32,000 bases of DNA from contig NC_014148.1 in assembly GCF_000092105.1 (NCBI RefSeq), positions 3,990,001 through 4,022,000 on the forward strand, in the 5' to 3' direction. The translations under genes were made by a program, and so were the position numbers. The notes beneath the pieces were generated by a model, which made no database searches, was not told where the DNA came from, and saw only the letters and a list, made by a program, of their open reading frames with translations. The DNA is from Planctopirus limnophila DSM 3776 (GTDB taxonomy: Bacteria > Planctomycetota > Planctomycetia > Planctomycetales > Planctomycetaceae). Shown piece after piece: positions 1 through 32,000 of the stretch (its first letter is position 1; the number at the start of each line of letters is the position of its first letter).

Positions 1-3000
1 GACCAGGGCGTCGACGTCGGCTTCCGATTTGATTTCCCGGTTGTGCAACGAAAGATCGACCGGGACGATCATCGGCTTCGATCCTCCGCTGAGATACTCA
101 TCCAGCAGCCTGTTCGCCTGCTCCTCGGCGGCCTGCAGCCGGACGGTGAACGGATCCTTGAGATCCCGCAGCGCCGGGGCGATGGCCGCCGCGGTGGTGT
201 CGCTACATGAGTTGTTGATGGGCCGAAGGACGTTGTGTCCTTTCTCTGAGGGGAGCGTACTGTAGCCATCCCGCATCCGGATACGGGCCCGCGCCTGTTC
301 AGCCTGTTGCTCCTGCCATTCCAATAGACGAGTCCGTTCCTCGCGGTAGGCCTGACAGACCACATCGAGATCCGGTTGAATCGCCAGGGCATCCACCCAC
401 GGACGCGACGAAGCGAGTTGTTCGGCAATCCGCTCGGCGCATTCCTGGGCGGGGCCGGTCAGCGTACCGAGTTCGCGCAACTGGGCGGCCTGATTCGTGG
501 CGACGTTGTGGGCATCGCGAAGCAGGCGCAGCGAGTCTTCGGTCAGTTCGGCCCCAAAGCGTTTAAGCAGCTTGACACCGTCGACCAGATCGTCGAGATG
601 CTTCTTCACCCGCTTGAGGGTTTCCTTTGTGTTACGGATTTTGGAAAGGCACTGTTCCAGAGCAGAATTGAGTCGGGTGAGTTCCGTCGGGGTCTCCCGA
701 TTGCCGGGCACGCGGTCAAACCGCACCAGGACGTCGCGCAGATCGGACGCGAGCGGATGAAACTTCTTCTCCACGGCATCGGCGATCGCGTTGTCTTCAC
801 GATCGAGCGGCGTGCCGAGTTGCTCATCAAAGAACTTGCAGATCCGAGCCCGTGCCCGCACACCGATGTCGTCGTCTCCCACCGGGATGAACTGAGCCTT
901 GCGAAAGGCGGTAGGCTTCTCGAAGACGTCTCGCACGCCGGCATCGCGAACCGCGGTGATTTCGTTCCCTTCGCCATCTTCGATTTTAATTTTGCTGCCA
1001 CGCAGCAGCCCTATGACGCAGGCTTTAATGACTTCGGCCTGGTAGGCATAAGGCGGGCCAGCGAACTTCGAGAGGAGATGAGCACCGGTGGCACCGTCTT
1101 CGGATTCGATCAGTTCGCGAATGCGCGTGGGGATCAGGCCGCTGCAGGTGGGGACGTATTTGCCGGCATCGAGTTCCAGAATGCCGAGTTCATCCTTGAG
1201 AAACCGTGTCGACGGACCGCTGAGTTCCTGAATCAGCAACTGATCCAGTTCCGATGGCTGGAGGGTGATCGGATCAAATTCCTTGTACAGGATCGGCATG
1301 ACTCGTTCAGCGACCTTCAGCAGTGCGCCGGCAAACTTGCTGCCGAAGTCGTCCGGCTTGTAAGTCTTGCCCCGGAAGTAGATGGTACCGGCCAGCCAGG
1401 CGGACTCCACAATGTCCTGGATGTCCGATTCCAGCGTTTCGGATTTGACCTCTTCCTGCTGCAGGAGCAGTTTTCGCTGCTCACTGAGGGAATCGCGGCG
1501 GGGAGCATATCGCTTGGCCATTCCTCGGGCGCGGGCCAACGCACGCGCCCGATCGGTCAGGTCGTTAGTGTCGCCGCACACCCAGATCAGGCGGTCGTGA
1601 AGATTCACTTCGTTGCTGCGTTCAATCCAAACCGATTCTGATCGTTCATCGGGCTGGGCGAAACGGAAGTCGACACAGACGACGGCTTCGTCCTTGGCAC
1701 GCACCAGCTTGTCGTCATCCATGCCCTTGCCATCAGAGAAGAGAGCGGCCCAGGGAAATGGCCGTTTTTTGAAGGCGGGCTTTTCCGGTTTCTCCATCAC
1801 CATCTGCAAGGCATCGCGAATGATTTCACTGATGACTTCACGGGAAGCGCGAATCTCACGTTTCTCGCGTTCCCACTCCTCACCAGCCGTCGATTGGATG
1901 CGGTAGCCCAGCTTTTCGGAGAAGGCAAGAAGGTTATCACGACGGAGTTCTTCGAGCGCTTCTGTGACTTCGTTGACCTGATTGCCGCGATCCATGCGAT
2001 CGTACAGGCACTGGGCAACCAGCTTGGCGTCGGTCGGTCGGGTATCCTGAATCAGTTCGAGCAGAGCGACCGCCTTTGCAACGCGCTGCAGCATAGGAGC
2101 ACGGTTGGCGGTTTCGTTCAGGATGCGGGCCATGCTGGCCTGCGTATCGGAATCGAGCGCGGTTTTTTGAATCTCGTAAATCGTGTCGAGTGTGATCAGG
2201 TTGCCAACGGGCAGATCGGCCAGATTCTGGTCACGAAACAGCTCACCCAACAGCTGCAACAGACCACGGATTGCCTGATCGTCTCCCTGGGCGCGAGCCG
2301 ACCGGATGCGCATGGCACTGGTGATTTGCAGCAGCAAATCAATTTGGCCTGGGAGCAACGGGTAGACTTCAACGAACTCGTCAGCAGAGACGTCTTCACA
2401 GCCGAACGCAAAGAGCTTGAGATCCGGCCGATGTTTCTCGAATCGCTTGCGAAGGTCCTTCGCGCCCGCTTCGGTCTTCTGCAGCAACCGGCGATGGACG
2501 ACGTCCCGGATGTTCGTGGCGGCAAGATGGACGCGGAGCTGCTGTGGAAAACGATCCTTGGCCCAGACGAGGAAAGCGTCGCCCGCGTCCTCATCGATCT
2601 TTTGCTGACCCAACGCAAGCAGCCAGACTTTGCCCTTCAACTGGCTACCGAGCTCAGATGCAAATGCCCTCAACTTGTCGACCCGCTGCTCGTGAGACAG
2701 CACGTACTGCGAGACTTCGTCCACGACGATAAACAAAGTGCCGTCGGGTTTGCGAAGCCGCATCATGTCACTGATGGCACAGACTGCTTCGGTGGGGGAG
2801 TCGGTCACCGTCGTCCCGGCCCGACTGTCGATCCAGCTCATCGGATTGGTGTAGCGGTCTTTGTCGAAGTGATGCAGGATTTCGGAGAAGACTTCGTCGG
2901 CAAACGGCTGGTCCTTTTCCTGTTCCCAGGGGTGACCGATCTGGTCAGACACCTCCAGGAACCGCGTCCATTCGCCAGCCTTTTCCAAACGCAGTTCGAA

Positions 3001-3564
3001 GTTGGCCACCAACGGCAGATTCGCACAGTATCCGAGTCGCTTTTGTACCTGACGCACACAGGCCGTGTGAATGTGTTCGTTGTCCCTGGCAAATCCACCG
3101 ATATCGAACACCACGGCGAACGGTTCGGCGATCAGTTGCCGCAGCTTCTTCCAGGCGTCGCGAAACTCCTGTGCTCGATCAGACAGGTCACGCGCCAGTA
3201 GCGCTTCGGCCAGCGACTGGCCATTGGGCAGTTCAAGCCCATCCAGCGACAGCCCCAGCAGTTTGGCAAAACTGGATTTACCAGAGCCATAGAATCCGGA
3301 GATCCATGCTGCAGGCAGCGAGGGGCCGCCATTCTTTTCCATCTCGCGGGAAATGGCGTTCAGCAGCCTGACGTATTGCTCGTGAATTCCATCAGGCACT
3401 CGTTTGAAGTTGGGATGATCTTTGTTCCAACCACCAGTGATAATGTACTCCGAGACTTCGTCCTGAACCTTTCCAGGACTCTGCTCGTGAAAATACACCA
3501 CCGGAGGAATGTCGCGAGTGACATCCTGGCGAAACAAGTGTCTGATTAAAGCGGGACTGCTCAT
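1..3564 (-). CDS. brxC: BREX ATPase BrxC/PglY (P-loop); the 3' end runs off the window, 1188 codons visible
   Basis: Absent from the ORF track because no stop codon is reached. ATG at 3564 (+ strand 'cat' 3562-3564) opens a minus-strand frame phased on nt 1. I spot-checked nt 1-360 and 3230-3564 and found no stops. My translation: MSSPALIRHLFRQDVTRDIPPVVYFHEQSPGKVQDEVSEYIITGGW...AAWISGFYGSGKSSFAKLLGLSLDG. Walker A (GFYGSGKS) is at nt 3274-3297. It follows brxA and brxB in the canonical order. The + strand ORFs 376..1641 and 1894..3201 are its antisense shadows. Confidence 0.85.
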   Translation of the reverse strand, partial: MSSPALIRHLFRQDVTRDIPPVVYFHEQSPGKVQDEVSEYIITGGWNKDHPNFKRVPDGIHEQYVRLLNAISREMEKNGGPSLPAAWISGFYGSGKSSFAKLLGLSLDGLELPNGQSLAEALLARDLSDRAQEFRDAWKKLRQLIAEPFAVVFDIGGFARDNEHIHTACVRQVQKRLGYCANLPLVANFELRLEKAGEWTRFLEVSDQIGHPWEQEKDQPFADEVFSEILHHFDKDRYTNPMSWIDSRAGTTVTDSPTEAVCAISDMMRLRKPDGTLFIVVDEVSQYVLSHEQRVDKLRAFASELGSQLKGKVWLLALGQQKIDEDAGDAFLVWAKDRFPQQLRVHLAATNIRDVVHRRLLQKTEAGAKDLRKRFEKHRPDLKLFAFGCEDVSADEFVEVYPLLPGQIDLLLQITSAMRIRSARAQGDDQAIRGLLQLLGELFRDQNLADLPVGNLITLDTIYEIQKTALDSDTQASMARILNETANRAPMLQRVAKAVALLELIQDTRPTDAKLVAQCLYDRMDRGNQVNEVTEALEELRRDNLLAFSEKLGYRIQSTAGEEWEREKREIRASREVISEIIRDALQMVMEKPEKPAFKKRPFPWAALFSDGKGMDDDKLVRAKDEAVVCVDFRFAQPDERSESVWIERSNEVNLHDRLIWVCGDTNDLTDRARALARARGMAKRYAPRRDSLSEQRKLLLQQEEVKSETLESDIQDIVESAWLAGTIYFRGKTYKPDDFGSKFAGALLKVAERVMPILYKEFDPITLQPSELDQLLIQELSGPSTRFLKDELGILELDAGKYVPTCSGLIPTRIRELIESEDGATGAHLLSKFAGPPYAYQAEVIKACVIGLLRGSKIKIEDGEGNEITAVRDAGVRDVFEKPTAFRKAQFIPVGDDDIGVRARARICKFFDEQLGTPLDREDNAIADAVEKKFHPLASDLRDVLVRFDRVPGNRETPTELTRLNSALEQCLSKIRNTKETLKRVKKHLDDLVDGVKLLKRFGAELTEDSLRLLRDAHNVATNQAAQLRELGTLTGPAQECAERIAEQLASSRPWVDALAIQPDLDVVCQAYREERTRLLEWQEQQAEQARARIRMRDGYSTLPSEKGHNVLRPINNSCSDTTAAAIAPALRDLKDPFTVRLQAAEEQANRLLDEYLSGGSKPMIVPVDLSLHNREIKSEADVDALV

Positions 3565-3581
3565 GGACGGCCCATCTGCTG

Positions 3582-4217
3582 TTAGTAAATCCGTGGTCTG
3601 TAGTCGCTGTCTGGGTCAACAACTCCCATGAAAGAGAGTCCTTTTTCTCCACGCCGTTCTCCGGGGTATAGCAAAACGACAGGGACGTTCCGTGTTCTGC
3701 CATCCAGATGGCGCAGTAGGGCTGATGATCGAAAGAACGGATACAGTGCGCCGGCCCGACCAACGATGGCGACCGTTCGATCAATGGTCTCTGCGTTCTG
3801 ATCGGCATAATCACAAATGATTCGACTGCAGTCGGCTGCGATGCCTTCCGGCCCCTCTATCAGCGGGGCAAGCCGTGTCTGAAGGTCCTGGATGCCACGC
3901 TCGATCGATTTTTGGGAAGTTCGTTTTTCGCGTTCGACTAACCGTTGAATGAAATCCTCACCCTGCGACCGAACGCGATCCAGGAGGAGCTTCTGCAGAT
4001 TGATCGTCAGCACCATCCAACCTTCGGATACGAGTTCGGTGTTGAGCCGGCGAACTTCACGCCGAAGACGGAATTCGTCTTTGGGATCGTATTGAACAAT
4101 CGCGAATCGATAGTTCCGCATCGTGCTGATGCGGGGGCCATCTTCCTGGATGAGGTCCGACCGCAGCGCATGAATCGCTTCCTGAAGCGGAGTTTGAGAG
4201 AAAAGATCGGCTGTCAT
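3582..4217 (-). CDS. brxB: BREX protein BrxB (DUF1788)
   Basis: 211-aa ORF. It carries RNYRFAIVQYDPKDEFRLRRE and a C-terminal VPVVLLYPGERRGEKGLSFMG...DYRPRIY, which fit my memory of the DUF1788 pattern. Its ATG overlaps the brxA stop (ATGA at 4214-4217). A 17-nt gap separates it from brxC. Confidence 0.85.
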   Translation of the reverse strand: MTADLFSQTPLQEAIHALRSDLIQEDGPRISTMRNYRFAIVQYDPKDEFRLRREVRRLNTELVSEGWMVLTINLQKLLLDRVRSQGEDFIQRLVEREKRTSQKSIERGIQDLQTRLAPLIEGPEGIAADCSRIICDYADQNAETIDRTVAIVGRAGALYPFFRSSALLRHLDGRTRNVPVVLLYPGERRGEKGLSFMGVVDPDSDYRPRIY

Positions 4218-4996
4218 GCTGTCTCCCGCAGTTGAGATTCCCCATGGAGGATCCTCGCCTCAGCCCACTCCGCGAGATCCTTGTATCGCCATGAGAACTC
4301 AAAGAGTTCTCCCTGTCTTCGGAGAGGGCAGTCGGGGAACGTTCTCGATCGTCGCTCAAGTTCCGGACCGGTCACGCCAACCGAAGCCAGATACGGGTTG
4401 TCAATCAGCGTGCCTTGAAACTGAATTTCACGCAGCAGATACAAAATGTAGCTTAGTGCTTCGTCGGTCACTCGCGGCGCCTGCCATTCACGTGGATCTC
4501 GGGTTCCCTTCAGGATGCCAGCTTCGCCTGCCGAAAAGAGCAGTTTTCTCGCAAACTGTATCCGTGTGGCGGTAGTCCAGCGCTGGGGAGCGGAATGATC
4601 GATCCAGCGAACAACAACATCTCTGGTCATTTCGGTTCGCCCGGCAGAATAGCGATCGACTAGGAAGCCGCCGGTGAATTCGCGGTAGAGCCGATCAGCC
4701 AACTGCAGGTGCCAATGACAGATCAAGCGGCGAGTGCTTGAGTCCATTGTCCCCCATCGATGCAGGATCGACATGGCAGGCGGGAACTGGTCAAATCGAT
4801 GTCGGAAATCATTGATAAGCCGAGTGACACGTGGCAAACTCCTCGCCCCAAACCAGTACTCTTTAAATGCGATTTGGGTGATAGTGTCATCGGCGGCTTC
4901 GGCAACACGATGCCAGTAAGCGCGACAATGCTCAACCTCAAGCGAGCACTTGAGGAGTCGCGTGTGAAATGCCGTGGTCTCCGAAGGCCGAGGCAT
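4214..4996 (-). CDS. brxA: BREX protein BrxA (DUF1819)
   Basis: The track ORF starts at TTG 4999. The next codon is ATG (4994-4996), which I prefer as the start. The N-terminus (TAFHTRLLKCSLEVEHCRAYW) resembles the DUF1819 'Y.a.l.kg.l..e' opening. The gene sits directly upstream of brxB. Confidence 0.75.
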   Translation of the reverse strand: MPRPSETTAFHTRLLKCSLEVEHCRAYWHRVAEAADDTITQIAFKEYWFGARSLPRVTRLINDFRHRFDQFPPAMSILHRWGTMDSSTRRLICHWHLQLADRLYREFTGGFLVDRYSAGRTEMTRDVVVRWIDHSAPQRWTTATRIQFARKLLFSAGEAGILKGTRDPREWQAPRVTDEALSYILYLLREIQFQGTLIDNPYLASVGVTGPELERRSRTFPDCPLRRQGELFEFSWRYKDLAEWAEARILHGESQLRETA

Positions 4997-5634
4997 CAAC
5001 TCGACCTCCGATAGTGTGGCAATGGATAGGAATCCGACAGCGGGTTGAATGCGGAAATCAAGTTGGAAACCGTCAGTTCAAGCGAATCCGGCTGTTTCCC
5101 TTTCAAACGGCGGCCCGCCGGAACATTCGTGAATTCAGCAGGATGGTGTCCTTCAAGCCACTCCACAAATTGCTCTGGATTCCAACTTTCGGAAACGATT
5201 TCCTTCAATCCAGGGAGAGCGATCGTCGGAGTGACCTGACGGCGTTTGAGGTCGGCAAGTCGATCATCGACACGCTCATCTACATCAAATCCCAAATAAA
5301 AAAGTGAGATAATTTCTTCGGCGTCGTGAGCGTGCCCACGCAGATCGGCGTCTCTCCTCCGTGCTGCTTCGCGCACACTTTGAAAGATGGCCCACTCCCA
5401 AGTATGTGGTAGCAAGCGACGAAAAAGATCTTCCCCACCAAACTCACTCTGGAGGTCAGTACGCCACCAGTCAAGCCGGGATTCTTCCCCGCCTTCTCCT
5501 GCCCAAGCGATGGCGAACTGGGCAGTGAGCAAATAGTCGAGAACGGACAACGGAATCTGTGTCCGAGCTGATGTGTCAATCGTGGCGGCTCCTTTGCCTG
5601 AGTCCTGTTCATAAACGGTTCGGAGATTTCTCAA
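4996..5634 (-). CDS. Uncharacterised protein coupled to brxA; candidate BrxE-like accessory gene (call based on position)
   Basis: 212-codon ORF. Its TGA stop (4996-4998) shares one nt with the brxA ATG. The only in-frame start at the 5' end is TTG (5634). I recognise no domain. A gene in this position is described for BREX type 6 (brxE). Confidence 0.45.
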   Translation of the reverse strand: MRNLRTVYEQDSGKGAATIDTSARTQIPLSVLDYLLTAQFAIAWAGEGGEESRLDWWRTDLQSEFGGEDLFRRLLPHTWEWAIFQSVREAARRRDADLRGHAHDAEEIISLFYLGFDVDERVDDRLADLKRRQVTPTIALPGLKEIVSESWNPEQFVEWLEGHHPAEFTNVPAGRRLKGKQPDSLELTVSNLISAFNPLSDSYPLPHYRRSS

Positions 5635-5732
5635 TCGACCACTCGGTCAACTCAAGCAACGCTTCCAAATCGTTTCCCGTGTAGAGACGATAATTGTTCA
5701 TTGAGTGGCGATACAAGCGACCATGATGAATT

Positions 5733-6341
5733 TCAAACAATGACGGGTTGTGGTTGCCAGGGTTTCCGGTCGCGGAGGATGGCATTGAGGGTGGTGATCA
5801 GCTTGTGCATGCAGGCCACCAGGGCCACTTTGAAGGCCTTCCCCGCGTTTCTTAATTTCTGGTAATAGCCGCGAATCACGGCGTTATGCCGGGTGGCGGC
5901 CAATGTGGCCATGTACAGAGCTGTGCGGACATTTTTTCGTCCGCCACGGATCATCCGCTGGCCACGACATTCACCACTGTCGCAGTTCATGGGAGCCACT
6001 TCCACAAGAGCTGCGATTTCTTCCCGCGAGCACTCGCCCAGTTCCGGTCAATCAAGCACCAGAACGCGGGCTGTCTGCGGGCCAATCCCGGGAACACTTT
6101 TGAGCAGCTCGACTTTTTCCTGTCAGGCAGGAGTCTGTCGAATCTGCGTGTCAATCTCATAATGGAGTTGCTGGAGACGGCTGCACCTGGTTGTTGAAAC
6201 CAAAGGTACTCTGTATGTCGACGAACTCCGCGATAAAGAGGGAGCCAAAATCGATTGCGGCAAAGCCCATTTCGAGGCGATCGCAGTGGAATCAAACCCG
6301 GCGAAGTTCATGCAGGCGAAGACAGTCGGTGATCTGTTCAA
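5733..6341 (-). pseudogene. IS110-family transposase relic (C-terminal Transposase_20/HhH part, N-terminal catalytic domain missing or degraded)
   Basis: My reading of a single minus-strand frame: ...RLQQLHYEIDTQIRQTPA*QEKVELLKSVPGIGPQTARVLVLD*PELGECSREEIAALVEVAPMNCDSGECRGQRMIRGGRKNVRTALYMATLAATRHNAVIRGYYQKLRNAGKAFKVALVACMHKLITTLNAILRDRKPW. There are two in-frame TGA stops (+ strand 'tca' at 6123-6125 and 6048-6050). They fall where W and L are expected. Confidence 0.8.
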
Positions 6342-6711
6342 TTGATTGTCCAGATGCCAGGCGAAGTCGTCAGTTGCTGTTGTTACGCTTGTTTCAGTGT
6401 TTCAGAAAGAGGTATGTACTGGCTCTTGGAGGCTCATCCATCAGACAGCGACTAACAATTCTATTTTCCTGATATAGTGTTTAATTATGTGTAACAACCG
6501 TAACAAGCATCTCCAAAGAAGTTCTAAGCAGTGCAATAGACAGCACTTACAGTGTTACCTGTGTTCTGCCCCACATTGGTAACTGATTGTCAACGGTTGC
6601 AACAAACGATCGTTAAAAACCAGATTTTGTGCTCGTATCCCTCGATTTGATGACCTGTCAGTGCTCAAGCTGTTCATCAGCTTCCGTAACCCTGTTCACA
6701 ACATTCGAGAT

Positions 6712-6755
6712 ACAGCCGTCGTTATCGAATGCAACAGCCGTCGTTATCGAATGCA
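6712..6755. repeat. Perfect 22-bp tandem duplication (acagccgtcgttatcgaatgca x2)
   Basis: Read directly: unit 1 is 6712-6733 and unit 2 is 6734-6755, identical at 22/22. The unit length is not a multiple of 3. Confidence 0.95.
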
Positions 6756-7104
6756 GAGGAGACGGGCTAATCAGCTCGTAAATGATCCGGGCCTGTCTAC
6801 GCTCCATGATCAATGCGATGGACAGCTCTCTCCACGCTCGTTCTTGAACGACTGTGCAACGGTTGTTTCCATCGGGTGAGCACCTGACAGCAGTTCAAGA
6901 GCAGGCTCGATTTCGTTCTCACTTGATCGACGATTTCGATTTTTCCGAAATCAGAGCCCTGCGAAAAACTCAACGGCCATACTTCCCTCAACCTCAAAAC
7001 CACCTTCGACTCTTCGAGCGGGAATGGGTCTCTGGCGAAAGCACTCCGGCGTCTCATTGAGAGACACCGGAGCATAACGCCAACAACCTTTGCTCCCTGG
7101 CTGA

Positions 7105-9282
7105 CTATTGGGAAGGTGTTTCAATCCACTGCTGCAAAGCCCCCCAGTTCTGTCCGGTTTCAATCACCACTTGAAGCGGAACGGGCATAGGATTTGAGAA
7201 TCCGGTCATGGCGGCTCTTATGCCGCGGGCGACCGCGTCCAATTGGTGCGTCAGACAGTCTACCAGCACGCCGTCGTGCATCGGCAGTAGGATGCGGGCA
7301 CCGGGAGGAAGCCTCTGATCCATCGCAATCAGCGCTTGCTTGAAGAGTTCAGCAGCGTGGGCCTGAATGAGGTTGTTCACTGCTTGGCGTTGGCGATTCA
7401 AGTCGTCCTGGCCTTCCGTGAGGTCTATGACTCGCCCCAACGGAGTCGTGACAAACCCGCTACTGAGAGCCTCCGCTGCCACGGATTGTCGCCAGGTCAT
7501 CAGCCGGGGGAACAGCCGCTGGATGGCTTCCGCGACAGAGGTCTTGCCGTCAGATGCTGTGCCATCATCAATGAAATCGTAGAGTGCTTGGATCGAGTCC
7601 CCTTTAATTATAGGCCGAGCGGAACTGACATCATGCTTCAAGTCATCGAATTGGCTGACAAGGAATGCATAGAGATCAAAATCAGGACTTCCAAAATCAG
7701 TGAGCAACTGCGAATCCTGGCTCAGCGCTGCTGCCACACGCCATTCGAACGCCCGGTAATCTGCGGAGATAAGAGTCCGGCCTTCGCCTACAACGACGGC
7801 TGGACGTAGACGTAGGGGAATCGACTGGCACGAATACTGTGAAGCCGTAATTCGACCTGTCCGGGATCTGTTTTGCGAAAGGCGCGTACGGAGGCGTCCT
7901 CCAGTCGGGGCGGCGCTAAGCCGCATTCTCTTCAGTTCAGGCAAATCATTGGTAGATGAAGGATTCCACCTTTCATCGAGCAGCAGTCCATGCTGCTCAA
8001 TCTTTCGAAGGATCGGGTTCATCGCTGCATCGAGTCGTGCGGACGCCGTAAGCTCTCGTCCCGTATGCTGGATGACCTGGAGGGGGTTCATGCCCGGGGG
8101 ACGCGAAATCGCACTGGCGATCGGAAGACGTGATACGTCCCTCGCGGGGGGGATGATGATCGTCCCAGCAGACTGTGAAAGAAGCCCGGCATCCGCTCTC
8201 GCCTGCCTCAAGGCGTGTTCAACTTCCTCAGGTCGGCATTCCCCGAAATCTTTACGGCCATCTGGTGGCAGGCAGCGCAAGACCCGTTTCGAAACTGCTC
8301 GTAAGCTGAGTTGTCTCTGCAATCGCCCAATCAATTCCATGGCGTCGGTTTCAGCATCTCTATCCAACGCCACCAGGACGGCGGACGCTTTTGAGGCCAG
8401 ATCCACCAGGAGGTCGAGCTGGGTCTGGCTGGCCGACTTTCCCAGAAGGGCAACTGCATTCCGACCAATCCGCCAGGCATCGGTCACACCCTCCACGACA
8501 ACGATCTCCGAGCGATCAGTAACTCCCGGCATGCCATACAAGTGTAACGACTTCCGGAATCCCGTCGCCGTGAGATACTTCGGCTGATCACTCTGCTCAA
8601 TTGCGCGCGCCTGCCACCCGACAAGATTTAAGGTTTCGATCTGGTAGAAGGGAATAATCAGCCGACGGACAATTCTGGGCTGTGAGGAATCGGACTCATC
8701 TACGTACCCCACATTCCAGTCGCGTGCGAGCTGTTCGGGGTCGAAGTTTCGTGAGGTAAGATAGTTTCGCGCATCATGATTCGAGGTCGAGTCAGTCAGA
8801 GACAGGAACTCGGGCGGCAGTACTATCGGTACCACTGCGTCGCCCGGGGTTAATACCGTCGTGGTGGGCAGCCAGAGATCCCCGGCGCAAGATCGTTGAG
8901 CCTCTCGCCAAACAGAACTGATTCTCAAATTGAATCGAGTTGCGAGTACTCCATTTGTATGGCAGCTTTCGTTAAAACAGTGCCAGCGGTGGGATCTCGA
9001 CTGGTCAGTCGGGTAGTAAGTCTCCGATACACGCATGCGACTTCTTTGGTCACGACAGAACGGGCAATTCAGCACGAATTCTTCGCCAAAGCCTGTGATA
9101 ACCTCACGCCCTTGCTGCGGATCGAAACGTACAGTTCTTCTCTGACCCGGATTCGCGATGCGCATGTGCGCAGTCTGCTCGGGATAAGCTATTTGAAGAG
9201 CCCGAGCGAGACCGACGTTGCGGGGTCTGATTGAAGATGGTGGAGGAGATGGTGGTGAGACAATCGAAAGCACTGAATGCAT
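7105..9282 (-). CDS. Fusion protein: DnaG-type primase (zinc finger, RNAP core, Toprim) joined to a minimal family-A DNA polymerase palm/fingers core
   Basis: 725 aa with an ATG start. Zinc finger: C73-x2-C76...H101-C102-x4-C107-H108. DnaG-like PKYLTATGFRKSLHLYG. Toprim: VVVEGVTDAW (E264) and LDRDAETD (D307, D309). PolA motifs run in Klenow order: RTGRITASQYSCQSIP, ISADYRAFEWR (motif A), RPIIKGDSIQALY (motif B), NLIQAHAAE, LPMHDG (motif C) and VPLQVVIETGQNWG (C-terminus). Confidence 0.8.
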   Translation of the reverse strand: MHSVLSIVSPPSPPPSSIRPRNVGLARALQIAYPEQTAHMRIANPGQRRTVRFDPQQGREVITGFGEEFVLNCPFCRDQRSRMRVSETYYPTDQSRSHRWHCFNESCHTNGVLATRFNLRISSVWREAQRSCAGDLWLPTTTVLTPGDAVVPIVLPPEFLSLTDSTSNHDARNYLTSRNFDPEQLARDWNVGYVDESDSSQPRIVRRLIIPFYQIETLNLVGWQARAIEQSDQPKYLTATGFRKSLHLYGMPGVTDRSEIVVVEGVTDAWRIGRNAVALLGKSASQTQLDLLVDLASKASAVLVALDRDAETDAMELIGRLQRQLSLRAVSKRVLRCLPPDGRKDFGECRPEEVEHALRQARADAGLLSQSAGTIIIPPARDVSRLPIASAISRPPGMNPLQVIQHTGRELTASARLDAAMNPILRKIEQHGLLLDERWNPSSTNDLPELKRMRLSAAPTGGRLRTRLSQNRSRTGRITASQYSCQSIPLRLRPAVVVGEGRTLISADYRAFEWRVAAALSQDSQLLTDFGSPDFDLYAFLVSQFDDLKHDVSSARPIIKGDSIQALYDFIDDGTASDGKTSVAEAIQRLFPRLMTWRQSVAAEALSSGFVTTPLGRVIDLTEGQDDLNRQRQAVNNLIQAHAAELFKQALIAMDQRLPPGARILLPMHDGVLVDCLTHQLDAVARGIRAAMTGFSNPMPVPLQVVIETGQNWGALQQWIETPSQ

Positions 9283-9376
9283 GATGGACTTTCATTGCGA
9301 TGAATGGTGATCTGGTTTTCGGGTTGTAGCGATGCCGCCTTTTGCTGCTGTCGCGCTCTTACGTATTTTCAGACAG

Positions 9377-9404
9377 AGGGAGGAGGGCATAGTCCCTCCT
9401 CCCT
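9377..9404 (-). promoter_or_regulatory. GC-rich 11-bp perfect hairpin (AGGGAGGAGGG / CCCTCCTCCCT, 6-nt loop) in the gap between the helicase and primase-polymerase genes
   Basis: Read directly. On the minus strand the left arm resembles a Shine-Dalgarno sequence, and the loop ends in ATG (A at 9390). Confidence 0.6.
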
Positions 9405-9599
9405 AACGACCCGAACGGAAGAGCTGTCAGATGGAAACCTTGAGAGCTATCTGCAGAAAGCTAAGTCACCTCAGTAACAAACCGCATCGGAAGCTCTTAA
9501 CTCATTGACAAGCTCTTTTTTACAAGCTGTATGGCCGCTCGTCGAAAGACGTTAAGCCACCTCAACAGGTGGAATCAGCCATGATGAGACTGCCCACGA

Positions 9600-11729
9600 T
9601 CACTCCGGTACTTCCTCCGTGCCTGCGGCTCGCTCTTCCAACAGAGGCGCCAGAATGCTGCCTTTCAGGCAGACCATTCGTACTGTAGGGCCATTTCTCG
9701 ACAATCGCACCATTTGAAGGTTCCCACGACCCCCGCTGACATGAAGCCAGCCAAGATTTCTCCATGCTGCGATTGTCTCCTGGAAATTGAAGCCTCTTAA
9801 CTGAAGAATTCTTTCCAGTTCGGTGAGAGTAAGGGCCAGAGATGGACGTCGATTAGCGTCGTCACGCGTTACGATCCAACGTCCAACAATGTCTCCCTGA
9901 CCTTCGGATGATCGGAACAGACCCTCCTGCAGTGAAGCCATATTGTTAACTGGAAAGAACCACCGTCGGCCAACCTCATCAAGGACGTGATGCAGTGCCT
10001 CAAGGGGGCGATCTGTTTCGATCAATTCACCAGCCAGCAGGGCCATAAGATCCCGGCCCGGATGCCGGAGTCTCTCTGGAAGATCGAAGAGTTCTCCTGC
10101 CAGCTCGGCGGCGAGTTCGACGACCGCGAGATGGCCCGCCATTCGTCCCGCAACCGGATTGTTCTGGACGGAATGTGCCAGCGTCTCGTGAATCTCACGA
10201 TAGCGTTCCCGCCACTGTTCCCAACTCGCTTGCTGCTGAAGAACCTGTCGCACAAACCGTGGTCCCAGATGGCCGAAATGGCGATTAGCCCGTGATCTAT
10301 AGCCATCGACCGTTTCTCGAGCATTGCTGATCAGATTGGCGAAGGGCGGACGGTTGAGTGGAACGACTCGTGCCCAGGTCCCCCCCTGCTCTTCAAAGCT
10401 GGTGAGCGCTTGCTCGCCCGTTGAAAGAGCAATCAGTCTCCATCTCGCTGTCTGCTGGACTCCGGCAACAGTTCCTCTTCCGCGAGCGATTCCATTCGCC
10501 AGGTCAAAAACGATTTGGCTGATCTGGTCATTTCTGGCCTGTCGGGTGTCATCCAGGAATAACGGCAAATGGTTATGGAAAGCGGCCCTGCGCTCTACGA
10601 AGACACGTGTCTGGTTCCAGGAATGGATCAGGGCTGCACCAGTCGCCTGGGCATCAGGCCGCCCCCAAACACTTGCCGAGACTTCAAGTGTCGTGGTTTT
10701 GCCTAGGCTCGTGGTTCCTGATAAATCGACCACAAATCCGGGGCGCTGGAGTATTGGGAGCAGGACGCTTGCCAGCGACGAGTAGAGCATGAAACGAGCG
10801 ATCGGAGACTCAGCTACCTCACGGAAAAGTGCGAGGCTCTCTTCAAAACTTCCTCCAGCCACAAAGGCATCGAGAGCGCTGTCGAAACCGTCATCGGGCA
10901 TGACGACGTCAATACCGTCTGGTTCCTCAGGTGTGGCCGCGATAAGAGTTCGTCCCCACGCAAACTGATTGAGATCTCTTTCCCACCCCAGCTGTCTCAG
11001 TACCTGACGATGAGGAAGGACCATGCTGTTGTCACCAAGGAAATCACCAAAGTACCCGACCCATCGACGAGCATTCAAAGAGTTCACGTTCATCCCGAAA
11101 CGGGAAAGTTCCAAGATTCCTCTCGAATCAGCCAGACTTCGACGAGAAATCTCACGTTGATCTAATCGACCGTCGTCTAACCACTGGACAACGACAGCCT
11201 GTTCTCTATTTATCGAATCGATGCGAATTTCGGACAGCCAAGCCAACTGTGGTAAGCTCTCAACTTCGGCGTTTCGTCTGGTCGCGGATCTCATTTCAAG
11301 AACGGGCATACTTGAATCAAAGTTGATTGACCAGTTTTGCGGAAGCTCCATATCTTCGGCAAGGGAGATGCGATTGTCGTGAATATCCAGCTGCCGCAAG
11401 ATTTCACGAATGCGTCTTGGGCCGCTTTGCTCAGGGTCAGACTCTGGGCGATTGAAACTCGAAGCGTGCTGATTGGCTTCGGAACTGGGTGGATTGGTAT
11501 CAGGCCCCGGATTCGACGGGCTCATTCCCGGCAAGAGAGTTCCCCATAATGAGGCTTCAGATTCCGGTGGAACTTGAGCAGAAAGACGGGAATCGTTGTT
11601 CGAATTTGATGCAATCATCATCGTCTTTTCTAGGCGCAATGACTTTGGAGTCGGAATAGCACCGTGGAAACATGGGAAAGTGTGGACAATCGGCGTGAGC
11701 ACACGCAGTACGAGTTGAAGAAATCTCAC
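9600..11729 (-). CDS. DUF927-type P-loop NTPase (helicase associated with phage/plasmid primases)
   Basis: VVDLSGTTSLGKTTTLEVSASVWGRPD (Walker A at nt 10695-10718) and HLPLFLDDTRQA (Walker B) match my memory of the DUF927 core. The track ORF starts at GTG 11729. ATG codons at 11621 and 11618 are alternative starts. The first ~100 aa are rich in P, S and N and of low complexity. Confidence 0.75.
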   Translation of the reverse strand: MRFLQLVLRVLTPIVHTFPCFHGAIPTPKSLRLEKTMMIASNSNNDSRLSAQVPPESEASLWGTLLPGMSPSNPGPDTNPPSSEANQHASSFNRPESDPEQSGPRRIREILRQLDIHDNRISLAEDMELPQNWSINFDSSMPVLEMRSATRRNAEVESLPQLAWLSEIRIDSINREQAVVVQWLDDGRLDQREISRRSLADSRGILELSRFGMNVNSLNARRWVGYFGDFLGDNSMVLPHRQVLRQLGWERDLNQFAWGRTLIAATPEEPDGIDVVMPDDGFDSALDAFVAGGSFEESLALFREVAESPIARFMLYSSLASVLLPILQRPGFVVDLSGTTSLGKTTTLEVSASVWGRPDAQATGAALIHSWNQTRVFVERRAAFHNHLPLFLDDTRQARNDQISQIVFDLANGIARGRGTVAGVQQTARWRLIALSTGEQALTSFEEQGGTWARVVPLNRPPFANLISNARETVDGYRSRANRHFGHLGPRFVRQVLQQQASWEQWRERYREIHETLAHSVQNNPVAGRMAGHLAVVELAAELAGELFDLPERLRHPGRDLMALLAGELIETDRPLEALHHVLDEVGRRWFFPVNNMASLQEGLFRSSEGQGDIVGRWIVTRDDANRRPSLALTLTELERILQLRGFNFQETIAAWRNLGWLHVSGGRGNLQMVRLSRNGPTVRMVCLKGSILAPLLEERAAGTEEVPE

Positions 11730-12375
11730 GGGGGTCCCAGTAAGGGCGCAATGATAGTTGCGCAGCTACCGGTCATATCAAGCGGCCAAGGATCACAAGT
11801 ACTGGTATCAATTAACTTTAGAACAGCAGACACGGGCCGCTGTTGTAAGCAGAGATACAATGTGCAGTAGTTAGGAAAGGCTCTCAACACGATAAGATGG
11901 TTGAATGGCCTCTACTAAAATTCCTATACCCAGGTGAGTTAAAACTCGCTTAGTCTTACCGACAGAGTTCGGCAAGCAGAATTCGCCACTTTCGGCGAGC
12001 GGCAACGCATTCTCCAATAAGTTTCAATTGGTCGAATCGGCCACTAGAGTCGGATTGCATGTAAAATCAAAAGTCGATATGAGCTCCTTTTTCTGTCATG
12101 GATAATTCTTCGGTCTGCTGCATTGGGATACCGCATTCCAATGCTCGGGAGGGAGAGATGCGAGTCGCTGTCTTCAATTACAAATGATCTGAAGAGCATT
12201 TTGCTAACGCCAGAACCCTGACAATAAAGATTGTCGATGTCTTGCATTCCGTCAACTCACGCAACCCATGAAAATCAACGAGAATCAAAAATTTGCGCGC
12301 TTTCAAGACACTCCGTCTTGAACTATAGGTCGCGTGTGTAGTGTGGATCCTGTTTCGAACTTGCAGGTCGTAGTG

Positions 12376-13383
12376 TTAACTGGCCTTTGTCAGGTGGAGA
12401 AATGGTGGCAGCTGGTTGATCAAGCCGTCGACATCAATGCGGGGAATACGGAGTATCGACAGTTTCTCTGAGAGAGGGTCGATAGCCGCTGTGTCCTCCA
12501 GAACCTGGCCATTGTCAACAGCCTGCGGAACTACCGACTCCTCGACGTTAACCTCTGTGGGAGATGACGTTGGGGACGATACTAAGGCAGTTTCTGACAG
12601 TCGACGTGCATGTTCATGTTGATACAGAGGCCAGTACAGATTCTCTGTCTCGATCTCTTTTTCGGGAAAATTGAGTTTGATCTGGATTTTCAGATCGAGC
12701 GAATATGTTTCTGGCGGAGACACATGACTCACGGGAAATTTTCGGACAGCCATCGCGACACGGTCGATGGCTGCCCGCGCCTTATAGGATCGAGAATAGA
12801 GTCCCGGATATTCATAGTGATAGCGAGCCGTCTGACGTGCCCGGTGCCCTGATTTTTTCAGCGTCCTGGAGGCATCTTTGAGATTCATCAATACCAGCTG
12901 CTCGTAATACAACTCCAGGATGGGATGAGCATGCATCCCCTCGGGAAGCGCGACTTTGCTTTCCACCAGTTGCTTCATTTGATCCAGTTGCGTTGAAGAA
13001 TGCCCGGACATCGTGACGAGCTGCAGATACAAGGCGGTTTTGCCCCACTGTTTCAGCTCCCGTGCCTTCGCCTTTCCTATCAGTCGCTTCTGGCGATCCG
13101 TGAGTTCTGGCAGCTTATAGTCTGTTGGTGCTAACAACCCGGCCAGCACAGGGAGTGGAAACTCCAGCAGCTGCTGAAGCTTTCTGGCGCTGATTTTGGC
13201 CTGATTCCGCACCTGATTTTCAAAACACGTCAGCTTCCGCCGAGCCTGGTTGATGGCTGCGAACATCTGCGCTGCTGCGATCCCATCATAACCACTGCCG
13301 TAATACTCTTTCTCAATACGTCCGTAGCGACGAACTGAGCGGTAATAGTAACTGTTTCCGTTTCGACGCCTTTCCCATGCCAT
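12376..13383 (-). CDS. Hypothetical protein (335 aa)
   Basis: ATG start at 13383. The composition looks protein-like. The N-terminus (MAWERRRNGNSYYYRSVRRYGRIEKEYYGSG) resembles openings I associate with hypothetical proteins of mobile elements. No domain recognised. Confidence 0.6.
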   Translation of the reverse strand: MAWERRRNGNSYYYRSVRRYGRIEKEYYGSGYDGIAAAQMFAAINQARRKLTCFENQVRNQAKISARKLQQLLEFPLPVLAGLLAPTDYKLPELTDRQKRLIGKAKARELKQWGKTALYLQLVTMSGHSSTQLDQMKQLVESKVALPEGMHAHPILELYYEQLVLMNLKDASRTLKKSGHRARQTARYHYEYPGLYSRSYKARAAIDRVAMAVRKFPVSHVSPPETYSLDLKIQIKLNFPEKEIETENLYWPLYQHEHARRLSETALVSSPTSSPTEVNVEESVVPQAVDNGQVLEDTAAIDPLSEKLSILRIPRIDVDGLINQLPPFLHLTKAS

Positions 13384-13499
13384 GTGATCACTTGCTCTCC
13401 AAGTTTTTGTTTGAGGAGTTGTGCTAAAACGATGATCTGGGGGGAGATGCCCCCCCCAGCCAAGTCCTGCGCAGGAGTCATCAGACCCTTACCGAACCC

Positions 13500-14249
13500 T
13501 TAGGGCTGGGAATTACAGACGGTTTGAAGCCACTGACACTGAGCTCTCAATTCCCGCAGTTTTTCAGCGGCATAAACCAGTTTGCATGTTTGTGGCCGGG
13601 GATGCCGGGGCGTATCGCGGGGAGACAGGATCCGTAGAACTCTCAGCTTCTCTTCCCGTGTCAGCTGGCTCTCTTCTCGCAGATATCCCAACAGCCCATA
13701 CCTTCGCACCAGTGTGCGCAACTCAGGAGTCAGATATCGCTCCAGTTCTGTGAGACCCGATTGATAGGCCACAAGCTTCCAGAAATAGCTGTATTCATGG
13801 CTTTTTGTGATTTCCACAGGCCGAAATTTGACAGCGTTATGCTGAATCCAGGAGATCGATGTCTTCAAAAGAGGCAACACCTCAAAGAACAGGGCTTCAT
13901 AAGCCACAATGGCATTTTCTGGCCATTGCACCACAGAAGCCACCTCACTCACTGTCTGATGAGCCAGCAGACGCGCCTCGATTTCAGCCGATACGAACGG
14001 ATCCGTTTCTCGTAAGGAAACGGCCATCAGCACGGCTTCATCGATGTGATCGTTCACTGTTGGCGCGCGCTCCCGCACCTCCCAGCACTTCAGGAGACTG
14101 AGACACCAGGGGTCTTTAAGGCGTTTCTCAGGGTGCTTCCTGGCCAGAAGGCACCACAATTCCCGCCAATTTGGCTCCCGAATTGGGGAAGTGGGACCCG
14201 GAATCTGTTTTTCGAAGAAGAAATAGTCGCCAAATGGAGAGCGCGGCAT
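13500..14249 (-). CDS. Hypothetical protein (249 aa from the ATG)
   Basis: The track ORF starts at GTG 14306. The first ATG is at 14249 (MPRSPFGDYFFFEK...). No domain recognised. Same orientation as the replication genes. Confidence 0.55.
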   Translation of the reverse strand: MPRSPFGDYFFFEKQIPGPTSPIREPNWRELWCLLARKHPEKRLKDPWCLSLLKCWEVRERAPTVNDHIDEAVLMAVSLRETDPFVSAEIEARLLAHQTVSEVASVVQWPENAIVAYEALFFEVLPLLKTSISWIQHNAVKFRPVEITKSHEYSYFWKLVAYQSGLTELERYLTPELRTLVRRYGLLGYLREESQLTREEKLRVLRILSPRDTPRHPRPQTCKLVYAAEKLRELRAQCQWLQTVCNSQP

Positions 14250-14688
14250 CACTTTTTCGCTCAAAAATGAGGGTCTGGAACAGCGCGATGTACTACATCT
14301 GCACACAGCGAGCTTTCGCTATTCCCGCATATCTCGGGCGTGAGCGCAAGAGGAAAAGATTCCGCCCGGGCGAAGAGCTGTCGCGTCCCGTTCGAGAAAT
14401 GAATGGCCGGATTGCCTTCCACAGCCGCCGTGAAAGTCATGCCGGGAATTCTCACGACACATCAAAAACCTCACTAGCGCGGATCAACCTTCTGCGCTAC
14501 GATGAGTCTTGAAGCTTTGTGCCATATCACGCCATGCCGAGAGGAGGTTCGATTGAGACAGCCATTCCCGACTTCTGTGCTCGTTCCCTGATGAACAGCC
14601 AGGAATGTCCCTTCTAAACAGGGAGTGAATGCCAGCTTGTGCAGCAGCATTCTCGGAATGGATTCAGCCCATATGGAGAAATATCACC

Positions 14689-14901
14689 ATGTATGACATT
14701 TTTCATGAACACAAGCCAGGCTTTGAATCTGTCGCTGTGGATCGCCAGACCGCAGCAAAAATCCTGGGAATTTCACTCGCCACACTCGACCGCCATGTAC
14801 GGTCTGGAAAAATTCCCTCCTGGAAGCTGGGGCGACGTGTCATATTCGATCAGGCAACACTCCTTGAATTGTTGCGTTCCGCGGGTCAGTCCACGAGGTG
14901 A
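14689..14901 (+). CDS. Helix-turn-helix DNA-binding protein, excisionase/AlpA/MerR-like
   Basis: DRQTAAKILGISLATLDRHVRSGKIPSWKLGRRVIFDQATLLELL is a typical Xis-type HTH. ATG 14689 is preceded by GGAGAA 8 nt upstream. The track start at ATG 14629 would add 20 aa. Confidence 0.65.
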   Translation: MYDIFHEHKPGFESVAVDRQTAAKILGISLATLDRHVRSGKIPSWKLGRRVIFDQATLLELLRSAGQSTR

Positions 14902-15376
14902 TTGAAGTTGTCCGGATCTCCCACAGAAGACAGCTGATCTGTTTTGAGTCTTACAGAGAGGTTCGAGTCGACCTCGCAGGATACTCAACAGCTCAGCTGT
15001 ATTCTGGTGGGGAGCCAGAATACGTCTTGAAGGGTTTATCGAGCCGAGAAGTCCCGGCATCCACGTTCTAAACACGGCCCTGTCGATCAGGAACTGATGG
15101 TTGGCAGTGGGAAGAAGTGAATTTGCCAGCTCACAAAACAAGCAGGGCCATCTTCCTGGAAGATGTCTTTCGCTATGAGATTCCAGACTTCTCGACAGGG
15201 GCGTATGGCGTCGAACCGTTTACGTGATGGAGGAATCGCTGAGAATTCAGGAACGTAAACTGGCCGCCGCGGCTGACTCGTAAAGCATTCAATCGACTGA
15301 CGAACTTTTCTCACTGTCTGTGATTCGTAATGTCGTTTGATTCATCAAGCTCACTCGAAGTTTAGGGGTTCATTCA

Positions 15377-16696
15377 ATGGCATCTCTCGAAACGGATAAG
15401 TCTGGCAATAAAACAATTCGGGTTCTCTGTGCCGATGGCAAGCGAAGACGGATCCCGCTTGGCAGGGTTGCACTCAAGTTTGCTCGAACCATCCGAACTC
15501 ATATCAACGAACTTGAAAGCCATCGGGCGGGGGCTGTGGCTTTACCGGTTGAATTGGCTCGATGGACGGCTGAAATCAGCGACGATCTCCACGCTCAGAT
15601 CGTGGAAACAGGATTACTCCAGCCACGGGCGAAAACGGCCACGGTCCATCTGGGGGCGGCCTGCGATGCCTTCCTGGCCAAGCGAGGAGACATCAAGGGC
15701 GGGTCGCGGCAGCAGATCGAATACGCGCTGAAGGACCTACGGACGTACTTCGGCGATGACCGGAGTTTCGATTCGATTACCCCTGGCTGTGCGGATGATT
15801 TCGCTCGCTACTTGAAGTCCAAAGAGCAACTCGCCACGGCCACAATTTCCCGGCGGCTGGTGACGTGCCGGAGTCTTTTTGCCGATGCGGTCAAGCGGAA
15901 GTGCATCTCAGAGAATCCGTTCGCGGACATCAAGGGTGGTTCACAAGCCAATTCATCCCGCCAGCGGTTCATCGACCGACAGACAATCGGACGGATCATG
16001 GAAGCCTGCCCGGATGCCGAATGGCGACTGCTGGTCGCACTGGCGCGATTCGGTGGTGTTCGTGTCCCGTCTGAAGCCGTCGACATGCGATGGAGCGATA
16101 TCGACTGGGCTAGAAACCGGGTCCGAATCGCTTCGCCGAAAACAGAACACCATGTCGGCCACGAGTCCCGAGAGATTCCTTTGTTCCCTGAATTGCTGAC
16201 GCCCTTGATGGAGCGGCAGGAACTGGCGGAAGATGGGAGTGAATTCATATTCGACCGGTTGCGGCGAGATGCGGCCAAATCAGACACTGGCTGGAAGGCG
16301 GTGAACCTGCGGACGCAATTCACTCGCATCATCAAACGGGCTGGGTTGACACCGTGGCCACGGCTCTGGGTGAATCTTCGATCATCGTGTTCGACAGAAC
16401 TTGCCGAACGATTCCCCGGCCATGTGGTCTCCCGATGGTTAGGGCATTCAAACGAAGTTGCGGTGGAACATTATCGGCAGGTGACGGAGGAGCATTTTCG
16501 CTTGGCGGCGGAGACGACCTCAAAAGCGATGGAAAACATCCGGGCACAATCCGGGCAATCACTGGCCATCATAGGCAATCTGGGGTCCTCGACAGCTTGG
16601 ACCAGAAACGAAGAAACCCCTGAAAAACAGGGGTTTTGCGGACTAGTGACAGTTGGTGAAGAGTCAAATGATTACCCCGCCAGGATTCGAACCTGA
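15377..16696 (+). CDS. int: Tyrosine recombinase / phage-type integrase
   Basis: 439 aa. Catalytic signature: FGGVRVPSE (Arg I), VNLRSSCSTEL (the HxxR box, with N in place of the first H) and WLGHSNEVAVEHY (His and the Tyr nucleophile). AGGGG lies 8 nt upstream of the ATG. The last 25 nt overlap the tRNA-Gln 3' half. Confidence 0.9.
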   Translation: MASLETDKSGNKTIRVLCADGKRRRIPLGRVALKFARTIRTHINELESHRAGAVALPVELARWTAEISDDLHAQIVETGLLQPRAKTATVHLGAACDAFLAKRGDIKGGSRQQIEYALKDLRTYFGDDRSFDSITPGCADDFARYLKSKEQLATATISRRLVTCRSLFADAVKRKCISENPFADIKGGSQANSSRQRFIDRQTIGRIMEACPDAEWRLLVALARFGGVRVPSEAVDMRWSDIDWARNRVRIASPKTEHHVGHESREIPLFPELLTPLMERQELAEDGSEFIFDRLRRDAAKSDTGWKAVNLRTQFTRIIKRAGLTPWPRLWVNLRSSCSTELAERFPGHVVSRWLGHSNEVAVEHYRQVTEEHFRLAAETTSKAMENIRAQSGQSLAIIGNLGSSTAWTRNEETPEKQGFCGLVTVGEESNDYPARIRT

Positions 16697-16742
16697 ACGT
16701 GCAGGACCAAAACCTGCTGTGCTACCGTTACACTACGGGGTA
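16672..16742 (-). tRNA. tRNA-Gln (anticodon UUG), 71 nt, CCA not encoded
   Basis: Hand-folded from the reverse complement: TACCCCG TA GTGT AACGGTA GCAC A GCAGG TTTTGGT CCTGC ACGT TCAGG TTCGAAT CCTGG CGGGGTA A. It has the U1:A72 pair known from E. coli tRNA-Gln. Confidence 0.9.
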
Positions 16743-16905
16743 CCTGAAGTGAGGAATCACCTCTGAAATGAGTGTAGTGCCCTCTGGCGAGAGCGGCAAG
16801 CCATCAATCCTCGACTGCAGGGAGCGATCAAGTTTTTGCCGCAACCCCAATCCTTGTGAGGATTTTTGCGCTGGTGTTCATGCTGGCATCAATGAGAAAT
16901 CACTT

Positions 16906-16945
16906 AAAAAAACGGGAGCGACAGGCTATCCACCCATCGCTCCCG
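16906..16945 (-). terminator. Rho-independent terminator of the 16975..17634 gene
   Basis: The minus strand reads CGGGAGCGA-(15-nt loop)-TCGCTCCCG followed by TTTTTTT (+ strand A-run 16906-16912). It lies 30 nt past the stop codon. Confidence 0.6.
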
Positions 16946-16974
16946 GAATATTCATTCTCTGAGAACCACTTGGA

Positions 16975-17634
16975 TTATGGTGTCTTGGGAATCTGATTCA
17001 GCTGATTCAGAATCTGGTTGTTCTGGTTCTTGATATCGTCATTCTGGCTGACGGCCACAGCTCCCAGCACCACACCGGCAATCACACCCGAGGTGAGCAG
17101 TACCATGCCGGGAGTGACGCCACCAAACTGTCCACGCACTGCTGGCGACTGGGCCACCATGGTGAAGCCGGTTTTCGCTGCGGGGGGTGCCGTTCGCTCA
17201 GTCCAGGCACGCACGGTCCGAGTTTCATTCCCGGCAGCAATCCGGTAAGTACCACCTTTCAACCCTTTGACGGCAAACTGTCCCTGGGCATCAGTGTTGG
17301 TCTGAGCAATCGAATTGTTTCCAGCCTGAATATCCACGACGGCCCCAGCAAGAGGTTGTCCCTGGGTATCCACCAGACGACCTTGGAGTTCACTGCCGAC
17401 GAGCGTTACATCCACAACGGGAGCAACTTCCTTGGCAGGAGCCTGAATAGCACGAGCCTGAGCAGCAGGTGCAGGTGCCGCTGCGGGGAGGGAATTTTCC
17501 AGAGCCGGTGCTGCGGGTGCTGAGAAACCTGCACTGGGTGCCTGATTGCCAGCCAGTGCCAGGCTGTGTGGGCAGAGAATTCCGCCAGCAACCAATGCCA
17601 CCAGAGCAGCTCGGTAAAATTTCGTGGTTCGCAT
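16975..17634 (-). CDS. Secreted, membrane-anchored protein with a carboxypeptidase-regulatory-like (CarboxypepD_reg) domain
   Basis: Signal peptide: MRTTKFYRAALVALVAGGILCPHSLALAG. Beta-sandwich motif: GRLVDTQGQPLAGAVVDIQAGNNSIAQTNTDAQGQFAVKGLKGGTYRI. C-terminal hydrophobic helix: VLLTSGVIAGVVLGAVAV. Confidence 0.7.
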   Translation of the reverse strand: MRTTKFYRAALVALVAGGILCPHSLALAGNQAPSAGFSAPAAPALENSLPAAAPAPAAQARAIQAPAKEVAPVVDVTLVGSELQGRLVDTQGQPLAGAVVDIQAGNNSIAQTNTDAQGQFAVKGLKGGTYRIAAGNETRTVRAWTERTAPPAAKTGFTMVAQSPAVRGQFGGVTPGMVLLTSGVIAGVVLGAVAVSQNDDIKNQNNQILNQLNQIPKTP

Positions 17635-18268
17635 GACATCGATCCTTTGAGAACAAAACGGGCAAAAAGAGCGATCTCAGAGAAATTTCAGAGTCGAAAC
17701 TTCAGCACCACGGAATGGACAGACCACCCTGAACGGGTAGCTTTCGCAGGCCAGAATCCTTGGTTTGAAATCGCCAGGGGGGGTAACAAAATGTGAGATC
17801 AGGGACATCGCAGCGTTCATACCGAATGAGTCAGACTCACTCAGAAGCACACGGATTCACAGTGAAACAGGGAGAACTATTGGAAGGGTATTGAATCGAG
17901 GTATCTTGGGAATCTTGCCGTGCACTCTGGGACAAATCGCTTGGGGCAGAACTATCGAGTAGTGACTCTCACAGAATGCCCTTGGAGCAGACTGTGCCGA
18001 AACAACACGGACAGAATTCACTCAAGAGCACGGAATCTGCTGCAAGATGGTTTTTTCGTCAACCACAATTTCCTGAAAAATTCGAACCCGCGCGGTTTCT
18101 CTCAAGTCTTTCTCACTCGGCTGAGTGAATCGCTGAAATCCGATCTCGACAGAACTGGGCTCGATTCGGTACACCACGCGATGACCGCCTGCAATTCCCG
18201 CCTCCTGGCAATCGCCTGCTCCTCTCTATTTCCAACGTGCCCTTCCTTCCTACAGCACGATTTTTCCT

Positions 18269-19918
18269 ATGAATTTCCTTCAATCACTGCAGCAGCAGTT
18301 CAGTTCACTGTGGAGTTCGATGAACTCGGCACAGCGAATTTCGCTCATCGTTGCGCCCCTGATTCTGCTGGCCGGTTTTGGTTTTCTTTACTGGTCGAAC
18401 AACACGTCTGGGATGGTCGCACTCTCGTGGGGCAAAGTCTTTACCACCGAAGAACTGATTGCCGCCGAACATGCTCTGATGGAAGCTGGCCTCACAGATT
18501 TTCAGAGACAGGGCCGCATGCTGCTGGTTCCAGCGGCTGAAAAAGACCGCTACAACGCGGCGTTGCTCGAATTCGATGCCATGCCCGAAGATCTCGGGTC
18601 TCAGCTACTCAAGCATTATGAATCGCTGAGCCCGTTCATCACGGAAAAGCAGCGTCATGAAATGCGCGAAGCGATGCTGCTGAAAGAAGTCGCTCAGACG
18701 CTCAAGGCGATTCCCAATGTAGAAGATGCCCGCGTCGTGATTGCCAATCCCAATCGAAGAAACTCATGGAGCCAGAAGGGAACTGTCACCGCCAACGTGA
18801 CGATCACTCCCAAAAAAGGACGCGAGCTTTCGACCCGGCTGGTGGCTTCAATCCGGGCAGCGGTCGCCAGCATGGTTCCAGATCTGAAGACCTCCGATGT
18901 GACGGTGTTCGATCCCGTGAATGAAGTGACATATGCCGGTGATGCAGCGGACGATCCTCTCAGCAGCCAACTGGTTCAGAGAATTCGCGAACTGACGAAA
19001 CAGTACGAATCGCAGATCTCGAAAAGCCTGTCTTACATTCCAGGTGTGAATGTGACTGTGCATGTTGATATCGAGAACCTGAAATCATCGGTCATTCGGA
19101 CTCAGCAGATCGATCCCAAGAAATCGGCTCCTGTGATTTCCAATGAGTTCACTGTCAACGATACACAAACCCAGAGGGCACCGCGTGGTGAACCCGGGCA
19201 GGTGGCCAATCGTCCTGCCAGTGTGGGTGGCAGTGCCGGCAGTGACCGCAATCGCCAGATGACAGAATCCGATAACCGGGTTGTGAATGGTGTGAGTTTT
19301 GAGATCAGCGAAAAGCAGCTTCTGGCGGCCATGCCCAAAGCCGTGCAGGTGAGCATCAGTGTGCCGCGAGATTACTACCGCGGGATTGCTGCCCAGCGTA
19401 CTGCCGCCGGTGAGAAGGATCCGGCACTGACGGAGATCCCGGCCATTGAAAAAGAAGTGCTCGCCTCAGTCTCAAAAAGCGTCAACCGCCTGATCCCGGC
19501 GGATTCTCCCGATGATGCCATTGTTGTCAGTACCGTTGATACACTCGCAAAGGAACTTCCGACAGTCACCATCCCGTGGACTGAAACCGCGTGGCAATTC
19601 TTCCGTGAATATGGCAGCACGATGGCTCTGGGAGCTTTTGCGATCTATGTGGCCATGATGCTGCGGAAATCGATGGGAAGCCTGGCTCAGGCCAATGCCT
19701 CGCCCGGTGATAGCCGTACCGATAATGCAAATGGCATGAATCCTTTGAATCCCTCAGGTGGCCCGGAAGCTGCCATGGCGATGAATGCACTTCAGGGTGC
19801 CAGTGCCGCTTTACCCCCCAAACCTGCCACGCGGCGTGATCAGTTACAGGCGATTGTTCGCGATAATCCGGAAGCAACGGCAGCCCTTTTAGGAAAATGG
19901 ATTCAGGCTGCTAAATAG
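18269..19918 (+). CDS. fliF: Flagellar M-ring protein FliF
   Basis: 549 aa. The N-terminus (LWSSMNSAQRISLIVAPLILLAGFGFLYW) has the first TM helix, and a second TM lies near the C-terminus (ALGAFAIYVAMML). It sits directly upstream of fliG. Confidence 0.9.
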   Translation: MNFLQSLQQQFSSLWSSMNSAQRISLIVAPLILLAGFGFLYWSNNTSGMVALSWGKVFTTEELIAAEHALMEAGLTDFQRQGRMLLVPAAEKDRYNAALLEFDAMPEDLGSQLLKHYESLSPFITEKQRHEMREAMLLKEVAQTLKAIPNVEDARVVIANPNRRNSWSQKGTVTANVTITPKKGRELSTRLVASIRAAVASMVPDLKTSDVTVFDPVNEVTYAGDAADDPLSSQLVQRIRELTKQYESQISKSLSYIPGVNVTVHVDIENLKSSVIRTQQIDPKKSAPVISNEFTVNDTQTQRAPRGEPGQVANRPASVGGSAGSDRNRQMTESDNRVVNGVSFEISEKQLLAAMPKAVQVSISVPRDYYRGIAAQRTAAGEKDPALTEIPAIEKEVLASVSKSVNRLIPADSPDDAIVVSTVDTLAKELPTVTIPWTETAWQFFREYGSTMALGAFAIYVAMMLRKSMGSLAQANASPGDSRTDNANGMNPLNPSGGPEAAMAMNALQGASAALPPKPATRRDQLQAIVRDNPEATAALLGKWIQAAK

Positions 19919-19977
19919 CTATTTCGTGTTTCTGTTCGATTCAGCTCTCGTCATCCAGTTCACAAGGTCACCACATA

Positions 19978-20970
19978 ATGGACGCCATACGCAAAGCTGC
20001 CATTCTGCTGCTCAGCATGGAAAAGCCATTGGCTGCCGAGGTACTCGCCAGCATGACCCGTGAACAAGTCGAGCGTGTGACTCTGGAAATTGCGAAGGTT
20101 GATGATGTCACTCGCGAACAGCAGGAAAGTGTTTTTGATGAGTTCTTTCAGGGTGTCAATGAGCTCACACCAATTGAACGGGGTGGCTTAGGCGCTGCCA
20201 ACGAACTGCTCGAACAATCGCTGGGGAAAGAACATGCCGGGCAGATTCTCGAAAACGTCCGGCAATCGATGAACTCAGTTCCGTTCTCTTTTCTGCATAA
20301 AGTGGGTGCGGAGAACTTGCTGACGTTTATCTCGGAAGAGCATCCACAGACGATTGCACTGATCATGTCTCACCTGCCGGCGGCCCTGGCGGCAGAAGTT
20401 CTCAGTGGTTTGCCATCACTCCGGCAACTGGAAGTGATCCGTCGCATTGCGGGGATGGAGCAAACCAGTCCGGAAGTGATTGCCACGATCGAGAAGTCGT
20501 TGCAGAGCCGCATGACGAGCATGTTCAACCAGCAATTGGAAAATGCCGGGGGTGTGCCAATGGTGGCCCAGATCTTGAACGTGACTGACCGGATGACGAA
20601 CAAAGGGATTCTGGAAAGCCTCGATCAGGAAGACAGTGAACTGGCCGACGAAATCCGCCGACTGATGTTCGTCTTCGATGACCTGCTCAAGCTTGACAAC
20701 AAGTCGATTCAGGCACTGCTCAAAGAAGTGGATAACAGTCAGTGGGCTCTGGCACTCAAGGGAGCTTCCGAAGAAATCAAACAGAAGATCTTCGGTAACC
20801 TCTCTCAACGGGCGGCAGAAATGCTCAAGGAAGAAATTGAGTATCTGGGTGCTGTGCGACTTTCTGATGTGGAACAGATGCAGCAGCAGATTGTCGATGC
20901 TGTGCGGCGATTGGAAGACGCGGGTGAAATCGTAGTCGCAGCCGGCGGCGGAGAACAGTTTGTGAGTTAG
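19978..20970 (+). CDS. fliG: Flagellar motor switch protein FliG
   Basis: 330 aa. It starts IRKAAILLLSMEKPLAAEVL and contains the MFVFDDL motif. Confidence 0.95.
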   Translation: MDAIRKAAILLLSMEKPLAAEVLASMTREQVERVTLEIAKVDDVTREQQESVFDEFFQGVNELTPIERGGLGAANELLEQSLGKEHAGQILENVRQSMNSVPFSFLHKVGAENLLTFISEEHPQTIALIMSHLPAALAAEVLSGLPSLRQLEVIRRIAGMEQTSPEVIATIEKSLQSRMTSMFNQQLENAGGVPMVAQILNVTDRMTNKGILESLDQEDSELADEIRRLMFVFDDLLKLDNKSIQALLKEVDNSQWALALKGASEEIKQKIFGNLSQRAAEMLKEEIEYLGAVRLSDVEQMQQQIVDAVRRLEDAGEIVVAAGGGEQFVS

Positions 20971-20978
20971 TGACGTTT

Positions 20979-21034
20979 GGTATTGGGTGTTTGGTATTTG
21001 AATGTCTAACACCCAACACCAAACACCGAATACC
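20979..21034 (+). promoter_or_regulatory. Intercistronic stem-loop between fliG and fliH
   Basis: Left arm GGTATTGGGTGTTTGGT (20979-20995) pairs with ACCAAACACCGAATACC (21018-21034) at 16 of 17 positions, with a 22-nt loop. An inner alternative pairing is TTGGGTG/CACCCAA. Confidence 0.6.
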
Positions 21035-21046
21035 TAAGGCCCTTAC

Positions 21047-21814
21047 ATGTCCACCAGTTCCCGAGTTCTGAAAGCCGGCATGGCTCCTGGCAGCCAGGGC
21101 CCCGTCGTCTTCAATTACGACGACCTTCAGGCTCAAGGTGAGAGCTATCTGGCCCGTGTGCGGGAACAAGCGGCCAAGATGATTGATGACGCTCGGAAGC
21201 AGGCCGATGAGCTGGTGAAAAACGCTCACTCGAAGGCAGAACAAGCCGGGTATCAGGCTGGCCAGGCAATGGCGATGCGCGAGATGGATCAGCGCCTGCA
21301 GTCGAACGTCAACCATCAGGTCAACCAGCGAATTGGTCAATTGCTCCCTGCCCTGGAGCAGGTTTCTCGACAGATCGAACAATTGAAAGCCGACTGGATC
21401 GCCCGCTGGGAGACTTTGGCAGTTGAGCTTTCGCTCGCGATTGCTGAGCGGCTGATGGGGCAGAAAATTGCGGCCGACCCGGAAGCAGTGAAGCCCATGA
21501 TTCAGAGTGCGCTCGAACTGGCCTCGCGAGAAGAGATTGTCCTGGCAATTCATCCCACCGATTGGGAAGTCCTGGGGCATGATGAGGGGCTGCGTCTACT
21601 GGCTTCAATGGCGGGTTGCGGCGAAGTTTCGATTCAACACGATGCGTCGCTTTCACGCGGAAGCTGCGTCGTTACAACTCGCCATGGCGAAATCGATGCC
21701 CGTCTGGAAACGATGCTCGACCGCATGACGAGCGAACTTTTAGGTACAGCCCATCGACTGCTCCCACACCAGCAGGCCGCCAGCAGCACATCGAATTCGG
21801 GAACCTCGCCATGA
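21047..21814 (+). CDS. fliH: Flagellar assembly protein FliH (regulator of the export ATPase)
   Basis: 255 aa. Coiled-coil N-terminal half, and a C-terminal ...IHPTDWEVL...RGSCVVTTRHGEIDARLETMLDRM typical of FliH. Its stop overlaps the fliI ATG (ATGA at 21811-21814). Confidence 0.8.
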   Translation: MSTSSRVLKAGMAPGSQGPVVFNYDDLQAQGESYLARVREQAAKMIDDARKQADELVKNAHSKAEQAGYQAGQAMAMREMDQRLQSNVNHQVNQRIGQLLPALEQVSRQIEQLKADWIARWETLAVELSLAIAERLMGQKIAADPEAVKPMIQSALELASREEIVLAIHPTDWEVLGHDEGLRLLASMAGCGEVSIQHDASLSRGSCVVTTRHGEIDARLETMLDRMTSELLGTAHRLLPHQQAASSTSNSGTSP

Positions 21815-23142
21815 CCACACTTGTCGAACATGCCCGACAAGTTCTGCCTTTGGGCCTGACTGGTCGCATTGACCGGGTGGTGGGGCTCACAGCTGCCGTC
21901 GTCGGTTTTCCAGCTCCATTAGGATCACGCTGTGCGATTGATCGCGATCATGGCTTTCCCATTGAAGCCGATGTTGTGGGCTTTCGTGGCGATGAAACAT
22001 TACTCATGCCATTAGGCGAACTCACTGGCGTTCGCCGGGGTGCACGAGTGCGGCTCGTGGAATCTGTGCCCTGTGTGAATGTGGGTGCTGGGCTGCTGGG
22101 GCGCATTATTGGCAGCCGCGGAGAGTTCCTCGATGAAGGATCGAAGCCACTTCTGGCGCATCGAGCTGATCTGCATGGCAAACCACCGGGGCCACTGGAA
22201 AGACCACGCATTGCCAAGATCTGGCAGACGGGAGTCAGAGCGATTGATAGTCTGCTGACATTGGGCGAGGGCCAGCGGATGGGGATCTTTGCTGGCAGTG
22301 GTGTCGGCAAAAGTACGCTATTGGGGCAGATTGCCAGGCATAGTTCAGCGGATATCAACGTCGTCGCACTGATTGGTGAACGAGGCCGTGAAGTGCGTGA
22401 GTTTCTCGATCGCGACCTGGGACCGGAAGGACTGAAACGAAGTGTGGTGATTGTCGCCACAGGTGATGAACCGGCCATTTTGCGACTACGGGCCGCATGG
22501 ATGGCGACCGCGATTGCCGAACATTTCCGCGATCTGGGCCAGCATGTCGTGCTGATGATGGATAGCGTCACCCGTTTTGCGCTGGCTCAGCGAGAAATTG
22601 GCTTAGCGGCGGGCGAACCTCCCGCAACGCGTGGCTATCCACCCAGTGTGTTCGCTTTGTTGCCTCGCTTACTCGAACGCAGTGGCTGCTCGCCAGCAGG
22701 AAGTATTACCGGATTGTACACAGTGCTGGTCGATGGTGACGACACGAATGAGCCCATTTCGGATACTGTCCGCGGGATTCTTGACGGGCATATTGTGCTC
22801 TCGCGAAAGCTGGCTCAACAGGGGCAGTTCCCGGCGATTGATGTCCTGCAGAGTATTTCGCGATCGATGAACGACATTACGACGACCGAACATCGCCAGT
22901 GGGCCCTGACTGTTCGTCAGCTGCTGTCATCCTACCAGCAGAACGAAGATCTCATCTCAATTGGCGCCTATCAGAATGGCTCGAACGCTCTCATTGATTC
23001 GGCGATTCAAGCAAGGCCGCAAATTCTTGGATATCTGGGGCAGAAACCTCAGGAACAGACCACTTTCCTCGAAAGCCTATCGATGCTCGAACGACTGGCG
23101 CGATTAAAAGATCTCCTGGCCCGCAAACCGGCACCGACTTAA
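21811..23142 (+). CDS. fliI: Flagellum-specific ATPase FliI
   Basis: Walker A GSGVGKST, Walker B VVLMMDSVTRFA. I chose ATG 21811 (MTTLVEHARQVL...). The track start at 21616 would overlap fliH by about 200 nt and gives an arginine-rich peptide that does not look like FliI. Confidence 0.93.
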   Translation: MTTLVEHARQVLPLGLTGRIDRVVGLTAAVVGFPAPLGSRCAIDRDHGFPIEADVVGFRGDETLLMPLGELTGVRRGARVRLVESVPCVNVGAGLLGRIIGSRGEFLDEGSKPLLAHRADLHGKPPGPLERPRIAKIWQTGVRAIDSLLTLGEGQRMGIFAGSGVGKSTLLGQIARHSSADINVVALIGERGREVREFLDRDLGPEGLKRSVVIVATGDEPAILRLRAAWMATAIAEHFRDLGQHVVLMMDSVTRFALAQREIGLAAGEPPATRGYPPSVFALLPRLLERSGCSPAGSITGLYTVLVDGDDTNEPISDTVRGILDGHIVLSRKLAQQGQFPAIDVLQSISRSMNDITTTEHRQWALTVRQLLSSYQQNEDLISIGAYQNGSNALIDSAIQARPQILGYLGQKPQEQTTFLESLSMLERLARLKDLLARKPAPT

Positions 23143-23311
23143 TCACGTAGGGTGCATGCTAATGCACCAATTGTTGACTCATTTTTTGATCGATATTCCT
23201 CTAAAGAATTTTGCAGATTTAAGACTGGTACATTCCGTAAGAACTTCATGCACCCTGCCGAATTCATGCATCCTCCGTAAGGCCTGCTCATAACCTTTCT
23301 GGCAAGACAAA

Positions 23312-23755
23312 ATGGCCGCTTCCCGATTTTCACTGCAAAGTGTGTTGCTGCTGCGGGAGCGCGAGCGAGACCAGGCCAGGCAGCAGATGGCTCAGGCAAT
23401 TCAGGTGATCGAGCAAATCGAGCAGGAATTACAGACTTCTATTGATATCCACTCGCTATACTCACAAGAGTTGAATGATTTATTAAGGCACAACCCGATC
23501 TCTATTGAAGCGGTCAATCTCCGTCGTTATCACCTCACGCGTACGGAAATCGAAATTCAGGTCATTAAATCGCGTCTCGCTGCAGGGCGTGAAATTCTGG
23601 AAAAGTGTCGAAAACTGCTGGTTCTTGCCGATCAAAAGGTCAAAGCCATCGAGCAGATTCGTGATCGACGAGAGCAGGAAGCTCTTGAGGAGGCGATCAA
23701 AAAAGAGACCTTTGAACAGCAGGAAGCCTGGCAGGCGGGACAGTTCTCACCATGA
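23312..23755 (+). CDS. fliJ: Flagellar export chaperone FliJ
   Basis: 147-aa coiled-coil protein (FSLQSVLLLRERERDQARQQMAQA...) located immediately after fliI. Confidence 0.75.
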   Translation: MAASRFSLQSVLLLRERERDQARQQMAQAIQVIEQIEQELQTSIDIHSLYSQELNDLLRHNPISIEAVNLRRYHLTRTEIEIQVIKSRLAAGREILEKCRKLLVLADQKVKAIEQIRDRREQEALEEAIKKETFEQQEAWQAGQFSP

Positions 23756-24429
23756 TGCGTCTGATCAAAACACTGTTGTTTCTTGGTGGCGCTTTGTCGC
23801 TGATCATTGTGCTGGGAGAGTTGGCTATGCTGGCCGTTCTCTGGCGACAAGGAAATCTCTCAGCGCGCACACTGGCAGAGATTCGACTGGCTGTCTCCGG
23901 GCAACCGCTGATCGATACTCCTGCCGTGGAAACACCGGAAGGACCACCCGCAGTTTCTACCGATGAAGTGCAAACGGCCCGTGTCATGCGAGTTCTCAAT
24001 CTGGAAGCCCGGGAGAAAGAACTCGATGTGGTCAAAGAAGCCATTGCCGCTTCGATGAATCAACTCTCGCAAGAACGAGATGCATTTCAGCAATTGAAAT
24101 CCAGATTTACGAATGAACTCCTGGCACAAGGCAAGCAGCGGCAAAGTGATGCGACCGAACAGGCCAGAGCGGTTCTGTTGGCTTCGCCTCCAGAAGTCGC
24201 AGCCTCCCGTCTGATGGAACTCTCGCTGGATGAATCAATTGTGCTCACCCGCGGCATGCCCGAGAAGCAGATTGCCAAAATTCTGCAGCAATTCACCGGG
24301 ACTCCCGAGAGAGAAAAACGAGGGCGAGAAATTTTCGAAGCGTTGGCGGAGGGACGACCTGAGCGTGAACTGATCGATCAGGCCAGACAAGCTCTAACGC
24401 CGAACCCTGACAGTTCTAGCGGCCTTTAG
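23752..24429 (+). CDS. MotE/YlxF-like flagellar protein (MgtE_N-like domain, N-terminal TM helix)
   Basis: TM helix: LLFLGGALSLIIVLGELAMLAVLW. C-terminal PEVAASRLMELSLDESIVLTRGMPEKQIAKILQQF resembles MgtE_N. It occupies the same position as ylxF in the Bacillus fla/che operon. Its ATG overlaps the fliJ stop (ATGA). Confidence 0.55.
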   Translation: MMRLIKTLLFLGGALSLIIVLGELAMLAVLWRQGNLSARTLAEIRLAVSGQPLIDTPAVETPEGPPAVSTDEVQTARVMRVLNLEAREKELDVVKEAIAASMNQLSQERDAFQQLKSRFTNELLAQGKQRQSDATEQARAVLLASPPEVAASRLMELSLDESIVLTRGMPEKQIAKILQQFTGTPEREKRGREIFEALAEGRPERELIDQARQALTPNPDSSSGL

Positions 24430-24526
24430 GTTTGTGGCCGATAATCCTCATACGACACTTTTGCAGCAATTTCCTTAAGCTCAAGATGCTTCAGATTGCT
24501 GGCAAGTCGTTATTGAGGGATGAGAA

Positions 24527-26977
24527 ATGGAAATCCGTGATCCTCGACGATGGACTGCTCCAGGATTGGCAGGATTCCTCGCGACACCCGCCAATTCTGC
24601 CGAAAGCGACTCGCTCAAGGCCGAGGGTTCACAAACTTCGTCTTCTTCCGAATTCAGTGCTAGTCTGCTCCGGCAATACCTGCTGAATCAGGGAACCCTT
24701 GCTGAGACTCTCACAAGCCAGAAAAGTCTGACCGGCGCGAAAGGTCTAACCAGCGACAAAAGCGAGGCCAGCAAGCAATTCGACGGAAGATCCTCAGTGA
24801 CTGGAAATTCACAGTCGAGCTTGCGCAGCCTTGCTGATGATCATCGCCTCTCTCAGAAGGCACGCTCACGCCATTCGGACGATGCCGAGCCATCGTTCAT
24901 GGATCGACTTATCGATCGTCGCACGGAGGCAACACAGCGTAACGACGAATCGACAGTCCGTTCTTCCACACTCCAGGAACATTTGAGCAGGGATGAACGC
25001 CAGGCTTTACCGGTAGATCGCGAACAGGATTCGTCTGATACGGATCGAACAGCACCTGCCTCTTTGCAGGAGAACTCTGAAACGCAGGTTGATCGAATAG
25101 AGCCATTTCGACAAAACCTTGTTGATGTCTCTAATGCCGGAGTTGAGGCAAATTTCACTGAAGAACACAGCCTTGCTGAAAAACTGACAGTTGAGGCGGC
25201 AGAATCGATCTCTGTGATCGACCACGAGAACCTGACGCACGCCAATTCCAACAGTTCTGACTTTGCTGCGGAAAATGCCGCTCTAAACGTCTCTAACAGC
25301 TTCGCGGGATCCGAAATTCAGGTTCCATCGAGCGGAATCGTTCCAGTCGATGACGAGCTTAACCTCGTCACACAGGAACCGGATTCTGTGCCCGCAAACG
25401 TCGCCCATCCTGCTGCTGCCAATCAATATCACCACATCGCCTCCCGGCTGGTGAGCACAAAATCGACTGATGCAGCCTCGATTCGCTCACTGCAATCTTT
25501 CCAGCAACTCCTGGCGCAAGATCCCTCATCGCAGTCAATTTCTGGCAACACCTCGTCTGCTGTCACAAGCGATGAGACGAATTCCGCGACGGCTGGGGAA
25601 CTGCAACCAGCGGTTAATGATCAATCGTCTCAATCGACAGCGAACCCTGACGATGTGACGATCGATTCTTCGTCAACAGATCTCACGTCGAGCGATACCA
25701 CCTCGATTTCGTTAGCCGGTCTCTCTGCCGGAGTATTGCCACCGGCAATGACCACTCACGAACAGCGATCAAATTCTCAAGGTGCAGGTGACGAACTGGC
25801 AGCAGGACAGGTGCCAGGGAATCGTCAGGGAGAAGCTGGAGCATTGATCCTGAATTCTTCGCAGACTGACGAAACCTCGCTGGCCACTTCAAGCTCGATT
25901 CCAGTGAGCGCCAACACTGATCCACAGATCTCAGCCACACCCAGTTTGCAGGCTCAGTCCGAATCGATCATCAACCAGCGGTCGGTTTCGGGAGAAACTT
26001 CCCGTTCCCAGATTTCCGGGGCTCGCAATGGCAACCAGTCTTTCAGTCAGCGGCAAACTTCGTGGAGTGCCGTGGGCGGATTGCCACCGTGGAGTTCTTT
26101 GCCCGGACTTGGCGATGCTTCTACGGGCTCTTCGTTCAGTGCGAGTCTGAATCTTTCATCCCGCGCCGGGGCATCCCCAGGCACATTCGCGGCAGCTCTG
26201 GCAGGTTCCCAAAATCCCGCCATGGGCCAGATCGCAGAAGCATCTCCCGCAACGGTTGCTGATGCGGAAACCACAATACAAACAGTCGCCAAACATCCGG
26301 GAGCCGGTGGGCCGGCAGCGAATCTGATAGCCAACAATGATTCTCAGACCCGCCAGGCAAGCACAATCACATCAAACAGCACACAACCACCCTTTGCGCA
26401 GAGAGTTGTCGTTGATGGCATCTTGAACATGACGGCCAGCCATATTCTGAACTCGGCACGAACCGAGCAAACGTTTTCGATTGTCCTCACCCCTGAAAGT
26501 TACGGCGAATTGTCGATCGATGTCCGCCAGAATGAAGAGGGAGTGATGGTGCGGCTGGAAGCGGCCACATCGGCGGGGCATGAGTTATTGAGCGAGCATC
26601 TTTCCGAGCTGCGCGAAATACTCGACCAGCGTGGATTGGATGTTGATCAGATCTCGCTTGAACGCGTCGAAACTCCCCGAGAAGTCATCGCGACCAGCGA
26701 TCCAGCGAACGATCGATCATCGAATCGTGAACAACCTGATTCTACGGGCCAGAATCTCCTGACAGGCCAGGAAGGTTCTTCGAGTTCGGGCAGCGATCGT
26801 CAACCAGATTCTGGCACTCCTCGCGAAAATTGGAACCGACTCGATCCACAGGAAGAACCTCGCACCGACCATCTGGCCCGGAACAATCAGGAAGCCAGAT
26901 CGACACAATCTTCCGGATTTGCTAATGAAGGGACTGCGAGACCTGTCCGCTGGGATCACGTGAATATCCAGATTTGA
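24527..26977 (+). CDS. fliK: Flagellar hook-length control protein FliK (unusually long, 816 aa)
   Basis: C-terminal Flg_hook-type domain: FSIVLTPESYGELSIDVRQNEEGVMVRLEAATSAGHELLSEHLSELREILDQRGLDVDQISLE. A long low-complexity region rich in S, T, Q and N precedes it. GAGGGA lies upstream of the ATG. Located between the ylxF-like gene and flgD. Confidence 0.8.
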   Translation: MEIRDPRRWTAPGLAGFLATPANSAESDSLKAEGSQTSSSSEFSASLLRQYLLNQGTLAETLTSQKSLTGAKGLTSDKSEASKQFDGRSSVTGNSQSSLRSLADDHRLSQKARSRHSDDAEPSFMDRLIDRRTEATQRNDESTVRSSTLQEHLSRDERQALPVDREQDSSDTDRTAPASLQENSETQVDRIEPFRQNLVDVSNAGVEANFTEEHSLAEKLTVEAAESISVIDHENLTHANSNSSDFAAENAALNVSNSFAGSEIQVPSSGIVPVDDELNLVTQEPDSVPANVAHPAAANQYHHIASRLVSTKSTDAASIRSLQSFQQLLAQDPSSQSISGNTSSAVTSDETNSATAGELQPAVNDQSSQSTANPDDVTIDSSSTDLTSSDTTSISLAGLSAGVLPPAMTTHEQRSNSQGAGDELAAGQVPGNRQGEAGALILNSSQTDETSLATSSSIPVSANTDPQISATPSLQAQSESIINQRSVSGETSRSQISGARNGNQSFSQRQTSWSAVGGLPPWSSLPGLGDASTGSSFSASLNLSSRAGASPGTFAAALAGSQNPAMGQIAEASPATVADAETTIQTVAKHPGAGGPAANLIANNDSQTRQASTITSNSTQPPFAQRVVVDGILNMTASHILNSARTEQTFSIVLTPESYGELSIDVRQNEEGVMVRLEAATSAGHELLSEHLSELREILDQRGLDVDQISLERVETPREVIATSDPANDRSSNREQPDSTGQNLLTGQEGSSSSGSDRQPDSGTPRENWNRLDPQEEPRTDHLARNNQEARSTQSSGFANEGTARPVRWDHVNIQI

Positions 26978-27074
26978 AATCGATCCGGGCCTGATTCTCG
27001 CTAGTATTGTACTGGTATGGTGGCGTCTGCTCGGGCATGAACAGCCCACGGCTCAAATCATAGAGAGGGATTTC

Positions 27075-27494
27075 ATGTCGAGCATCGATCCAGTCACTGG
27101 CAAACCCAAAGAAGTCCCCGTCATTCCCAAAGACAAGCAGGGGTTCAATGCTCTGGATACGGAAGCCTTCATGAAGCTGCTCATTACCCAGCTTCAGAAT
27201 CAGGATCCTTCCAATCCGATGTCCAACGAGGAGTTACTCTCCCAGATTTCGCAAATGCGGAATCTGACATCTGACATCGAATTGACCGATGCGCTGGAAG
27301 GCCTGACTTTGAGTCAGCAGCTCAACAGTTCGACAGCGTTCCTGGGTAAAGAGATCAAAGGCACGACGGCTAATGGAACGGAAGTGAGCGGAGTCGTTGA
27401 CCGAGTCTATGTGAAAGACAAAGCATCGTTTCTGGTGGTCGGTGACAAAGAAGTCCCGCTCACAAACGTCACTGACGTCACCAACGAGTCCTGA
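27075..27494 (+). CDS. flgD: Flagellar hook assembly (capping) protein FlgD
   Basis: FMKLLITQLQNQDPSNPMSNEELLSQISQM is the canonical FlgD N-terminal motif. 139 aa. GAGAGGGA lies upstream of the ATG. Confidence 0.9.
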   Translation: MSSIDPVTGKPKEVPVIPKDKQGFNALDTEAFMKLLITQLQNQDPSNPMSNEELLSQISQMRNLTSDIELTDALEGLTLSQQLNSSTAFLGKEIKGTTANGTEVSGVVDRVYVKDKASFLVVGDKEVPLTNVTDVTNES

Positions 27495-27662
27495 TCGTTT
27501 GGGCAAAATCCTCATTGACAGACCTCCCCACTCCGGGTGGAACACTGTCAGGCGCAGAGACGGATCCCCCGCCCCAGCCTGCCATAATGCCCCGTGAACT
27601 GCTCCAGGTGCAGAACAAAACAAACCCAGTGATTCAGAGCACTCGTCGCGTCTGGGATGATC

Positions 27663-27866
27663 TCAAAGTCCTCGATCATCGACCGTCAGGGCGACGTGCC
27701 GTGGATCCTGATCCGAAAGCCAGGCTGTGACCAGTTCCTCGTACTTTTCGCGGCTCTCGGGCGTGCCGAACTTGCCGAGGTACGTGTCTTTTCCCGCGAT
27801 ACGGACTCGAGCTTGTCCCGTGGGACGGTGCAGAAGGTAAGCCGGTTTTCGTTTACTGAGCGACAT
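27663..27866 (-). pseudogene. Integrase relic (N-terminal ~67 codons only)
   Basis: From ATG 27866: MSLSKRKPAYLLHRPTGQARVRIAGKDTYLGKFGTPESREKYEELVTAWL... This resembles N-terminal arm-binding regions of integrases as I remember them. The frame stops after 67 codons and no catalytic domain follows. It lies 115 nt from the 3' end of tRNA-Val. Confidence 0.6.
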
Positions 27867-27980
27867 GGCAGCAGCCACCACAAAAAAAGTGGTAGAAAAG
27901 TGGTAGTCACCCACTTTTCTGCTGCACCGCCAAGCATAGCGGGTAGTCGCAAGTATTGACTCAGCAAGGACTTACAGGAT

Positions 27981-28053
<73 letters not shown>

Positions 28054-28226
28054 TTTGTGTCACGTTCAATGAATCGAGGAGAATATTGAACCAGAGGTGA
28101 TTCTGGCAGATTGTTGGTGGTTTCGCAACTTTGCGGGACAGTCTCAATTCATGATTGAGCAAACGTTTGCTGTGATGACTGGGGCTTGATCGCGGGAACT
28201 GGGGCCATGCACAGGCTTGTTCGGCC

Positions 28227-28265
28227 AAAAAGGGGACTTGCATACGTTCCGCTGGGGGATGCAAG
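28227..28265 (-). terminator. Possible intrinsic terminator of the kinase gene
   Basis: The minus strand reads CTTGCAT-(15-nt loop)-ATGCAAG, then TCCCCTTTTTGG. It lies 40 nt past the stop at 28305. The loop is long and the T-run is offset, so the call is weak. Confidence 0.4.
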
Positions 28266-28304
28266 AAGTTTCTGCAGATGGCACCACCACAAGCGACATC
28301 TGTA

Positions 28305-29927
28305 TCAATTCTTATCAATACCCGTCAGCAGTTTTTCAATCGCATCGGCCTGATGGCCAACTTCGAGAACACTCCGGCGAATTTCTTCAGGATCGATGGT
28401 CGAGCGAGGGTAAGTATCGAGCATCACAAACACGCTGACTCCGTCGATCTCACGAATAGCCAGTCCTCCATGCAGAATGACAGCATTCAGTCGGAGTGCT
28501 GTTTCAAAGTATGAGGGCGTGGCTTCGCAACAGATGCTCGAGATCGTCACCAGTCGATCGACAGCCGCATGCTGGCTCGGTTCGATAAAGGCCGCCTGTT
28601 TACGACCACCCGGTAAATCGATATCGATACGAAAACCTTCTTCGCCATGCCTTGACCACCGCACATTCGCGTGATGGCGGAACGCTTCCTCTACCAGCGC
28701 TTCCAGATCGACCTCATGTCCCAGAATGGCCTCCAGCAGTCGCGCTGCTTCAATTCCTGATTGAGGCCTGTTCCCCGGAGCAGAATCCATTAACTGATGC
28801 ATGGCTTCTGCCATTTCGAGCGTGACGCGCGGATTGATTTCCCGGGCCGGTCGATACTCTCCGCGCGAAACCTGTTGAATCAGTTCAGGAACTTCGTGAG
28901 CCGGAAATGGCAACTGACTGGTCAATAACTGGTAGTACATCACTCCCAGGGAATAGACATCACTGGCAGGTGTGGCTGGGTCGCCTCGAAATAACTCCGG
29001 AGCCATATACTGAGGTGTGCCAACAATTTCCCGGCGACCATGAAGTGCTCCCTCGACGGATGTCCGGCGGGCCAATCCAAAATCGCCGATCTTGGGAACC
29101 CCCTGATGCGTCAACAACACATTATCGGGTTTGAGATCGCGATGTAGAATCTCATGTCGATGGGCCACTCCCAAGCCTTCAGCAATGCGTAAGGCCATCG
29201 AGGTCGCGCGAGTGGCCGCCAGGATCCCCTCATCCTCCACTCGCTGACGAATCGACATGCCGGGGACAAATTCCATTTCGAGATAATGCAGACCGTCGAT
29301 TTCTCCCAAGGCATAGATCGAGACTATATTCGGATGATTCAGGGCTGCTGCCGCCTGCCCTTCGTTATGAAAGCGATCGACAAACTCACGATCCTGTTCG
29401 ACAAGTGCGGGTGGCAGAATCTTGAGGGCACAGAAGCGTTTGAGTACTCGATGCCGGGCGAGATAGACCCGCCCCATGGCACCTGCACCGAGCAAAGCTT
29501 CGCATTCATAAGGCCCAAAACATTGCCCGATCAATTTTTGATCAAGCCCGGCTTCGGTCGAAGCTTTTACAAAGTTTCTGGAACGAAAAGCTGCCGGCTT
29601 GGGTTCTCCTTCGGGTTGGCCTCCCTCAGGCGGAGTCTTGTGCCGAGATTCCGCATGTGCAAGAGGATCAACAAGTGCGAGAGGATCGATATGTAGGTGT
29701 GTACTGCACTCGGGTGAGTGATGTTGATCCACCATTGCTCCACAACGGGGGCAAACCACGTGCTGCTTCTCACCCGTGGTCGCCTTGGTTCGATCCACAC
29801 GAGTAGGTTCAGCCTCTTCGAGATCCAGGTGGAAAGAAAACTGACAATCCGGACAAAAGACCGCAGCCAGGAGCCTCGCATTTTCCGAAGGCGTAATTCC
29901 GACAGAGGGTTGAGGCGTTGAATCCAT
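28305..29927 (-). CDS. Ser/Thr protein kinase with an N-terminal zinc ribbon and an uncharacterised C-terminal domain
   Basis: Kinase motifs: GAGAMGRVYLARH..ALKIL, HRDLKPDNVLL, DFGLAR, GTPQYMAPE. N-terminal CPDC...(x34)...CPRC. The track start is GTG 29945; I prefer ATG 29927 (MDSTPQPS...). Confidence 0.9.
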   Translation of the reverse strand: MDSTPQPSVGITPSENARLLAAVFCPDCQFSFHLDLEEAEPTRVDRTKATTGEKQHVVCPRCGAMVDQHHSPECSTHLHIDPLALVDPLAHAESRHKTPPEGGQPEGEPKPAAFRSRNFVKASTEAGLDQKLIGQCFGPYECEALLGAGAMGRVYLARHRVLKRFCALKILPPALVEQDREFVDRFHNEGQAAAALNHPNIVSIYALGEIDGLHYLEMEFVPGMSIRQRVEDEGILAATRATSMALRIAEGLGVAHRHEILHRDLKPDNVLLTHQGVPKIGDFGLARRTSVEGALHGRREIVGTPQYMAPELFRGDPATPASDVYSLGVMYYQLLTSQLPFPAHEVPELIQQVSRGEYRPAREINPRVTLEMAEAMHQLMDSAPGNRPQSGIEAARLLEAILGHEVDLEALVEEAFRHHANVRWSRHGEEGFRIDIDLPGGRKQAAFIEPSQHAAVDRLVTISSICCEATPSYFETALRLNAVILHGGLAIREIDGVSVFVMLDTYPRSTIDPEEIRRSVLEVGHQADAIEKLLTGIDKN

Positions 29928-30272
29928 GCAGCTTATTCCCACCACGCATCAGCAAATGGCTATGTAAGAAACTTTGGAAGCCCTTTGGTTAACTCCAGGG
30001 TCTTTCTGTCGAATTTGCGTTGTGCGATCAAACCTGCTTCAACACGACATGAAAGTTATGGTAATCAAAGCCAGCAGGAAAAGACCATAATCCTTTGAAT
30101 TTGGCTCGCATTTCATCGCGAAGACCGACCATCTTGTTTATGTTCAAACGGTACTTTTCAGGAGATGAGGCAGCATAGAATCACTGCTCTTTGATCCAAT
30201 CGCATTGTGTCTTCGTAGTGCCCCTGCCTCAGAGAGCCGTCTTCCAACTCGACAATTCATCATGGAATCTCC

Positions 30273-31571
30273 ATGTCCGATGACCTTGAACCAGCCAGTT
30301 CTCAGTTCGCCCAGCCAGTTCCAGGTGATATGGCAACTCCTGCTATTCAACCGGTAGGGCCGCCTCTTTCCTTGACGGATTTTCTCGATGAGGAATCTGC
30401 TCCGCCGGTGGTCGATACTTCCTTAGTCAGCAATGACGAAAGTCTGCCGGCATTTGTCCGTTCACGACAGTCACTTGGCCCTGGTCTTGGCGAAGCCGTT
30501 GGCTGGACGGCTGGTGTCTTCGGCAGTCACCTTCTCTTGAGCATTGGGCTGGTCTTAGTCATCTCCATCGTCTCTGCAATTTATCTCGTCAGCACAGAGG
30601 GTATTAAAGACCCTAAGCAACTGGAACAACGGCTCGCCATGGGCTCGATGGGAAATACCATTCTCGTCTGTGGTGAGCAGTGGTTGATGGTCGGTCTGAC
30701 CATCGTGGCTGTCTGGCTGCGCATGGGGAAACAAACCACCCGGCAACTCAACCTCGATCTGCCGCACCCCTACCAGCTGTTGATCGTCACCTGCCTGGTG
30801 CTCCCTCTGGGTGGCATCGCCGATCTCAGTTATCGACTCGCTTCGATCCCGTGGGATTTTCTCAAGAATCAAAGCGACTTATTTGCCCAACTCGACCAAG
30901 TGAATATGGTCGAGCAAATGCAGAAAATGACAGCTTCGATCCCTTTGCCACTGTTGATTCTGGCAATTTCGGTATCACCTGCCATCAGTGAAGAGCTGGT
31001 TTTCCGAGGCCTGTTAGTCCGTGGTTTACTGGCCCGCTGGGGTGTCTTGTGGACAATGCTGATCTCGTCGTTCCTGTTCGCCTTGATCCATTTTCATCCA
31101 CTGCATGTCATGGCTGTCTTTCCAATTGGCATGGCACTCTTCTGGATCTACTACACCACGCGCAACTTCTGGTTGCCCATGTGGCTGCATCTGCTCAACA
31201 ACCTCTGCTCGATCCTGGTGATGCGCTGGCAGGGAAGTCTCGAAGAGGTGCTCGAAAACGCCGAGACCATGCAATTGGTAGTACAGTCTGGCATTGCACT
31301 GCTGGGAACTTCGATCGCTCTGTGGCTGCTCCATAAAAACCGAACCCGGTATGTGAACACCACGGGAGAAGAATGGAATCCTCCCGCAGCTCCCATGTCG
31401 TCGCCTCCAGTTCAACTCGGTTTTCAACGCCAGGTGAATGTCGTGGGAATTCCTGTATTTGTGATTGGTGCAGCTCTTACCGCTTTGTTGCTCTTCGCTC
31501 AGGTCAGTTCGATGATCGAGCCACTTGACGAAACGAAAGCTGGCATTAGTGATCCTGCTCTTGCACCATGA
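30273..31571 (+). CDS. CPBP-family intramembrane glutamic endopeptidase (CAAX protease/Abi family)
   Basis: Multi-pass membrane protein with the three CPBP motifs: EELVFR, FALIH and HLLNN. Confidence 0.85.
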   Translation: MSDDLEPASSQFAQPVPGDMATPAIQPVGPPLSLTDFLDEESAPPVVDTSLVSNDESLPAFVRSRQSLGPGLGEAVGWTAGVFGSHLLLSIGLVLVISIVSAIYLVSTEGIKDPKQLEQRLAMGSMGNTILVCGEQWLMVGLTIVAVWLRMGKQTTRQLNLDLPHPYQLLIVTCLVLPLGGIADLSYRLASIPWDFLKNQSDLFAQLDQVNMVEQMQKMTASIPLPLLILAISVSPAISEELVFRGLLVRGLLARWGVLWTMLISSFLFALIHFHPLHVMAVFPIGMALFWIYYTTRNFWLPMWLHLLNNLCSILVMRWQGSLEEVLENAETMQLVVQSGIALLGTSIALWLLHKNRTRYVNTTGEEWNPPAAPMSSPPVQLGFQRQVNVVGIPVFVIGAALTALLLFAQVSSMIEPLDETKAGISDPALAP

Positions 31572-31628
31572 GTGCACACTGCCTCACGTTTCGCTCACGA
31601 TGATCCCGCACTCCACGGCGAATTCTGC

Positions 31629-32000
31629 ATGCTCACGACTTCTCCATCCGGTATGGATATCGAAGAGATCATCACGATCATCAGTCGGTGGGCGCAAGCT
31701 GGAATTGTCCGCGAGTTTCCCTCGTTTTTGCCACAGGTTCTGCAGCAACCCTCGAAGATCAGTTCCCCGCGTGAACTCTGGCCTGTCTTCTACGGCTGCT
31801 ATGACTGGCACTCGGCAGTCCACAGCCACTGGGCACTCGCGCGCTACGTGCGCTGGCTTCCCTCTCACCCGCAAGCGACATCCTGGATCGAAACGCTGCA
31901 ACATCAGATCACACCATCCGGGATGGCAGGTGAATTCGCCTTCTTTACTCGATCCAACTGGCCCAGTTTCGAAAGGCCCTATGGCTGGGCCTGGTATCTG
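31629..32000 (+). CDS. DUF2891-family protein, 3' end off the window
   Basis: Not in the track because no stop is reached. My translation: MLTTSPSGMDIEEIITIISRWAQAGIVREFPSFLPQVLQQPSKISSPRELWPVFYGCYDWHSAVHSHWALARYVRWLPSHP...ERPYGWAWYL. The F.G.YDWHS.VH motif is typical of DUF2891. Alternative starts are GTG 31572 and ATG 31653. Confidence 0.75.
   Translation, partial: MLTTSPSGMDIEEIITIISRWAQAGIVREFPSFLPQVLQQPSKISSPRELWPVFYGCYDWHSAVHSHWALARYVRWLPSHPQATSWIETLQHQITPSGMAGEFAFFTRSNWPSFERPYGWAWYL

Follow-up and report, generated by a model that had tools for sequence, protein, structure and literature searches.

A single open reading frame (ORF) of Planctopirus limnophila DSM 3776 raises the question of whether a DnaG-type primase joined to a DNA polymerase core of family A (PolA), devoid of exonuclease domains and nearly devoid of the thumb, is a genuine natural design, and of what such a protein could do. 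The initial annotation of the locus was made on a 32,000-nucleotide stretch of contig NC_014148.1, here called the window, and described the two halves of the protein from their motifs. The ORF begins with ATG and its product has 725 aa; the residue numbering given earlier agrees with the translation at every position, including C73/C76, H101-C102, C107-H108, D508YRAFE513, R556/K560/I564/Y568 and H669-D670-G671, as well as the DnaG core motif PKYLTATGFRKSLHLYG, placed at 234-250, E264 in EGVTD and D307-R-D309. The NCBI product is shorter, with 686 aa and a start at M40. However, residues 1-65 are conserved in the family, where L25 and L29 are kept in at least 90% of the members, and they are confidently folded in the model, which argues for M1 instead of M40 as the true start. 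The features of the locus are collected in the table.

Table. Features of the fusion gene and of the surrounding island, in window positions
Feature	Position	Strand	Basis or remark
Primase-PolA fusion gene, 725 codons + stop	7105..9282	(-)	translation and profile matches
N-terminal helical/beta region, residues 1-65	9088..9282	(-)	family conservation and model
Cys4 zinc ribbon, residues 66-125, C73-x2-C76...C102-x4-C107	8908..9087	(-)	conservation, Foldseek
DnaG-type RNA-polymerase core, residues 166-365	8188..8787	(-)	profiles and motifs
Within the DnaG core: PKYL...FRKS...LYG motif (234-250), Toprim E264/D268, D307-x-D309, D345
Flexible linker, residues 366-410	8053..8187	(-)	pLDDT <50
Family-A polymerase core, residues 411-725 + stop	7105..8052	(-)	Pol-start helix/strand 413-435, palm, fingers
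Thumb stub, residues 436-466, single short helix	7885..7977	(-)	alignment and model
Motif A DYRAFE, catalytic D508, steric-gate E513	7744..7761	(-)
O-helix R556-x3-K560-x3-I564-x3-Y568	7579..7617	(-)
Motif C H669-D670-G671, without second carboxylate	7270..7278	(-)
DUF927/Cch-like SF3-type helicase, 709 aa, upstream partner	9600..11729	(-)	profile matches
Tyrosine integrase of the island	15377..16696	(+)	3' end overlaps the tRNA
tRNA-Gln(ttg), island integration target and right boundary	16672..16742	(-)	flagellar genes beyond

The N-terminal half is matched by Pfam DNAG_N (29.0 bits, the cut-off being 26, E 1.3e-6), by the TIGR01391 dnaG domain (E 2.4e-11) and by the PHROG DNA primase phrog_47, which covers residues 66-368 with an E of 5.5e-44; Aquifex DnaG is found in a PDB sequence search (E 9e-5). 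The Pfam Toprim models are individually below threshold (15.9 bits vs 22.1), so that the Toprim assignment rests on motif conservation, the PHROG match and the fold. In a set of 26 representatives, with 25-37% identity, E264, D307 and D345 are invariant, D309 is nearly so, and D268 and Y236 are each kept in at least 90%; K235, R243 and K244 are invariant in a 5-sequence alignment (A1) only, and not in the larger set. The zinc finger had been drawn with two histidines beside the cysteines: C73, C76, C102 and C107, each conserved in at least 90% of the representatives, stand as ligands, whereas H101 and H108 vary within the family. Foldseek matches this ribbon to a phage 'zinc-binding domain of primase-helicase'. 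Judged by family membership, the N-terminal half is a Zn-ribbon DnaG-type (Toprim) primase, as had been proposed.

The C-terminal half is covered by Pfam DNA_pol_A over residues 457-714 (E 5e-35, 121.5 bits against a cut-off of 34.3), the match being limited to profile positions 100-380 of 381, and by the PHROG DNA polymerase phrog_17 over residues 460-716 (E 1e-31). KlenTaq, Klenow and Bst are matched in the PDB sequence search (E 1e-23 to 1e-16), and the same three polymerases are matched by fold as well (E about 1e-20); both expected domains, primase and PolA, are thus recovered by Pfam, PHROG and PDB. T475, R477, which is the template-contacting Arg of the TGR hairpin, D508, R556, K560, H669 and D670 are invariant in 26/26 representatives, all the thumb-less ones included, and the steric-gate E513 is found in 23/26; Y568 is present in the fusion protein. 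The two departures from Klenow noticed at first, I564 in place of the aromatic residue at the F762 position and HDG in place of HDE, with loss of the second motif-C carboxylate, are both present, and they follow clade and lineage patterns rather than being idiosyncratic. HD-[S/A/G] occurs clade-wide in the primase-linked PolAs, already in thumb-bearing and otherwise canonical long forms, while HDE is found in 11/11 canonical Pol I matches; this motif is a mark of that clade as a whole. The old thumb-less lineages are marked by a residue other than an aromatic one at the F762 position; in thumb-less lineages both the F762 and the Y766 positions drift, the Y568-equivalent being N, H, G or F in several representatives. 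The missing carboxylate and the non-aromatic residue could lower catalytic efficiency.

With Pfam profiles, the fusion protein gives no match for an exonuclease domain of either kind, 3'-5' or 5'-3', as originally reported. The near absence of the thumb is also borne out: from G432, in the Pol-start strand, to T475, in the TGR hairpin, there are 44 residues, compared with about 120 in thumb-bearing relatives, and the AF2 model places in this region one 17-residue helix (H444-460), so that a stub of ~30 residues stands where a thumb of about 110-120 is expected. An extension of the HMMER match to Taq 499, at the thumb tip/helix I, was rejected as spurious by segment-wise scoring. Indeed, compared with full PolAs, the retained segment reaches scores of 40-88 with their Pol-domain start and of 17-30 with their thumb tip/helix I; since it scores as Pol start, helix I of the thumb would not be retained, and alignment and model together indicate that the thumb is truly absent from this polymerase. 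The model consists of two independently folded halves (pLDDT 83.5, pTM 0.50) joined by a linker disordered at 368-410, whose C-terminal part, judged from the family alignment, probably contains the last remnant of a lost exonuclease-fold domain.

By an exhaustive profile search the same fusion is recovered in about 30-35 cluster representatives, nearly all of those that come from genomes belonging to Planctomycetota; word-indexed homologue searches gave only about 5 relatives. Dozens of diverged sequences from metagenomes and MAGs have the same architecture, and the catalytic residues of both halves are invariant down to about 25% identity. No fusion in the annotated phage records extends over 80% or more of the query, and the IMG/VR matches to the fusion protein are primase-only. 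Long forms of about 950 aa contain a full Klenow-like large fragment, with a vestigial exonuclease fold, the thumb and Pol; in the long-form relative P0011 the exonuclease fold is recognizable (TM 0.86 with the large fragment of Bst) and the conserved Exo I DxE is absent. In the models of the long forms the full thumb is accompanied by a rigid inter-domain arrangement (pTM 0.78). Compared in this way, the family reads as a reduction series, in which the thumb and the exonuclease fold seem each to have been lost several times. At two loci, L012 and L014, primase and PolA are encoded by adjacent split genes, which gives Rosetta-stone support to the reading as a primase-polymerase. The homologue survey that the initial annotation had called for therefore finds both the fusion and HD-[S/A/G] conserved, and the fusions form a small, conserved and uncharacterised planctomycete family; the joining of a Zn-ribbon DnaG primase to a PolA core without exonuclease or thumb, on a single polypeptide, is a conserved natural design.

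The split pairs of L012 and L014 are also the one observation in favour of an assembly or frameshift artefact that joins two separate genes, an explanation that is refuted and of negligible probability: the genome is finished, the NCBI protein is 100% identical, the linker is in frame and continuous, and the identical architecture is found in an independent sample at 92% nucleotide identity (locus L004) as well as in the metagenomic and MAG sequences. The L004 copy has an intact, indel-free ORF. Its 233 nucleotide differences from the P. limnophila gene include zero stops and zero indels, where simulated random substitution yields a mean of 7.9 stops and leaves 0.06% of the trials open, which indicates selection on the fusion ORF. 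The final 65 codons, corresponding to the palm C-terminus, are identical in the two copies. The dN/dS against L004 is 0.69 for the whole fusion gene, about 0.67 for the Pol half and 0.41 for the helicase; the fairly high value of the fusion gene suggests that the P. limnophila element may be under relaxed constraint.

The Pol-half dN/dS could also be taken to mean that the primase alone is functional, with a PolA half that is decaying or retained for a structural or regulatory purpose, for example as a DNA- or helicase-binding module. The losses of the thumb, of the exonuclease domains and of the E883-equivalent, together with the drift at F762/Y766 in thumb-less lineages, would agree with this proposal, which is nevertheless quite unlikely. 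Indeed, a decaying half would hardly keep D508, D670, H669, R556, K560, T475 and R477 in every representative, its last 65 codons unchanged between the two copies and its frame open against the expected number of stops, and HD-[S/A/G] is already present in the thumb-bearing long forms. The same invariance, namely of D508, D670, R556, K560 and R477, disfavours the degenerate polymerase that had been listed among the options.

The layout had been described as lacking a helicase. This is correct for the polypeptide; conversely, the system has one, encoded by the adjacent upstream gene, whose product matches DUF927 with an E of 6e-33. Helicase and fusion genes follow each other in this order, separated by an intergenic gap of 317 nt with no ORF in it. 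The NCBIfam SCCmec Cch1 model matches the helicase weakly (53.5 bits against a cut-off of 700), and a C-terminal HTH_56 DNA-binding domain ('Cch HTH') is present in its L003 and L004 homologues. One of two alternative SF3-type helicases is found upstream at 10/10 loci: DUF927 lies directly upstream of the fusion in the window and in L001, L003, L004, L005, L021 and L026, and D5_N/DUF5906 upstream of primase-PolA in L002, L012 and L014. Across these loci, the SF3-type helicase is the sole obligatory neighbour of the fusion. In phages the order is helicase, primase, PolA, with genes 4-7 nt apart.

The island that carries the two genes is bounded by the integrase and the tRNA-Gln, past which core flagellar genes are found; the L002 locus has an integrase and an HTH_17. 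An IS110 remnant lies just downstream of the fusion gene, and a left att in the form of another tRNA-Gln 3' end is not present within the window; the P. limnophila element may have lost its mobility. A convincing replication origin was not found in the window; a 22-nt tandem repeat at 6712-6755 was considered for origin iterons and discarded, being single-copy in L004 and weakly supported. A conserved inverted repeat is located at 6380-6506. The promoter/terminator scan gave counts below shuffled expectation and is uninformative, and three ORFs of the island (12376-13383, 13500-14306 and 14773-15141) have zero Pfam, PHROG or PADLOC assignments.

The BREX genes brxE/brxA/brxB are located 1.5-3.5 kb from the fusion gene, and a defence island at this position might use a PolA/DnaG pair against phages, as in the UG/DRT reverse-transcriptase (RT) systems, where UG9 RTs act with PolA and UG6/24/29 with DnaG-type primases (PMC9226505). 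PADLOC matches to RTasPolA (E 6e-29), RT_UG29 (6e-15) and RTasDnaG-like (6e-13) point in the same direction; however, they are no stronger than the generic Pfam PolA/DnaG matches and concern the generic cores only, and no RT domain is found in the ORFs of the window or in 77 neighbour ORFs of the homologues. No BREX genes lie beside the homologues, integrases recur, and the conserved neighbour is a helicase of replicative type. With its RT-associated matches generic and the RT absent, the defence role was set aside as very improbable.

The closest functional parallel to the fusion and its helicase is the CCPol-MP-Cch2/CcPol-SSB system of SCCmec elements in Bacillota (Bebel 2020, PMC7581432; Bison & Rice 2023, PMC10061031), a biochemically demonstrated mobile-element module that pairs a Cch-type helicase with a truncated PolA and is presumed to hand over to a host polymerase. 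Both systems combine a truncated, Pol I-derived PolA with a helicase and a neighbouring site-specific recombinase, the helicase being of Cch/DUF927 or D5/COG3378 type in the SCCmec modules and a DUF927 protein, perhaps of Cch type, here, and neither PolA has proofreading; the thumb is shortened in the SCCmec enzyme and essentially absent here. The presumed products of the SCCmec PolA are primers or short stretches of DNA that a host polymerase then takes over, as is proposed below for the fusion. However, that PolA primes by itself, aided by the small OB-fold protein MP, whereas here a DnaG/Toprim primase is attached; the gene order is pol-MP-helicase instead of helicase then pol, the recombinase is a serine enzyme instead of a tyrosine integrase, and the host phylum is Bacillota instead of Planctomycetota. 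Unlike in SCC-like elements, no MP/SSB gene is found between the polymerase and helicase genes.

Other proteins share single parts of the design. Pas55 of the Actinoplanes phage phiAsp2 (Kazlauskas 2016, PMC4889955), uncharacterised too, also has a Toprim-type primase-like domain and PolA on one polypeptide, but it is 1415 aa long, with an internal helicase region and an N-terminal DUF3854 in place of the Zn-ribbon DnaG, and HDE as well as a larger part of the thumb is retained in its PolA (Pfam profile positions 55-380). Identity with the fusion is 22% over the Pol core and there is no primase similarity, so that Pas55 was rejected as a homologue and is regarded as an independent fusion. Apicoplast PREX, one of a group of related Toprim primase-helicase-exonuclease-PolA polyproteins (Czernecki 2023, PMC10201439), likewise includes a Toprim primase and PolA in one translation product; its SF4 helicase, active 3'-5' exonuclease, full thumb and Aquificae-like PolA clustering are all absent here, Pfam and PHROG finding neither an SF4 helicase nor an active exonuclease inside the fusion polypeptide. 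TV-Pols are minimal PolA-like cores of mobile elements with D5-like helicases, planctomycete hosts included (Iyer, Abhiman & Aravind 2008, PMC2579912); they are missed by standard PolA profiles, retain a coiled-coil thumb and are predicted to be self-priming. By that description they differ from the fusion, which is a clear Pfam DNA_pol_A member nearest to canonical Pol I, thumb-less and provided with a bona fide DnaG. A one-line remark in the same paper mentions a polymerase of Gemmata obscuriglobus in which a Cys-rich domain, stand-alone in viruses, has 'displaced' the thumb; this protein may belong to the fusion family. Finally, in proteins of the phage T7 gp4 and P4 alpha type a Zn-ribbon and Toprim primase is fused to a replicative helicase; the primase of the fusion is likewise of phage type (phrog_47), but its fusion partner is a polymerase, with the helicase encoded separately. 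Pas55, with its Toprim-like-helicase-PolA arrangement, CCPol-MP-Cch2, the AEP-PolA fusions and the Gemmata remark are partial precedents. In the searchable literature neither a biochemical characterisation nor an explicit description of the fusion layout was found, which agrees with the original statement that no characterised enzyme has this compact organization.

Taken with the helicase neighbour and the integrase/tRNA island, which fit the earlier suggestions of an enzyme that primes and extends or of a replicase for the element, the fusion probably serves an integrative mobile element of Planctomycetota as the primase-polymerase of its replication module. After excision, the upstream DUF927/Cch-like hexameric helicase would open and unwind the element origin, and the Cys4 zinc ribbon with the DnaG/Toprim core would synthesise a short primer along the single strand so exposed. 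The PolA core, tethered by a ~45-residue flexible linker, would receive this primer intramolecularly and extend it with dNTPs; the steric-gate Glu (E513) is retained. Since proofreading domain and thumb are both lacking, the polymerase alone is probably distributive and error-prone; it would most likely add a short DNA stretch before the host replicase takes over, a division of labour modelled on the CCPol-MP proposal and on the logic of Pol alpha-primase. Alternatively, the primase/zinc domain and the helicase may hold the DNA in place of the thumb.

The helicase and the fusion might instead copy the whole element (>11 kb) without host polymerases, with the primase/zinc domain or the helicase serving as DNA clamp for the missing thumb. 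Every polymerase catalytic residue is conserved, two genes supply helicase, primase and polymerase, and long-form relatives keep the full thumb and the rigid arrangement; but the fusion protein has neither thumb nor proofreading, no gene for a clamp or processivity partner is found nearby, and CCPol-MP, its closest studied analogue, is non-processive. That family members have lost the thumb repeatedly further suggests that long processive synthesis is unneeded, and such a self-sufficient replicase is unlikely.

A more specific version of the hand-off proposal, tentative but possible, is that the primase/zinc module grips the primer-template in place of the thumb and that PolA takes 2-5-nt 5'-triphosphate primers directly, supplying the host replicase with short hybrid primers of RNA and DNA, as a bacterial single-chain analogue of the eukaryotic Pol alpha-primase. 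Repeated thumb loss would then be adaptive and not decay, removing a helix that sterically blocks the nascent 5'-triphosphate. To our knowledge, the activity of a thumb-less PolA has never been demonstrated. A helix blocking the nascent 5'-triphosphate is an idea raised for the CcPols (PMC10061031); deletion of the thumb tip of Klenow (Minnick 1996, cited there) is the sole thumb removal known to have been tested.

Even if inactive or merely distributive, the fusion would be a tidy case of how the replication module of a mobile element can shed domains. If active, it would be the first characterised direct DnaG-PolA primase-polymerase and, of the natural family-A polymerase cores, the smallest known to do without a thumb, showing what share of the Pol I fold can be spared once a fused partner holds the DNA. 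The family would then offer a natural reduction series, from members with both exonuclease and thumb to those with thumb only, exonuclease only or neither, for dissecting processivity, fidelity and primer hand-off, and a single-chain 'prime-and-extend' enzyme of 725 aa would be attractive where isothermal amplification is to be primer-free; Planctomycetota would also join the hosts of the few integrative elements with their own polymerase, such as SaPIs, SCC elements, pipolins and casposons.

Translation of the primase-polymerase ORF reproduced all the motifs and residue numbers of the initial annotation, and profile searches recovered both of the halves proposed there. The C-terminal half matches Pfam DNA_pol_A at residues 457-714 (E 5e-35, 121 bits vs a gathering score of 34), only positions 100-380 of the 381 in the profile being covered, and PHROG 'DNA polymerase' (phrog_17) at residues 460-716; among solved structures it finds KlenTaq, Klenow and Bst Pol I (E 1e-23 to 1e-16). 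The N-terminal half is recognised by PHROG 'DNA primase' (phrog_47, residues 66-368, E 5.5e-44), with Pfam DNAG_N narrowly over the cut-off, weak Toprim models and a weak match to the solved Aquifex DnaG. As claimed, neither a 5'-3' nor a 3'-5' exonuclease domain was detected in the fusion by profile and structure-sequence searches. The NCBI product, a 686-aa 'DNA-directed DNA polymerase' 100% identical to the ORF, starts at M40, which leaves window 9166-9282 outside the gene; translation probably begins at M1 instead (725 aa). Residues 21-40 are conserved in the family (L25 and L29 at least 90%) and have pLDDT above 90.

Word-indexed searches returned only five relatives, while an exhaustive search with a profile, covering 1.84 billion cluster representatives, gave about 30-35 proteins of 650-980 aa spanning both halves, together with many stand-alone primases (about 360 aa) and stand-alone PolAs (about 545 aa). 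Full fusions are found in GTDB genomes of Planctomycetaceae, Pirellulaceae, Gemmataceae and unclassified Planctomycetota; among the best 80 loci, IMG/VR provided relatives of the primase half only. No variation was seen in 26 representatives (25-37% identity) at Toprim E264, D307 and D345 or at PolA T475, R477, D508, R556, K560, H669 and D670, and Toprim D268 shows conservation of at least 90%; the invariance of catalytic residues disfavours a primase carrying a dead polymerase appendage. Of the proposed zinc ligands, the four cysteines are at least 90% conserved whereas H101 and H108 vary; the site is therefore Cys4. The steric-gate glutamate E513 is present in 23 of the 26, which argues for use of dNTPs by the polymerase.

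Helicase, fusion and downstream spacer have a 92%-identical counterpart in an independent sample (locus L004). The two fusion ORFs (1590-3767 in L004) are both 2178 nt long and differ at 233 positions with no stop and no indel; random substitution in simulation produced 7.9 stops on average and left 0.06% of runs open. An assembly or frameshift artefact joining two genes is thus refuted by the open frame, the independent copy and the 30-35 relatives, and the ORF is natural. Pairwise dN/dS is 0.69 for the fusion, a fairly high value, and 0.41 for the helicase, and divergence is a mosaic, the last 65 codons being identical and the fingers (codons 541-660) having dS 0.32; because of both features, constraint on the window's copy may be relaxed. 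The mosaic points to recombination among variants of the element.

The AlphaFold2 model computed from the 26-sequence alignment is confident for each domain (mean pLDDT 83.5); residues 368-410 form a disordered linker and pTM is 0.50, and the two halves are therefore independently folded. In Foldseek, the polymerase half finds Klenow, KlenTaq, Bst, Pol nu and Pol theta (E ~1e-20), and the matches of the N-terminal half are phage zinc-binding primases. HMMER local alignment extended the polymerase half back to Taq residue 499, implying that thumb helix I is kept and the Pol N-terminus lost; segment scoring rejected this. The segment preceding the TGR hairpin in short forms reaches scores of 40-88 when compared with the start of the Pol domain in thumb-bearing PolAs and only 17-30 when compared with their thumb tip or helix I, the more diverged query agreeing in nine of ten comparisons; helix 413-431 and strand 433-435 thus correspond to the canonical Pol-domain start ('IE..G.x.D'). 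Where a thumb of about 110-120 residues is expected there are just residues 436-466, which contain a single 17-residue helix, so that the earlier estimate of about 35 residues was correct.

Both variable segments of the family are bimodal: the distance from the Pol-start strand to the TGR hairpin is about 45-51 or about 120 residues, with few intermediates, the Toprim-to-Pol spacer is about 45-110 or about 200-220, and all four combinations exist. The model of the 950-aa long form P0011 (pLDDT 89.8, pTM 0.78) can be superposed over the full length of the Bst/Klenow/KlenTaq large fragment (target-relative TM 0.86, ~590 columns, 29% identity); this identifies the long spacer as a domain with the 3'-5' exonuclease fold, in which neither the conserved Exo I D-x-E nor a Pfam exonuclease match was found. 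Canonical Pol I is the nearest match to the long forms in sequence (Klenow E 4e-76). In a neighbour-joining tree, whose branches carry no support values, the thumb seems to have been reduced on three or more independent occasions, some of them recent (P0013 next to P0011, which has a thumb, and P0008 next to P0005). The glycine of HDG and I564, both confirmed, had been called unusual; motif C is HD-[S/A/G] in 21/22 fusions and 25/27 short stand-alone PolAs vs HDE in 11/11 canonical Pol I matches, and is by its distribution a clade signature, while the Klenow-F762 position holds an aromatic residue in members whose thumb is present or was reduced recently, and M/I/L/S/N/Q in old thumb-less lineages.

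In each of the ten loci that extend far enough, the gene immediately upstream encodes an SF3-type helicase: a D5_N/DUF5906 type in L002, L012 and L014, and in the other seven (the window, L001, L003, L004, L005, L021 and L026) a DUF927 type that often has a 'Cch' HTH_56 domain. Integrases recur beside homologues; no other neighbour recurs in the ten loci. In two Planctomycetota MAGs (L012, 9781-12317; L014, 9989-12975) the helicase precedes adjacent separate ORFs for a 343-aa primase and a PolA of ~470 aa with an exo-fold remnant; the L012 PolA matches Pfam from DNA_pol_A position 92, its thumb also missing. Such pairs either represent the fusion in a naturally split state or result from a recent fission or frameshift. 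In two phage contigs (L039, 8290-14605; L045, 8215-14662) a DnaB-like helicase is followed by a primase of 360 aa that belongs with the N-terminal half of the window's fusion in one family and, 4-7 nt downstream, by an N4-like UDG-exo-PolA of ~1200 aa. Thus, the three enzymes form one functional unit, with components that have been fused, separated or exchanged from case to case.

Features in and around the element
Feature	Position	Strand	Remarks
ORFs without assignment	376-1641; 1894-3201	plus	in expected place of brxC
brxB	3582-4217	minus	PADLOC
brxA	4214-4999	minus	PADLOC
brxE	4996-5634	minus	PADLOC
IS110-family transposase remnant, C-terminal	5733-6300	minus	Transposase_20, E 1e-8
Inverted repeat	6380-6396 / 6490-6506		TTGTTACG.TTGTT / AACAA.CGTAACAA, around AT-rich stretch
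Tandem duplication	6712-6755		ACAGCCGTCGTTATCGAATGCA x2, perfect, 22 nt; ~350 nt downstream of fusion
Primase-PolA fusion ORF	7105-9282	minus	725 codons, ATG start
Hairpin	9378-9403		GGGAGGAGGG-N6-CCCTCCTCCC, perfect, 10 bp, G+C; in helicase-fusion gap
DUF927 helicase	9600-11729	minus	709 aa; upstream of fusion, 317-nt gap; Pfam E 6e-33; phrog_8841 'primase/helicase' E 2e-86
Tyrosine integrase	15377-16696	plus	25 nt (16672-16696) into 3' end of opposite-strand tRNA-Gln
Flagellar cluster (FliF, FliG, FliI-type ATPase, FliK)	17920-26977		directly right of tRNA-Gln

In the window, the helicase, weakly similar to SCCmec Cch1, is preceded upstream by three ORFs without family assignment and then by the integrase, whose overlap with tRNA-Gln is typical of tRNA-targeting islands; the flagellar genes are core chromosome and mark the island boundary. 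Since no second att copy occurs in the window, the island either continues past position 1 or has lost its far end by decay. The brxE-brxA-brxB matches (3582-5634) are very strong (E 1e-109 to 1e-150), no brxC-sized ORF comes next on the minus strand within the window, and the BREX cluster looks truncated or interrupted. The IS110 remnant, its upstream part out of frame, lies between BREX and fusion and is at least partly shared with L004. The inverted repeat, kept in L004 (4343-4356 / 4457-4470), could be an origin or IS-end feature; the tandem repeat was rejected as a conserved iteron array, its unit being single-copy in L004 and the duplication thus recent. The helicase-fusion gap has the same length in L004, and its hairpin may be an attenuator or processing signal.

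Overall, the initial interpretation is supported with refinements, the best-supported reading being a mobile-element replication module made of fusion and helicase. All the activities of the two proteins are those we infer: the helicase would open the origin, the Zn-ribbon/Toprim half would synthesise a primer and the tethered PolA core would extend it with dNTPs. Because the polymerase has neither proofreading nor thumb, the host replicase would probably complete synthesis; a less likely rival is a self-sufficient replicase. A defence role could be read from PADLOC matches to RT-associated PolA/DnaG, but these are generic and no RT is present in the window or in 77 neighbour ORFs of homologues. 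For SCCmec CCPol-MP-Cch2 (PMC7581432), the same scheme as in the replication module was put forward and has biochemical support; this too is a mobile-element module with a truncated PolA, whose thumb is shortened (PMC10061031).

The 2023 PolA reclassification lists Toprim fusions for apicoplast PREX only, with helicase and exonuclease, AEP-PolA fusions in some Planctomycetota, and CCPols as truncated outliers (PMC10201439). Pas55 of phage phiAsp2, described as an SF3 helicase-DnaG-PolA fusion (Kazlauskas 2016), has 1415 aa, an N-terminal DUF3854 and HDE kept; with 22% identity in the Pol core and no primase similarity it was rejected as a homologue and is an independent fusion. The Gemmata obscuriglobus polymerase with a Cys-rich domain displacing the thumb (PMC2579912) may be an early sighting of the family, its primase unrecognised. 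No paper describing or characterising the window's fusion was found in the open-access literature searched, in line with the earlier claim that no characterised enzyme has this layout. The system belongs to a known kind, the primase/polymerase/helicase modules of mobile elements; it stands out in that DnaG is joined directly to PolA and that the Pol I core naturally has neither thumb nor exonuclease, a state that is conserved and has evolved repeatedly. The finding would be weightier if the thumb-less enzyme were active and the primase module stood in for the thumb.

Follow-up and report, generated by a model that had tools for sequence, protein, structure and literature searches.

A probable tRNA-integrated genomic island of Planctopirus limnophila encoding a Rep/Cch-like helicase and a DnaG primase-family A polymerase fusion

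Introduction

What kind of element adjoins the tRNA-Gln gene of the freshwater bacterium Planctopirus limnophila DSM 3776, and how might it replicate? We analysed a window of 32,000 nt (NC_014148.1, positions 3,990,001-4,022,000). A previous sequence-only reading had proposed an integrative element here, and all of the genes it listed are present at the positions given (Table 1). From tRNA-Gln leftwards, the order is integrase, excisionase-type HTH gene, two orphan genes, DUF927 helicase, and a 725-residue fusion protein. The domain matches are specific and the catalytic residues conserved, which rules out chance ORFs. We consider it probable that the 3' end of tRNA-Gln is the integration point of a genomic island, carrying integration and SaPI/SCC-type replication modules. 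The island core occupies about 6.3-16.7 kb of the window. Its integration module is a tyrosine integrase and an excisionase. Its replication module is a DUF927 Rep/Cch-like helicase, then a single polypeptide in which a DnaG primase is joined to a family-A enzyme with only its polymerase domain.

Table 1. Features of the window, from left to right
Feature	Position	Strand	Evidence or remark
BREX-6 operon, proximal part	1-5634	-	NF033448 BREX_6_BrxE 5e-73; BrxA and BrxB Pfam matches
brxC	3564 to beyond left end of window	-	BREX-6 operon
brxB	3582-4217	-	BrxB Pfam match
brxA	4214-4999	-	BrxA Pfam match
brxE	4996-5634	-	NF033448 BREX_6_BrxE 5e-73
IS110-family transposase relic	5650-6196	-	Transposase_20 1e-8 in ORF 5733-6005
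Type III restriction endonuclease (Res), C-terminal remnant	6197-6345	+	longer copy in L015, PADLOC REase_III 2.5e-31
Conserved non-coding stretch, 3' of fusion gene	6346-7104		96% identical to L015
DnaG-type primase::family-A polymerase fusion, 725 aa	7105-9282	-	phrog_47, PF00476
DUF927 helicase	9600-11729	-	PF06048 6e-33
AT-richer gap	11730-12375		GC 0.48-0.49; upstream of helicase gene
Orphan gene, 335 aa	12376-13383	-	coiled-coil-like segment
Orphan gene, 268 aa, divergent from xis	13500-14306	-	no trusted family
Divergent intergenic region	14307-14628		between Xis-like gene and 268-aa orphan
Excisionase-type HTH (Xis-like) gene, 90 aa	14629-14901	+	HTH_17 1.4e-10; TIGR01764 'excise' 4.5e-8
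xis-int gap, 475 bp	14902-15376		between Xis-like gene and integrase
Tyrosine integrase, 439 aa	15377-16696	+	PF00589 1.1e-16; SAM-like N-domain; phrog_1 1.5e-40
tRNA-proximal arm, 143 nt	16529-16671		holds the tRNA terminator hairpin
tRNA-Gln(UUG), integration target	16672-16742	-	ARAGORN and Rfam

Results

The tRNA-Gln site and its integration module

The 3' end of tRNA-Gln points toward the integrase gene, whose TGA stop codon (16694-16696) lies 25 nt into the 3' half of the tRNA. The catalytic domain stops near residue 385 (…LGHSNEVAVEHYRQV) and the last ~55 residues form a tail extending into the tRNA. The Xis-like protein also matches excisionase families phrog_66 and phrog_1840. Between these two genes is an imperfect 40-nt inverted repeat (14904-14943 / 14987-15026), and the small ORFs in this gap matched no family.

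An identical tRNA-Gln (100%) is present, without the island, in P. hydrillae JC280 (L007) and two MAGs, D1 (L008) and DS3 (L009). In P. hydrillae, a DPP-IV peptidase gene is found ~225 nt from the tRNA; in the MAGs, no integrase was found at the site. The island DNA, at least 28.7 kb, had no match to any of the three tRNA-Gln loci. The sequence-only reading had looked to related genomes with an empty site; three of three lack the integrase, so the island is not conserved core. The tRNA-proximal arm, which includes the terminator hairpin of the tRNA (16612-16637) as well as the final 48 of the ~55 codons of the integrase tail, is just 64% identical to P. hydrillae and 57% to MAG D1, against 93.5-96% for the flanking core there. 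It is 82% identical to the more distant MAG DS3, which has no integrase. On these alignments, the arm is probably element-borne.

A search for a direct repeat of the tRNA-Gln 3' end found none, either in the window, in agreement with the previous reading, or in the 12 kb further left (at least 28.7 kb in total). The related elements L121 and L122, described below, likewise yielded no such repeat. The missing repeat would suit a fixed relic, a once mobile element whose distal att site and left junction are gone. The region would then be immobile, slowly decaying chromosomal DNA, with replication genes that no longer serve mobility. Other observations point the same way. Relics of IS110 and IS5-like elements are present, and the Res gene is truncated. 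For DPP-IV, the expected left-flank gene, no close orthologue from P. limnophila was found in the protein collection, which, with the IS relics, suggests that the left junction was deleted and that the island is possibly fixed. Contig L015 is collinear with the window, ~92% identical over a 4.7-kb block, and probably represents the same island. It retains the arrangement, Res gene included, as vertical inheritance would predict. Measured against L015, the fusion gene has a dN/dS of 0.69 and the helicase gene one of 0.41; both ORFs are open, and these values indicate relaxed constraint. Nevertheless, we think a fixed relic rather unlikely. None of the four ORFs (int, xis, helicase, fusion) is disrupted, their catalytic residues are conserved, and the tRNA-proximal arm is likewise intact. 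Note that, at ~10% divergence, neutral decay should leave stop codons in 2.2 kb.

The replication module

The helicase has a Walker A motif (GTTSLGKT, residue 338) and a Walker B motif (LFLDD, residue 390). Profile searches matched phrog_8841 primase/helicase (2e-86) and NCBIfam SCCmet_Cch1 (1.4e-14). Structural homologues were PDB 8TCH, a SaPI protein (3e-31), and 5DGK, Cch (5e-11). By homology, the protein is a predicted member of the SaPI-Rep / SCCmec-Cch family of self-loading initiator helicases. Both 8TCH (SaPI Rep) and 5DGK (SCCmec Cch) are experimentally characterised proteins.

In the fusion protein, a primase part (~residues 60-367) is followed by a disordered linker (368-411) and a polymerase part (412-725). 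The primase part has a zinc finger and a TOPRIM domain (phrog_47 5.5e-44, residues 66-368). For the polymerase part, matches to PF00476 (5e-35) and Taq Pol I (3e-23) span residues 397-715, so the earlier PolA-like assignment, whose failure would have counted against the element, holds. No exonuclease domain is present. The domain also lacks the initial ~100 Pfam model positions, equivalent to most of the thumb, and motif C reads HDG rather than HDE. Residues invariant in eight homologues include C73/C76/C102/C107, E264-G265-D268, D307, D508, R556, K560 and H669-D670.

The two orphans have no trusted family match in Pfam, PHROGs, NCBIfam or PADLOC. The 335-residue protein has only a sub-threshold CCDC85 match; the 268-residue protein is weakly related to one in element L003 (29% over 98 residues, 1e-11). 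In the AT-richer gap, no repeats of note were found; it is likely a promoter region and possibly a candidate origin.

The same module recurs beside other tRNAs

The neighbourhoods of fusion protein homologues bear out the proposed gene set, which recurs at two other tRNAs. In nine of nine independent loci with enough sequence, a helicase gene is directly upstream of the fusion gene. The helicase is of the DUF927 type in eight (L003, L016, L019, L021, L024, L120, L121 and the P0015 contig) and of the D5_N/DUF5906 type in L122. The order in L121 is tRNA-Arg, int, genes, HTH_17, DUF927, fusion. In L122, a 1.46-Mb contig, it is tRNA-Ala, int, genes, DUF1580, D5_N helicase, fusion, then a chromosomal sulfatase-maturase gene, with ~13.6 kb from int to chromosome. 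The tRNA-Arg and tRNA-Ala copies are in unrelated Planctomycetota-like contigs. Since the int-HTH-helicase-primase-PolA layout is found beside two other tRNAs, we conclude that these loci form a genuine family of integrative elements. In L019, the chromosome (dinB, sulfatase) resumes no more than ~1 kb past the fusion gene. Hence, the fusion gene marks the far end of the core.

The family of tRNA-integrating elements is small and has so far been seen in Planctomycetota-like genomes and metagenomes. About 30 fusion clusters are present in metagenomes. Full-length fusions were not found among 50,697 phage genomes, 72,556 plasmids or IMG/VR; on these collection searches, the fusion appears to be neither a phage nor a plasmid gene. 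This bears on whether the locus is a remnant of a prophage, integrated plasmid or ICE/IME, with structural or transfer genes outside the examined region. No left boundary was found in at least 28.7 kb, PHROG primase and polymerase families match, and a DUF5131 (phage Gp37/Gp68-like) fragment precedes the helicase gene of L019. Even so, such an origin is highly improbable. As the sequence-only reading had noted for capsid, terminase, relaxase and conjugation genes, none was found; the 28.7 kb left of the tRNA contain no capsid, portal, terminase, tail, relaxase or T4SS genes. The int-to-chromosome interval of L122 is similarly free of them.

Relationship to known replication systems

Judged by homology, the SaPI/SCC replication module is the closest relative. 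The island replication genes are a variant of kits known from staphylococcal islands, and not a wholly new kind of element. In SCCmec, an exonuclease-less PolA, CcPol, is encoded alongside MP and a D5-type helicase, Cch2; the DUF927 helicase Cch occurs in other SCC types, and related PolA-SSB elements are widespread in Bacillota (PMC7581432, PMC10061031). Like these systems (CcPol-MP with Cch2, or LP1413 with Cch), the island is integrative, bears cargo and has a self-loading helicase operon. As in the CcPol types, the operon also encodes a family-A polymerase domain that lacks exonuclease domains. The helicase is homologous to Cch, and DUF927-type and D5-type helicases swap at the same position (L122 versus the other loci; patterns 1 and 2 in SCC). 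There are also differences. SCC elements use large serine recombinases at rlmH, whereas the island relies on a tyrosine integrase and a tRNA site. A small OB-fold MP/SSB gene is absent; the island polymerase is fused to a canonical zinc-finger/TOPRIM DnaG primase. Hence, the PolA active site need not do priming. The island order is helicase, then polymerase, and the host belongs to Planctomycetota rather than Bacillota.

SaPIs and other PICIs share with the island the order int, xis, regulatory region, and primase plus Rep helicase module. They also share Rep homology and a ~10-15 kb core (~10 kb here) without its own transfer genes. With the divergent promoter region, these likenesses raise the possibility of a phage satellite, induced, replicated and packaged by a helper phage, in which the orphans would serve helper sensing or capsid hijacking. 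We regard this as unlikely. Homologues of terS, capsid-redirection or packaging-interference genes were not found in the island, and the family has no members among IMG/VR viral contigs. We know of no helper phage for Planctopirus. SaPI primases are AEP-type and lack a polymerase (PMC7581432), whereas the island has a DnaG-type primase with one. A further difference concerns the origin: the island has candidate origins only, and no demonstrated iteron origin.

The sequence-only reading had called the element pipolin-like. Pipolins (piPolB) and casposons, both self-synthesizing elements, are indeed tRNA-associated, with tyrosine recombinases and their own DNA polymerase, and pipolins are platforms for defence systems (PMC11551731). 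The likeness in tRNA site, polymerase and defence cargo stands, but only as a functional analogy. The core genes are not homologous, the island polymerase is family A rather than family B, and the island has a dedicated helicase. Pipolin polymerases are primer-independent, whereas priming in the island falls to a separate fused DnaG domain.

Phage T7 (gp4 and gp5), apicoplast PREX and OS3173-type viral PolA with DUF927 similarly combine a DnaG-like primase, a hexameric helicase and a family-A polymerase. In Aquificae viruses, DUF927 helicases are fused or adjacent to PolA (PMC7689252). However, T7 fuses its primase to the helicase; the island primase is instead joined directly to the exonuclease-less polymerase, with the helicase as a protein of its own. 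PREX and OS3173 are single polyproteins with a proofreading exonuclease. These systems also belong to viruses or an organelle, rather than an integrative island.

TV-Pols were proposed on bacterial mobile elements in 2008 by Iyer, Abhiman and Aravind (as cited in PMC7581432, PMC10061031). Going by that description only, they resemble the island enzyme as minimal family-A-like polymerases, linked to D5-family helicases, with a proposed priming role. The island domain differs in scoring as a bona fide Pol I-type enzyme and in its position behind a canonical primase. Since SCCmec CcPol, PolA-SSB elements and TV-Pols precede it, the suggestion that a tRNA-integrated PolA replicase is an unusual class was overstated. 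We found no description in the literature of the DnaG::PolA fusion, or of its element family.

A model for replication

We propose that Int and Xis would excise the island as a circle. The helicase would recognise an origin near the replication genes and load itself, as do SaPI Rep and Cch/Cch2. The TOPRIM domain would then lay RNA primers on the unwound strands, to be extended at once by the tethered PolA domain. The polymerase lacks a proofreading domain and its thumb is reduced. By analogy with Pol alpha-primase, it therefore most likely makes short DNA extensions that pass to the host replicase, rather than copying the whole element. With packaging and conjugation genes absent, the element would depend on a helper phage, vesicles or transformation for its transfer.

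Defence genes and the left side of the island

Left of the core are a type III R-M remnant and a BREX-6 operon, which continues beyond the window with pglX, pglZ, brxD and brxHI (Logan contigs L004, L017, L018). This defence cargo, with IS relics in between, either belongs to the island or has accreted at its edge. BREX sits within the same variable region, in keeping with the earlier suspicion that BREX and the IS110 relic share the island. Two independent elements have defence genes beside the module: type III Res and BREX-6 here, AbiJ and Hachiman HamB in L120.

In such surroundings, the helicase and fusion could themselves be cargo, an anti-phage system acting by nucleic-acid synthesis instead of a replicon. 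The two domains of the fusion match PADLOC models, one for RT-associated PolA (6e-29) and the other for RT-associated DnaG-like proteins (6e-13). UG9 reverse transcriptases act with PolA, and UG29, UG6 and UG24 with DnaG-type primases (PMC9226505). A possible defence role was likewise suggested by Rice for PolA-SSB/helicase operons (PMC10061031). We nonetheless consider this improbable. Generic matches to Pfam and Taq score at least as well as the PADLOC models, whose scores thus reflect shared domains. No reverse transcriptase or effector gene was found nearby, and the helicase has no PADLOC match, its solved homologues being SaPI Rep and SCCmec Cch. Furthermore, the pair keeps a fixed place beside int/xis at three different tRNAs, like a core module.

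The Res remnant is convergent with the fusion gene and cut by the IS110 relic; collinearity with L015 breaks off at 6178. Between Res and the fusion gene, the conserved non-coding stretch is 96% identical to L015, compared with 92% for the whole 4.7-kb block. The frame of an ORF in this stretch (6797-7075) is broken in L015. Conservation of the GT(A/T)AC motifs in this stretch was not found in distant relatives. Six of them, at 6382-6690, account for 6 of the 21 in the window within 305 nt, and a 22-nt tandem duplication is present at 6712-6755. The stretch is a candidate origin or att-arm region.

Gene content at the tRNA-Gln end

The sequence-only reading proposed that the region inward of tRNA-Gln is a pipolin-like, integrative element with its own family-A polymerase. 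All the features that it listed were found in place, and they are collected in the table together with those further left. The stop codon of the integrase ORF lies 25 nt within the tRNA-Gln 3' half, and the recombinase adjoins the tRNA 3' end. Neither orphan gene had a trusted match in Pfam, PHROGs, NCBIfam or PADLOC, and an Rfam scan of the window returned two tRNAs only. Since similarity between the window integrase and those of related loci was undetectable, the integrases of this element family are diverse.

Features of the tRNA-Gln island, from the tRNA leftwards (window coordinates)
Feature	Position	Strand	Details
tRNA-Gln(UUG)	16672-16742	minus	integration target
Tyrosine integrase ORF	15377-16696		439 aa; PF00589
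Gap	between integrase and excisionase-type gene		475 bp
Excisionase-type HTH gene	14629-14901		90 aa; HTH_17 1.4e-10; TIGR01764 4.5e-8
Divergent intergenic region	between HTH gene and orphan genes
Two orphan genes	beyond divergent intergenic region		268 and 335 aa
AT-richer gap	11730-12375
DUF927 helicase gene	9600-11729	minus
DnaG::PolA fusion gene	7105-9282	minus	725 aa; two folded halves and linker
Non-coding stretch	directly left of fusion gene		760 nt
Type III restriction endonuclease gene remnant	next left		last ~50 codons; convergent with fusion gene
IS110 relic	beyond endonuclease remnant		exact end of L015 collinearity (6178)
BREX-6 operon	beyond IS110 relic

The tRNA-Gln site is empty in related genomes

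We fetched the same locus from related genomes via FliF, whose gene lies 1.5 kb right of tRNA-Gln. P. hydrillae JC280 (L007) and the metagenome-assembled genome (MAG) Planctomyces sp. D1 (L008) are 93.5-96% identical to the window along the flank that runs right from the tRNA through the flagellar operon. Over the same flank, a more distant MAG, DS3 (L009), is 74-83% identical. The tRNA-Gln is identical in all three genomes, none has the integrase, and housekeeping genes are found instead. Hence, the site is empty in 3/3 related genomes aligned, and the island genes are not conserved chromosomal core. In P. hydrillae, a gene for a DPP-IV-type peptidase ends ~225 nt from tRNA-Gln. MAG D1 has the same peptidase gene, separated from tRNA-Gln by 7.2 kb of unrelated genes, metabolic and regulatory. 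This block (L008 1034-8281) encodes an amidohydrolase, a DAO oxidoreductase, a DUF1559 protein and a XylR/AraC regulator, without an integrase; the corresponding spot in P. hydrillae is only ~90 nt. Comparison of the three loci indicates that the window content is an insertion relative to the closest relatives, and that the site downstream of tRNA-Gln is a hotspot that has taken up insertions of various kinds.

A 143-nt arm (16529-16671) separates the tRNA from the end of the integrase catalytic domain. It is only 64% identical to P. hydrillae and 57% identical to MAG D1, while its flanks are ~94% identical to both. The simplest reading is that the arm arrived with the element, which would fit integration into the tRNA 3' end. 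Against the distant MAG, the same arm is 82% identical (L009 8327-8466, MAG DS3.3.33). That stretch resembles the window integrase tail plus terminator arm, has no integrase near it, and may be a remnant or scar of a related element.

The primase and polymerase are joined in one protein

AlphaFold places a disordered linker (residues 368-411) between the fusion halves (mean pLDDT 74). The primase half matches phrog_47 'DNA primase' (5.5e-44 over residues 66-368), TIGR01391 dnaG (2.4e-11) and PDB primases 2AU3 and 8GAO. It carries a CHC2-like zinc finger, CPFC…HRWHCFNESC (C73-x2-C76 … H99/C102 … C107), and the TOPRIM residues EGVTD and DRD (E264-G-x2-D268, D307-x-D309). The C-terminal DnaB-binding domain of DnaG is absent from the fusion; the linker and PolA domain are in its place. 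For the polymerase half, assignment to PolA held up: PF00476 matches at 5e-35, Taq Pol I at 3e-23 (residues 397-715), and Foldseek superposes it on Bst Pol I 2HHW (rmsd 3.3 Å, 299 columns). Motif A is DYRAFEWR (D508-Y-R-A-F-E513), motif B comprises R556/K560/Y568 and motif C includes H669-D670. We compared eight homologues, 32-41% identical with the exception of one 82% copy. The zinc-finger and TOPRIM residues, motif A, the motif B Arg/Lys and the motif C HD are invariant in all eight.

The fusion polymerase has a motif C of HDG, not HDE, and no 3'-5' exonuclease domain was detected in the protein. Furthermore, the Pfam match begins at model position 100/381, so that the first ~100 positions, most of the thumb, are missing. 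Longer relatives (850-966 aa) have a full polymerase domain, still with no recognisable exonuclease domain. Because the exonuclease is lacking, the thumb reduced and motif C HDG, the fusion polymerase is presumably a low-processivity, non-proofreading Pol I-type enzyme. Between the window and L015, a collinear relative that is 92% identical, dN/dS is 0.69 for the fusion (primase half 0.76, PolA half 0.66) and 0.41 for the C-terminal part of the helicase. Both ORFs are open in the window strain and in L015, and catalytic residues are kept across the family. The ratios are those of weak constraint on fusion and helicase, and fit either a fast-evolving mobile-element gene or early decay.

Note that the NCBI protein begins at Met40 of the fusion ORF and is 686 aa long (N-terminus in dispute at window 9166-9282). 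Homologues align from about residue 19-22, with the consensus LNPxLxxAL..AFP. Since the alignment begins there, the 725-aa ORF from 9282 is the better gene model. In one Logan contig of the same strain (L004 5054-7113, SRR017854), the gene is split into ORFs of 358 and 328 aa. Two other runs have the intact 725-aa ORF. A frameshift from sequencing or assembly, not biology, most likely explains the split.

A defence role for helicase and fusion together is a minor alternative to one in replication. In its favour, the PADLOC models for RT-associated PolA (6.4e-29) and DnaG-like proteins (6e-13) match the two fusion halves (PMC9226505). The same two enzyme types are recruited, separately, by UG/Abi defence reverse transcriptases. 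PADLOC found no matches for the helicase or the orphan genes. We favour a role in replication, to which the homologies of the helicase also point.

The helicase and candidate origins

The DUF927 helicase matches a SaPI protein (PDB 8TCH, 3e-31) and the SCCmec helicase Cch (PDB 5DGK, 5e-11), both of them self-loading helicases from staphylococcal islands that have been studied by experiment. It also matches NCBIfam NF047345 SCCmet_Cch1 at 1.4e-14, under the equivalog cut-off; the relation to Cch is thus one of homology, not orthology. Both parts of a SaPI arrangement, a Rep-type initiator helicase and a primase domain in the adjacent gene, are present in the module.

The best candidates for an origin are 6346-7104, 9283-9599 and 11730-12375. 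A search for a SaPI-like iteron origin right after the helicase gene found only short repeats of 10-12 nt and an 11-nt hairpin in the gap 9283-9599. The non-coding block 6346-7104 is 96% identical to L015. Within 305 nt of it, at 6382-6690, lie 6 of the 21 GT(A/T)AC motifs in the 32-kb window, some inside an imperfect 17-nt inverted repeat (6380-6396 / 6490-6506). L015 shares this cluster, which is lineage-specific; distant relatives lack it downstream of their fusion genes, and it was rejected as a conserved origin. Proteins acting at an origin, at an att arm or in regulation might bind such an array. Two other features of the block were set aside. A perfect two-copy, 22-nt tandem repeat, ACAGCCGTCGTTATCGAATGCA (6712-6755), is single copy in L015, which makes it a recent duplication, not an iteron array. 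The frame of an ORF at 6797-7075 is not kept in L015, so it was dropped as a gene.

The module recurs at other tRNA genes

An exhaustive HMMER search returned 12,651 relatives of the fusion at E <= 0.001, the majority matching one domain only. The best 150 of these are mostly stand-alone primases of ~360 aa; ~30 among the best 150 representatives are 650-970 aa long and match both halves. PF00476 was present in all five fusion relatives checked, with a complete polymerase domain in the longer ones. Wherever the DNA suffices, the gene immediately upstream of the fusion gene encodes a helicase. It is of DUF927 type in loci L003, L016, L019, L021, L024, L120 and L121 and in the P0015 contig, and of D5_N/DUF5906 type in L122. 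The collinear L015 has the same helicase-fusion arrangement, and is probably the same island as in the window.

The neighbourhoods of homologues, inspected for the gene set that the sequence-only reading described, repeat its layout at two other tRNA genes. The order in L121 is tRNA-Arg, integrase, four genes, HTH_17, DUF927 and fusion. In L122, on a 1.46-Mb contig, it is tRNA-Ala, integrase, two genes, DUF1580, D5_N helicase, fusion and small genes; a chromosomal FGE-sulfatase gene then follows, ~13.6 kb from tRNA-Ala. At L019, dinB and sulfatase genes begin within ~1 kb of the fusion gene. Because chromosomal genes follow so closely there, the fusion is the distal gene of a compact core. In L120, genes for an AbiJ-domain protein and a Hachiman HamB helicase come after the fusion gene, so another family member also has defence cargo. 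No full-length fusion was found in 50,697 phage genomes, 72,556 plasmids or IMG/VR. A scan of genome contigs with the fusion protein gave nothing, a weak negative, as only 1/6 search peptides survives in an 82%-identical relative.

A 13.6-kb contig from another sample, L123, is 100% identical to L122 3818-17443, the tRNA-Ala element. It begins in the T-arm of the tRNA and stops 8 nt short of the chromosomal FGE-sulfatase gene; TCCGCT is the sole core shared near both ends. The assembly may have broken at the element boundaries. Its ends do not overlap, and L123 was rejected as an excised circle.

The variable region extends left past a BREX-6 operon

We searched for att sites with the tRNA plus 270 nt around it as the query, by repeat finding and short-word BLAST. 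Repeats of the tRNA-Gln 3' end (attL/attR) gave chance-level matches only in the window, in the 12 kb further left (L017), in L121 and in L122. This agrees with the earlier failure to see a second copy in the window. A 9-nt match, ACCTCAAAA (16517 and 6991), was discarded as an att at chance level (E=17). The distal repeat may be farther off, very short or deleted. Since neither L121 nor L122 has a long tRNA-derived repeat, a short att core is possible for the element family.

L015 retains more of the type III restriction endonuclease gene than the window, and its copy matches PADLOC REase_III (2.5e-31). Further left, Logan contigs from P. limnophila runs, walked via PglZ, reach 12 kb past the window. 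The BREX type 6 set is complete there, with 8/8 genes in the order brxE-brxA-brxB-brxC-pglX-pglZ-brxD-brxHI (Pfam; NF033448 5e-73), then an IS5-like relic and the contig end. PglZ relatives carry the BREX-6 name at NCBI. Because these 12 kb hold no att repeat and no similarity to the flanks in L007, L008 or L009, the variable region is at least 28.7 kb long. The suspicion that BREX belongs to the same island is borne out insofar as BREX-6 lies within this one region. Past brxHI, L017 16350-17659 (about window -10700 to -12006) holds a frameshifted IS5/IS427-like transposase relic and the start of a gene without an assigned family; the 106-kb contig then ends. The arrangement suggests a repeated IS on the far side of BREX. 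For the DPP-IV gene of the flank, the protein collection yielded no close orthologue from P. limnophila, which suggests that the original left junction may have been deleted.

Relationship to known systems

We conclude that the window island belongs to a small family of tRNA-integrating islands with a SaPI/SCC-type replication module, containing a DnaG::PolA fusion. The sequence-only interpretation stands in part: a tRNA-integrating family with its own PolA is supported; an unprecedented class and kinship to pipolins are not. In SCCmec, an exonuclease-less family-A polymerase, CcPol, acts with a small OB-fold protein, MP, as a primase beside the D5-type helicase Cch2; other SCC types have the DUF927 helicase Cch (PMC7581432, PMC10061031). 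PolA-SSB operons with recombinases are widespread in Bacillota, and TV-Pols were, as these two papers cite, proposed as mobile-element primases in 2008. Hence, family-A polymerases on integrative islands are not new. The likeness to pipolins is a functional parallel without homology. Both have a tRNA site, their own polymerase and defence cargo (PMC11551731), but the pipolin polymerase is a primer-independent family-B enzyme and the only polymerase domain here is of family A.

By homology, the nearest counterparts are the pri-rep module of SaPI/PICI and the replication operon of SCC. The window helicase is homologous to the Cch/Cch2 family of SCC. However, SCC has large serine recombinases beside the helicase operon, whereas the window has a tyrosine integrase and a tRNA target. 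In SCC and PolA-SSB operons, truncated PolA is paired with a small OB-fold SSB (MP), while the window PolA is fused to a canonical DnaG primase, with no small MP-like gene between the helicase and polymerase genes. The hosts differ too, Bacillota in one case and Planctomycetota in the other. Of the helper-exploitation genes of SaPI/PICI, none (terS, capsid redirection, packaging interference) was found, and the orphan genes, without PHROG or Pfam matches, could be remote homologues. A recent PolA reclassification describes AEP-PolA fusions from Planctomycetota and apicoplast TOPRIM-helicase-PolA polyproteins; a term search there returned no bacterial TOPRIM-PolA fusion (PMC10201439). Our literature search found no described DnaG-PolA fusion, which is not proof of absence.

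From gene identities, homologies, island status and recurrence of the module, a replication route can be proposed by analogy with SaPI Rep and SCC Cch/Cch2 (PMC7581432). Int and Xis would excise a circle. The helicase would bind a nearby origin and load itself, the TOPRIM domain would prime, and the tethered PolA would extend the primers, probably for a short distance until the host replicase takes over. More speculatively, the Rep/Cch-like helicase and DnaG::PolA could form a minimal, self-sufficient replisome, with the fusion as a bacterial counterpart of Pol alpha-primase that makes RNA-DNA primers or copies the whole circle. These islands would then define an unrecognised PolA-based class of self-replicating, tRNA-integrating Planctomycetota elements carrying defence systems, parallel to PolB-based pipolins. 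We regard this larger proposal as tentative and rather unlikely.

With a canonical primase covalently linked to a family-A polymerase, the fusion would be a third replication design for mobile elements, besides the primer-independent pipolin PolB and the SCCmec primase CcPol-MP. It would also show replicons on integrative islands outside Bacillota and Proteobacteria. The fusion offers a direct test of whether tethering polymerase to primase replaces hand-off to the host replicase, and this compact protein is also a candidate for primer-free DNA amplification. To our knowledge, genetic tools for the phylum are few; a small island that encodes int, xis, a helicase and a replicase of its own is a possible start for shuttle or integrative vectors. 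BREX-6, type III R-M, AbiJ and Hachiman beside the modules add to the evidence for replicative islands that carry defence systems.

Other observations

On the right, collinearity with P. hydrillae and MAG D1 ends at window 27688, just past flgD and ~300 nt before tRNA-Val(CAC) (27981-28053). Ser/Thr kinase and CAAX protease genes lie beyond, with no integrase seen; this tRNA, too, may mark a variable junction (27688-28053). In L122, a CRISPR array (20072-22300) with ~31 copies of the 36-nt repeat GTGTCAGTCGATCACTTGGCCGGCGAATTAGCCGGC lies ~2.6 kb past the putative right end of the tRNA-Ala element (17443).
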